A stretch of DNA of 59,536 nt, taken from positions 62,001 through 121,536 of the forward strand of contig CAUPSL010000102.1 of NCBI GenBank assembly GCA_963514005.1. The letters are read 5' to 3'. The translations under genes and the position numbers were made by a program. Source of the stretch: Raja brachyura (lineage: Eukaryota). Under the pieces are notes generated by a model. It did not search any database, was not told where the DNA came from, and saw nothing but the letters and a program-made list of their open reading frames with translations. Shown piece after piece: positions 1 through 59,536 of this stretch (positions are counted from its first letter, which is position 1; the number at the start of each line of letters is the position of its first letter).

Positions 1-547
1 GAGTCAATCGCACCTTGTTCGGTAGTTTGCACACTCGGTCTAATCTTACATGAGACTGGGCGGAAACGGGACAGTCAGCGACCGCGTGGGTGGAGTCGGA
101 GATGGTGGATTCAAACCCTTGCTGAGCCATGAGGCACAGCCTGGGGCAATTCAATTCAGTTTTATTTATCATGTGTAGGTTCACACAGGGTCAATGGTAC
201 AATGAAATGTGTTTGACAAGATGCTGCCCTGTTGTAGCTACTGTCTTTAGTTGTGATGAAACTGCTGACCTGAAGAGCATGTACCCTGAAGAGGAACTTG
301 TTTGGCTGCCTGAATATTGTTTGTCCTTCAGCAGTGTCACTGAAAGCGAATATCTTGTTGCTATCACGTTGCTGCCCGTGTGTGCTTGCTGTGTACATTT
401 GGCTTCCTGCATCACAACAGTGATGACACTTCCCTTGGCACCAAATGTCTACTGTAGCCTGTTGGCAAATATTCTTCAATTTCTATACTGTTACGTCGAT
501 AGGACAGGGGTGTTACATGGAGAGGATAGGTGTGGTACATGGATGGG

Positions 548-3276
548 ACATAGAAACAGAGAAATTAGGTGTAGGAGTAGGCCATTCGGCCCTTCGAGCC
601 TGCACCGCCATTCAATATGATCATGGCTGATCATCCAACTCAGTATCCCATACCTGCCTTCTCTCCATACCCTCTGATCCCCTTAGCCACAAGGGCCACA
701 TCTAACTCCCTCTTCAATAAAGCCAATGAGCTGGCCTCAACTACCCTCTGTGGCAGAGAGTTCCAGAGACTCACCACTCCCTGTGTGAAAAAAGTCTTTC
801 TCATCTCAGTCTTCAAGGATTTCCCCCTTATCCTTAAGCTGTGACCCCCTTGCCCTGGACTTCCCCAACATCGGGAACAATCTTCCTGCATCTAGCCTGT
901 CCAACCCCCTAAGAATTTTGTAAGTTTCTATAAGATCCCCTCTCAATCTCCTAAATTCTAGAGAGTATAAACCGAGTCTATCCAGTCTTTCTTCATAAGA
1001 CAATCCTGATCCCAGGAATCAGTCTGGTGAACCTTCTCTGCATTCTCTCTATGGCAATAATGTCCTTCCTCAGATTTGGAGACCAGAACTGTACGCAATA
1101 CTCCAGGTGTGGTCTCACCAAGACCCTGTACAACTGAAGTAGAACCTCCCTGCTCCTATACCCAAATTCTTTTGCTATGAAAGCTAACATACCATTCGCT
1201 TTCTTCACTGCCTGCTGCACCTGCATGCCTACTTTCAATGACTTGTGTACCATGACACCCAGGTCTCACTGCATCTCCCCTTTTCCTAATCGGCCACCAT
1301 TTAGATAATAGTTTGCTTTCCTGTTTTTGCCACCAAAGTGGATAACCTCACATTTATCCACATTATACTGCATCTGCCAAACATTTGCCCGCTCACCCAG
1401 CCTATCCACGTCACCTTGCAGTCTCCTAGCATCCTCCCCACAGCTAACACTGCCCCCCAGCTTAGTGTCATCCGCAAACTTGGAGATATTGCCTTCAATT
1501 CCCTCATCCAGATCATTAATATATATTGTAAATAGCTGGGGTCCCAGCACTGAGCCTTGCGGTACCCCACTAGTCGCCACCTGCCATTTGGAAAAGGACC
1601 CGTTTAGTCCTACTCTTTGCTTCCTGTTTGCCAGCCATTTCTCTATCCACATCAATACTGAACCCCCAATACCATTTGCTTTAAGTTTGTATGCTAATCT
1701 CTTATGTGGGATCATGTCGAAAGCCTTCTGGAAGTCCAGACACACCACATCCACTGGTTTTCCCTTATCCACGCTACTAGTTGCATCCTTGAAAAATTCC
1801 ACAAGATTCGTCAGACATGATTTACCTTTCATAAATCCATGCTGACTTTGTCTAATTATTTCACCACTTTCCAAATGTGCTGTTATCCCATCTTTAATAA
1901 CTGACTCTGGCAGTTTCCCCACTACCGATGTTAGACTAACTGGTCGGTAATTCCCCATTTTCTCTCTCCCTCTATTTATCCTTTCCCTATTTTCTATTTT
2001 CCCTTTCCTTATTAAGCCCTTTGACCTCCTCTGCTGGATTCTGAATTTCTCCCAGTCCTCCGGTAGGTTGCTTTTTCTGGCAAATTTGTATGCCTCATCT
2101 TTTGTTTTTATACTATCCCTGATTTCCCTTGTTATCCATGGATGCACCACCTTCCCCGATTTATTCTTTTGACAAACTGGTACTTTTGTACTTCATCCAT
2201 GCAGTCTTTAAATACCTTCCTTTGCACTGTCAACCCTTTGAGAATCACCTGCCAGTCTATCTTGGCCAATTCACGTCTCATACCTTCAAAGTTACCTTTG
2301 TTCAAGTTCAGAACCCTTGTTTCTGACTTAATTTTGTCACTCTCCATCCTAATGAAGAACTCAACCATATTATGGTCACTCTTGCCCAAGGGGCCACGCA
2401 CAACAAGACTGCTAACTAACCCTTCCTCATTACTCAATATCCAGTCTAGAATAGCCTGCTCTCTCGTTGGTTCCTCTACATGTTAGTTTAGAAAACTATC
2501 CCGCATACGTTCCAAAAAATCCTCTTCCTCAGCACCCCTGCCAATTTGATTCACCCAATCTATATGTAGATTGAAGTCACCCATTATAACTGTTTTGCCT
2601 TTGTCGCACGCATTTCTAATTTCCTGTTTGATACCTTCCCCAACTTCACTACTACTGTTAGGTGGCCTGTACACAACACCCACCAGCGTTTTCTGCCCCT
2701 TAGAGTTTCGCAGCTCTACCCATACCGATTCCACATGCTCCAAGCTAATGTCCTTCCTTTCCATTGCGTTAATCTCCTCTCTAACCAGCATCGCTACCCC
2801 ACCTCCTTTTCCTTTCTCTCTATCCCTCCTGAATATTGAATATCCCTGGATGTTCAGCTCCCAGCCTTGGCCACCCTGGAGCCATGTCTCCGTGATCCCA
2901 ACTATATCATACTCATTAATAGCTATCTGCACGTTCAACTCATCCACCTTATTACGAATACTCCTTGCACTGAGACACAAAGCCTTCAGGCTTGTTTTTA
3001 CAACGCTCTTACCCCTTATACAATTATGTTGAAAAGTGGCCCTTTATGATTTGTGCCCTGGTTTTGTCTGCCTGCCACTTTTACTTTTCACCTTGCTACC
3101 TATTGCTTCTACCCTCATTTTACACCCACCTGCCCCTCTGCTCTTGTACCCATCCCCCTGCCACATTAGTTTAAATCCTCCCCGACAGCACTAGCAAACA
3201 CTCCCCCAAGGACATTGGTTCCATTCCAGCCCAGGTACAGACCAGTTTGTACTGGTCCCACCTTCCCCAGAACTGG
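548..3276 (-). mobile_element. CR1 (HER1-type) LINE, 5'-truncated, degenerate (ORF1 end, APE endonuclease, RT with internal deletion, 3' UTR)
   Basis: Minus-strand ORFs carry CR1 motifs: endonuclease (ARSIRNK, VGITETWL, VIMGDFN), RT ([26 protein letters not shown]) and [21 protein letters not shown]-type tail at ~548. Confidence 0.93.
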
Positions 3277-3985
3277 GGACAGGTGTGGTACATGGATAGG
3301 ACAGGTGTGGTACATGGATAGGACAGGTGTGGTACATGGATAGGCCAGGTGTGGTACATGGATAGGCCAGGTGTGGTACATGGATAGGCCAGGTGTGGTA
3401 CATGGATAGGCCAGGTGTGGTACATGGATAGGCCAGGTGTGGTACATGGATAGGCCAGGTGTGGTACATGGAATGGACAGGTGTGGTACATGGATGGGAC
3501 AGGTGTGGTACATGGATGGGACAGGTGTGTTACATGAATAGGCCAGGTGTGGTACATGGATATGCCAGGTGTGGTACATGGATGGGACAGGTGTGTTACA
3601 TGGATAGGACGGGTGTGGTGCATGGATAGGACGGGTGTGTTACATGGATGGGACTGGTTTGGTACATGGATAGGACAGGTGTGGTACATGGATAGGACAT
3701 GTGTGGTACATGGATGGGACAGGTGTGGTACATGGATGGGACAGGTGTGGTGCATGGATGAGACAGGTGTGGTACATGGATAGGACAGGTATGGTACATG
3801 GATAGGGCAGGTGTGTCACATGGATAGGACAGGTGTGTCACATGGATAGGACAGGTGTGTCACATGGATAGGACAGGTGTGTCACATGGATAGGACAGGT
3901 GTGTCACATGGATAGGACAGGTGTGTCACATGGATAGGACAGGTGTGTCACATGGATAGGACAGGTGTGGTACATGGATAGGACA
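3277..3985. repeat. 22-bp minisatellite (GGACAGGTGTGGTACATGGATA)n, ~32 units; ~2 more units at 498-551
   Basis: Direct tandem units visible. The array runs into a CR1 3' end at ~3985-4100. Confidence 0.95.
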
Positions 3986-4513
3986 TGTTTGGAGGGATAT
4001 GGACCAAAGGCGGGCAGGTGGGACTACAGCTGGGACATGTTGCCCGGTGTGGGCAAGTTGGGCCGAATGACCCATTTCCACACAGTATCACTCTACGACT
4101 CTATGACTCTAATTATGTGCTGGCCATTTCCAATTGAACAGACGCACCAAGCATCTTCCCACCTCTCCCAATCTGCTCTCCCCATGAATGGTCTATTTAC
4201 ATTATTATACTGTCTGTTTCCATGGCATTCAGCAGCCTCTACTACACAGCTCCGTGTGGCGTGTGTTTCTGCAGAGTGGACACATCAGGCCTGTACTTGC
4301 CATTCACACACTAGCTGGCATTTCCCGTTTCAGATTTCCACCATCCACGGGGTCTTTCCCTGTCATTATCACCACAGTTCCAGCACTTAAAGCTGGGAAG
4401 AGTCTGCTTGCCTCACAATTCACCATTTCTATCTTAAATATTTAAACCTCTCATCACACTGATGATTACGGGTGGCATTTCAGATTCTGGATCAAAGTGT
4501 ACAACATTGCTGC

Positions 4514-6331
4514 CAGACACGTGCCGTCAGGATAGGCAAGGTAGGCACTGCCTACCCTGACTAAAATTATAGCATAGTAATAACTAAATATAAATAATAA
4601 AGGCATGGGAGAATGATGCCTATGTAAGAGACCGATCTCTTAGGTAGGCATAATTCTCCGTGCCTTTCATCCGCAGCGCTTGTAACACGGGAAGCTCTGT
4701 GCAGCCCACGTGCCGTCAGCGCTGCCTGAAGCCGTCAGTTTCAAGCGGGGCTGAAGGCAGCAGAAATTCTGCCTTTGCTGCACTGCACATGCGCATCAGT
4801 CTACTGCGCATGCGCAGAGCTAGTTTCTTGGCGGGGTTTTAAACTATGGTTTGTCGTGTACCAATAATGTGGTAAGTACATTTTGTGTTTATGTTTTTAA
4901 ATACTGTATTTCCCGGGGTGTGGGGGTGGGGGGAGAGATCCTTTCACAGCGTTTGAGGGGTCTGGCCCGGGGTAAAGTTGCGGGGAGGGCACGAATTTTA
5001 TGAATGAGGGGTCGGGAGCAGCCACTTGCGACGCTCCTTGCACGGGGGCATGCAATGCCACCGCTCTGAGGCCGGGGGGGGGGGGGGGGGGGAAGAGGAG
5101 AGAGAGAAGTAGCTCGGGTGGCTGAACGGCCGCCTTGCCGGACAGCGGAACCAGCCGCCACCAAATGCCGGCTGATCTATATCGGTGAGACCAAGCGGAG
5201 GCTTGCCGATCGTTTCGCCGAACACCTCCGCTCGGTCCGCAATAACCAACCCGACCTCCCGGTGGCTCAGCACTTCAACTCCCCCTCCCATTCCGTATCC
5301 GACCTCTCTGTCCTGGGCCTCCTCCACGGCCAGAGTGAGCAACACCGCAAGTTGGAGGAACAGCACCTCATATTCCGCTTGGGGAGTCTGCATCCTCTGG
5401 GCTTAAACATTGAATTTTCTCAATTTTGTTAACCCTTGCTGCCTCCTCCCCTTCCCACCTCTCCCTCAGCCCTCGGGCCCTGGCATTCCCTCTCTCTATC
5501 TCTCCCCCACCCAAGTCGCACTAGCTTCTCATTTTCACACTACAAACAGCTTACAATGGCCTGTTTCCTTTATCATCGATACTTTTTTGCATATCTTTCA
5601 TTCATTGTTCTTTATCTCTCCACATCACCGTCTATATCTCTCGTTTCCCTGATCCCTAGCCAGTCTGTAGAAGGGTTTCAGCCCGAAACGTCGCCTATCT
5701 CCTTCGCTCCTTAGATGCTGCTGCACCCGCTGAGTTTCTCCAGCCTTTTGTGTACCCCCGCCACCTTAGCTCCTTATGCCGGTCCCCGCTCACCTCTGGC
5801 AACTCTCCGTCTAAAAACCTCTCTCCTACCACTCGCTGGCCTCACTCATGCCCTTAAATTCCAACAGCGCGATTGAGGTTACTCGGCTGTGGGAATTTAA
5901 GGATTTGCAGGAAGCCGCTGACATGAGCTCGGTTAACGGCAGGTGACAGGTGTTCCGACGGAGAGCACTGCTAAAGGTGAGCGGGCCGGCAGAAGGCGCT
6001 GAAGGGGTGGCCAGTTCTGCTGAAGGGTCCCGGTGGCCGCTCATACCAGAGCTGCTTCTATCCCCAGCTACGGTGTGTGGCTTCGCGCCCTACTCAACAC
6101 TCGTGCCCTCCCCACAACTTTACCCCTGGCACAGACTACACACGCTGTGAAAGGAACTGTTCCCCCAATTGGTCTAGGACTAGGAAGCCTTGGGCAAATT
6201 GAAATGTCACTGTCTTTCTTTCTTTATTTATTTATTTCTTTAACGGGGAGAACAATCTGCGCATGCGCGGTTTAGTTTTTTTAAAGCGGACTGAGAGCCT
6301 ACCCTGAGTAATTACTCACGGCACGTGCCTG
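4514..6331. mobile_element. Non-autonomous hAT-type DNA transposon, copy 1 (contains a nested Penelope fragment)
   Basis: TIRs CAG(A/G)CACGTGCCGT...ACGGCACGTGCCTG. Perfect 8-bp TSD ATTGCTGC at 4506-4513 and 6332-6339. Homologous copies at 39310 and 40644. No transposase ORF seen. Confidence 0.88.
5163..5757 (+). mobile_element. Penelope-like element 3' fragment (GIY-YIG C-terminus + pLTR/3' UTR)
   Basis: CRLIYIGETKRRLADRFAEH...GLN motif. Flanked by duplicated CCGCCACC (5155-5162, 5758-5765). Absent from the other two hAT copies. Confidence 0.9.
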
Positions 6332-6785
6332 ATTGCTGCGTGTCTGGGAGTTACATGGATCACAGACTGGGGAAGGGCAGCAGCTTTGTTTCTTTAAAGG
6401 ACATTTTTCAACTTGCTGGATTCCTTGGTGTGCGGGAGAGTGAAGGCAGAGTGTTCTGTGTACCCCTGACCTGTGTAATTAGTGGGAAAGGAAAGACAAC
6501 GAGAATATGTGGCTATTGAACTGCAGAGGCTAGTTTATACCGAAGGCAGACACAAAATGCTGGAACAACTCACTGGGTCAGGCAGAAGAATAGGTGATGT
6601 TTCCGGTCGAAAATATATGCAGCAGCTTTTATTATGCATTGAATCTTTCATATGAGCAATGTATCCAGACCAATGATATTTGGAAGAGTTCCAAAATATA
6701 ACAAAAGAATCACAATTGCTTTCTTTAAATCGCCAGCAGGAAAGATTCGACAAATATTCTGAAACTTAACCATTGTATTTTCTAG

Positions 6786-7133
6786 AGGAGTTCGCTGTGA
6801 TTGTGCCAGACTATCCGGTGGTGGCCATGGTGGGTGGAGATGCCGTGTTGGAATGTCAGAAGGTACCGGATACATCACTGGACGCTCTGGAGGTCCGATG
6901 GTTTACAACGAGCCCGGGGTCACCGGTACATTTATACACCGGCGGCCAGGACTGACCTGAGGTGCAGGACGGGGCTTACCGAGGGAGGACGGAGCTTATT
7001 CGGGAAGAATTTCCCCGTGGAACCGCATCGCTTCAACTGAAGAGGGTCAAAGTATCAGATGCTGGAATGTACACGTGTTCCATCAGCACCCCCACGTCCA
7101 GTCACCAGGCGGCGCTGCGGCTGCAGGTTGAAG
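6786..7133 (+). pseudogene. BTN: Butyrophilin-like IgV exon, copy 1, with in-frame stop (TGA 6953-6955)
   Basis: 348-nt phase-1 exon, tctag|...GAAG|gtgag. BTN IgV motifs VVAMVGGDAVLEC, EVRWF, YRGRTEL, SDAGMYTC. GAC TGA here versus GAC CGA in copy 2. Confidence 0.9.
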
Positions 7134-7251
7134 GTGAGTTCCTCTGGAGGCATAGAGTTCACACCAGGGTTTACGCCGGGAATGTCAGTAAGCTGCCCCC
7201 CAGACTGGGATTTTACTGGGAAGGTGAAGTTTCTCCCTTGCTTTGAATTGT

Positions 7252-9017
7252 GGGAGAAATATAGGTCCGTTGCAGTCAGAAACAGGTGAATTGATCATGG
7301 GGAACAAGGACATGGCAGACCAATTGAATAACCACTTTGATTTTCTCTTCACTAAGGAAGACATAAGTAATCTGTCGGAAATAGCAGGGGACCGGGGGTC
7401 AAATGAGATGAAGGAACTGAGTGAAATCCAGGTGAGCCGGGAAGTGGTGTTAGGTAAATTGAATGGATTAAAGGCCGATAAATCCCCAGGGCCAAATAGG
7501 CTTCATCCCAGAGTACTTAAGGAAGTAGCCCCAGAAATAGTGGATGCATTAGTGATAATTTTTCAAAACTCTTTAGATTCTGGAGTAGTTCCTGAGGATT
7601 GGAGGGTAGCTAATGTAATCCCACTTTTTAAACAGTGAGGGAGAGAGAAAACGGGGAATTACAGACCAGTTACTCTAACATCGGTAGTGGGGGAAATGCT
7701 AGAGTCAGTTATTAAAGATGGGATAGCAGCACATTTGGAAAGTGGTGAAATCATTGGACAAAGTCAGCATGGATTTAAGAAAGGTAAATCATGTCTGACG
7801 AATCTTATATACTTTTTTGAGGATGTAACTAGTGGAGTGGATAAGGGAGAACCTGTGGATGTGTTATATCTGGACTTTCAGAAGGCTTTCAACAAGGTCC
7901 CACATAAGAGATTAGTATACAAACTTTAAACACACGGTATTGGGGGTTCAGTATTGATGTGGATAGAGAACTGGCTAGCAGACAGGAAGCAAAGAGCAGG
8001 AGTAAATGGGTCATTTTCAGAATGGCAGGCAGTGACGAGTGGGGTACCGCAAGGCTCAGTGTCGGGACCCCAGCTATTTACAATATATATTAATGATCTG
8101 GATGAGGGAATTGAATTCAACATGTCCAAATTTGCAGATGACACGAAGCTGGGGCGCTGTGTTAGCTGTGAGGAGGATGCTAGGAGGCTGCAAGGTGACT
8201 TGGATAGGTTGGGTGAGTGGGAAAATGCATGGCAGATGCAGTTTAATGTGGATAAATGCGAGGTTATCCACTTTGGTGGCAAAAACAGAAGGGTAGACTA
8301 TTATCTGAATGGTGACCGATTAGGAAAAGGGGAGATGCAACGAGACCTGGGTGTCATGGTACACCAGTCATTGAAAGTAGGCATGCAGGTGCAGCAGGCT
8401 GTGAAGAAAGCAAATTGTATGTTGGCATTTATAGCAAAAGGATTTGAGTACAAGAGCAGGGTAGTTCTACTGCAGTTGTACAGGATCTCCTGATCTGAGG
8501 AAATACATTCTTGCCATAGAGGGTGTACAGAGAATGTTCACCAGACTGATTCCTGGGATGGCAGGAATTCCATATGAAGAAAGACTGGATAGACTCGTCT
8601 TGTACTCGCTGGGATTTGGAAGATTGAGGGGGAATCTTATAGAGACTTACAAAATTCTTAAAGGTTTGGACAGGCAAGATGCAGGAAGATTGTTCCCAAT
8701 GTTGGGGAAGTCCAGAACAAGGCGTCACAGTTTAAGGTGAAGAGGGAAGTCTTTTAGGACCGAGATGAGAAAATCATTTTTCACACAGAGAGTGGTGTAT
8801 CTGTGGAACTCTCTGCCACAGAATGTAGTTGAGGCCAGTTCGTTGGCTATATTTAAGAGGGAGTTAGATGTGGCCCTTGTGTCTAAAGGGATCAGGGGGT
8901 ATCAGAAGGCAGGTACAGGATACTGAGTTGGATGATCAGCCGTGATCATATTGAATGGCGGTGCAGGCTCGAAGGGCAGAATGGCCTGCTCCTGCACCTA
9001 TTTTCTATGTTTCTATG
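7252..9017 (+). mobile_element. CR1 LINE, 5'-truncated, frameshifted RT
   Basis: KSPGP, PEDWRVANV, GVPQGSV, FADDTK motifs; TTTCTATG tail. Confidence 0.92.
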
Positions 9018-9762
9018 ATCTGGCCGCCATTGCTGTCCGGTCGCTGCCTCGCCGCGACCGCTGAAAACCAACGCAGAATCACTCCCTGACCCTAGATCTG
9101 GAGTAACTCCCTGGAGTAACTCTTGCTTCTGGTTTCCTGGTCCTCCATAATTATTCCAAATGGAATTTAAACTGGAGGTGGTGGGGGGCTGAACAATAAC
9201 AGCCTATTGCATTTTATCTGTTTATTTATTGAGTGTATATATGGTCAATGGTATATAAACACACTTTTATCTCCTGTTCTGTATTATGTTTACATATTCT
9301 GTTGTGCTGCAACAAGCAAGAATGTCATTGTCCTCTCTGGGACACATGACAATAAAACTCTCTTGACTCTTGCCTTGGACTTAAGCAAAAAAGGGTTCTT
9401 GGGATAAAACGAGGTACCTTAAATTTAGTTGCACCTGGTTGGGTACCTATGGTAGGGTGAAGACTATTCCATGCTTTAATTGTGCGGGGAATCTCCATGG
9501 AGCAGCCAGCAACTCTGGATAGAAGAAATTGTGTGACGTTTCGTGTTGAGGCCCTTCTTTAGACTCCCTCTGGGTTTAGTGTTTTTAGTTTAATTTAAAG
9601 ATACAGCATGGAAACAAGCCCTTCGGCCCACCGAGTCCACGCCGACCACCAATCACCCATACACTAGTTCTGTCCCACACAATAAGTCGAGAGTCAAGAG
9701 TGTTTTATTCTCTCACGTCCCAGTTAAAACAATGAAATCCTTACTTGCAGCAGCACATCAGG

Positions 9763-10182
9763 AACATAGAACATAGAACATATAGAAAAATAGGTGCAAG
9801 AGTAGGCCATTCGGCCCTTCGAGCCTGCACTGCCATTCAATGTGATCATGGCTGATGATCCCACTCCGTATCCCGTACCTGCCTTCTCTCCATACCCCCT
9901 GATCCCTTCAGCCACAAGTGCCACAGCTAACGCCCTCTTAAATATAGCCAATGAACTGGCCCTTCTGTGGCAGATAATTCCAGAGACTCGCCACTCTCTG
10001 TGTAAAGAATGTTTTCCTCATCTCGGTCTTATAGGAATTCCCCCTTATCCTTAGACTGTGACCCCTTGTTCTGGACTCCTCGAACATCGGGAACAATCTT
10101 CCAGCATCTAGCTTGTCCAACCCCTTAAGAATTTTGTAAGTTTCTATAAGATCCCCCCTCAATCTTCTAAATTCCAGCGAGT
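9763..10182 (-). mobile_element. CR1 LINE 3' fragment
   Basis: [18 protein letters not shown]...GIRGYGEKAG plus CATAGAA tail. Confidence 0.88.
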
Positions 10183-10816
10183 ATGTAAATATGTAAACAT
10201 AGTACTCTGTAAACAATGTTATAAATGAGAAAACAAAACTCTGTATATTTATATATGAATATATATAAATATGTGCATTTCTTTTTATGTGTGTGTGTAA
10301 TATATATAGACACATGCACAGAATTTCCCTCCTGGGATTAATAAAGTTCTCTCGTATAGTATCGTGTGTGTGTAGGAAGGAACTGCAGATGCTGGACATA
10401 GACACAAAACTGAAGATAGACACAAACAGCTGGAGTAACTCAACAGGTCAGACAGAATCTCTGGACAAGAGGAAAATATTACTTATTGGGTTGGGTCTGA
10501 AAGATTCGTGCACAACTTTGGAATGTGGAAGGAAACAAGAGCACCCGGAGAACACCCATGGGATCAAAGGGAAAAGGAGCTAACTCCATACAGACAGCAC
10601 CCATATTCAGGATCAATTCCGGGTCTCCGGCACTTTTAGGCAGCAACTTTATGGCCAATATACTGCCCCATAGTCTTGAACTTAATTAAAACATACAGTA
10701 GCTGTAAAGGGGGACAGAGCATCACTTGGAGATATAAGACTGAAAATTGATATTTTAATTGTTTTAGTAACCAAAGTTATCAACGTATAATTTTTTGTGT
10801 TGCAAAACAAAATATA

Positions 10817-11045
10817 GTGGCGCAGCTGGTGGACTTGCTGCCTCACACGCCAGAGATCTGTGTTCGATCCTGTCCTCGGGCACTGTCTGTGTTGAATTTG
10901 CACATTCTCCCTGCAAGCGTGTGGGTTTCCTCCCACATCCCAAAGATGCACTGGCTTTGTAGGTTAACTTGTCTGTGTGAAATTGCCCCTAATGTGTAGG
11001 GAGTTGGTGAGGAAAGTGGGATAATAGAACTTGTGTGAATGGGTA
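10817..11045 (+). mobile_element. HE1/V-SINE-like tRNA-derived SINE (related fragments at ~10505-10670 -, ~19725-19870 +, ~19900-20000 -, ~38630-38910 +)
   Basis: tRNA-like head (GTGGCGCAGCTGG...GTTCGATCC) and V-domain-like GTGGGTTTCCTCCCACATCCCAAAGA...GTAGGTTAA. Confidence 0.7.
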
Positions 11046-11139
11046 GAAAAAAATGCAGGACAAACACAGCAGGTGAGGCAGCACGAAATTTTGTTCAGAC
11101 CTTTCGGTCCGAACGACAATAAAGGTAGCATTTCATTTT

Positions 11140-11560
11140 ATTTCAGCATCTATGGAGCGAAGAAAATAGGCGACGTTTTGGGTCGAGACCCTTCTTCGAA
11201 CTGATGTGAGGGTGGGGGGGGGGGGGGGGGGGAAGAAGAAAGGAAGAGGCAGAAACAGTGGGCTGTGGGAGAGCTGGGAAGGGGAGGCGAAAGCAGGGAT
11301 TACCTGAAATTGAAGAAGTCAATGTTCATACCGCTGGGGTGTAAACTGCCCAAGCGAAATATCAGGTGCTGCTCCTCAATTTACGCTGGGCCTCACTCTG
11401 GCCATGGAAGAGGCCCAGGACAGAAAAGTCGGATTCTGAATGGGAGGGGGAGTTGAAGTGCTGAGCCACCGGGAGAAGAGGTTGGTTATTGCGAACTGGG
11501 TGGAGGTGTTGTGTGAAGCGATTGCCAAGCCTACGCTTCGTCTCACTGAGGTTGATCATC
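11140..11560 (-). mobile_element. Penelope-like 3' fragment
   Basis: ETKRRLGNRF...VAQHFNSPSHS on the minus strand, plus pLTR sequence. Confidence 0.82.
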
Positions 11561-11660
11561 CACTGAATAATCCAACCACAATTTTGTTTGGAAATGGAAA
11601 GAAATATTAGAAATATTTAGAAATATTAGAAATATTTAGAAATATTAGAAATAAAGAAAT

Positions 11661-13223
11661 ATCCCAGAGTACTCAAGGAGGTAGCCACAGAAATAGTGGA
11701 TGCATTAGTGATAATTTTTCAAAATTCCTTAGATTCTGGAGTAGTTCCTGAGGATTGGAGGGTAGCTAATGTAACCCCACTTTTTAAAAAAGGAGGGAGA
11801 GAGAAAGCGGGGAATTACAGACCAGTTAGTCTAACATCGGTAGTGGGGAAACTGCTAGAGTCAGTTATTAAAGATGGGATAGCAGCGCATTTGGAAAGTG
11901 GTGAAATCATTGGACAAAGTCAGCATGGATTTACGAAAGGTAAATCATGTCTGACAAATCTGATAGAATTTTTCGAGGATGTAACTAGTAGAGTGGATAA
12001 GGGAGAACCAGTGGATGTGTTATATCTAGACTTTCAGAAGGCTTTCGACAAGGTCCCGCATAAGAGATTAGCATACAAACTTAAAGCACACGGTATTGGG
12101 GGTTCAGTATTGATGTGGATAGAGAACTGGCTAGCAGACAGGAGGCAAAGGGTAGGAGTAAACGGGTCCTTTTCAGAATGGCAGGCAGTGACTAGTGGGG
12201 TGCCGCAAGGCTCAGTGCTGGGACCCCAGCTATTTACAATATATATTAATGATTTGGACGAGGGAATTCAATGCAACATCTCCAAATTTGCAGATGATAC
12301 CAAGCTGGGGGGTATAGTTAGGTGTGAGGAGGATGCTTGGAGGCTGCAGGGTGATTTGAATAGGCTGAGTGAATGGGCAGATGCATGGCAGATGCAGTAC
12401 AATGTGGATAAATGTGAGGTTATCCACTTTGGTGGCAAAAACATGAGGGTAGACTATTATCTGAATGGTGGCAGATTAGGTAAGGGGGAGATGCAACGAG
12501 ACCTGGGTGTCATGGTACACCAGTCATTGAAAGTAGGCATGCAGGTGCAGCAGGCAGTGAAGAAAGCAAATGGTATGTTAGCATTCATAGCGAAAGGATT
12601 TGAGTATAGGAGCAGGGAGGTTCTACTGCAGTTGTACAGGGTTTTGGTGAGGCCACACCTGGAGTACTGCGTACAGTTTTGGTCTCCAAATCTGAGGAAA
12701 GACATCCTTGCCATAGAGGGGGTACAGAGAAGATTCACCAGACTGATTCCTGGGATGTCAGGACTTTCATATGAGGAAAGATTGGATAGACTCGGTTTGT
12801 ACTCGATGGAATTTAGAAGATTGAGGGGGGATCTTATAGAAACCTACAAAATTCTTAAGGGGTTGGACAAGCTAGATGCTGGAAGATTGTTCCCGATGTT
12901 GGGGGAGTCCAGAACAAGGGGTCACAGTCTAAGGATAAGGGGGAATTCCTTTAGGACCGAAATGAGGAAAACATTCTTTACACAGAGAGTGGTGAGTCTC
13001 TGGAATTCTCTGCCACAGAAGGTAGTTGAGGCCAGTTCATTGGCTATATTTAAGAGGGCGTTAGATGTGGCACTTGTGGCTAAAGGGATCAGGGGGTATG
13101 GAGAGAAGGCAGGTACGGGATACTGAGTTGGATGATCAGCCATGATCACATTGAATGGCGGTGCAGGCTCGAAGGGCCGAATGGCCTACTCCTGCACCTA
13201 TTTTCTATGTTTCTATGTTTCTA
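11661..13223 (+). mobile_element. Young CR1 LINE, 5'-truncated, with uninterrupted 476-codon RT reading frame (11696-13126)
   Basis: Complete RT to C-terminus without stops ([27 protein letters not shown]); (TTTCTATG)n tail. Confidence 0.95.
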
Positions 13224-13981
13224 TTAGAAATTGCATTAATTGCAAAGTGTAAAAAGAGTTGAGATACTGTATTATAATTTTGCTGCATGCCATTGTGGTA
13301 TATATCATGTCTTGATTGCTGAATATGTTTAGTTTGTGACTTTATTTGAAGCAGAAATAATATGTGAATGCTTCATTGAGCATAATTCCGACTAGTAACT
13401 ACGCACTTTCTCCGAGCGCATTATTGCATGCGGCATGCAAGCCGTCTGAAATGACCACCTAAACTGTCATTTGGCAACTTAAAAAGCTGCCAAGGTTGCC
13501 CGGCTGACAACAGGGAAAAAAAGTGAGAGCCCTGCAAGGTGTATAATATTTTTGACACTGTCACAGGCCTTTCTTACATATGCTGTCACAATGCACTGTA
13601 GTTTCTAAACAACGCTTCAGTAATTTTCATTGTCCTCCATTTCAGAATAATATTGTTTTAAGCCGATAACTCGACACTAGCACTGGCAATAAATAAATAA
13701 ATAAAGCACAGCTTTCCTGCCCCTCATCTCATTGCAAATGCTCGGCTGCAAATCGGTGCCAATCTGGTGGACCATCTTCCTCTAGTCGTGGGGGTGGGGG
13801 ATTGGGAGGGGCCTCACAAGTGGAACAGCCTAGGGCCTCTCTTCATCTAAATCCGGTCCTGGGCCCCGGCGTCCTCTGCTGCTCACTGACCCGGCACACG
13901 GAAAGCCCTTTCCATGTCAAGATACACATGTAACAATTGTTTTCACCGATTACATCCAGATTGCAGGATTTGGACTATAAG

Positions 13982-15210
13982 CATATAACCATATAACAAT
14001 TACAGCACGGAAACAGGACTTCTCTGCCCTTTCAGTCCGTGCCCACCATTTATTTTCCCCTAGTCCCATCCACCTGCACTCAGACCATACGCCTCCATTC
14101 CCTTCCCGTCCATATACCTATCCAATTTACTTTTAAATGTTAAAATCGATCCTACCTCCACCACTTCTGCTGGAAGATCATTCCACTCTCTGAGTAAAGA
14201 AGTTCCCCCTCATGTTACCCCTAAACTTCTGTTCCTTAATTCTCATGTCATTCCCTCTTGTTTGAATCTTCCCTACCCTCAATGGGAAAAGCTTATCCAC
14301 GTCAACTCTGTCTATCCCTTTCATCATTTTAAAGACCTCAATCAAGACCCCCCTTAACCTTCTGCGCTCCAAAGAATAAAGACCTAACTTGTTCAACCTT
14401 TCTCTGTAACTTAGTTGCTGGAACCCAGGCAACATTCTAGTAAATCTCCTCTGTACTCGCCCTATTTTGTTGACATCCTTCCTATAATTAGGCGACCAAA
14501 ATTGTACACCATACTCCAGAATTGGTCTTACCAATGCCTTGTACAATTTTAACATCACTTCCCTACTCCTATATTCAATGCTCTGAGTTATAAAGGCCAG
14601 CACACCAAAAGATTTCTTTACCACCCCATCTACATGCGATTCCACCTTCAGGGAACTGTGCACAGTTATTCCTAGATCCCTCTGTTCCACAGCATTCCTC
14701 AATTCCCTACCATTTACCATGTATTTCCTATTTTGATTTGTCATGCCAAGATGTAGCACTTCACACTTATCAGCATTAAACTCCATCTGCCATCTTTCAG
14801 CCCACTCTTCCAAATGGCCCAAATCTCTTTGTAAACTTTGAAAATCTACTTCATTATCCACAGCACCACCTATCTTAGTATCATCTGCATACTTACTTAT
14901 CCAATTTTCCACCCCATCATCTAGATCATTGATGCACATGACAAACAACAGTGGACCCAACACAGATCCCTGAGGCACCCCACTGGTCACCGGCTTCCAC
15001 CCTGACAAACAGCCATCCACCATTACTCTCTGGAATCTCCCATTCAGCCACTGTTGAATCCATCTTGCTACTCCGCCATTAACACCCAAAGATTGAACCT
15101 TCTTAACCAACCTTCCACGGGGAACCTTGTCAAAGGCCTTACTGAAATCCATATAGACAACATCCACTGCTTTACCCTCATCAATTTCCCTAGTAACCTC
15201 TTCAAAAATT
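13982..15210 (-). mobile_element. CR1 LINE (second subfamily, GTTATAT-type tail) starting just after a 10-nt IgC exon stub (13967-13976)
   Basis: RT ORF 14178-15272 ([25 protein letters not shown]). The upstream attgcag|GATTTGG matches the IgC acceptor at 17837-17850. Confidence 0.9.
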
Positions 15211-15306
15211 CTGGGGGTGTGGGGGGAGGGGGGTGTGTGGGGGTTCAGAAGCTGGATCAAAGTGTACAACAAAGTGAAGGCAGAGTGTTCTGTGTACCCA
15301 TGACCT

Positions 15307-15788
15307 ATTGAGCTCCAAGTTGTTACGAAGGCACCAGGACACCAGCCTGGTCACTTCCTGTCCGTAGGCAGATTCCTCCCCATCCTGGATGAGTCCAATC
15401 AGGGTTGTGTCGTCCGCAAACTTGAGAAGCTTGACAGGGGAGTCTGTGGAGGTGCAGTCATTGGTGTGGAGAGAATCGAGGAGAGGCGAGAGTACACAGC
15501 CTTGAGGTGCTCCTATGCTGAGGGTCTGCGGGGCTGAAATGTGCTTTTCCAGCCTCACATGCTGCTTCCTGTCTGTCACGAAGCTGGTGATCCACTGACG
15601 GAGGGGTTCAGGCACAGTCAATTTGGAGAATTTGTAGCTCTGGCACAATGGTGTTGAATGCACAGCTAAAATCCACAAACAAAATCCTCGCATAGGTCCC
15701 CTGGCAGTCTAGGTGCTGGAGGATGAAGTGCAGGACTAGGTTGACTGCGTCATCCACAGATCTATTGGCCCGATGTTCAAACTGCAAT
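15307..15788 (-). mobile_element. Rex1/Babar-type LINE, 5' half (inside the inverted segment)
   Basis: LQFEHRANRSVDDAV...IGAPQGCVLSPLL...LLKFADDTTLIGLI...RNNLELN. Confidence 0.85.
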
Positions 15789-16409
15789 CGGAATGTAATC
15801 GGTAAACACGATAGTTACACATGTATCTCGGCATGGAAAGGGCTTTCCGTGTGCTGGGTCAGTGAGCAGCAGATGACGCCGGGGCCTGAAGAGCCACAGA
15901 AAGAGCAGCGGTGGGAACTCCAACGATCCTTGGTTGGGTGACCGGGTACCGCCGCGTTACCGCCCCATCGCCTCGTCGTCACCTTCCCCTTCAGCTAACA
16001 ATGATCTGTTCTACATTTTACTTGAATCGCGTCCCCTTTGATTCATCTTTTTCCCACCTTACCCTTCCATATCTCTAGACTCCCTCTCCCATGATTCTCA
16101 GTCTTCAGATGGGTCTCGACCCGAAACGTCACCCATTCCTGCTCTCCACACATGCTGCCTGTCCCGCGGAGTTACTCCTGCATTTTATGTCTACATTCGG
16201 TGTAAACCTGCATCTGCAGTTCCTTCCCACACACAACCTCGCCGCTGCCATTCCGTTCCAGGCCGTGTCACTCCCAGCCTGTGCCGAGGCAGCGGTCAAC
16301 ATTGTCAGTAACCCTTGACCTTCCCAGTAAAATCCCAGTCTGGGGGGCAGCTTACTGACATTCCCGGTGTAAACCCTGGTGTGAACTCTATGCCTCCATA
16401 GGGACTCAC

Positions 16410-16757
16410 CTTCAACCTGCAGCCGCAGCGCCGCCTGGTGACTGGACGTGGGGGTGCTGATGGAACACGTGTACATTCCAGCATCTGATACTTTGACCCT
16501 CTTCAGTTTAAGCGATGCGTTTCCACGGGGAAACTCTTCCCGAATAAGCTCCGTCCTCCCTCGGTAAGCCCCGTCCTGCACCTCAGCTCGGTCCTGGCCG
16601 CCGGTGTATAAATGTACCGGTGACCCCGGGCTCGTTGTAAACCATCGGACCTCCAGAGCGTCCAGTGATGTATCCGGTACCTTCTGACATTCCAACACGG
16701 CATCTTCACCCATCATGGCCACCACCGGATAGTCCGGCACAATCACAGAGAACTCCT
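16410..16757 (-). CDS. BTN: Butyrophilin-like IgV exon, copy 2: open frame, intact splice sites, but inverted relative to the rest of the gene
   Basis: 348-nt exon tctag|AGGAG...GAAG|gtgag on minus. EFSVIVPDYPVVAMMGEDAVLEC...YRGRTELIREEFPRGNASLKL...DAGMYTC, with no stop. Confidence 0.88.
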
Positions 16758-17083
16758 CTAGAAAATACAATGGTTAAGCTTCAGAATATTTGTAGAATCT
16801 TTCCTGCTGGCGATTTAAAGAAAGCAAATGTGATTATTTTGTTATAGTTTGGAACTCTTCAATAATGAAAATATTTTGTTATAGTTTGGAACTCTTCAAT
16901 AATGAAAGATTCAATAATGCATAACGAAAGCTGCTGCATATATTTTCGACCGGAAACATCACCTATCCCTCTGCCTGACCCAGTGAGTTGTTCCAGCATT
17001 TTGTGTCTGCCTTCGGTACAAACTAGCCTCTGCAGTTCAATAGCCACATATTCTTGTGGACTTTCCTTTCCCACTAATTAAAC

Positions 17084-17836
17084 AATGCTCTTAAGACGGT
17101 GGAATTAAATGTAGACTTTAGGAGAGCTCCCCCTCCCCTCACACCACTCACCATCAACAACACCACAGTCACATCTGTGGAGTCCTTTAAATTCCTGGGA
17201 ACCATCATCTCCAAGGGCCCTAAATGGGGGGGCCATCATCGACGCGACAGTCAAAAAGGCCCAAAAGAGGATGTACTTCATGCGGCTGCTGTGGAAGCCC
17301 AATCTGCAACAGGCAATGATGGTCCAATTCTATGATGGTCCTCACCTTCTCCATCATGTTCTGCTTTGGCTCAGCCACTGAGCCCGACATCCGGAGGCCG
17401 CAGCGAATTGTCGATCAGCTGAGAAGGTAGTTGGCTGCAACCTTCCCTCCGTTGATGAACTGTAAACTGCAAGGGCCAGGAAACGAGCGGGTAAGATCAT
17501 CTCTGATGCCTCTCACCCTGGCAACAAACTATTTGATTCACTTCCCTCTGGAAGGCGACTGCAGACTGCCAAAGCTACAACAGCCAGACATAAAAACAGC
17601 TTTTTTCCATGAGTAGTAGCTCTGCTCAATAACCAAAAATCTGTAGCCTCCTTTTGCTCTGGTATTTTATTTAATGCACATGTTTATGATAATGTGTTAT
17701 TATTAATGTTTAATGTTTTATGTGTCATTCCAAACTGTCACTGTATGGCATGTTGTCCATTTTGGGCGGAGCACCTAGGCAAATTCCTTGTATGTGAATA
17801 CTTGGCCAATAAACGTATTCATTCATCCATTCATTC
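17084..17836 (+). mobile_element. Rex1/Babar-type LINE, 3' half, with AATAAA and (CATT)n tail
   Basis: ALKTVELNVDFRR...VESFKFLGTIIS continues the RNNLELN end of the 15307-15788 piece. Confidence 0.85.
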
Positions 17837-17843
17837 ATTGCAG

Positions 17844-18128
17844 GATTTGGCCTCCGGCCCTGGATCCGCTTGGAGGAAAGCACCACGCAAGGAGTGCGTG
17901 TGGTGTGTAAGTCGAATGGATGGTTTCCCAAGCCGGTGATACGGTGGCTGGATGGGAGTGGACAAGATGTAACAGCACGGTCTGACACACTGTTCACTGA
18001 GGACTCCAGCGGGCTGATCACTGTCCACAGTCACATCGATGTCACAAGTGATTCTGTGAACAGGTATTCCTGTTTCATACGAAGTAGGTCAACGGGGAAA
18101 ACACGAGAGGCCCATCTCCAGATATCAG
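17844..18128 (+). CDS. BTN: Butyrophilin-like IgC exon
   Basis: 285 nt, phase 1-1, ttgcag|...CAG|gtacg. GFGLRPWI...VVCKSNGWFPKPVIRW...YSCFIR...LQIS, open frame. Confidence 0.9.
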
Positions 18129-18250
18129 GTACGTGGGAACCTGGGAAACATTCTACAAAAGCGAGTTCTAAACTAACTTTCACTGCGCAAACCAGCATCT
18201 GTAGTTCCTTCCTGTTGCTGTTACTGATCTATTTTCATTCACCAATATAG

Positions 18251-18370
18251 ATGAGTTATTTCCTAAAACCAACCCTTGGCTGCTGGTTTTCTGGGCGTTT
18301 GTGGCCCTCGTGGTAACGGCTGCTGCTTTCAATATAATGTTACACAGAAAAGAAGATAAAATGATTAAAG
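18251..18370 (+). CDS. BTN: Butyrophilin-like transmembrane exon
   Basis: 120 nt, atag|...AAAG|gtgag. DELFPKTNPWLLVFWAFVALVVTAAAFNIMLHRKEDKMIK (hydrophobic span followed by basic residues). Confidence 0.88.
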
Positions 18371-18519
18371 GTGAGAGCAAGATATGGTGCCGCGTTATTG
18401 CATTCAGAAAGTTTATAAAACGTTTATATTTTGTACACAATTTAGCATCCACACAAACGTTAGATTTGATCACAGCTCCGTAGTTTGACACATCCCGCAT
18501 GGTCGGCTGTTCTGGAGCG

Positions 18520-19670
18520 TTAGATCGCATGGGATCCAAGAAGCGATAGCTGAATGGATAGCAAATTGGCTTCATGGAAGGAAGCAGAGGGTAATGGTGG
18601 AAGGTTGCTTCTGGGACTGGAGGCCTGTGACTACTGGAGTGCCTCAGGGTTCGGTGCTGGGCCCGTTACTGTTTGTCATCTACATCATTGGTTTGGATGA
18701 GAATATACGGATGAGAGGCCAGTTCATTGGCCATATTTAAGAGGGCGTTCGATGTGGCCCTTGTGGCTAAAGGGATCAGGGGGTATGGAGAGAAGGCAGG
18801 TACGGGATACCGAGTTGGATGATCAGCCATGATCATATTGAATGGCGGTGCAGGCTCGAAGGGCCGAATGGCCTACCCCTCCACCTATTTCTATGTTTCT
18901 ATGTTTATGTTTCTATACATGGCAATGTTAGCAAGTTTGGTGAAGATACAACAGTGGGTGGTTTTGCAGATAGTGAAGATGGTTGTGAAACATTGCAGGA
19001 TCTGGATCGATTGGCCAGGTGGGCTGAGGAATGGTTGTTGGAATTTTATACAGCAAAAAGTGAGGTGTTGCATTTTGGGAAGTCTAACATGGGCAGGACC
19101 TACACAGTGAATGGCAGGGCTCTTCTCTCCGGAGATGTCGTAGAGCAGAAGGATCTAAGAGTACAGGTGCATGTTATAGGAAAGACGTTGTCAAGCTGGA
19201 AAGGGTACAGAGAAGATTAACGAGGATGTTGCCAAGACTAGAAGGTCTGAGCTATAAGGGGAGGTTACGTAGGCTGGGAGGACAAGAGTTGATCTTATAG
19301 AGGTGTACAAAATCATGGGAGGAATAGATCCGGTGGAGGCAAACGCCCAGAAAACCAGCAGCCAAGTGTTACAAATTAACTCATCTACGCAGAGTTTCTT
19401 GCCCAGAGTAGGTGAATCGAGGACCAGAGGTGAAGCTGAAGGGGACAATAATTAATTGGAATCTGAGGGAAAACCTTTTTCACACAAATAGTGGTGGGTG
19501 TATGGTAGAAGCTGTCAGAGGAGGTTGTTGTGGCTGGGACTATCACAGCGTTTCAGAACCAGTTAGAGGTACATGGATAGGACAGGATTGGAGGGATATG
19601 GGCCAAACGCAGGCAGATACGATTAGTGTAGCTGGATCATATTAGCCGGCGTGGGCAAGTTGGTTCAACG
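18520..19670 (+). mobile_element. Cluster of CR1 fragments
   Basis: [27 protein letters not shown] and CR1 3' UTR pieces. Confidence 0.78.
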
Positions 19671-20424
19671 TGTTACAGACACAGGCAGATGGGATTAGTG
19701 CCGGCACAAGGAGATTCTAGGACGGCGCTGTGGAGCAGCGGTAGAGTTGCTGCCTTGTAGCGCTAGAGACCCGAGTCAATCCTGATGCTGATTGTATGGA
19801 GTTTGTACGTTCTCCCGGTGACCGCGTGGGCTTTCTCCGGAGCTCCAGTTTTCTCCCACTCCCAAAGACCAGCGATCTCCGCACCTTAACACTATCCGAT
19901 ACCCACTAGCGACACTTTTTACATTTACCAAGCCAATTAACCTACAAACCTGTACGTCTTTGGAATGTGGGAGGAAACCGAAGATCTCGGAGAAAACCCA
20001 TGCAAGTCAGTCCGCCCAGACATACCTGATCTCCCCTTGCTAAAAACTTTAACTCCCCCTCCTGTTCCCACATTGATGTTTCTGTTCTGGGCGACCTCCA
20101 TCTTCAGAGTGAAGCTCGACGGAAGTTGGAGGAACAGCATCTCATCTTTCATTTGGGCAGCTTACAATATTGACTTCTGTAACTTCAAGTAACCTTGCTT
20201 TCCCTCTCTCTCCATCCCTCCCTCTTCCGAATTCTCCGACCAGTCCGAGTGTCCCCCAGATTAAATCTTATCTCTGTATGTTTCGTTGTCACATTCTCCT
20301 GCTTAACAATTATCTATTCTACATTTCCTTGATCTGCATCCCATTTCATCTCCCGTTTTCACACCTCACCCTTCCTTATCTCTCGTTTCCGTCTCCTCTG
20401 ACTCTCAGTCTGAAGAAGGGTCTC

Positions 20425-22080
20425 CAATGTTCTCTCGAATCTGGATCAGTTCATGTGGACTGGAGGGTAGCCACTTTTTAAGAAAGGAGGGAGAGAGAAA
20501 ACGGGGAATTATAGACAAGTTACTGTAGACTTGCATCGGTAGTGGGGAAGATGTTTTGAGTCGATTATTAAAGATGTTACAGCTGCGCATTTGGAAAGCA
20601 GTGACAGGATCGGTCAATGTCAGCACAGATCTATGAAGGGGAAATCATGCTTGACTAATCTTCTGGAATTTTTGAGGATGTAACAAGTAGAATGGATAAA
20701 GGAGAGCCAGTGGATGTGGTGTATTTGGACTTTCATAAAGCCTTTGACAAGGTCCCATACAAAAGATTAGTGTGCAAAATTGGAGCACATGGTATTGGGG
20801 GTAGGGTATTGATATGGATAGAGGACAGGTTAGCAGACAGGGAGTAGGAATTAATGGGTCCTTTCCAGAATGGCAGGCAGTGACTAGTAGGGTGCAGCAA
20901 GGGTCGATGCTAGGAGCCCAGTTATTTACAATATATATAACCGATTTAGACGAGGGAATCAAATGTGACATCTCCAAGTTTGTAGACGACACAAAGCTGG
21001 GTGGCAGTGCGAGATGCGATGAGGATGACATGAGGCTGCAGGGTGACTTGGATAGGTTGAGTGAGAGGACAGATACATGGCAGATGCAGTACAATGTGGA
21101 TAAATGTGAGGTTATCCACTTTGGTGGCAAGAAAAGGAAGGCAGATTATTATCTGAATTGTGTCCGATTAGGAAAAGGGAAGGTGCAAGAAGACCTGGGT
21201 GTGCTTGTACATCAGTCACTGAGAGTGAGCATGCAGGTAGAGCAGACAGTGAAGAAAGCAAATAGACTGCTGCCCTTCATTGCGAGAGGATTTGAGTTTA
21301 GGAGCAAGGAGGTCCTACTCTTGTTGTACAGGGCCCTGGAGAGACCACACCTGGAGTACCGTGTACAATTTTACTCTCCTAATTTGAGGAAGGACATTCT
21401 TGCTATTGAGGGAGTGCAGCGTAGGTTCGCCATTCATTGTGATCGTGGCTGATCGGCCGCTATCAATAACCCGTGCCTGCCTTCTCCCCATATCCCTTGA
21501 CTCCAAAACCCACAGGTCCCTAGAGCTCTATCCAACTCGCTCTTAAATCCATGTGATCAAGGCTGATCATCCCCAATCAGTACCCCATTCCTGCCTTCTC
21601 CCCATATCCCCTGACTCCGCTATTTTAAAGAGCCCTATCTAGCTCTTTCTTGAAAGCATCCAGAGAACCTGCCTCCACCGCCCACTGAGGCAGAGAATTC
21701 CAGAGACTCACCACTCTCTGTGATAAAAAGTGTTTCCTCGTCTCCGTTCTAAATGGCTTACTCCTTATTCTTATACTGTGGCCCCTGGTTCAGGACTCCC
21801 CCAATCGGGGACATGTTTCCTGCCTCTAGTGTGTCCAAGCCCTCAACAATCTTATATGTTTCAATGAGATTCCCTCTCATCCTTCTAAACTCCAGAGCGT
21901 ACAAGCCCAGCTGCTCCATTCTCTCAGCATACGACAGTCCCACCATCCCAGGAATTAACCTTGTAAACCTATGCTGTACTCCCTCAATAACAAGAATGTC
22001 CTTCCTCAAATTAGGGGACAAAAACTGCACACAATACTCCAGGTGTGGTCTCACTAGGGCTCTGTACAACTGCAGAAGGA
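20425..22080. mobile_element. CR1 fragments (+ 20425-21430; - ~21430-22080), preceded by a Penelope 3' remnant (~20010-20420)
   Basis: RT motifs in ORFs 20814-21452 (+) and 21758-22099 (-). Confidence 0.8.
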
Positions 22081-22867
22081 ATATCCTATTCCTGCGCATA
22101 TTTGTCTATGTTTCTCCGACCTGAAATTCACCCATTCCTTCTCTCCAGTGATGCTACCTGCCCGCTGTTACTCCAGCATTTTGTGTCTATCTTGAATCAT
22201 TGAGGTGTCCTTTGAAGCACAATGGCCATTCATGAAGTCAGAAGAGAGAAGTTGGTGTAATCACCACAAGCTCTCTCCGAGCAACGACCTGGCCCTGTTG
22301 TTTGAGAAAGGTCTGATCAAGTATAAACATTAGCATGAGAGCCCTGATGGCACTGTTGTATATTCCACATTGGTGTGACAAAACCCACAGGTTTACGACT
22401 GGGCCAACTGAAGGCTCCTCTGGTGGTTTCCTTGGCTCAGCACCGCAGCGACAGCTGGAGTTACGACTCGAGTTGCTGAAGCTCAACATTGCGACCGAGG
22501 CGAGAGGAGAAAACCTCACTGAGCCACAGCAGATGGTGCAGAAAGGAAGTGGGAAAATCCCATTCACACAACCCGTGTGAAGGCTGTGGGATTCACGGCC
22601 TAAAGGGTGGAGGAAGAGCAAGCCTTGCCACATGGGGAAGGTTCTTGGAGGAAGTCTCGGTGCGCAGTGTCCTTGCGGTCATTTGCAGGTGGAGTTTGTC
22701 TCCATCACCGTCTCCTCCGGCTCTGGTGAATGTGGGGTCCTTGTGCCCCACCTCCTAGCGCAGTATCTCAATCCAGAGGGCACCGTGTGAAATGTGCTCT
22801 GTTTGTGCACAGCGTGGAACGTGCTGCCGGCCTCACTCACTGACATGTTCCTGCTTCTTGTTTTCAG

Positions 22868-22894
22868 AACTGCAGCTGTTTCTCTCTTTGGAAG
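22868..22894 (+). CDS. BTN: Butyrophilin-like 27-nt cytoplasmic exon (ELQLFLSLE)
   Basis: Polypyrimidine tract ttttcag|, GAAG|gtaag, phase 1-1. Size is typical of BTN heptad exons. Confidence 0.7.
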
Positions 22895-23139
22895 GTAAGA
22901 TATTTCGGAGACAGCAGAGGAACAGGCCATTCGGCCCAAACTTTCTGATTATGAGAGGCAACGATAGGATAGAGCGTCAACATCTTATTTCCCGCGGTAG
23001 GTATCAAAGGTATGAGGTGATGAGGTGAGAGGACGATGTGTGCAGGGATCTGAGGAGTGATGTTTTAACACAGGGAATGGTTTTGATATCTGAATCATGC
23101 TATCAGAGAACGTGGCGAATCCAGATACTGAATATAATG

Positions 23140-24145
23140 AAGTAGATTTTCAAAGTCTACAGAGAGATTTAGGCCATTTGGAAGAGTGGGCTGAAAGATG
23201 GCAGATGATCAGAGTTTAATGCTGATAAGTGTGAGGTGCTATATATTGGCAGGACAGATCAAAATAGGACGCACATGGTAAATTATAGGGAATTGAGGAA
23301 TGCAGTTGAACAGAGGGATGTAGGAATAACTGTGCATAGTTCCCTGAAGGTGGAATCTCATGTAGATAGGGTGGTAAAGAAAGCTTTTGGTGTGCTGGCC
23401 TTTATAAATCAGAGCATTGAGTACAGAAGTTGGGATGTAATGTTAAAAGTGTACATGGCATTGGTGAGGCCAATTCTGGAATATGGTGTACAATTCTGGT
23501 CGCCAAATTATAGGAAAGATGTCAATAAAATAGAGAGAGTACAGAGAAGATTTACTAGAATGTTGCCTGGGTTTCATACCTAAATTACAGAGAAAGGTTG
23601 AACAAGATAGTTCTTTGGAGCGCAGAAGGTTAAGGGGGGACTTCGTCTTCTTTCGTGTGGCGTGCACAACCTAAAGTTGTTGGGTAACTTGTTCTATTTG
23701 ATCTACGTTTGTCCACGTCGAGTCGATTGCATTAATCGAAACGGGGCTTACCATGTGAAGGTTGCAATCTTCCACCCCAAGGGGGGACTTGATAGAGGTC
23801 TTTAAAATTATGAGAGGGATAGACAGAGTTGACGTGGATAAGCATTTTCCATTGAGAGTAGGGAAGATTCAAACACGAGGACATGATTTGAGAATTAATG
23901 GACAGAAGCTTAGGTGTAACATGAGGGGAACTTCTTTACTCAGAGAGTGGTAGCTGTGTGGAATGAGCTTCCAGTGGAAGTGGTGGAGGCAGTTTCGATT
24001 TTATCATTTAAAAATAAATTGGGTGGGTATATGGACGGGAAAGGAATGGAGGGTTATGGTCTGACTGCAGGTAGATGGGACTAGGTGAGAGTAAGTGTTC
24101 GGCACGGGCTAGAAGGGCCGAGGTGCTGTAATTGTTATATGGTTA
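23140..24145 (+). mobile_element. CR1 LINE 3' fragment
   Basis: LVRPILEYGVQFWSP..., RGDLIEVFKI; GTTATAT tail. Confidence 0.85.
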
Positions 24146-24489
24146 TATACAGTGACTACGCTCAGAACAAAACATAGAACATAGAACAGTACAGGAAAAG
24201 ATCCTTCAGACCACGTATAGACATAGAAAGCTGGAGTAACTCAGTGGGACAGGCAGCATCTCTGGAGAGAATGAACCCATTCCTTTTCTCCAGAGATGCT
24301 ACCTGTCCCGCTGAGTTACTCCAGCTTTTTGTTTCTATCCTAGACTCTTCTGACAGTGGAAACATCCTCTCCACATCCACTCTATCCAAGCCTTTCACTA
24401 TTCTGTAGGCTTCAATGAGGTCCCCCCTCGTTGTTCTAAACTCCAGTGAGTACAGGCCCAGTGCCGTCAAACGCTCATCATATGTTAAG

Positions 24490-25080
24490 TGTTAAAGAAG
24501 GAACTGCAGATGCTGGAGAATCAAGGGTACACAAAAGGTTGGAGAAACTCAGCGGGTGCAGCAGCATCTAAGGAGCGAAGGAGATGGGCGGTGTTTCGGG
24601 TCGAGACTCTTCTTCAGACTGGTTAGGGATCAGGGAAACGAGAGATATAGACGGTGATGTGGAGAGATAAAGAACAATGAATGAAAGATATGCAAAAAAG
24701 TATCGATGATAAAGGAAACAGGCCATTGTAAGCTGTTTGTAGTGTGAAAATGAGAAGCCAGTGCGACTTGGGTGGGGGAGAGATAGAGAGAGATCACAGA
24801 GGGGGAGCAGTTAGAGAGGAGGTTGTGAAACTGTCTCCGTAGGGAGGAGGAGAACTTCTTCAAAGTAGGCATACCTTGAGGAGATATCGTAGTGGAGTAG
24901 ACAAAGTGTTGAAGAAAGAACTGCAGATGCTGGAGAATCGAGGGTACACAAAAGGCTGGAGAAACTGAGAGGGTGCAGCAGCATCTAAGGAGCGAAGGAG
25001 ATGGGTGAAGTTTCGTGTCGAGACCCTTCTTCAGCAGTTCTCTCTCTATCTCTCCCCCACCCAAGTCGCACTAGCTTCTC
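24490..25080 (-). mobile_element. Penelope-like pLTR fragments (partially duplicated)
   Basis: Reverse complement of the pLTR seen at 5500-5757 and 44670-44920. Confidence 0.75.
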
Positions 25081-27415
25081 ATTGGAAAATAATCACCAAT
25101 GCGTCTACTATTTCTAGAGCCATCTCCCTGAGCACCCTGGGATGCAGACCATCAGGCCCTGGGGTTTTATGGTCCTTCACTCCCATTAGCCTCGCCAATA
25201 CTATTTCTCACCTAATGAAAATTTATTTCAGTTCCTCTACCCGCTTAGATCCTCTGTCCACCAGTACATCTGGGAGATTGTTTGTGTCTTCCTTAGTGAA
25301 GGGTTACCCATTCAACCCTTCTGCCATTTCCTTGTTGCCCATAATCATTTCACCCGTGTCTGCCTTTAAGGGACCCACATTTGACTTTGCTACTCTTTTT
25401 CTCTTAACATATCTAAAGAAGCTTTTACTGTCCTTCTTTATATTCCTGGCCAGCTTCCCTTCGTACTTCATCTTTTCAGTCCGTATTGCCCGTTTTGTTT
25501 CTTTCTGTTGTCCTATGAAAGTTTCCCAATCCTCTGGCTTTTGGCTACTCACTACTGTGTTATACATCTTTTCTTTTAGTTTTATTCTATCTCTAACTTC
25601 TCTTGTCAGCCACGGTTGCCTCCTACTCCCCTTAGAATCTTTCTTCCTTTTTGGAATGAAATGATCCTGCATCTTCCGGATTAAGCCCAGAAATTCCTTC
25701 CATTGCTGTTCCACTGTCATTCCTGCTAGGATCCCTTTCCAGACTACCTTGGCCAGCTCCCCTCTCATGCCTTCATAGTCCGCTTTGTTCAACTGCATCA
25801 CTGACACTTCGGATTTAACCTTCTCATTCTCAATTTGCAGATTAAAACTAATTATATTATGATCACTACCTCCAAGCGGTTCCTTTACCTCGGGTTCTCT
25901 CATCATATCTGGTTCATTGGACAACACTAAATCCAGAATTGCCTTTTCTCTGGTCGGCTCCATTACAAACTGCTCGAAGAATCCATCTCGGAGGCATTCT
26001 ACAAACTCTCTTTCTTGGGTGTCCTGAACCAACCTGATTTGCCCAGTCTACCTGCATATTGAAATCCCCCATCACCGCAGTGGCATTACCTTTGTTACAT
26101 GCCAGTATTAACTCCTGCTGCAACTTACACCCTGCACCCGGGCTTCTATTTGCGCGTCTGTATATAACACCAATTAGTGTCTTCTTGCCTTTACAATTCC
26201 TCAACTCAATCCACAGTGACTCTACCTCGTCAGTCCCTATGTCTTCCCTTGCAAGGGACTGAATTCCATCCCTCACCAGCAGAGCTACCCCCCCCTCCTC
26301 CTCTGCCCACCTGCCTGTCCTTTCTATAGGATGTATAACCCTGAATATTAAGTTCCCAGGCCTGATCCTCCTGCAGCCACGTCTCAGTAATCCCCACAAT
26401 GTCATATCTACCAATCTCTAACTGAGCCTCAAGCTCATCTACTTTACTTCTTATACTTTGCGCATTCATATACAATACTTTTAATTCCTTACGCATCTCA
26501 CCTTTCACATCGATCCCTATTATACTTGGCCATACTCTCCTATCCCTTTGTGAGCCTTTCCCGTTAATTCCCGTGGGGTCATTAGCTTTCGCTTTAACTC
26601 CATCCTCGACTATCCCATTTGACACCCCATCCCCCTTATTCAGTTTAAAACCACCCGTGTGGCAGTGGCAAACCTGCCTGGCAGAATGCTGGTCCCCCTC
26701 CTGTTAAGATGCAATCCGTCCCTTTTGTACAGTTTCCCCTTACTCCAAAACAGATCCCAGTAATCTAAGAATCCAAATCCCTGCCCCCTGCACCAGTTCC
26801 TCAGCCAAAGATTCAGGTCCCGTATCTCCCTGTTCCTGCTCTCGCTAGCACAACGAACTGGAAGTAAACCGGAGATAACAACCCTGGAGGTCCTGCTTTT
26901 CAACATTTTTCCGAGCTCTCTAAAGTCACGCTGCAGAATATTCATCCCCTTCTTTCCAACATCGTTTGTGCAGACATGCACTACCACTTCCAGCTGTTCA
27001 CCTTCGCCCTTGAGGATTTTCTGCACTCTGTCCGTGACATCCTGGATCCTGGCACCAGGAAGGCAGCACACCATCCTCGAATCCCGTGTGTTCCTGCAGA
27101 AACCACTGTCCGCACCTCTCACAATGGAGTCTCCAACTACAATGGCGTTGCCTGACTTTGGCCTCTTTGGTTTTGGCTCAACAGCACGTTTTGCTTCGTA
27201 AGCCAATCTGTCGCTCAGTGTGATAATGTCTTCTGTCCCGGCAGCTTCTAAGTGGGTGAACCTGTTCACAAGAGGTGCAACACCCGAGAACCTTTGCATT
27301 CCATGTTTCCCTCGTTTTCTCACCGTCACCCACCTTCTCTCTTCCAGTACCTTAGGTGTAACAATCTTACTGTAGGACTTGTCGAGGAATGACTCAGTTT
27401 CTCGGATGAACCTGA
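25081..27415 (-). mobile_element. CR1 LINE 5' part: ORF1 (SGNH/GDSL esterase-like) + APE endonuclease + linker
   Basis: ORF1 motifs VVGDSIVRG, CCLPGA, VHVCTND, DGLHLN. ORF2 motifs YMNAQSIRSK, VGITETWL, VMGDFN, LGGSDHN. Confidence 0.9.
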
Positions 27416-27416
27416 G

Positions 27417-28033
27417 GATTTGAGTATAGGAGCCGGGAGGTTCTGCTTCAGTTGTATAGGGTCTTGGTGAGACCACACCTGGAGTATTGCGTACAGTTCT
27501 GGTCCCCAAATCTGAGAAAGGACATTATTGCCATAGAGGGAGTGCAGAGAAGGTTCACCAGATTGATTCCTGGGATGTCAGGACTGTCTTATGAAGAAAG
27601 ACTGGATAGACTCAGTATATACTCTCTAGAATTTAGGAGATTGAGAGGGGATCTTATAGAAACTTACAAAATTCTTAAGGGGTTGGACAGGAAGCAGGAA
27701 GATTGTTCCCGATGTTGGGGAGGTCCAGGACAATGGGTCACAGCTTAAGGATAAGGGGGAAATCCTTTAGGACCGAGATGAGAAGGACTTTTTTCACACA
27801 CAGAGTGGTGGGTCTCTGGAACTCTCTGCCACAGAGGGTAGTTGAGGCCAGTTCATTGGCTATATTTAAGAGGGAGTTAGATGTGGCCCTTGTGGCTAAG
27901 GGGATCAGAGGGTATGGAGAGAAGGCAGGTACGGGATACTGAGTTGGATGATCAGTCATGATCATATTGAATGGCGGTGCAGGCTCGAAGGGCCGAATGG
28001 CCTACTCCTGCATCTAATTTCTATGTTTCTATG
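27417..28033 (+). mobile_element. CR1 LINE 3' fragment
   Basis: [18 protein letters not shown]...GIRGYGEKAG; TTTCTATG tail. Confidence 0.9.
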
Positions 28034-28079
28034 TCATCCACTTGCTTCTCCAGTTCCCCAACACGGTCCTTCAGGAGCT

Positions 28080-29040
28080 GTACCTGGATGCACTTCTCAC
28101 ATTTGTAGCAGCCAGAGGCAGAAAGCATTTGGTTTCTTTACTACCGATTTTACTTCCAGATTAACATTTGGGGAATCCTGCACCAGCACTCCCAAGTCAC
28201 GTTGCATCTCCGATTTCTGGATTCCCTCCCCATGTAGAAAATAGTCTGCATCTTTATTCCTACTACCAAAATGCATGACTCCACACTTTGCTACACTATA
28301 TTGCATCTGCCACTTCTCTGCCCACTCTCCCCACCTGTCCAAGTCCTTCTGCAGAGTCACTACTTTCTCTACACTACCTGCCCCTCCACCTATTTTCATA
28401 TCATCCACAAACTTGGCCACTAAGCCTTCTAACCCGTCGTCCAAATCAGTAATACACAACGTGAAGAGTAGCGGCCCCAGCACCGACCCCCACAGAACTC
28501 CGCTAGTCAGTGGCTGCCATCCAGAAATAGCCCCCTTTATTGCCACTCTTTGCCTTCTGCCATCCAGCCAACCTGCTATCCATGCTGGTATCTGCCCTTT
28601 GATACCATGGACTCTCATCTTCCTGAGCAGCCTCACGTGTGGCACCTTATCAAAGGCTTTATGAAAATCTAGATAAACACCATCCAGTAAATCTCCTTTG
28701 TCTGTCGTGCTGTTAACTTCTGCAAAGTATTCCTGCAGATTCGTCAGGCAAGATCTCCCCTTCACAAAACAGCTGACTTTGACCTATTTTATCATGAACC
28801 AAGTTCTCCGTAAGCTCAGCCTTTATAATGGATTCTGATATCTTGCCAACCACCAAAGTCAAACTAACCGGCCTCTAGTTCCCAATATTCTGCTTTGCTC
28901 CCTTCTTGTGCAGCGGGGTAATATTGGCAAATTTCCAATCATCTGGAACCACTCCTAACTCTAGTGATGCTTGAAATATCACAGATGCTATCTATGTATT
29001 AATGCGTCCACAAACTCAAATACTTCTAATGCGTTCAACT
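28080..29040 (-). mobile_element. CR1 RT fragment (duplicated, longer, at ~32560-35100)
   Basis: ORF 28097-28765 carries RT motifs; near-identical sequence at 32800-33640. Confidence 0.85.
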
Positions 29041-29286
29041 CTCTAATCCTCTCAACTCTATGCCAATTTGCTCTCAGCTCAAGTAGCAATCCAGAGATTA
29101 TTACCTTCTTGGTTCTGCTGTACAATTTGGTATCTAGCTGTTAAAATTCAGGATTGAACCCAGGTCCCTGGTGCTGTGAAGAGCTGCGTCGCTGTGCCCC
29201 CCTCTTTGTTCCTTGCTCCCCGCTGTCATTATTTTATTTCCAATTTTAGTTGCAGTGAAAATGTGAAATATTTCTGTTTTGTGCAG

Positions 29287-29313
29287 GATACGAGGAAATG
29301 GAACGATATTATG
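29287..29313 (+). CDS. BTN: Butyrophilin-like 27-nt exon preceding B30.2 (GYEEMERYY)
   Basis: tttgtgcag|...TATG|gtaag, phase 1-1. Paralogous copy at 35347-35373. Confidence 0.72.
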
Positions 29314-30759
29314 GTAAGTACAGGCCGATGTACAATTCAGTAAAACTATCTGGTGTGTGTTACGTTGGCTAAAGCGCAGATCATGAATAGTTCAATATAC
29401 CGTAGAACAGTACATCACAAGAACAGGCCATTTGGCCCACAATATCTGTGCATAACATGTTGCGAAGACCAGCTCTTATCTGCCTGCACATAATCCATAT
29501 CCCTCCATTCCCTGTATATCCAGGTGTCTATCTAAAATGCCACTATCGTATCTGCCTCCACCACCACCCCTGGCAGCACATTCCAGGTGCTCCCAACACT
29601 GGGAAAAACACTTGCCCCGCACAAATCCTTTAACCTTTGCTCCTCTCACCTTAAAGCTATGTCCTCAAGTCTTTGATTATTTTCACCCTGGGAAAAAGGC
29701 TCTGACTGTCCACCTGTTCTATGCCTGTCATAATTGTATCCACTTCTGCCTCAACCACCTCTTCCAACAGCTTGTTCCATAATCCCATCACCCTTTGTGT
29801 AAAAGAGTTCCCTCTCTGGTTCCTGTTAACTCTACTCCTCCCCCCCCCCCCCCACTTTAATCCTATGGTTGTTGATGCCCCAACTCTGCGTTTACCCGAT
29901 CTATCCCTCTCACGATATTGTTCACCTCTTTCTGATCAACTCTCTTCCTCCTGCGCTACGAGGAATAAAGTCCTAGCCTGCTCACCCTCTCCCTATTGCT
30001 CAGGCCCTCTAGTCCTGGCAACATCCTCGTGAATCTTATCTATACCCTTTACAGCTTGACAACGTATTTCCTATAACATGGTGCCCAGAAGTGAACACAA
30101 CACTCCAAGTGTGGCTTCACCAACATCTTATATAACCGCAACGTGACCTCCCAACCTCTATATTCAATACTGTGACTGATGAAGGCCAATGTGCTGAAAC
30201 ACTTTATGAGCACACTATCTACCTGTGACACCACTTTCAAGGAACTATGTTACTGCACTCCTACATTAAATTTATATTTAATCCTGTATTAAATACCATC
30301 AACCATTCCTCAGCTCATCTGCCCAACCGATCAAGATCCTGCTGTAATTTTTGACATCCATCTTCACTATCCACAATACCACCCGCTTTTGTGTCATCTG
30401 CAAACTTGCTAATTATGCCATGTACATTCTCACCCAGATCATTGATATAAGCACAGAACCATGAGGCACACCACTAGTCACAGGCCTCCAGTCCGGAAAA
30501 CAACCTTCCCTCATCACCCTCTGCTTCCCTCCATAAAGCCAATGTTCTATCCAATTAGCTATCGCTTCTTGGATCCAATGCGCTCCAACCTTCCTCTGGT
30601 TCTACGTTTCTCACCACACCTTCAATTCTTGTCAGAATCCATCATTCTCATCCCTTTGTCTTCAGCTCATCACCTCCGGCCTCGGTTCCTGTCTCCACCC
30701 TTCTCTCCCCACCTGGTCATTCTACCAATCACCCCGCCTTACCTGAACCACGTGTGTTG

Positions 30760-30950
30760 CTCCACCCCCCCCCCCACCTGAACCCACCTGAGTTACTCCA
30801 CCTCCCCGCCTCACCTGAACCCACCTGTCTTGCTCCACCCTCCCACCTTCACCTGAACCCACCTGTCTTGCTCCACCCCCTCACCTGAACCCATTTGTCT
30901 TGCTCCACCCCCTCACCTGAACCCACTTGTATTGCTCAAACCCCTCACCT
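30760..30950. repeat. Short degenerate tandem repeat (~30-35 bp; CCTCACCTGAACCCACCTGTCTTGCTCCACC), ~5-6 units
   Basis: Units directly visible. Confidence 0.75.
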
Positions 30951-31318
30951 CTGCACAGATGCCGCTCAATTTATGCACGCACTGACAGAGCATTATCAGT
31001 TTTGCCCGGTAAATATGTGTACGTGTGTATGTATGTACACAGACAGGAAAACAGAGAGGCACTCTCATGCACACACACACACACTCACAGACAAACAGAG
31101 TAAAGTATTTTGCTGCACCCCTTCCCGTCTCTTTCTGCGGTAAGAGCCGAGGGAAGCATGCGAATGAGGAAGCGTGACAAAAACTCCGTGACAGATTGTG
31201 TTGTCCACCCGATGTGGTTGGGGTGAAACCCCGGGCAAGGGTTCAGTTGTCCGCCCGCCTGTGCCCGAGTCTCCCCCCGACCCCCGGGGACTCTGTGATT
31301 CTCTGCTTCTCCCCCCAG

Positions 31319-31851
31319 TCTCCGTCACCCTGGATGTGGAAACAGCGCATGCGCGGCTCCAGGTGTCTGAGGATCGGAAGAGGGTGAGAGTGACCCTGAC
31401 CGAGAGGAGTCTCCCTGACACCGGGAAGAGGTTTACAGTCAGTCGGTGTGTGTTGGGATCGGAGGGATTCACATCGGGGAGACATTACTGGGAGGTGGAG
31501 GTGGCGGGGAGTCGGGGCTGGAGACTGGGAGTCGCCGCAGAGTCTGTGGAGAGGAAGAGACAGTTCGCACTGACCCCGGAGACTGGAGTCTGGAGCATCA
31601 AGCGGTGGGATGACGAGTTTGATGCAGTCACCTCCCCTCGATCCCCTCTCCCCGCCCGTCCCATCCCCGGGAGGGTGGGAGTTTATCTCAGTTACGAGTC
31701 CGGGACAGTTTCATTTTACGACGCGGACACCAAGTCCCATCTCCACACCTTCACTGGGAACACATTCACGGAGAAACTTTATCCTCTCTTCTGGCCTTGG
31801 CTTACGTACGACTGGATGACAATCTGCTCCGGTTCTGTTCCGGGTGAGTAA
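31319..31851 (+). CDS. BTN: B30.2 (PRY/SPRY) terminal exon of the butyrophilin-like gene, intact
   Basis: ccccag|TC TCC GTC ACC CTG GAT, phase 1. VTLDVETAH, FTSGRHYWEVEV, RVGVYLSYESGTVSFY, LHTFT, EKLYPLFWP; stop at 31849-31851. Confidence 0.92.
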
Positions 31852-31999
31852 AAGATAAGCAAACTTCCGGTCTTTGGGATGTGGGTCGGGGGTGGGGGGG
31901 TGGGGGGGGGGGGGGGGACACAGCACCCACATGAAACCCACAGACTCACAGGGAGTATGTGCACCCCACAAGTCTCCAAGGTCAGGTCTTAAGGTCGCA

Positions 32000-34900
32000 C
32001 GGTCATAGGTGATAGAAGCAGAATTAGGCCATTCGGCCCAACAAATCTACATCGCCATTCAATCATGGCTGACCTATCTCTCCCCATTTTCCTGCCTTCT
32101 CCTCATCACCCCTGATACCAGTACTAATCAAGAATCTATCTATCTCTGCCTTAGAAATATCAATTGATTTCACATCCACCACCGTCTGTGACAAGTAATT
32201 CCACAGATTCACCACCCTCTAACTAAAGAAATTCCTCCTCATCTCCTTCATAAAGGAATATCCTTTAATTCTGAGGCTATGACCTCTAGTCCTCGACTCT
32301 CCCACTAGTGGAAACATCCTCTCCACATCCACTCTATCCAAGGCTATTTGCTATTTATTAGCATTCATCTAAACTCCAGCGAGTACAAGCCCAGTGCTGA
32401 CAAACGCTCATCGTACGTTAAACCACTCATTCCTGGGATCATTCTTGTAAATTCATCTGGACCATCCCAGAGCCAGCTCATCCTTCCCCGGATACAGGGC
32501 GCAACATTGCTCACAATACTCCAAAAACGGCCAGACCAGTACCTTTCAGATCCTCAGCATTACATCCCTAATTTTGTGTTCTAGCCCTCTTGAAATAAAT
32601 GTTAGCATTGAGTTTGCTTGCTTTACTACCGATTTGACTTATAACCATATAACAATTACAGCACGGAAACAGGCCTTCTCGGCCCTTCCAGTCCGTGCCG
32701 ACCATTTATTTTCCCCTAGTCCCATCTACCTGCACTCAGACCATACCCCTCCATTCCCTTCTCGTCCATATACCTATCCACTTTACTTTTAACTTGCAGA
32801 GTAACTTTGAGGGAATCCTGCACCAGCATTCCCAAATCGCTTTGCACCTCTGATTTCTGGATTCTCTCCCCATTTAGAAAATAGTCTATGTCTTTATTGC
32901 AGCCACCAAAATGCACGACTCCACACTTTGCTTCACTACATTACATCTGCCACTTCTCTGCCCACTCTCCCAACCTGTCCAAGTCCTTCTGTAGAATCCC
33001 TGCTTTCTCTACACTTCCTGCCCCTCCACCTATTTTCGTGTCATCTGCAAACTTGGCCACAAAGCCTTCTATTCCCTCATCCAAATCAGTAATACACGAC
33101 GTGAAGAGTAGCGGCCCCAGCACCGACCCCCGCAGAACTCCGCTAGTCACTGGCAGCCAACCAGAATAACCCCCTTTATTGCCACTCTTTGCCTTCTGCC
33201 ATCCAGCCAACCTGCTATCAATGCTGGTATCTGCCCTTTGATACCATGGGCTCTCATCTTCCTGAGCAGCCTCAAGTGTGGCACCTTATCAAAGGCTTTT
33301 TGAAAATCTAGATAAACACCATCCAGTAAATCTCCTTTGACTGTCGTGCTGTTTACTTCGGCAAAGTATTTCTGCAGATTCGTCAGGCAAGACCTCCCCT
33401 TCACAAAACCATGCTGACTTTGACCTATTTTATCATGAACCAAGTTCTCCGTAAACTCAGCTTTTATAATGGACTCTAAGATCTGACCAACCATCGAAGC
33501 CAGACTAACCGGCCTATAGTTCCCAATATTCTGCTTTGCTCCCTTCTTGTGCAGCGGGGTAATATTGGCAAATTTCCAATCATCTGGAACCACTCCTTAC
33601 TCTAGTGATTCTTGAAATATCACAGATGCTATGTATCTATCTATGTATTAATGCCTCCACAATCTCTAAAGCCACCTCGTGCAGAACCCTGGGGTACAGT
33701 CTATCCAGTCCAGGTGACTTATCCACCTTCAGCCCTTTCAGCTTCCCAGCACCTTCTCCTTAGTAACAGCCACTCCACTAACTTCCACCCCCTGACTCTC
33801 TTGCATTTCAGGCACGTTGCTGGTGGCTTCCACTGTGAAGACTGTTGCAAAAAAAATCATCAACTCCTCACCCATTTCTTTATTCTCCATTATCACATCT
33901 CCTGCATCGTTTTCCAGCTGTCCAACATACACTCTTACATCTTTCTCACTGTTTGTATAACTGAAGAAACTCTTGCTATCCTTTTTTATATTTCCAGCTA
34001 GCTAACCTTCATATTTCATCTTTCCTCATCGTATATTCCCTTTTTAGTTACCTTCTGTTGTTCTTCAAAAGCTTCCCAATCCTCTGGCTTCCCACTAATC
34101 TTTGCAATGTTATACGCCTTCTCTTTTAGTTTTATACAGTCCCTGACTTCCCTTGTCAGCCACGGGCACCTCATTCTCCACCTACAATCTTTCTTCTTCT
34201 TTGGAATGAAAAGGTCCTGCATCTTCCAAATTATTCCCAGAAATTCCTGCCATTGCTGGTCCATTTTCATTCCTGCTAGGGTCCCTTTCCAGTCAACTTT
34301 GGCCAGCTCCTCCCTCATGCCTCCATAGTCCCCTTTGCTCAACTGCAATACAGACACATCTGATTTCACCTTCTCCCTCTCAAATAGCAGGTTGAATCTT
34401 ATCATATTGTGGTCGCTACCTCCTAGTAGTTCCTTTATCTCGAGTTCCCTTGTCAAATCCGGTTCATTATACAACACTAAATCCAGAGTTTCATTTTTTG
34501 CTGGTGGGCTCCACCACAAGCTGCTCTAAGAATCCATCTCGGAGACATTCCAGAAATTCCCTTTCTTGGGGTCCAGAACCAACCTTGTTGCATATTGAAA
34601 TCTCCCATCACCACCGTAGTAATGCCTTTCTTACATGCCAATTGTATATTCTGATGTAACTTGTACCCTATATCCTGGTTACTGTTTGGGGACCAGTTGA
34701 TAACTCCCATTAGAGTATTTTTACCCGCACAATTTCTCAGCTCTATCCACAATGACTCCACATCTACTGATCCCATGCCACCCCTCGCAAGGGACTGAAT
34801 TTAATTCCTTACCAACAGAGCTGCCTCACCCGCTCTGCCCACCTGTCTGTCTTTCCGATAGGACGTATAACCCTGAATATTCAGCTCCCCGCTCTGAACC

Positions 34901-35100
34901 TCTTGAAACCACATCTCTGTAATTCCCACAACATCATGCCCACCAACCTGTAACTGTGCTACAAGCTCATCCACTTTATTTCTTATACTGCACACATTCA
35001 AATACAACACCTTTAATTCTGTATTCACCTCCCCTCCTCTCACACCAGTTCTGATTTTACCTGACCTTACTCTCTTATCCCTTCTTTAACTTTCCGTCCT
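32000..35100 (-). mobile_element. CR1 fragments including long endonuclease + RT piece
   Basis: ORFs 34801-35043, 34477-34776, 34016-34519, 33147-33593 and 32941-33210 show EN/RT motifs. Confidence 0.85.
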
Positions 35101-35346
35101 GTTACGGAAAGTTAACTCTATGCCAATTTGCTCTCGGCTCAAGTAGCAATCCAGAGATTATTACCTTCTTGGCTCTGCTGTACAATTTGGTATCTACTGT
35201 TCAAATTCAGGATTGAACCCAGGTCCCTGGAGCTGTGAAGAGCTGCGTCACTGTGCCCCCCTCTCTTTGTTCCTTGCTCCCGCTGTCATTATTTTATTTC
35301 CAATTTTAGTTGCAGTGAAAATGTGAAATATTTCTGTTTTGTGCAG

Positions 35347-35373
35347 GGCACGAGGATGTGGAATGATATTATG
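35347..35373 (+). pseudogene. BTN: Duplicate 27-nt BTN exon with CGA>TGA stop
   Basis: GG CAC GAG GAT GTG GAA TGA TAT TAT G versus GA TAC GAG GAA ATG GAA CGA TAT TAT G; flanks homologous to 29055-29400. Confidence 0.75.
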
Positions 35374-37099
35374 GTAAGTACAGGCTGATGTACAATTCAA
35401 TAAAACCATCTGGTGTGTGTTATGTCGGCTATAGCGCAGATCATGAATTAGTTCAATATAACGTAGAACAGGACAGCACAAGAACAGGCCATTCGGCCCA
35501 CAATGTCTGTGCAGAACATGGTGCGAAGACCAGCTCTTATCTGCCTGCACATAATCCATATCCCTCCATTCCTTGTATATCCAGGTGTCTATCTAAAATG
35601 CCACTATCGTATCTGCCTCCACCACCACCCCTGGCAGCACATCCCAGGTGCTCCCCACACTGTGAAAAATAACTTGCCCCGCATAAATCCTTTAACATTT
35701 GCCTCTCTCACCTTAAAGCTATGTCCTCGAGCCTTTGATTATTTTCACCCTGGGAAAAAGATTCTGACTGTCCACGCGTTCTATGCCTGTCATAACTGTA
35801 TCCACTTCTGCCTCAACCACCTCTTCCGACAGCTCGTTCCATAATCCCATCACCCTTTTTGTAAAAGAGTTCCCTCGCAGGTTCCTGTTAACTCTACTCC
35901 CCCCCCCCCCCTTTATTTAAATCTATGATTGTTAATTCCCCTACTCTGGGGACGAGACTCCGATGTGCGTTTACCCGATCTATTCCTCTCACGATACTGT
36001 ACACCTCTATAGGATCACCCCTCATCCTCCTGCGCTATGAGGAATAAAGTACTAGCCTGCTCATCCTCTCTCTATAGCTCAGGCCCTCGAGTCCTGGCAA
36101 CATCCTCATGGATCTTATCTGTACCCTTTACAGCTTGACAACATATTTCCTATAACATGGTGCCCAGAACTGAACACAACTCTCCAAATGTGGCTTCACC
36201 AACGTCTTATATATCCGTAACGTGACCTCCCAACTTCTATACTCAATACTGTGACTGATGAAGGCCAATGTGCTGAAAGACTATATGAGCACACTATCTA
36301 CCTGTGACGCCACCTTCAAGGAACTATGTTACTGCACTCCTACATTAAGTTTGTATTTAATCCTGTATTAAATACCATCAACCATTCCTCAGCCCATCTG
36401 CCCAACCGATCAAGATCCTGCTGCAATTTTTGACAACCATCTTCACTATCCACAATACCACACACACTGAGCCAGCATTACCAGATTTGCCCGGTAAATA
36501 TATGTACGTGTGTGTGTATGTACACACAGACAGGCACACACTAACACATACACTAAAACACACACTAACACGCACACAGTGACACACACACAGACAGGCA
36601 CACTCACACTCACTCACACTCATACACCCTCACACTCTCTCACACTCTCTCACACTAACACACATTCACACTCTAACACACACTCACATGCACACACACA
36701 CACACTCATAGATAAACAATGAAGTATTTTGCTGCACCCCTTCCCCTGTCTCTTTCTACGGAGGGAGCAGAGGGAAGCATGAGAATGAAGAAGTGTCCAG
36801 ACCCTAGACGTGTTCTGTCATTTCCTCACACACGTGTTGCCTGACCCGCGGACTTCCTCCAGCTGTTTGTTTTTATTTCTCACCGTTAACTCGGTTCTCC
36901 TCCACTTCCACCACAGTTAGGAAACTCCGGGGAACATGTCCATGGGATGTTGGTGGGCTGGAAAACAGCCGGGATATCGTCCAGTTGTCCGCCCGCCTGT
37001 GCCCGAGGCCTAGCGGCCTCTCCCCCGGTCCCGGGGCCTCGCTGCCCGAGTCTCCCCCCGACCCCCGGGAACTCTCTGATTCTCTGCTTCTCCCCCCAG

Positions 37100-37360
37100 T
37101 CTCCGTCACCCTGGATGTGGAAACAGCGGGTCCGCGGCTCGAGGTGTCTGAGGATCGGAAGAGGGTGAGACTGACCGGGACCTGGAGGAGTCTCCCTGAC
37201 ACCAGGAAGAGGTTTACACACTGGCCGTGTGTGCTGGGATTGGAGGGATTCACATCGGGGAGACATTATTGGGAGGTGGAGGTGGCGGAGATTCGATTGT
37301 GGAGTCTGGGAGTCGCCGCAGAGTCTGTGAAGAGGATGATACAGGTCAAACTGACCCCAG
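37100..37360 (+). pseudogene. BTN: Second B30.2 exon, truncated after roughly half the domain by a CR1 insertion/deletion
   Basis: VSVTLDVETAGPRLEVSEDRK...FTSGRHYWEVEV...KLTPE, then a 19-bp local duplication and minus-strand CR1. Confidence 0.85.
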
Positions 37361-37379
37361 AGGATGATACAGGTCAAAC

Positions 37380-38060
37380 CTGTCCTGTCCATCTACCTGT
37401 CGAACTGTTTCTTAAACGATGGGATAGTGCCAGCCTCAACTACCTCCTCTGGCAGCTTGTTCCATACACCCACCACCCTCTGTGCGGAAAGTTACCCCTC
37501 GGATTCCTGTTAAATCTTTTCCCCTTCACCATGAACTTATGTCCTCTGGTTCTCGATTCCCCTACTCTGGGCAAGAGACTCTGTGTATCTACCAGATCTA
37601 TTCCTCTCGTGATTTTGTACCTCTCTATAAGATCACACCTCATCCTCCCACACTCCATAGAATAGAGACCCAGCCTACTCAACCTCTCCCTATATCTCAC
37701 ACACTCTAGCCCTGGCAACATCCTCATAAATCTTTTCTGAACCCTTTCAAGCTTGACAGTATCTTTCCTATAACATGGTGCCCGGAACTGAACACAATAT
37801 TCTAAATGCGGTCTCATCAACGTCTTATACAACTGCATCATGACCTCCCAACTTCTATACTCAATACTCTGATTGATGAAGGCCAAAGTGCCAAAAGCCT
37901 TGTTGACCACCTTATCTACCTGCGACTCGACCTTCAAGGAACCATGCACCTGTACTCCTATACCCCTCTGCTCTACAACACTACCCAGAGTCCCACCATT
38001 TACTGTCAAGGTCCTGGCCTTGTTCCACGTCCCAAAATGCAACACCTGACACTTCTCTGT
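37380..38060 (-). mobile_element. CR1 3' fragment
   Basis: ORF 37440-38084: KCQVLHFG...LYKTLMRPHLEYC. Confidence 0.85.
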
Positions 38061-39235
38061 ATAAGGTCGACATGACATCGACAAATGAACTGTATAACGG
38101 GGAATACTTCAAATTGTTTTTTGTAATTTTCACCAATGAATGTCTGTGCTAGAAATAAATGGGGCTGTACAGAACATGTATTTTGTTTTTGAAACCTTAC
38201 GCAAAGCTTTATAAACACACAGAGACTTGCGGTTAGACGTGTTTGTGCATGAAATGTGCAGGTTTGTGTTTATGATTGTTTTTATTGAAGTCACCTGTAC
38301 TGAGGTACAGTGAAAAGCCTTGTTTTGCTTGCTGTCCATAACAGATCCGTTCTACCGTACATAGATGCAATCAGGCCAAACTCAAGTACAACAGGTAGAG
38401 CAAAGGGGAAGATACAGAGTGCAGAATATAGTTCTCAGCATTGTAGTACATCAGTTCCAGACAAAGTCCAATGTCCGCAATGGGGTAGAGGTGAATCGGA
38501 CAGTATCCTAGCTTATGGAAGGACAGTTCAGAATCCTGATGACAGAGGGGAAGTAGCTGTTCCTGAGTCTGGTGGTGCGCACTTTGAAGCTTCACTACCT
38601 TCTGCCGGACGGGAGCGGGGAGAAGAAGGTGCCTCACAGCGCCAGACACCCGGGTCCGATCCTGACTACAGGTGCTGTTTGTGCGGAGCTTGTACGTTCT
38701 GTCCGTGACAGTGTGGGTTTCCTCCAGGTGCTCCGGTTTCCTCCCACAGAGGTACAGGTTTGTAGGTTAATTGGCCTTCTGTAATTTGCCCCTCGTGTGT
38801 AGGGAGTGGATGAGAACGTGGAGTAACATTGTGCATGTGTGAACGGGCGATCGATGGTCGGCGTGGACTCGGTGGGCCGGAGGGCCTGTTTCCATGCTGT
38901 ATCTCTGAACTAAAGAAAAGTAAACATTACCAAAGTTGGGTAAATCTACTCAACACTCGGTTGTCAGGGTTCCAGTGAATGGCCATCACAGCTGTGTTTC
39001 ACTTTGGTGTGAAATCGATCCTCAGACTCTGGAGATGAAACAAAAAGCTTTGGCTGGGGTTGACTGCAGACAGGGTGAGGGCAGATTCCAGACACTGATG
39101 GTAACTCCAGCCGGGAACAACAGCGAGGTGAAGCTGCATCCTCCACTCTGCAACCATGCTCTCTGCCAGCTTCCATCCGTGGCTGTATCCTCAGCCACTG
39201 GTCCCTCTCCCCGGGGAACACACACATACATGTAT

Positions 39236-39302
<67 letters not shown>

Positions 39303-39309
39303 CTCATAT

Positions 39310-40467
39310 CAGGCACGTGCCGTCAGGGTAGGCAAGGTAGGCACTGCCTACCCTGACTAAAATTATGAAATGGGAATTATTAAATATAAATAGTAAAGGC
39401 ATGGGAGAATTATGCCTATGTAGGAGACTGATCTCTTAGGTAGGCATAATTCCCTGTGCCTTTCACCCGCAGCGCTTGTGACACGGGAAGCTCTGTGCAG
39501 CCCCCGTGCCGTCAGCGCTGCCTGAAGCCGTCAATTTTAATCGGGGCTGAAGGCAGCAGAAATCCTGCCTTTGTAGCACTGCGCATGCGCAACATCATAC
39601 TGCGCATGCGCATCAGTCTACTGCGCATGCGCAGCGCAAGTTTATTGGCGGGGTTTTCAACCATGGTTTGTCGTGTCCCAATGATATGGTAAGTACATTT
39701 TGTGATTTATTTTTTTTAATACCGTATTTGCCAAGGTGTGGGGGGGTGTGGGAGTCGGAGTGGGGAGAGAGCTCCTTTCACAGCGTTTGGGGAGTCTGGC
39801 CCGGGGTAACGTTGCGGGGAGGGCACAAATGTTATGAATGAGGGGTCGGGGGCATCCACTTGCGACGTTCCTTGCAAGGGGGCTTGCAATTACACTGCTC
39901 TGAGGCCGGGGGGGGGGTGGGGGGGAGAGAGAGCGAGAAGTAGCTCGAGCGGCCGCCGGGCCGGACAGCGGAACCAGCCGCCACCTTAGCTCCAGAACCA
40001 CCCGCTCACCTCTGGCAGCTCTCCATCTAAAAACCTCTCTCCTGCCGCTCGCTGGCCTCACTCATGTCCTTAAATTCCAACAGCGCGATTGAGGTTACTC
40101 GGCTGTGGGAATTTAAGGATTTGCAGGAAGCCGCTGACATGAGTGAAGTCGGCGAACAGCAGGTGACAGGTGTTCAGACGGAGAGCACTGCCAAAGGTGA
40201 GCGGGCCGGCAGAAGGCGCTGAAGTGGTGGCCAGTTCAGCGGTGGCCACTCTCCGAGCTGCTTCTATCCCCAGCTACAGTGCGTGGCATCGCACCCGGAG
40301 AGCTGCGGCAGCGGTGAGGCAGTGAAGATTCAGCACTTTGTGATAAATCACTGTTTTTATTTATTTATTTATTTAACGGGGAGAACAATCTGCGCATGCG
40401 CGGTTTACATTTTTTTTTAAAGCGGACTGAGTGCCTACCCAGAGTAATTACTCACGGCACGTGCCTG
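39310..40467. mobile_element. Non-autonomous hAT-type element, copy 2
   Basis: Same TIRs; imperfect 8-bp TSD ACTCATAT/ACTCAAGT; sits next to a (TA)n(TG)n microsatellite at 39217-39302. Confidence 0.85.
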
Positions 40468-40486
40468 ACTCAAGTATATACTCACA

Positions 40487-40619
40487 NNNNNNNNNNNNNN
40501 NNNNNNNNNNNNNNNNNNNNNNNNNNNNNNNNNNNNNNNNNNNNNNNNNNNNNNNNNNNNNNNNNNNNNNNNNNNNNNNNNNNNNNNNNNNNNNNNNNNN
40601 NNNNNNNNNNNNNNNNNNN
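40487..40619. other. Assembly gap (133 N)
   Basis: Run of N. Confidence 1.
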
Positions 40620-40643
40620 ACACATTCACAAATACACACACAC

Positions 40644-42067
40644 CAGCCACGTGCCGTCAGGGTAGGCAAGGTAGGCACTGCCTACCCTGACTAAAATTAT
40701 AATATAGTCATTACTAAATATAAATAATGAAGGCATGGGAGAATTATGCCTATGTAAGAGACCGATCACTTACATAGGCATAATTCTCCGTGCCTTTCAT
40801 CCACAGCGCTTGTAGCACGGGAAGGTCTGTGCAGCCCACGTGCCGTCAGCGCTGCCTGAAGCCGTCAGTTTCAAGCGGGGCTGAAGGCAGCAGAAATTTT
40901 GCCTTTGTAACACTGTGCACGCGCATCATCCTACTGCGCATGCGCAGCGCTAGTTTCTTGGCGGGGTTTTCAAATATGGTTTGTCAATATTTTAAGTGTA
41001 TGTTAGGAAACAGCGAGAGAAGAATGGTGCTAGTGTACCAATGATGTGGTAAGTTCATATATTGGTAATGTTTTTAAATATCGTATTTCCCAGGGGGTGG
41101 GGGGAGACCTCCTTTCCAAGCGTTTGGGGAGTCTGGCCCGGGGTAAAGTTGCGGGGAGGGCATGAATGTTATGAAGGAGGGGATCGGGATACTGCCACTT
41201 GCGACGCTCCTTGCAAGGAGGCGTGGAATTCCACCGCATTGAGGCCGGGGGGGGGGGGGGGGGAGAGAAGTAGCTTGAGTGGCTGAGCAGCCGTCCGCCA
41301 CCTTAGCTCCTTCTGCCGGTCCCCGCTCACCTCTGGCAGTTTTCCGTCTAAAAACCTCTCTCCTGCCGCTCGCTGGCCTCACTCATGTCCTTAAATTCCA
41401 ACAGCGCGTTTGAGGTTACTCGGCTGTGGGAATTTAAGGATTTGCAGGACACCGCTGACATGAGCGAAGTCGGCGAACAGCAGGTGACAGGTGTTCCGAC
41501 GGAGAACACTGCCAAAGGTGAGCGGGCCGGCAGAAGGCACTGAAGTTGCGGCCAGTTCTGCTGTTGGGTCCCGGTGTCTGCTCGTAGCTCCCCGAGCTGC
41601 TTCTATCCCCAGCTACAGTGCGTGGCTTCGCGCCCGGAGAGCTGCGATAGTTGTGAGTGAGTTACTGGCAGTATCCCTGACACCCTCCTTCTCAACACTC
41701 GTGCCCTCCCCACAACTTTACCACTGGCACAGACTCTTCACACGCTGTGAAAGGAAATGTTCCCCCAATTGGTCCCTTGAACAAGTGTTGTCATTCAATA
41801 AGATGACAACTGATTTAACTAATCCCTGTGCTCCCGCTTTTCCCACCATCTCTCCATCTTTCCATCTGCCCTTACCCTTCACCCTCCCCCCCTCCCCCAA
41901 TTCAGTAATTCAGAATAAAGGAGACGAGGAAGCCTTAGGCAAATTGAATTGTCACTGATTTTATTTTTAAATGTATTTAACGGAGAGAACAATCTGCGCA
42001 TGCGCGGTTTAATTTTTTTAAGCGTACTGAGTGCCTACCCTGACTAATTACTCACCGCACGTGCCTG
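40644..42067. mobile_element. Non-autonomous hAT-type element, copy 3
   Basis: TIRs CAGCCACGTGCCGT / CCGCACGTGCCTG; flanked by ACACACAC on both sides within a CA microsatellite. Confidence 0.85.
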
Positions 42068-43265
42068 ACACACACACACATATACACACATACATATATA
42101 CACACACACGGATATATATACACACATACAGCACACATGACTATATACACACACATAACTATATATACACACACATATCCACACAACACACATAACTATA
42201 TACACACACATAACTATACACGCACACACACATAACTATATACACACACTATAACACACCTCTCTCTCTCATATTCCATCTGCTTGCATTTGTCATTCGA
42301 TTGGTTGAAGTGGAAAGGCTGAGCGCCCTCTCAGAGCCACAGCTCCCTGTCCTGAATCCGCTGTTTTAATTTAAAGATTTCGTGGAAACCTTAGTGCCAA
42401 CTTTTCCACACAGAGGGTGGCGGGTGTATGGAACTAACTGCCGGGGGAGATCGTTGAAGCGGGTACTATAACAACATGTAAACTATATTTGGACAGAGGA
42501 CACACAAAATGCTGGAGCGAAGGAGATAGGCAACGCTTCGGGCCGAAACGTTGCCTATTTCCTTGGCTCCATAGATGCTGCTGCACCCGCTGAGTTTCTC
42601 CAGCATTTTGTGTACCCTCGATTTTCCAGCATCTGCAGTTCCTTCTTTAACACATATATTTGGACAGACACGTGGATTGGAAATGTTTAGCGGGATATGG
42701 GGCAAACACAGGCAAACGGAACCAGTGGAAGCAAGACAGGGTGAGAGGAATGGTTGATAGATTAGCAGAAGCTTACACTGACGGAGAGCGTGGACAAACG
42801 ACAACTGTTGCACATTTCTGTTTGGGTATATTTTACATCTGAGTCACGTGATTGACTTCGTGAAGACCCCGCCAGCACGCATGCGCGACATATGGTTGCT
42901 CGCATTTGCAGTCGACAGCTGGGGGAGGGAGTGCTCTTCCCCAACTACACCTTCAAAAGAAGCTCTAAGGTAAGTTTTACTAACCTTGAGCTGGTTGTCC
43001 CTGTAAGCTTAGTTACTCTACTTACAGGTGCGATGGAGAAAAAAGGGAAGGCGAAAGCTTCCAAGAGCCGCGGGACTTCGGAGGGAAGTCAGCGGCCGAT
43101 ATCCTCGGAGCTGCCCGCAACACCGGCAGCACCCGCTCTGCGGGCGGGGAAAAAGTCGCGGTAGTTGGGCAGCCCTGCGGAGTTGGCAGGGCCCGACTCT
43201 CCACCACAGCAGGGGATAGAGCTGCATGGTGGTCGGAGCACCGCGCAGAAGCAGGGTAGTATAGA

Positions 43266-44920
43266 GTGTTAAAGAAGGAACTGCAGATGCTGGAAAATCG
43301 AGGGTACACAAAAGGCTGGAGAAACTCAGCGGGTGCAGCAGCATCTAAGCAGCGTCCAGTCACATGGACGTCCGGTCACTCCACACCTCCATCCCCCACC
43401 AGGATGGTCTCAAAGCCCTCCGGTACTTCCTCGACCAGAGGAGCAACCCATACCCATCCACTGACACCCTCCTCCGCCTAGCGGAGTTGGTCCTTACCCT
43501 CAATAACTTCTCTTTTGACTCCTCCCATTTCCTCCAAATAGAACGCGTAGCTATGGGCACACGCATGGGCCCTAGCTACGCCTGCCTCTTTGTCGGGTAC
43601 GTCGAACAATCCTTGTTCTCTGCGTACCAGGGCCCCACCCCCGACCTTTACCTCCGTTACATTGACAACTGCTTTGGTGTCACCTCCTGCACCCACACAC
43701 AACTGACTGACTTCATCCATTTCACCACCAACTTCCATCCGGCACTCAAATACACTTGGACCATTTCGACATTTCCCTACCATTCCTTGACCTCACCATC
43801 TCTATTGCAGGTGATACACTCCTGACTGACATCCAATACAAACCAACTGACTCCCACAGCTACCTGGACTACTCTTCCTCCCACCCTGCTTCCTGTAAGG
43901 ACTCCATCCCCTATTCCCAATCCCTCCGTCTACGCCGCATCTGCTCCCAGGATGAGGTATTCCACACCAGGTCATCACAAATGTCGCCCTGGTCCTCACC
44001 TTTCACCCCACCAGCCAGCGCATACAACACATAGTCCTCCGCCAGTTTCGCCACCTCCAACGTGACCCCTCCACTCGCCACATCTTCCCATCTCCCCCCG
44101 TCTGCCTTCCGCAAAGACCGCTCCCTCCGCAACTGCCTTGTCAATTCTTCCCTTCCCTCCCAATCCACCCCTTCCCCGGGCACTTTCCCTTGCAACCGCA
44201 AGAGATGCTACACTTGTCCCTTCACCTCCCCCATCCACTCCTTTCAGGGACCCAAGCAGTCCTTCCAGGTCCAACAGAGGTTCACCTGCACCTCCTCCAA
44301 CCTCATCTACTGCATCCGTTGCTCCAGATGCCGGCTGATCTATATCGGTGAGACCAAGCGGAGGCTTGGCGATCGTTTCGCCGAACACCTCCTCTCGGTC
44401 CGCAATAACCAACCCGACCTCCCGGTGGCTAAGCACTTCAACTCCCCCTCCCATTTCGTATCCGACCTCTCGGTCCTGGGCCTCCTCCACGGCCAGAGTG
44501 AGCAACACCGCAAGTTGGAGGAACAGCACCTCATATTCCGCTTGGGGAGTCTGCATCCTCTGGGCTTAAACATTGAATTTTCTCAATTCTGTTAACCCTT
44601 GCTGCCTCCTCCCCTTCCCACCTCTCCCTCAGCCCTCGGGCCCTGGCATTCCCTCTCTCGATCTCCCCCCCACCCAAGTCGCACTAGCTTCTCATTTTCA
44701 CACTACAAACAGCTTACAATGGCCTGTTTCCTTTATCATCGATACTTTTTTGCATATCTTTCATTCATTGTTCTTTATCTCTCCACATCACTGTCTATAA
44801 TCTCTCGTTTCCCTGATCCCTGACCAGTCTGAAGAAGGGTCTCGACCCGAAACGTCGCCTATCTCCTTCGCTCCTTAGATGCTGCTGCACCCGCTGAGTT
44901 TCTCCGGCCTTTTGTGTATT
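43266..44920 (+). mobile_element. Penelope-like element (Neptune-type Cys-rich linker) nested in DIRS gag; RT + GIY-YIG + pLTR, with inverted pLTR piece at the 5' end
   Basis: MDVRSLHTSIP, AMGTRMGPSYA, YLRYIDN, CNRKRCYTC, NLIYCIRC..IYIGET. 14-bp duplication CAGGGTAGT(A/G)TAGA at 43252-43265 and 44921-44934. Confidence 0.92.
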
Positions 44921-46172
44921 CAGGGTAGTGTAGACCCTGGCTTCATGCCGCTATCGCCCAAAGTCAGGGCTAGCGGCAAACAGGTAGGTAAAAACGTGCC
45001 ACGGACAGCGGCGCGTTCTGTTTCCCCTGTTTTGCAGGTCCCCAGAGGGCGGACCAGGGGGAAAGCTGCGTCCAGATCGAGCCCCGCTGCAGCGGACGGC
45101 ATCGACAGGCCGCCGGGGGTAACCTGCTAGATTGCGGACCAGTGATGGATCTGCTGGGAAGTCGGGGAGCCCCGCAGGAGCAGGAGGTACCGGCTCACCA
45201 CCGGGACAGGAGTGCAGGCCGGTGGCAGCGGATTTCGGTCGTGCGGCCCCGCTGAGGCGGCAGCCAGCGACCATGCGCCGTCACAGACCCGTGTAACCGG
45301 GGGTGGCGGTAAGCCCGCGCGGATGCCGGGGAGCCCCGCTGCGGCGGCCGGCACCGACTCATCTCCGCTTCTGTCTAACCAGACAGGCGGGCCGCTACAG
45401 TCCGGAAGACGGCGGACTTGCGGCAAGTCCACGCGGGAGTCGTGCGGCCCCGCAGGAGCGGCAGGCAGCGACTACCTGCCAATGCACCCTAGACATCACC
45501 TCGTCCGTTGGTAGAAGCCCCAAGTCGGCTTCCCCAGCATGAAGAACCTGGGGAAGCCGACTTGTCGTCCGCTTATTGCGGCGGCGGTCGCATGGCCAGG
45601 AAGGAGCGAATGGTAGAGCAGCCACTCCAAAGAGACCTGTAACATCAAGAGCGGGGATCCCAGCGATCCAGGAGTCATGCTGTGGGTCCGACAAGTATTT
45701 CTCCCTCATCCGCCGACAGCGCCAGAAGTCAGTGGTTAGCTGACTTCGATGAGAGGTTGGGCAGGAGCCAACAGTAGAAGAGGCCACTGCGCCAATAGTT
45801 CCACAGGAAGAGCTATTGGACGTGGTCTCCAAATTTACAAAGCCTGGACATTCAGGAAAACCGCTTCAACCCAAACTAGCGGCAAGTATAAATGTTCTCA
45901 CAACCCACCAGCTGCAGGAACAGGTGTTGACGGAGGCTATGGAGAAATATAAAGCCCCAGGAAATTGTGTAACCCTGAATGTCCCAACAGTCAACATGCC
46001 CATCTGGGGGAACATCAGTCCCGGAACCAGGGCCCAGGAGCTGAAGAGGCAGAAAATCTTACAGCTGTTGACTTCAGGCATTACGGCATTCGCCAGAACC
46101 ATGGACGGGACCGATATAACAGAGGAACAACAAGATGCTCTGGCTCTGTTATGCAATACGCAATTTGAAATG

Positions 46173-47480
46173 GACCATTTCCGACATTTCCCTATCATTC
46201 CTTGACCTCACCATCTCTATTGCAGGTGATACACTCCTGACCGACATCCACTACAAACCAACTGACTCCCACAGCTACCTGGACTACTCTTCCTCCCACC
46301 CTGCTTCCTGTTAGGACTCCATCCCCTATTCCCAATTCCTCCGTCTACGCCGCATCTGCTCCCAGATTGAGGTGTTCCACACCAGGTCATCACAAATATC
46401 CTCGTTCTTCAGAGAACGGGGTTTCCCCTCCCCCACTATAGATGAGGCTCGCACCAGGGTCTCCTCCATACCCCGCAACACTGCCCTCTCTCCCCATTCC
46501 CCCACTCACAACAAGGGCCGAGTCCCCCTGGTCCTCACCTTTCACCCTACCAGCCGGCACATACAACAGATAGTCCTCCGCCAGTTTCGCCACCTCCAAC
46601 GTGACCCCTCCACTCGCCACATCTTCCCATCTGCCCGCCTGTCTGCCTTCCACAAAGACCGCTCCCTCCGCAACTCCCTTGTCAATTCTTCCCTTCCCTC
46701 CTGCTCCACCCCTTCCCCGGGCACTTTCCCTTGCAACCGCAAGAGATGCTACACTTGTCCCTTCACCTCCTCCATCCACTCCTTTCAGGGACCCAAGCAG
46801 TCCTTCCAACTCCGACAGAGGTTCACCTGCACCTCCTCCAACCTCATCTACTGCATCCGTTGCTCCAGATGCCAGCTGATCTACATCGGTGAGACCAAGC
46901 GGAGGCTGGGCGATCATTTCGCCGAACACCTCCGCTCGGTCCGCAATAACCAACCCGACCTCCCGGTGGCTCAGCACTTCAACTCCCCCTCCCATTCCGT
47001 ATCCGACCTCTCGGTCCTGGGCCTCCTCCACGGCCAGAGTGAGCAACACCGCAAGTTGGAGGAACAGCACCTCATATTCCGCTTGGGGAGTCTGCATCCT
47101 CTTGGCTTAAACATTTAATTTTCTCAATTCTGTTAACCCAGGCTGCCTCCTCCCCTTCGCCACCTCTCCCTCAGCCCTCGGGCCCTGGCATTCCTTCTCT
47201 CCCTATCTCCCCCCCCCCACCCAAGTCGCACTAGCTTCTCATTTTCACACTACAAACAGCTTACAATGGCCTGTTTCCTTTATCATCAATACTTTTTTGC
47301 ATATCTTTCATTCATTGTTCTTTATCTCTCCACATCACCGTCTATATCTCTCGTTTCCCTGATCCCTGACCAGTCTGAAGAAGGGTCTCGACCCGAAACG
47401 TCGCCTATCTCCTTCGCTCCTTAGATGCTGCTGCACCCGCTGAGTTTCTCGATTCTCCAGCATCTGCAGTTCCTTCTTGA
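46173..47480 (+). mobile_element. Penelope-like element, 5'-truncated, nested in DIRS gag
   Basis: ORF 46372-47118 with GIY-YIG; perfect 15-bp TSD ACGCAATTTGAAATG at 46158-46172 and 47481-47495. Confidence 0.92.
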
Positions 47481-47889
47481 ACGCAATTTGAAATGAATTG
47501 TTTCAGGAAAAGCTCCATCCGGCCCACACTCAAGCCGAAATTTGCAGGGTTGTGCAAAGCCTCTACCACACCACCGCCCAGGCAGCTGTTCGGGGAGGAC
47601 CTACCTAAACAGGTCAAGGTGTTGGATGAGGAGGCCAAAGCAGTCGAACTGATGAAACCTCTGTCATCAACCACGCCACAGGCGTATCAGAGACACCATC
47701 CGTACCCTAACTCCAAGCCTCGGGGACAACCGGATAGGGCACCGAGAGCTTACCCACCGACCGCTCCTCATCAGTAGAAGCCTTCTTTAGGGCAGGGCCA
47801 ACAGAGGCCAGCATGGAAGATGCGCCAAAACCCCACCCCAGCAACACAACGTCCACCAAAAGCCCAGAACACCAAGCCCGCCAGTAACC

Positions 47890-49825
47890 ATGGAGGTAAG
47901 GGGGTCTGGTTCTTTCAAGAAAGCTGCATGCATAACCTCACAAGTGGGAGGAAGGTTGCGTGCATTCTGGGATGCAGGGGTGCTATAACTTCGGATACCT
48001 TTATTCTACAAAGTCTTCAGGGTTATGAGATAGAATTTATCAATGGGCGTCTTCCCCCAACTCAACATGTACCTGGCCGCAAATTTGCACTCTCTCGAAA
48101 AAGAGAAAGAGGAAGGACTTGTGGAAATATTAAGGCTATCTGCCAGAGGGATAATAGAGAAAACGACACATTGACCTTTTGAATTTGTGTCCAACATCTT
48201 TACAAAAACCAAAAAAGATGGTAGATGCCGGATTATCATTGATCTAACCCATTTAAATACTTTTGTACAATATACCCATTTCAAGATGGAGACATTCGAA
48301 ACGGCTAAACTGCTGATTTCCCGAGGGTACTTTATGGCCTGCATCGATTTAAAAGATGCATACTATCCAGTACCTATAAAAGAACACCACCGGCAATGCT
48401 TAAAATTTGTCTGGATGGGCAACTGTGGCAATACAAAGCCCTACCCAATGGACTTACCACAGCCCCTAGGTTATTTACAAAAAAATTAAAACCAATATTG
48501 GCATCCCTTAGACAACATAATTATATAGTCATGGCATATTTAGGCGATATCTTAATTGATGGGAAAACCCTGGAACTAGCTGAACTAGCAGTAACAGCCA
48601 CCAAAACGTTATTCGAGAAACTAGGGTTTGTTATCCATCCAGACAAATCTAACTTCAACCCGTCTATGGTCATGGACTACCTGGGATTCACTATTAACAC
48701 CAATCAAATGATTGTCACTATCCCAGCCAGCAAAGCAATAGATATAAAAGAGGCATGTAACCGCCTTCCTTGCGCCAGGGTACAGAATATCAGACACGCT
48801 GCTAAGCTAATTGGGAAACTCGTAGCTACATTTCCAGCTGCGCAATTTGGCCCATTACATTATCAAAATTTGCAAAGAGCAAAAATTTCAGCATTAAAAG
48901 CAAATGCTGGACACTTTGACAGACCTATGCAGCTGCTAAAATCAAGGCTAAAATTGAGCTACAATGGTGGGTAAGCAATGTTAGTGATTGCTTTAAACCC
49001 ATCATTATATCCAACCCATCAGTCGTGTTACAAACCGACGCAAGCGCCCAAGGCTGGGGAGCTACAGACACCACTTCCAGTGGTGGCGGCGGCGGAAGGG
49101 ATTCTCATGAGTCTACCTTTCTTCAATCACAAGGTATAAACTGTTTGGAAATGCTGGGAGCATTTCACGGGCTGCGGGCTTACTGCACAAATTTACATCA
49201 TACGCATGTCCGCCTTCAAATAGATAATACCACTGTGGTGGCATATTTAAACCATATGGGTGGTATCAGGTTAGTATCTTGTGATGAATTGGCAAATACA
49301 ATCTGGCTCTGGTGTATTGAAAGAAATATTTGGATATCAGCCACTTACCTTCCGGGTAAGCTCAATACAGTGGCGGACACCAGGTCACGAGTATTCAATG
49401 ACAACATCGAGTGGATGTTGAACCCCCAAATATTTGCTGAAATTATAGCTAAATTTGGAACACCAGATATCGACCTCTTTACGTCCAGGTTGAACCATCA
49501 GATACCAACATATGTCTCTTGGGAACCAGATCCTGGGGCAGTGGCAATGGATGCATTTTCTCTCCATTGGGGGAAATGGTTTTGCTATGCATTTCCCCCA
49601 TTCTGCCTCATCAGTCGGGTATTGCAGAAAAGTGAACTGGATTCTGCATCAGGCATTCTGATAATACCTGACTGGCCCACACAACCATGGTACCCGGTGG
49701 TCCTCCATATGTTAAAAGTTCCATGGTTACAAATTACCAAAAGCCCAAATTTGGTCACTAACCCCATCACTGGGGAGAGTCATCCGTGCCATGGTCATCT
49801 GAACCTGTTGGCTTGCAGGTTCTGA
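47890..49825 (+). pseudogene. DIRS pol: RT, RNase H and methyltransferase-like domain (frameshifted)
   Basis: SNIFTKTKKDGRCRIIIDL, HFKME, IDLKDAY, LPNGLTTAPRLFTK, AYLGDILI (YLDD decayed), LQTDASAQGWG, INCLE, QIDNTTVVAY, PGKLNTVAD, IDLF, YAFPPF, PDWPTQPW. Confidence 0.9.
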
Positions 49826-51510
49826 AGAGGCCACTGCTGGAGTTCGGACTGTCATCCAGGGCCATGGACATCATTACGGCATCGTGCAGAGTATCTACCA
49901 GGAAGCAGCACCTAACCCAAATCAGGAAGTGGGAAGCCTACTGCAGTCGGACGAAGACAACCTACAACTCTGCCACGATCCCTGACGGTAGGGAATTGAA
50001 GAATACAGTTGAACAGAGGGATCTGGGAATAACCGTGCATAGTTCCTTGAAGGTGGAATCTCATATAGATAGGGTGGTAAAGAAAGCTTTTGGTATGCTA
50101 GCCTTTATAAATCAGAGCATTGAGTATATTAGCTGGGATGTAATGTTAAAATTGTACAAGGCATTGGTGAGACCAAATCTGGAGTATGGTGTACAATTTT
50201 GGTCGCCCAATTATAGGAAGGATGTCAACAAAATAGAGAAGGTACAGAGGAGATTTATTAGAATGTTGCCTGGGTTTCAACAGCTAAGTTACAGAGATAG
50301 GTTGAATAAGTTAGGTCTTTATTCTCTGGAGCGCAGAAGGTTAAGGGGGGACTTGATAGAGGTCTTTAAAATGATGAGAGGGATAGACAGAGTTGATGTG
50401 GACAAGCTTTTCCCTTTGAGAATAGGGAAGATTCAAACAAGAGGACATGACTTTAGAATTAAGGGACAGAGGTTTAGGGGTAACATGAGGGGGAACTTCT
50501 TTACTCAGAGAGTGGTAGCGGTGTGGAATGAGCTTCCAGTGGAAGTGGTGGCGGCAGGTTCGTTGATATCATTTAAAAATAAATTGGATAGGCACTGGGA
50601 TGAGAAGGGTATGGAGGGTTATGGTATGAGTGCAGGCAGGTGGGACTAAAGGGAAAAAGGTTGTTCGGCACGGACTTGAAGGGCCGAGATGGCCTGTTTC
50701 CGTGCTGTAATTGTTATATGTTATATGTATTGGAATTCCTCGCGGGCCTTCATTTTGATGAAGGACTCAGCTACAGTGCGAGCAGTGCGCTATCAACCTA
50801 CCTCAATATTGGAGTGGGATCACACCAGCTGGTGTCTAAATTCATGAGGGGTATTTTTAATACTAACCCTCCACGACCCAGATACAACATTGCCTGGGAT
50901 GTAGGGGTGGTGTTGACCCTATTCAGGAGCTGGTCACCCATGATGGGGTTACCGCTAGACAGATTCAGCTATAAAGTGCTGATGTTGATGGCACTGACCA
51001 CAGCTCAGCGGGTCCAGACCTTGCAGAAACTGAAATTGGACAGTATGGTCTCGGCCGCTGAGAAAGTAACCTTCTTTATAGAGGAGTTACTAAAGCAGCA
51101 TAGACCGGGATCTACACGGCTGCAGTTGGAATTCAGTGCATACCCCCACTGATGCCACCCTCTGCATAGCCACTCATCTACGGTACTACATCTAAGCCAC
51201 ACGCACCATCAGGAAGATGGAGCAGGGTCTATTCATCAGCCACATTAAACCACATCACCGGGTGACGGTGCAGACTATCTCCAGGTGGCTCAGGGTGGTG
51301 TTGGGTGCAGCAGGTATTGATACTAACGTTTTAAAATCTCATTCTACCTGGGCTGCATCCACATCAGCAGCTAGGACTATGGAGGTTCCCATGAATCATG
51401 TCCTCGCTACCGCGGGCTGGGCCAGTGAGACAACCTTTCAACGGTTCTATAACAAGCCAGTGGCCGCTCCCGCAATGTTTGCGGAATCAGTATTAAGTAC
51501 CGTTCTGTAA
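49819..51510 (+). pseudogene. DIRS tyrosine recombinase, interrupted by CR1 and frameshifted
   Basis: ATIPD|VLEFLAGL is split by CR1. PPRPRY..WDV, LTTAQRVQTL, QTISRW, SHSTWAASTS (HxxR arginine replaced by W), AGWASETTFQRFY. Confidence 0.88.
49987..50726 (+). mobile_element. CR1 3' fragment nested in DIRS YR
   Basis: GRELKNTVEQRDLG...EGYGMSAGRWD; GTTATAT tail. Confidence 0.9.
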
Positions 51511-52009
51511 AATACGTTATCCCCGAGTTAGGGGTTTATTATTTGTATTAATAAATACTTATTATTTTTCAGCTTGTTCAAGTCTGAAATGCATTAACAT
51601 ACTTCCTCCATCAGTAATTGTGGCAGTGTGAGAGCATGGACGTGGTCCAGGGCATGGAATCACAGAGCTTTGAAATCTTCACAAAGTCACTCACGTGACT
51701 CCGAAGTCAAATAGTAAGATTAAATGAGAACTTACCAGTTTGAAGTTTGATCCTTATTTTATGAGGAGTTACAATGAGGGATTTCGTGCCCTCCGCTACC
51801 AATCCTCTATCATAAGGTCAACTGGTATATTAGTTTCTCTTAATCTTACTATTTTCAGTCATTGTTGTTATCTGTGATTCCACACCGCTGCTTTGAAGAA
51901 TGTCGCGCATGCGTGCTGGCGGGGTCTTCACGAAATCCCTCATCGTAACTCCTCATAAAATAAAGATCAAACTTCAAACTGGTAAGTTCTCGTTTAATCT
52001 TACTATTTT

Positions 52010-52305
52010 AGACAATAGGTGCAGGAGTGGGTTATTCGGCCCTTCGAGCCAGCGCCGCCATTCACTGTGATCGTGAATGATCATCGCCAATCAGTACCCC
52101 GTTCCTGCCTTCTCCCCATATCCCCGACCGCTATCTCCAAGCTCTCTCTTGAAAGTATCCAGAGAACTCCACAGACTCACCACTCTCTGTGAGAAAAAGT
52201 TTATCCTCGTCTCCGTTCTAAATGCCTTACTCCTTATTCTTAAACTGTGGCCCCCAACATCGGGAACATGTTTCCTGCCTATAGTGTGTCCAAGCCCTTA
52301 ATAAT
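52010..52305 (-). mobile_element. CR1 3' fragment
   Basis: Reverse complement of CR1 3' UTR and ORF2 end. Confidence 0.75.
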
Positions 52306-52362
52306 CTCAATCTTCCCCTCCCCCAATACCGTGACAGCACTCGAACAACAGCCAGTCGCGGT

Positions 52363-52388
52363 TTTATTTTTAAATATAAGACTTTATT
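52363..52388 (-). terminator. Two AATAAA polyadenylation signals, candidate 3' end of the CAMSAP-like gene
   Basis: TTTATT at 52363-52368 and 52383-52388, ~950 nt downstream of the stop codon, in otherwise GC-rich sequence. Confidence 0.5.
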
Positions 52389-52552
52389 AAACGTTAAGCT
52401 AAAAGTGAAAAGACACAAACTGGAGCGGATCCACAAGTGGGGTCGGGGGGGAAGAGAATATCTGCGCCGCCATCGGGTCACAGACTGAAGCCCGCGATGT
52501 GCAAATTCCTGCCGTTAATGACGGCATTTTGACCGGCTTTAGCGTCGCGCCC

Positions 52553-52785
52553 CGGACACTCCCTGGGGCACCGGCTGGGGGGGGGGGGGGGGGGGGGGGG
52601 TGAGGGGGCGATAGAGACCGGCTTTGTCCGACACTCCCTCGGGCACTGGTGGGGGGGGGGGTGAGGGGGCGATAGAGACCGGCTTTGTCCGACTCCCTCG
52701 GGCACCGGTGGGGGGGGGGGGGGGTGAGGGGGCGATAGAGACCGGCTTTGTCCCACACTCCTTGGGGCACCGGCTGGGGGGGTCT
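52553..52785. repeat. ~60-65-bp G-run tandem repeat, ~3.5 units (candidate 3' UTR)
   Basis: CACTCCCTCGGGCACCGG(G)nTGAGGGGGCGATAGAGACCGGCTTTGTCC repeated. Confidence 0.85.
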
Positions 52786-53327
52786 CCGGAACACAGTGGT
52801 GGGGGGCGATATTTTCTGACTCTCCCTGAGGAGGGGTGGAAGGGAGAGGGCTGTGTAGGGGGGGGGGGGTTGGAATACGGGTGGGTCGGGGAGGGAGGGG
52901 GTCGGAGGAGGGGAGAGGGGGATGGGGTGGTTGAGGGAGGGTGTGGGGGAATGGGGTGTGGGGGCTAGTGGGGAATAGGGGGGTGGGTTGAGTGGAGGAT
53001 GGGATGGGGCGCCCTACAGACAGGCCTGGGGTCCCAGCGAGGGAGAAGGGGTGGGGAATGGGTGTGGGAGGGGGGGGAATAAAGGAGGGTTGTGGGGGAG
53101 GGGAGAGGCAGGGGTGGGGGTTTGGCAGTGGAGGGGGATAGCCGTGGGGGAGGAGGTGTAGATCGGTGGGGGAGGGAGTGGTTAGGGGAGTAGTTTGGGG
53201 ATGGGTGGGGGGTTGGAGGAATAGGGGGGTGGGGGTCGTGAGGGAGGGGGTGGGACACGCCGCAGACAGGCCCCAGGCCTCAGCGGGTTTGACGCCCCGC
53301 CAGTGAACAGGACCCCGGCCTCTCCGC

Positions 53328-53630
53328 TCACTTGGTGTCGGTGCTGGGCCCGGGCCCGGGCCGTCTCCTGGCCGACCACAGCTGCCCGTGGATGGTGAGC
53401 GCGTCCACGTTGGGCGAGAGGATCTTGGAGGGGATAAGGTGGAACTGCTTGTGGTCCGAGTTGTACTTGTACAGCCCCTCGATCATCTGCAGGTGGATCA
53501 GCTTGGGCCCGGTCCCCCACAGCCTGTGGATGTCGCCCGTGTCGGCGCTCAGTGAATACAGAGCGCGGAACTGGCAGCGATGGTCACGGAACAGAATCAC
53601 GCACTGGGCGTGTGCGCAGCGGACCAGCTC
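53328..53630 (-). CDS. CAMSAP: CAMSAP-family gene, last coding exon (CKK domain C-terminal part)
   Basis: ccccgcag|GAG, 303 nt. ELVRC..VILFRDHRCQFRALY...GTGPK...MIEGLYKYNSDHKQF.LIPSK.LS..VDALTIH..LW matches the CKK consensus. Confidence 0.93.
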   Translation of the reverse strand, partial: ELVRCAHAQCVILFRDHRCQFRALYSLSADTGDIHRLWGTGPKLIHLQMIEGLYKYNSDHKQFHLIPSKILSPNVDALTIHGQLWSARRRPGPGPSTDTK

Positions 53631-53682
53631 CTGCGGGGAGGAGGGGAGAGGCGAGCGGTCACTGGGAGAGAGAGCTGGTCAA

Positions 53683-55540
53683 GCGCCCAGTAACCCGGAC
53701 CCCAGCCCGGCCCAGCGCCCAGTAACCCCAACCCCAACCCGGCCCAGCGCCCAGCAACCCCAACCCCAACCCAGCCCAGTGCCCAGTAACCCCAACCCGG
53801 CCCAGCGCCCAGTAACCCCAACCCCAACCCGGCCCAGCGCCCAGTAACCCCAACCCAGCCCAGCGCCCAGTAACCCCAACCCGGCCTAGCGCCCAGTAAC
53901 CCCAACCCGGCCCAGCACCCAGTAACCCCAACCCCAACCCCAACCCAGCGCCCAGTAACCCCAACCCCAACCCGGCCCAGTAACCCGAACCCCAACCCCA
54001 ACCCGGCCCAGCGCCCAGTAACCCGAACCCCAACCCCAACCCCAACGCCCAGCGCCCAGTAACCCCAACCCGAACCCCAACCCGGCCCAGCGCCCAGCAA
54101 CCCCAACCCCAACCCGGCCCAGCCCAGCGCCCAGTAACCCCAACCCGGCCCAGCGCCCAGTAACCCCAACCCGGCCCAGCGCCCAGTAACCCCAACCCCA
54201 ACCCGGCCCAGCGCCCAGTAACCCCAACCCGGCCCAGCGCCCAGTAACCCCAACCCGGCCCAGCCCAGCGCCCAGTAACCCCAACCCCAACCCTAACCCG
54301 GCCCAGCGCCCAGTAACCCCAACCCCAACCACAACCCGGCCCAGAGCCCAGTAACCCCAACCCCAACCCGGCCCAGCGCCCATTAACCCCAACCCCAACC
54401 CGGCCCAGCACCCAGTAACCTGAACCCCAACCCCAACCCCAACCCGGCCCAGCGCCCAGTAACCCCAACCCGAACCCCAACCCGGCCCAGCGCCCAGTAA
54501 CCCCAACCCAGCGCCCAGTAACCCGAACCCCAACCCCAACCCAGCGCCCAGTAACCCCAACCCCAACCCAGCGCCCAGTAACCCGAACCCCAACCCCAAC
54601 CCGGCCCAGCGCCCAGTAACCCCAACCCCAACTCCAACCCGGCTCAGCGCCCAGTAACCCCAACCCCAACCCGGCCCAGCGCCCAGTAACCCGAACCCCA
54701 ACCCCAACCCCAGCGCCCAGTAACCCCAACCCGGCCCAGCGCCCAGCAACCCCAACCCCAACCCGGCCCAGCCCAGCGCCCAGTAACCCCAACCCGGCCC
54801 AGCGCCCAGTAACCCCAACCCGGCCCAGCGCCCAGTAACCCCAACCCCAACCCGGCCCAGCCCAGCGCCCAGTAACCCCAACCCGGCCCAGCGCCCAGTA
54901 ACCCCAACCCGGCCCAGCGCCCAGTAACCCCAACCCCAACCCGGCCCAGCGCCCAGTAACCCCAACCCCAACCCGGCCCAGCGCCCAGTAACCCCAACCC
55001 GGCCCAGCGCCCAGTAACCCCAACCCGGCCCAGCCCAGCGCCCAGTAACCCCAACCCCAACCCTAACCCGGCCCAGCGCCCAGTAACCCCAACCCCAACC
55101 CCAACCCGGCCCAGAGCCCAGAGCCCAGTAACCCCAACCCCAACCCCAACCCGGCCCAGCGCCCATTAACCCCAACCCCAACCCGGCCCAGCGCCCAGTA
55201 ACCTGAACCCCAACCCCAACCCCAACCCGGCCCAGCGCCCAGTAACCCCAACCCGAACCCCAACCCCAACCCGGCCCAGCGCCCAGTAACCCCAACCCCA
55301 ACCCCAACCCAGCGCCCAGTAACCCGAACCCCAACCCCAACCCAGCGCCCAGTAACCCCAACCCCAACCCCAACCCAGCGCCCAGTAACCCGAACCCCAA
55401 CCCCAACCCGGCCCAGCGCCCAGTAACCCCAACCCCAACTCCAACCCGGCCCAGCGCCCAGTAACCCCAACCCCAACCCGGCCCAGCGCCCATTAACCCC
55501 AACCCCAACCCGGCCCAGCGCCCAGTAACCCGGACCCCAA
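53683..55540. repeat. ~1.85-kb G/C-skewed compound minisatellite [CCGGCCCAGCGCCCAGTAA(CCCCAA)1-3]n in the last CAMSAP intron
   Basis: Directly visible modular repeat. Confidence 0.95.
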
Positions 55541-56163
55541 CCCCCTCAACCCTTCCGTTCACTTCGCACCTCCCCTCCCACTCTCCCTCCCTTCCTCACT
55601 CCCTAAATCCTCCACCCTCTCTCCCTGTCCCCCCAATCCCCCCCCTCCAATCCCCCTCGCCTCCCCTTCACTCCCTCTCCTTCTCTAATCCAGCTCCCCA
55701 ATACCCCTCCCCTCCCTTCTCCAATCCTTCCCCCTCCCTATACTCCCCCGCCCTTCCCTCCTGTGGGGAGGGGGGCGGAGAGGTGACTGGTCACTGTGGA
55801 GAGACCCGGCCCTGCGCCGTTTAACCCCCCCCCCCCCCCCCCCTCCTCCATCTCCCGCACCCCACGCGAATAAATGGGCGGGGCGGGGAGAGGGGAAGGG
55901 GGGGGGTGCGAAGATGGGAAGGAAAAGAGAGGGAGGGGGGAGATGGAAGGGAGGGGAAGGGGTGGGGAGGGGGAGATGGTGAGAGGGGAGGGAGATAGAT
56001 CAGGGTGGGGAGAGGGGAGAGGGTTGGGAGAGGGCCGGGAGAGGGGGAGAAGGGCTAGCCCGGGGAGGGGCAGATGGGAGAGGGCAGGATGGGGAGAGGG
56101 GAGAGTAGGCAGTGGGTCGGACAGGGAAGAGAGAGAGAGGGGGGCGGGAGAGGGGGGGCTCAC

Positions 56164-56282
56164 CTCGATGACCCGGTCCCGCTGGGTCTCGTTCACCTTC
56201 CCCGCCAGACAGCAGTAGGTGAGCGCGTTGTGCAGGATCAGCCGGTTGGACTTGGTGCTCGGCTCCTTAAACAGCTTTAGGC
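56164..56282 (-). CDS. CAMSAP: CAMSAP-family exon (CKK N-terminal part)
   Basis: 119 nt, phase 1-0, cccag|...GAG|gtgag. GLKLFKEPSTKSNRLILHNALTYCCLAGKVNETQRDRVIE. Confidence 0.93.
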
Positions 56283-56449
56283 CTGGGGGGGGGACACACA
56301 AGGGGTCAAACAGCAGCGGAAATCCACCCCCTCCAACCTCTCCTCCCCTCCTTAACCCCTGCCCCTATCACCCTCCCCTCCTCACCTGCCCCCCTCCCCA
56401 CCTCCCCTCCCCAACTCCCCCCTCCTTCCCACCTCCCCCTCCCCGGTAC

Positions 56450-56535
56450 CTGACGACTCTGTGGGCGGCGGCGCCGTGATCCGTTCGCAGTCTCTCCGCG
56501 GCCGCTGCTTCGCTCCCGGCTCCGCCTGCTCGCGT
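56450..56535 (-). CDS. CAMSAP: CAMSAP-family exon upstream of CKK
   Basis: 86 nt, phase 2-1, tctag|...CAG|gtacc. Ends RDCERITAPPPTESSG, resembling the DWE...TEYTG segment before CKK. Confidence 0.72.
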
Positions 56536-56583
56536 CTAGACGGTGGGGAGACGGCGGACGGTCAGGACTGGAGCGCGGGGGGA

Positions 56584-57110
56584 GGGGGGAGCGGAACAGG
56601 ACGAGGGGGGAGCGGAACAGGACGAGGGGGGAGCGGAACAGGACGAGGGGCTCGCCCCCCTCTCTCGTCCCCTCGTCCTCACCTCGTCCCCACCTCCCCC
56701 CCCTCGTCCCCACCTCCCCCCCCTCGTCCCCCCCTCGTCCCCACCTCCCCCCCCCCTCGTCCCCACCTCGTCCCCACCTCCCCCCCCCTCGTCCCCACCT
56801 CCCCCCCCCCCTCGTCCCCACCTCGTCCCCCCCTCGTCCCCCCCTCGTCCCCACCTCCCCCCCCCTCGTCCCCACCTCCCCCCCTCGTCCCCACCTCCCC
56901 CCCCTCGTCCCCACCTCCCCCCCCTCGTCCCCCACCTCCCCCCCCCTCGTCCCCACCCCCCCCCCTCGTCCCCACCCCCCCCCCCCCTCGTCCCCACCCC
57001 CCCGTCCCCACCCCCCCACCCCCCCCCCCCTCGTCCCCACCCCCCCGTCCCCACCCCCCCGTCCCACCACCCCCCCCCCCTCGTCCCCACCTCCCCCCCC
57101 TCGTCCCCCA
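56584..57110. repeat. 21-bp repeat x3 followed by (CCCCCCTCGTCCCCAC)n C-rich minisatellite
   Basis: Directly visible. Confidence 0.9.
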
Positions 57111-57428
57111 CCACTGTGACTATAAATACACTCCCTTCCTCGCCAACCCCGCTCCGCACATTCTCACCCCCCCCCCCGCCGTGACCAAATCCCAGACCCC
57201 CCCCTCCACCACTGCGTATCCCTCCCCCGCCCTCGCGTATCTCTACATCCCCCCCCATCTCCAAACTAACCCAGCCCCCCAAACTGCCCCCCCACCACCA
57301 CCATCACCACTGCATGTCCCTCCCCCGCCCTCGCGAATTCCCATCCACCCTCCAAACTGCCCCCCCCCCCCCGGTGGGCCTAACCCCGGGGACCCCCCAC
57401 TCCGGCGGAGGGTCCGCGCCACACTCAC

Positions 57429-57526
57429 CGACCCTCTCCCCGCCTCTGCCGCGGCGCCGCCTCCTGCGGGCCGGTGTGGGGCCCGGGGCCCGGGAGCCGC
57501 AGCGTCGGCCGCCTCGGCGAGATCTC
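57429..57526 (-). CDS. CAMSAP: CAMSAP-family exon (predicted)
   Basis: 98 nt, phase 0-2, ctctccag|...CG|gtgagt. Phases fit both neighbouring exons; open frame EISPRRPTLRLPG... Confidence 0.62.
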
Positions 57527-57619
57527 CTGGAGAGGGGAGAGGATGGTGAAACCCCCCTCGTCGGCTCCCCCCAAACAATCCCACGACCCTCCCCTCCCCC
57601 CCCCCTCCCATCACGTTGT

Positions 57620-58630
57620 ACCAGCTTCCGCATCTGCACCCAGGATGAGGTGTTCCACACCAGGGCATCGGAGATGTCCTCATTCTTCAAGGAAAGGGGG
57701 TTCCCCTCTTCTACCATTGACCAGGCTCTCACCAGGGTATCTCGTCCTACATCTCCGCTCCGTTCGCAACAACCAGCCTGGTGTCCCGGTGGCTCAGCTC
57801 TTCAAATCGCCCTCCCATTCCGAAGCCGACCTCTCTGTCCTGGGCCTCTTCCATGGCCAGAGTGTGGCCCACCGCAGATTGGAGGAGCAGCACCTCATAT
57901 TTCGTTAGGGTATTCCGATGCGGCCGAGGTTGCGGCTCCTGGGCCGCGGGCCCCATATCCCCTGACTCCGTTATCTTTAAGAGCCCTATCCAGCCCTCTC
58001 TTGAATGTATCCAGAGAACCGGCCTCCACCGCCCTCTGAGGCAGAGAATTCCACAGACTGATTCCTGTGATGTCAGGACTTTCATATGAGGAAAGACTGG
58101 ATAGACTCGGCTTGTACTCGCTGGAATTTAGAAGATTGAGGGGGGATCTTATAGAAACTTACAAAATTCTTAAGGGGTTGGACAAGCTAGATGCTGGAAG
58201 ATTGTTCCCGATGTTGGGGGAGTCCAGAACAAGGGGTCACAGTCTAAGGATAAGGGGGAATTCCTTTAGGACCGAGATGAGGAAAACATTCTTTACATAG
58301 AGAGTGGTGAGTCTCTGGAATTCTCTGCCACAGAAGGTAGTTGAGGCCAGTTCATTGGCTATATTTAAGAGGGCGTTAGATGTGGCACTTGTGGCTAAAG
58401 GGATCAGGGGGTATGGAGAGAAGGCAGGTACGGGATACTGAGTTGGATGGTTACACAAAAAGCTGGAGAAACTCAGCGGGTTGCAGCAGCATCTAAGGAG
58501 CGAAGGAGATAGCGACGTTTCGGGTCGAGACCCTTCTCCATGGATGATCCGCCATGATCACATTGAATGGCGGTGCAGGCTCGAAGGGCCGAATGGCCTA
58601 CTCCTGCACCTATTTTTCTATGTTTCTATG
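57620..58630 (+). mobile_element. Intronic Penelope fragment (57620-57905) and CR1 3' fragments (57955-58630)
   Basis: RICTQDEVFHTR, VAQLFKSPSHS; [18 protein letters not shown]; CR1 tail. Confidence 0.85.
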
Positions 58631-58690
58631 GACAGCATGGGCAAGGTGGGTCGAATGGCCTGTTGAAATGCGGTGTGAGTATGAACATAC

Positions 58691-59536
58691 CCGAACCCTC
58701 CCCCCGTCGCAAACGCCCCCCTCCCATCCACCTCCCTCATCCTCACCTCTTGTCTCCTTGGTCTCTCCGCCTCCCTGCCGCTCCTTCCGTCCTCCGGTGC
58801 TGGGATCCTGCTGGGTTCTCCGGCGGCCGGGCCCCGCTGTCTCGTCGTGTGGGGCGGTCTCCGGCCCCCGCCGCCTCTCTGCCTCGCCCATGGGACCCGT
58901 ACCCAGGCCCGGGGCTTCCAGCAGGTCGAGCCGAGCTCCGCGGGGTGTCAATGTCCACAGCTCCTCGCCCTCCCCACCCCCCTCGCTGACCCCCACCCCC
59001 TCCATCTCCCCGTCCCTCTGCCCCTCCCTCTCTCCTTCCCCTTCCCCCTCCATCTCCCCCTCCCCCTCCCTCTCTCCTTCCCCGTCCCTCTCCCCTTCCC
59101 CCTCCATCTCCCCCTCTCTCTCCCCCAGCGACCCCTCGCCAGGGCCCAGTCCGGCGGTTCCCCGCAGGTCGAGCCGGGCTCCGCAAGGCCCCGGGCCGCA
59201 GGCCTGCTCCTCGCCCTCGCGGCCGGCCAGGCGCAGCAGCCGGGTGTAGGCCCGTCGGCCGAGGCTCTGCCAGCGGCGGCCCAGCCAGGCCTCGCGGGCC
59301 TGCAGCCGGGCCCGGATCTCCGTCTGCTTCAGCTGCAGCCGCTGGCGGACCTGGGCCCACTCGGGGTCCGGCCCGAAGCCCACCTGGCCCCGCCGCCCGC
59401 GGCCGCGCCTCCGCTCCTGAAGCTGCCGCTGCTCAGCGAAGCTGGTCAGCCTGGCGGAGCCCGGGCCGGGGTCGGGGTCTAGCGGGACCCAGCCCTCGTT
59501 CTGCCCTTCACCGGCCCCCAACTCTTGCACCCCCTC
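58691..59536 (-). CDS. CAMSAP: CAMSAP-family large central exon (partial; continues beyond the window), containing a CC1-like segment
   Basis: Open frame; RLTSFAEQR and EWAQVRQRLQLKQTEIRARLQAREAWLGRRWQSLGRRAY resemble CAMSAP (M)TSFAE and the CC1 helix. Donor CGG|gtatg, phase 0. Confidence 0.78.

Follow-up and report, generated by a model that had tools for sequence, protein, structure and literature searches.

At a butyrophilin locus of the skate Raja brachyura, the only open IgV exon lies antisense to the rest of the gene. Is this a true inversion or a fault of the assembly, how could it have come about, and what would a gene so arranged still make? We addressed these questions in a 59,536-nt stretch of genomic DNA (the window; features in Table 1), for which an earlier note had proposed a recent inversion in an otherwise intact gene.

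Table 1. Features of the locus, in window coordinates
Feature	Position	Strand	Remarks
Unit A, paralogous intron and IgV exon region	6439..7229	+	aligns with back-flipped unit B over 804 nt (93.4%)
V-A, sense IgV exon (348 nt)	6786..7133	+	canonical AG/GT; TGA at codon 56 (6953-6955)
Unit A V-C intron end, acceptor AG, IgC stub from 13967	13862..13975	+	cut by presumed CR1-like repeat
Presumed CR1-like repeat at unit A/unit B junction	13982..15211	-	multi-copy in self-BLAST; unit B homology resumes at 15244
Inverted segment	15307..17086	.	core 15310-17083; flanked by inverted 3-bp duplication ATT/AAT
LINE 5' half, 5'-truncated, RT fragment	15307..15781	-	inside inversion; Pfam RVT_1, E=4.8e-7
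Original IgC acceptor (5' copy of the LINE's 7-nt TSD)	15782..15788	-	in P0007, intron end leads to IgC without LINE
V-B, open IgV exon (348 nt), antisense to the gene	16410..16757	-	V-set, E=1.7e-13; 103-105/115 aa identical to skate BTNs
LINE 3' half	17084..17843	+	AATAAA at 17808, CATT-type tail, 3' TSD copy at 17837-17843
IgC exon	17844..18128	+	open; PF22705, E=2.6e-19, above cut-off; BTN type
Transmembrane exon	18251..18370	+	open; 36-37/39 aa identical to skate BTNs
First 27-nt juxtamembrane exon	22868..22894	+	AG/GT, in frame
Second 27-nt juxtamembrane exon	29287..29313	+	AG/GT, in frame
B30.2 (PRY-SPRY) exon	31319..31851	+	open to stop; PRY and SPRY; best PDB matches BTN3A3/BTN3A1
Dead tandem cassette: second 27-nt exon (35347-35373) and truncated second B30.2 (37100-37362)	35347..37362	+	in-frame stop in the 27-nt exon

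A butyrophilin locus with two IgV units

The exons downstream of the flipped segment (IgC, transmembrane, two of 27 nt, and B30.2) are in frame and have AG/GT ends throughout. The IgC domain is of the butyrophilin (BTN) type, and the transmembrane, short juxtamembrane and B30.2 exons follow it as in a butyrophilin; what the locus lacks are a leader exon within the window and an open IgV exon in sense orientation. The best relatives of the antisense exon, V-B, are skate butyrophilin-like proteins from Amblyraja, Rhinoraja and Leucoraja (87-90%), and the best single-domain PDB matches of the IgV domain are, by sequence likeness, MOG, BTNL8 and BTNL3. Skate butyrophilins are multi-copy, with at least three Amblyraja and at least six Leucoraja gene models. 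The window is closely similar to the butyrophilin 1A1-like genes P0001, P0044 and P0045 (IgV ~90%, IgC 86-88%, transmembrane segment 92-95% identical) and has the same exon series as P0045, including the tandem cassette of 27-nt and B30.2 exons; the models of all three genes, however, have a leader and an open sense IgV exon, and the window has neither. A V-set domain is present in all nine IgC relatives found among 83 candidates searched, and none of three candidates proved to be a stand-alone short IgV relative.

Two units of intron and IgV exon stand in tandem before the one IgC-transmembrane-B30.2 set, an arrangement that may have arisen by partial duplication or by a deletion that fused two paralogs. 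Tandem V exons are also found in the gene models of relatives, three in P0001 and two in P0002. The sense exon of unit A, V-A, has the same donor as V-B and a near-identical acceptor, and differs from it at nine positions, seven of them non-synonymous, including the premature stop; V-B is the sole open IgV exon at the locus, as the earlier note had it. Unit A has a further 28-nt match at 4479-4506, and its intron end resembles that of unit B (88.6% over 105 nt), leading into an IgC stub that hits a stop after three codons. The upstream intron of unit B ends at the intervening repeat, which we take to be CR1-like. According to the available text on the human deletion polymorphism BTNL8*3 (PMC3729544), that structural variant likewise lies within tandem butyrophilin-like duplicates, and the layout of units A and B could be such a fusion; BTNL8*3, however, is a 56-kb deletion with a confirmed fusion protein that contains an IgV domain, whereas the skate variant is an inversion.

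Breakpoints, sequencing runs and origin of the inversion

The breakpoints of the inversion can be placed to the base: 15306 is the last base of the left flank, and 17083 that of the flipped intron. When the segment 15310-17083 was flipped back by script, unit B aligned to unit A in a single 804-nt HSP (93.4%, E=0.0) that spans the left breakpoint and rebuilds the intron of the uninverted unit. At the other end, the inversion splits the reverse transcriptase (RT) frame of a LINE, which ends with LELN on the minus strand at 15307, resumes on the plus strand at 17084 and forms one open stretch after re-flipping. The triplets ATT (15307-15309) and AAT (17084-17086) constitute an inverted 3-bp duplication, one base of which may belong to either the intron or the LINE; the paralogous intron lacks the 3 bp, and other copies of the LINE, seen as loose contig ends among the matches listed, have a single AAT. 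With the segment restored, V-B, IgC, transmembrane, both 27-nt and B30.2 exons are open over 445 codons to the natural stop. All of this agrees with what had been claimed for the locus, and a skate relative points the same way: the Leucoraja model P0007, which has no LINE, follows the order of back-flipped unit B, so the ancestral state is the uninverted one. The 1.78-kb inversion is real.

In line with this, the right junction recurs in other sequencing data. We compared contigs of four of the 22 listed runs (X1, X5, X3 and X7), which are not on record as RNA. Record 4 of X1 (113 nt, depth 33) equals 17025-17137, with no other letters and no gaps, and reaches more than 31 nt beyond the right junction in both directions. 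Among the matches listed, none of the four runs has a record that bridges the left junction, and X5, X3 and X7 have none that bridges either. X1 is unlikely to be the source of the window, because it contains a fraction of 0.64 of the sampled words and because, over 1429 nt of its non-repeat records (those listed), there are 11 differences from the window, five of them around the transmembrane exon. A flip present only in the window's assembly is therefore very unlikely: the region is repeat-rich and the matches listed include no left-junction contig, but the two breakpoints correspond reciprocally, base for base, and a depth-33 contig from a run that differs elsewhere reproduces the right junction exactly, for which misassembly is largely refuted. 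The earlier note's own counter-scenario, that reads would support only the non-inverted orientation, fails at the right junction, and for the left the matches listed hold nothing either way. That the event is recent, one of the options the note gave, is not established, given that X1 shares the junction despite these differences. The depth of X1 at the junction is 33, against 89-150 in its neighbours, which, although depth does not equal copy number, hints that most V/C copies in X1 are without the inversion junction.

The five differences around the transmembrane exon fall within ~100 nt (18247-18342); at four of them, all four runs have the other letter. Two alter a residue, and there the window agrees with the Amblyraja and Leucoraja proteins. 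The cluster possibly reflects a divergent haplotype or gene conversion. V-B itself carries the substitution V15M, where all four runs likewise have the other base.

The LINE has an RT domain, a 7-nt TSD and a tandem tail, and we take it to be Rex-like (Rex1/Babar). It inserted exactly at the IgC acceptor of unit B, so that its tail and 3' TSD copy now provide the acceptor region, with an AATAAA 36 nt upstream of the IgC exon. Its 5' junction is bridged by record 1 of X1, and its junction with the IgC exon by record 13 of X3, a run with a different organism label. Contigs of X5 and X7 stop exactly at 15782, perhaps because of a branch between presence and absence of the LINE. Since one break lies inside the LINE, the inversion is the younger of the two.

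That break, and the fact that the locus is an immune gene, could bring to mind a programmed or element-driven flip, through RAG activity at cryptic signals, inverted-repeat recombination or twin-primed retrotransposition. RAG cuts next to a heptamer motif, and no heptamer-like CAC word adjoins either break; self-BLAST revealed no inverted repeats of at least 60 nt flanking the breaks, as recombination between them would call for. Twin priming would not yield a flipped piece such as this one, which contains host intron, an exon and the 5' TSD of the LINE, and whose left flank is V-B's own intron. We regard an origin of this kind as very improbable.

Instead, staggered breaks followed by end-joining likely produced the inversion in the germline. 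A short inverted duplication at both ends and an uninverted order in the outgroup are both found here. As far as the available text of PMC1885836 goes, staggered-break inversions carry an inverted duplicate of breakpoint sequence at either end and lack inverted repeats at the breaks, which is the same pattern; those inversions, however, are chromosomal and their duplications much longer. The 3 bp fit staggered breaks, but until an unflipped B allele is seen they could also represent inverted microhomology. Closer in scale is the inversion of DMD exon 50, where, from what is accessible of PMC4303224, both breaks are intronic and the whole exon comes to lie antisense, as does V-B; that case involved flanking deletions and 2-bp microhomology, whereas the skate locus lost no sequence at the breaks and carries the inverted 3-bp duplication. 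Inversion of a single exon within a gene is listed as a class of event in the part of PMC13484493 available.

Null copy, spare exon or IgV-less chain

The claim that the gene is otherwise intact did not hold. Scans from ATG to donor and in six frames revealed no leader exon in the window, where the 19-aa leader that is identical in seven skate proteins reaches a best ungapped score of 22 (self-score 91) and nowhere has more than 7 of its 19 residues identical; a leader exon may lie upstream of base 1. In addition, a stop-bearing V-A and a truncated IgC stub precede the inversion, the IgC acceptor is occupied by the LINE, and of the two cassettes of 27-nt and B30.2 exons the second is broken.

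The two tandem cassettes span 29054-31581 and 35114-37362, and of 87 codons in their B30.2 copies, 20 show non-synonymous and 4 synonymous differences. In the Leucoraja model P0045 both cassettes are open, which is why such cassettes could serve as alternative terminal sensors.

The first downstream set is indeed open, over 992 coding nt with canonical splice sites, and the earlier note had taken this absence of lesions as a sign that the event is recent, polymorphic or tolerated. We modelled lesions over these 992 nt with 3.9% of weighted substitutions leading to a stop and an assumed 0.05-0.10 frameshifts per substitution. Under neutrality, the probability of finding no lesion is 0.54-0.65 at 0.4% divergence and 0.29-0.43 at 0.8%, and falls to 0.01-0.04 only at 3%. 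Because intact exons are expected by chance at 0.4-0.8% divergence (P ~0.3-0.65), their openness is weak evidence of tolerance.

Our verdict is that of an ordinary exon-inversion allele within a birth-and-death family. The window's haplotype is probably a null copy, its remaining sense IgV exon bearing a stop that default splicing would take in. An upstream leader, if it exists, would be spliced to V-A by default, and translation would end at codon 56 with five exon junctions still ahead, so that the mRNA would be expected to undergo nonsense-mediated decay; alternatively, the copy may not be transcribed at all. The antisense splice sites of V-B would now be ignored, by analogy with the inverted DMD exon, and intact receptors would then come from other copies of the family. 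In the DMD case, the inverted exon 50 is missing from the mRNA, as stated in the accessible text of PMC4303224; for the skate locus our evidence is genomic. V-deleted human BTN3A on its own fails to reach the cell surface, according to what is available of PMC10665462. Against a null copy speak the open first downstream set and the V-less reading frame, which is open over 329 codons without the leader. Eight weak candidates for cryptic plus-strand exons were found in the flipped segment.

Because the contigs of X1 and X5 over codon 56 are open and tandem V exons recur in relatives, two other readings deserve weighing. In the first, the inversion silenced only a redundant IgV exon, so that an open V-A on other inverted haplotypes would still give an ordinary single-V butyrophilin, and the V-A stop of the window would be later and private, or a base error. 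X1 carries the junction, yet its V contig (record 2, 392 nt, depth 150) runs unbranched and open over codon 56, as does a single contig of X5 (record 20); judging from this contig continuity, X1 seems to lack the V-A stop allele of the window. A redundant V exon would account for both the open downstream exons and the sharing of the inversion between samples. On the other hand, five sites that distinguish V-A from V-B lie within the span of the codon-56 contig, and X1 and X5 have the V-A state at none of them, so that these samples may lack unit A altogether; the junction and the supposed open V-A are, moreover, known from separate contigs, and since the window's own haplotype keeps its stop, this reading mostly alters the history. 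We consider it unlikely. We gave no weight to contig ends beside V-A/V-B difference sites (16705 in X1, 16591 in X7, 16314 in X1 and X5), because a branch on either side can end a contig. In an X1-type sample, the inverted copy would either have an open upstream V exon, and the inversion would be harmless, or have no V exon, and splicing from leader to IgC would be the default.

The latter leads to the second reading, in which a leader-IgC-transmembrane-B30.2 chain reaches the surface beside an intact paralog and lends it its own B30.2 domain. The earlier note had offered a null allele and an IgV-less receptor side by side; the V-A stop favours the former, while the latter overlooked V-A, which must be skipped as well despite its normal splice sites, and presupposes a leader that was not found in the window. 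Its argument from exon phase is correct in that every exon is of phase 1 and a frame without V is open, and the junction is common to another sample. Chains of this kind have precedents that serve as models: in the text available to us, BTN3A2 or BTN3A3 rescues V-deleted BTN3A1 to full activity (PMC10665462), and Skint9 is described without an IgV domain (PMC6017450). Yet V-deleted BTN3A1 is artificial and requires a full-length partner, every one of the nine IgC relatives found among 83 candidates has a V domain, and the AATAAA of the LINE lies shortly before the IgC exon. Nor is the BTN3A1 pocket conserved. According to the part of PMC4303140 available, the basic phosphoantigen pocket of BTN3A1 comprises H351, H378, K393, R412, R418 and R469; in the skate B30.2 domain, read by hand against BTN3A3 R351H (6j0g), we find H351>S, K393>A (beside a gap), R412>D and R469>W, with R418 kept, so that four of five checked residues are replaced and little remains of the pocket expected of a BTN3A1-type phosphoantigen sensor. 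We hold an IgV-less receptor to be rather improbable here. The fuller version, in which a shared, long-standing inversion allele gives a natural IgV-less chain that, paired with intact paralogs, contributes a different, fast-diversifying B30.2 sensor, seems to us quite improbable.

The pocket also bears on gamma-delta T cells, with which the earlier note had connected the IgV domain. From the accessible text of PMC12841164, butyrophilins are class-specific with many lineage duplications, squamates without gamma-delta TCRs retain them, and their interactions have been characterised in few mammals only. Because of this class-specificity, the squamate case and the replaced pocket residues, a TCR-contact role for the skate IgV domain would be an analogy with mammals.

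Significance and other elements in the window

Skate butyrophilin alleles or natural IgV-less butyrophilins of cartilaginous fish are not reported in the open-access literature among the matches listed. As far as the available parts of the sources go, single-exon inversions (PMC4303224, PMC13484493), variants of butyrophilin duplicates (PMC3729544) and the IgV-less Skint9 (PMC6017450) are already in print. What the locus would add is a cleanly resolved exon inversion that helps to kill one copy of a skate immune family in expansion; it also cautions that gene models for this family have to reckon with IgV exons that are flipped or bear stops. If one species has both carriers and non-carriers, the allele would be a natural knock-down with which to probe the link between butyrophilins and gamma-delta T cells in cartilaginous fish, a test that the redundancy of a multi-copy family would weaken. 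Were a V-less chain expressed and a partner to rescue it, this would represent a natural split of sensing and binding roles, a cartilaginous-fish counterpart to the division of labour of engineered V-deleted BTN3A1.

The window contains other elements as well. Three of them (4517-6329, 39314-40466 and 40647-42064) are related, have imperfect terminal inverted ends that match, and look like a non-autonomous DNA transposon; one sits in the upstream intron of unit A, and an assembly gap of 133 N (40488-40620) separates two of these transposon-like copies. A 22-nt minisatellite lies upstream of unit A (3276-3992). Further downstream, at ~42850-52010, there is a degenerate element, presumably DIRS-like, with RT-like and recombinase-like stretches recognised by eye, which is broken by other repeats and has an 80-nt inverted repeat in the vicinity of 51709-52008. 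Beyond it, on the minus strand, follow two CAMSAP CKK-domain exons (Pfam PF08683; 53330-56286), and the intron between them houses a 1.9-kb telomere-like, CCCCAA-rich minisatellite (53682-55544).

Follow-up and report, generated by a model that had tools for sequence, protein, structure and literature searches.

A transcribed fourth CAMSAP lineage in elasmobranchs, a candidate ohnologue of the MHC paralogon

The window analysed here is a stretch of 59,536 nucleotides from Raja brachyura (contig CAUPSL010000102.1, positions 62,001 to 121,536). Its minus strand carries the 3' half of a transcribed gene belonging to a fourth CAMSAP lineage, hereafter X (Table 1). The window ends within the large exon E1 and thus does not reach the 5' part of the gene. 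Splice signals include the donor of E1 (GAG/GTGAGG at 58747/58746) and the acceptors of E2 (CCAG/GAGATC at 57527/57526) and E5 (CAG/GAGCTG at 53631/53630), and the phase of E3 is compatible with both E2 and E4. Intron 4 holds ~58 copies of its minisatellite (TRF, period 32), and an RT-tail ORF lies in intron 1 at 58067-58441. Outside the CC1-like part, the Gly/Glu-rich repeat of E1 gave no alignment to orthologues and its sequence is not conserved. The 3' UTR probably extends to ~52813, judging from the 818 nt of run X1 contig 1 beyond E4. A butyrophilin-like neighbour completes the locus, with its PRY/SPRY exon 21.5 kb from the CAMSAP exons, in agreement with the ~21 kb given for a B30.2 exon in the first-pass annotation; butyrophilin-like genes are widespread in the skate genome.

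Table 1 Features of the X locus and of the neighbouring gene (window coordinates)
Feature	Position	Strand	Content
E5, last coding exon	53328-53630	-	C-terminal two thirds of CKK domain and stop codon
Intron 4	53631-56163	-	Mostly 32-bp G+C-rich minisatellite, 53682-55544
E4	56164-56282	-	N-terminal third of CKK domain (GLKLFKEPSTKSNRLILHNALTYCCLAGKVNE...); AG and GT splice sites
E3	56450-56535	-	86 nt; basic, proline-rich linker immediately ahead of CKK
E2	57429-57526	-	98 nt; Pro/Arg-rich linker
Intron 1	57527-58746	-	LINE/TE fragments, ~57600-58700
E1, large exon	58747-59536	-	Overlaps long ORF 58610-59530
Gly/Glu-rich tandem repeat within E1	58990-59126	-	TRF periods 12, 18, 42
CC1-like conserved segment of E1	59210-59455	-	RLTSFAEQRQL ... 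RRWQSLGRRAYTRLLRLAGREGE
Butyrophilin-like neighbour	16129-37665	+	Pfam matches
Butyrophilin V-set exon	16129-16770	-, inverted	Pfam V-set 48.8 bits
BTN Ig-C exon	17870-18250		Pfam C2-set_3 63.4 bits
Butyrophilin PRY/SPRY exon	31198-31851	+	PRY 64.1 and SPRY 82.1 bits
Second PRY-only fragment	36985-37665		Pfam PRY 74 bits

Transcript evidence comes from public sequencing runs labelled X1, X2, X6 and X11, labels that are distinct from the clade name X. In X1 and X2, spliced contigs leave out 56283-56449 and 56536-57428, each bounded by minus-strand GT..AG, and contigs of both runs cover E1 at 58751-58933 and 59130-59299. E4 is present in spliced contigs of all four runs, which stem from several studies, and contig pieces of four runs end at 56163 rather than continuing into intron 4, although the stretch compared included that intron, confirming the E4 donor. 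The five-exon model of the first-pass annotation is thereby matched at all its other junctions, but the transcripts exit E1 at 58747 (GTGAGG) rather than at 58691. The open frame that it had traced to the CKK domain also stands in part: the domain is intact by Pfam and PDB matches, but the window reads AA at 58750-58751, against a single A in spliced contigs from X1 and X2 (57528 joined to 58751, a single letter lying between). Because of the extra A, the 58747 donor does not join the E1 ORF in frame to E2-E5; with the transcripts' letters, the frame through this donor to the CKK is open.

Either the assembly is wrong at the extra A or this copy of the gene is itself defective. The A is absent from the contigs of two runs and breaks the frame at the donor in use, which could mean that the window holds a decaying duplicate (pseudogene) of an expressed X, a butyrophilin-CAMSAP unit having been amplified locally and the transcripts deriving from a different copy of it; the adjoining butyrophilin, with its inverted V exon and truncated second B30.2, would fit such a history. 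We consider this improbable, because, the one-base gap aside, X1 contig and window disagree at just 2 of 219 aligned exon bases, the remaining exons are all open with canonical splice sites, 25 of the 26 near-invariant CKK columns in E5 are intact, and a single-base indel within a 75% G+C stretch is a frequent type of assembly error. Among the listed differences between runs, all three in E3 and E4 (both of those in E3) are synonymous and 15 of the 18 in E1 and E2 are non-synonymous; in E2, every listed X2 difference (4/4) alters the amino acid. The contrast between E3-E4 and E1-E2 speaks for a real gene. Over intron 1, the summed contig depth is very high and rearranged joints are numerous.

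The CKK domain is divided between E4 (53.3 bits to Pfam CAMSAP_CKK, profile positions 2-39) and E5 (93.7 bits, positions 41-119), the same two-exon split, and the same C-terminal placement, as in CAMSAP1 (human 9q34.3). E5 matches the PDB structures of CAMSAP1 and CAMSAP3 CKK domains (E 1e-28 to 1e-25) and is 50-58% identical to CAMSAP1 (102 bits to PDB 6QUS). The CKK conserves 43-44 of the 48 columns that are near-invariant across canonical CAMSAPs (~90%), among them the Asn-Ala pair from the conserved 'HNA' motif with which the domain starts. From this conservation, the X protein is predicted most likely still to recognise microtubule minus ends through its CKK, which may wedge between protofilaments as those of CAMSAP1 and CAMSAP3 do.

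CC1 had been called barely recognisable in the first-pass annotation, and indeed the window yields no Pfam match to it, yet the CC1-like segment of E1 is alignable to Narcine X (62% identity) and Cetorhinus X (42%); the Cetorhinus segment itself reaches 26.8 bits with the Pfam CAMSAP_CC1 profile, just under its cut-off of 27. As also anticipated, no CC2 is detectable in X proteins and no CC3 exon lies between E1 and the CKK, where contigs join E1-E4 directly and the introns contain the 32-bp minisatellite and TE pieces. In batoids, the region from the CC1-like segment to the CKK comprises short, fast-drifting Pro/Arg/Gly-rich linkers. Shark X proteins have an N-terminal CAMSAP-type CH domain, as CAMSAP1 does. 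They also have acidic tandem repeats that are long and differ from species to species, together with a weak CC1 and a short form of CC3 with the CAMSAP1-like helix start 'RRRSQFLQRQRQRAEQ'. Sharks retain this shortened helix, so the loss of CC3 is specific to batoids. E2 encodes the short basic stretch 'PRQRRGEGRRE' in the place taken by the CC3-like helix of shark X proteins, and we read the stretch as a remnant of that helix; the Mobula X protein has a nearly identical motif, 'TPRQRRGEGRRE'. Compared with CAMSAP1 (~1600 aa), X proteins are shorter (560-1320 aa in gene models) and differ in the acidic repeats, the undetectable CC2, the shortened (sharks) or absent (batoids) CC3, the clade-wide CKK substitutions GPKL to GLKL and K43R, a far faster evolution and a different chromosome. 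Given that batoid X has only short linkers between the CC1-like segment and the CKK and neither a CC2 nor a CC3 helix, it should bind or track minus ends rather than stabilise the lattice as proteins of the CAMSAP2/3 type do, a prediction from domain content.

Of the 150 best-ranking representatives from 1.84 billion proteins, and of 547 CKK proteins altogether, only nine are of the X type and all are elasmobranch; chimaeras, bony vertebrates and cyclostomes yielded none. The clade, made up of the proteins nearest to the skate sequence, comprises Narcine, Hemitrygon, Hypanus, Mobula, Cetorhinus, Carcharodon, Pristiophorus and a Rhincodon fragment, and our literature search found no paper describing the gene. 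Canonical CAMSAP1 occurs in Carcharodon, Pristiophorus and Narcine, canonical CAMSAP3 in Cetorhinus and Hemitrygon, and canonical CAMSAP2 in the catshark Scyliorhinus, with X and canonical paralogues on separate contigs within the same species. All three separate CAMSAPs that the first-pass annotation proposed to look for are thus present in elasmobranchs, often beside X, which makes X a fourth lineage. NCBI labels some X proteins 'CAMSAP3-like', and these names, given to the Hypanus and Pristiophorus proteins, as well as a few CAMSAP3-like residues in the CKK would suit a fast elasmobranch orthologue of CAMSAP3 (Nezha; human 19p13.2), with which X shares the CKK. We give this reading almost no credence and regard it as refuted: full-length CAMSAP3 (~1440 aa, all four Pfam domains) coexists with X in Cetorhinus and Hemitrygon and is found in seven further elasmobranchs, and X with elasmobranch CAMSAP3 is rejected (p 0.0007 and 0.003).

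In the phylogeny, the X clade (support 100/100) falls outside the canonical clades C1 (100/99), C2 (100/99) and C3 (100/100), each of which includes elasmobranch members, so that the CKK is not nested within CAMSAP1, 2 or 3; C2 and C3 are sisters (99/98). A very long stem, of 0.66-1.1 substitutions per site, leads to X, and the position of X in the tree without outgroup has low support (57/44). With tunicates included, X moves to the base beside them, a placement typical of a long-branch artefact. In invertebrates, microtubule minus ends are protected by Patronin / PTRN-1, a single protein that combines CH, coiled-coil and CKK, and the CKK is the functional module that it has in common with X; X itself is a vertebrate-internal paralogue that groups with tunicate or other invertebrate sequences only through long-branch attraction. 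Under LG+C20+F+G4, uniting X with all CAMSAP1 costs 0.93 lnL (p-AU 0.44) and fits as well as the best tree. Uniting X with elasmobranch CAMSAP1 costs 12.7 lnL (p-AU 0.083) under the same mixture model and has p 0.0015 under LG+G4, so that an origin from elasmobranch CAMSAP1 is disfavoured, weakly so under the better model. On the CKK alone, the three lineage-specific origins have p 0.05-0.13 and none is rejected.

Human CAMSAP paralogues lie at 9q34, 1q32 and 19p13. Several families of the MHC paralogon have four ohnologues, including NOTCH1-4, RXRA/B/G, BRD2/3/4/T and RALGDS/RGL2. Only the MHC region lacked the expected fourth CAMSAP copy from the early vertebrate duplications; in white shark, X lies in this region. 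In white shark, the gene encoding X protein P0165 is LOC121291862, the last gene of the MHC chromosome in a published table, at 115.47-115.61 Mb of NC_054485.1 (chromosome 19), adjoining pfdn6, b3galt4, wdr46, daxx, kifc1 and TAPBP (PMC10751288 Sup File 1). White shark X lies within an MHC extended class II-type block, as in the four-ohnologue families. The MHC linkage suggested by the first-pass annotation is borne out in this one species and one published table; in the skate, the known neighbour is the butyrophilin-like gene, of a kind widespread in that genome. The MHC-6 and para-9/12/14 chromosomes have been treated as sisters (PMC10751288). The C2+C3 sister pair agrees with the para-1/para-19 pairing of MHC paralogon families. 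With CAMSAP1 at 9q34, the sister relationship of MHC-6 and para-9/12/14 predicts an X+CAMSAP1 pair.

We lean towards X being an ohnologue that stayed on the MHC (human 6p21-type) paralogon after the two rounds of genome duplication in early vertebrates, probably as the 2R sister of CAMSAP1, later lost in bony vertebrates. The first-pass idea of a fourth, MHC-linked ohnologue is supported, not proven, by chromosomal position and tree: X nests in none of the three canonical clades, is MHC-linked in white shark and shows no CC3 exon in skate contigs. Unlike the four-ohnologue families, the MHC-side CAMSAP would survive in elasmobranchs only, and highly derived; since X was unseen in chimaeras, bony vertebrates and cyclostomes, ohnology needs at least one loss, probably two. 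This elasmobranch restriction would also suit a small-scale duplication of CAMSAP1 (or, with less likelihood, of CAMSAP2 or 3) in the stem of chondrichthyans or of elasmobranchs, the new copy having come to lie on the MHC chromosome before it diverged fast. By identity and score, CAMSAP1 comes closest to X among the canonical paralogues, the grouping with elasmobranch CAMSAP1 retains p 0.083 in the mixture model and p 0.059 on the CKK alone, and the far faster evolution of the X CKK leads one to expect long-branch artefacts that push X out of its parent clade. We nevertheless hold such a duplication to be doubtful: its tree falls 11.7 lnL short of the one with X as sister to all gnathostome CAMSAP1, it is rejected under LG+G4, signature columns, uninformative overall, show no excess of elasmobranch-CAMSAP1-specific residues (X shares 2 against 3), and a random insertion would need to have hit the sole CAMSAP-less paralogon, within the conserved pfdn6-b3galt4-wdr46 block.

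The rate of X stands out from that of its paralogues: CKK identity between Narcine and Cetorhinus X is 68%; the corresponding value for CAMSAP1 is 99% between Narcine and Carcharodon, and for CAMSAP3 it is 94% between Hemitrygon and Cetorhinus. Biased gene conversion in a G+C-rich, minisatellite-rich setting, as in the window, could explain this high rate; in white shark, X sits at a chromosome end.

The gene on the minus strand of the window carries a complete CKK, the C-terminal CAMSAP domain, encoded by two exons whose Pfam matches meet at profile positions 39 and 41 (see table). When the exons were compared with databases one by one, the last exon matched the solved CKK domains of CAMSAP1 (6QUS, 5M54) and CAMSAP3 (1UGJ, 5LZN) at E values of 1e-28 to 1e-25, and the first-pass annotation, which had read a clear CKK at the end of an open frame, is borne out by both the Pfam and the PDB matches. 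The window retains 25 of 26 invariant CKK columns. In canonical (CAMSAP1, CAMSAP2 and CAMSAP3) and outgroup CAMSAPs, 48 CKK columns show conservation of 95% or more; across the divergent, elasmobranch CAMSAP lineage of which this gene is the skate member (hereafter lineage X), 43-44 of these are kept, the Asn-Ala of the 'HNA' motif at the CKK start among them, and two CKK substitutions (GPKL to GLKL, and K43R) are clade-wide.

Exons of the window gene and neighbouring features, with positions in the window
Feature	Position	Strand	Description
E1	58747-59536	-	CC1-like segment, then Gly/Glu-rich tandem repeat; runs off the window end
E2	57429-57526	-	98 nt, Pro/Arg-rich
E3	56450-56535	-	86 nt, Pro/Arg-rich
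E4	56164-56282	-	119 nt, CKK part 1; Pfam PF08683, 53.3 bits, profile 2-39
E5	53328-53630	-	CKK part 2; Pfam PF08683, 93.7 bits, profile 41-119
Minisatellite	53682-55544		32-bp unit, ~58 copies, G+C-rich; most of intron 4 (between CKK exons)
Minisatellite	56651-57109		20-bp unit, ~22 copies, G+C-rich; in intron 2
LINE tail fragments	57600-58700		in intron 1
Butyrophilin-like V-set exon	16129-16770	-	
Butyrophilin-like Ig-C exon	17870-18250	+	
Butyrophilin-like PRY/SPRY exon	31198-31851	+	
Second B30.2 fragment	36985-37665		PRY only
133 N	40487-40619		assembly gap or masked stretch

Contigs from public sequencing runs were matched against window positions 55600-59299. Two contigs, one of run X1 (1172 nt) and one of run X2 (1397 nt), leave out 56283-56449 and 56536-57428, both of which are GT..AG on the minus strand and coincide exactly with the two inner junctions drawn from the sequence alone. 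In four runs (X1, X2, X6 and X11) the matched pieces stop at 56163 while the contigs continue for 214-818 nt; since the intron beyond 56163 was available for matching yet stayed unmatched, the E4 donor is confirmed, and we infer the E4-E5 joint from these piece ends together with the unbroken Pfam profile. The runs are small (39-178 million letters) and contig depth is nonetheless 7-71, which fits RNA rather than low-coverage DNA, the run type in the records being a guess.

The first donor did not hold up: no spliced contig uses the originally proposed 58691, and the contigs leave E1 through a GTGAGG donor with the exon ending at 58747 and enter E2 at 57526. A one-base frame problem accompanies this junction. 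The contigs have GACAGAG where the window reads GACAAGAG, the difference lying at 58750-58751, where the window has AA and spliced contigs of two runs have one A. With E5 starting in phase 0 and E2, E3 and E4 adding up to 303 nt, E2 must likewise start in phase 0. At 58747, the long open reading frame of 58610-59530 is in phase 1 with the window letters and in phase 0 with the single A of the transcripts; therefore, the reading frame of the expressed message stays open from E1 to the end of the CKK, and the assembled window sequence carries a one-base frameshift. Either the assembly has an indel here or the copy in the window is itself defective; this single base decides the intactness of that copy. 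No poly(A) signal was found within 830 nt past the stop codon.

Relatives were sought among approximately 15 billion proteins, taking one representative per 50% cluster. Three matches had E < 1e-30, followed by a gap before ordinary CAMSAPs. The top relatives came from Narcine bancroftii (77% identity), Hemitrygon akajei, Hypanus sabinus, Cetorhinus maximus, Pristiophorus japonicus and, as a fragment, Rhincodon, and a word search added proteins from Carcharodon carcharias and Mobula birostris. Scoring a lineage X profile against a canonical profile over 547 fetched CKK proteins yielded nine X-type proteins and nothing further, all nine from elasmobranchs and none from a chimaera or bony vertebrate.

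These proteins are currently named 'uncharacterized' or 'CAMSAP3-like' in the databases. We rejected orthology with CAMSAP3, as true CAMSAP3 coexists with X and AU tests reject a shared origin. Two X-bearing species, Cetorhinus and Hemitrygon, have canonical full-length CAMSAP3, as do seven other elasmobranchs; CAMSAP1 is present in Carcharodon, Pristiophorus and Narcine, all with X, and in four others; and CAMSAP2 is present in Scyliorhinus. In each species the contigs that carry X and those that carry canonical genes differ in length, and the separate CAMSAP1/2/3 loci anticipated for a fourth member were found in elasmobranchs, those of CAMSAP1 and CAMSAP3 also in X-bearing species. CKK identity is 68% between the X proteins of Narcine and Cetorhinus, compared with 99% for CAMSAP1 (Narcine and Carcharodon) and 94% for CAMSAP3 (Hemitrygon and Cetorhinus).

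Phylogenetic analysis, in which the window exons were separate rows rather than one joined protein, placed X outside the three canonical clades. In the CKK-only tree (146 columns, LG+G4), X formed a clade (100/100) with the window beside Narcine, outside CAMSAP1 (94/93), CAMSAP2 (100/94) and CAMSAP3 (99/98), and its position among them was without resolution; the nesting inside one of the three that would have refuted the first-pass proposal was not seen. Forcing X together with elasmobranch CAMSAP1, CAMSAP3 or CAMSAP2 in the CKK-only data cost 10-16 lnL (AU P = 0.059, 0.125 and 0.052, respectively). Using CH+CKK (426 columns, three shark X proteins), canonical clades received 100% and CAMSAP2 and CAMSAP3 were sisters (99/98). 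X stood beside tunicates; its stem measured 0.9-1.1, and the placement was flagged as a meeting of long branches. We treat the basal position of X in tunicate-rooted trees as long-branch attraction.

AU tests on CH+CKK under LG+G4 rejected X with elasmobranch CAMSAP1, CAMSAP3 and CAMSAP2 (P = 0.0015, 0.0007 and 0.0016), and X with all CAMSAP1 was not rejected (P = 0.09). Under LG+C20+F+G4, placing X with all CAMSAP1 cost 0.93 lnL (P = 0.44), with elasmobranch CAMSAP1 12.7 lnL (P = 0.083) and with elasmobranch CAMSAP3 25.9 lnL (P = 0.003). After removal of tunicates, support for the position of X was 57/44, and P values were 0.15 for X+CAMSAP1, 0.051 for X+CAMSAP3 and 0.042 for X+CAMSAP2. Signature-residue columns were uninformative on the affinity of X because X is too divergent. 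Judged by these sequence comparisons, 1) X is a lineage separate from CAMSAP1, 2 and 3, 2) the data fully allow a sister relationship of X to CAMSAP1, 3) they exclude a recent origin from CAMSAP3, and 4) they make an origin from CAMSAP1 in the elasmobranch stem less likely. We noticed that P0360 (Scyliorhinus canicula), named 'CAMSAP2 isoform X1', groups firmly within the elasmobranch CAMSAP3 clade; its name in the source is probably an error, the true catshark CAMSAP2 being P0029 or P0545.

In human, PFDN6, B3GALT4, WDR46, DAXX, KIFC1, TAPBP and VPS52 count as extended class II genes. The Carcharodon X protein (P0165) is the product of LOC121291862, which is the final entry (115,472,571-115,613,256) on white shark chromosome 19 (NC_054485.1), the MHC chromosome (Verissimo et al. 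2023, PMC10751288, Supplementary File 1). The entries listed ahead of it, taken in order of increasing distance, include pfdn6, b3galt4, wdr46, a SLAMF gene, rnf5, kifc1, daxx, vps52, TAPBP and clic1 (PMC10751288). The annotation column for LOC121291862 is blank in that table, indicating that its CAMSAP relationship went unrecognised there. MHC residence, as first proposed, is upheld for the white shark orthologue; the skate window itself offers a butyrophilin-like neighbour alone, with V-set, BTN Ig-C and PRY/SPRY exons. The V-set exon of this neighbour is on the strand opposite to the other two. No CAMSAP was found in the kifc1-pfdn6-b3galt4-wdr46-daxx block of reedfish.

CAMSAP1, CAMSAP2 and CAMSAP3 map to 9q34, 1q32 and 19p13, respectively. 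CAMSAP3 adjoins NOTCH3 (PMC3502363), and the MHC-6 and para-9/12/14 chromosomes are taken as sisters (PMC10751288). Given that sister relationship and the three map positions, the predicted topology is ((CAMSAP1,X),(CAMSAP2,CAMSAP3)), which the data allow. Three independent lines (coexisting canonical paralogues, the place outside the three clades and the white shark MHC position) support the first-pass proposal of an MHC-linked fourth CAMSAP, and on balance we favour X being a 2R ohnologue of CAMSAP1-3, which would place its branching before bony and cartilaginous fishes parted. If so, the vacant MHC position of a family that marks the 9q34, 1q32 and 19p13 paralogons would be occupied, and reconstructions of the proto-MHC and of the order of both genome duplications would gain another family with four members. 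In the literature searched, we found nothing tying CAMSAP to sharks, ohnologues, the MHC or a fourth member, and for paralogons one synteny mention only; matches to 'CAMSAP4', mostly engineering papers, appear by their titles to be noise.

Outside the CKK, the first 110 residues of the E1 translation share 62% identity with Narcine P0001 and 42% with Cetorhinus P0003, and the homologous segment of P0003 scores 26.8 bits against Pfam CAMSAP_CC1 (PF17095, the spectrin/calmodulin-binding region; cut-off 27), a profile with no Pfam match in the window. The remainder of E1 is without conserved sequence, and 'TGPQEAAPRQRRGEGRRE' in E2 is nearly identical to 'TGQQETTPRQRRGEGRRE' of Mobula. Among the window-versus-contig differences listed, which are not all of them and are small in number, 3/3 in E3+E4 are synonymous and 15/18 in E1+E2 change an amino acid; on these small counts there appears to be constraint on the CKK and drift in the linkers. 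No CC2 was detected in X. The transcripts join E1, E2, E3 and E4 directly with no CC3 exon, and where CC3 would lie, batoid X models have no more than a short basic stretch. Shark X proteins, in contrast, keep a ~45-residue helix that shows homology to the CC3 start ('RRRSQFLQRQRQRAEQIKLRRQQ' versus 'KRAAFLLKQQRKAEEARLRRQQ' in CAMSAP1), so the absence of CC3 noted at first holds for batoids but not for the whole lineage.

The architecture of shark X comprises a CAMSAP-type CH domain (66.4 bits in Pristiophorus, 26.1 bits in Cetorhinus), long acidic tandem repeats, a weak CC1, the CC3-start helix and the CKK. The CH domain is absent from batoid gene models, which may be without upstream exons, and the window does not extend to the 5' part of the gene. 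The acidic arrays, which separate the CH region from CC1, have a repeat unit that differs by species: 'REDPTEVVQGG' or 'REDPTEVV' in Narcine P0001, 'GQGAQEDPDWLxTS' in Cetorhinus P0003 and 'GEQEDPDGGVGSGx' in Pristiophorus P0004. The Narcine array also produces a spurious Pfam match to the phage domain Gp5_trimer_C.

CAMSAPs are the main stabilisers of animal microtubule minus ends, with three members assumed in vertebrates. By analogy with the domain roles generally reported for CAMSAPs, and given the lack of a detected CC2 and of a batoid CC3 exon, batoid X is predicted to act at the minus ends themselves, tracking or capping them, and not to decorate and stabilise the lattice. X would still recognise minus ends, as suggested by the conservation of its CKK and a published comparison of CKK domains explaining minus-end preference (10.1101/586230). 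If true, X would represent a natural 'minimal' CAMSAP, with the CKK retained, CC2 and CC3 lost and acidic repeats gained, and would allow the modules required for minus-end tracking to be told apart from those required for stabilisation.

The rate of X evolution may be related to its genomic setting. The locus has 63-70% G+C, with a GC3 of 0.91 in the last exon; together with the minisatellites and the position of the white shark orthologue as the last gene on its chromosome, this hints at a subtelomeric, highly recombining setting. The chromosome end, high G+C and GC3, and minisatellites suggest that the fast evolution of X may reflect biased gene conversion in a region of frequent recombination. 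A fourth CAMSAP of this kind would offer an extreme rate acceleration in a very conserved cytoskeletal domain, possibly resulting from a chromosome-end, G+C-rich and minisatellite-rich setting. A broader scenario strikes us as improbable: that a fourth CAMSAP ohnologue survived only in the elasmobranch MHC, is now a fast-evolving, stripped-down CKK protein co-amplified with skate butyrophilin genes, and represents a cytoskeletal gene shaped, like the immune genes around it, by diversifying or recombination-driven forces, perhaps with a function specific to immune cells or the germline. Separately, the LINE tail fragments of intron 1 reach a summed contig depth of 1e5-1e6 in four runs, with many rearranged joints, and this LINE family is probably very abundant and transcribed.
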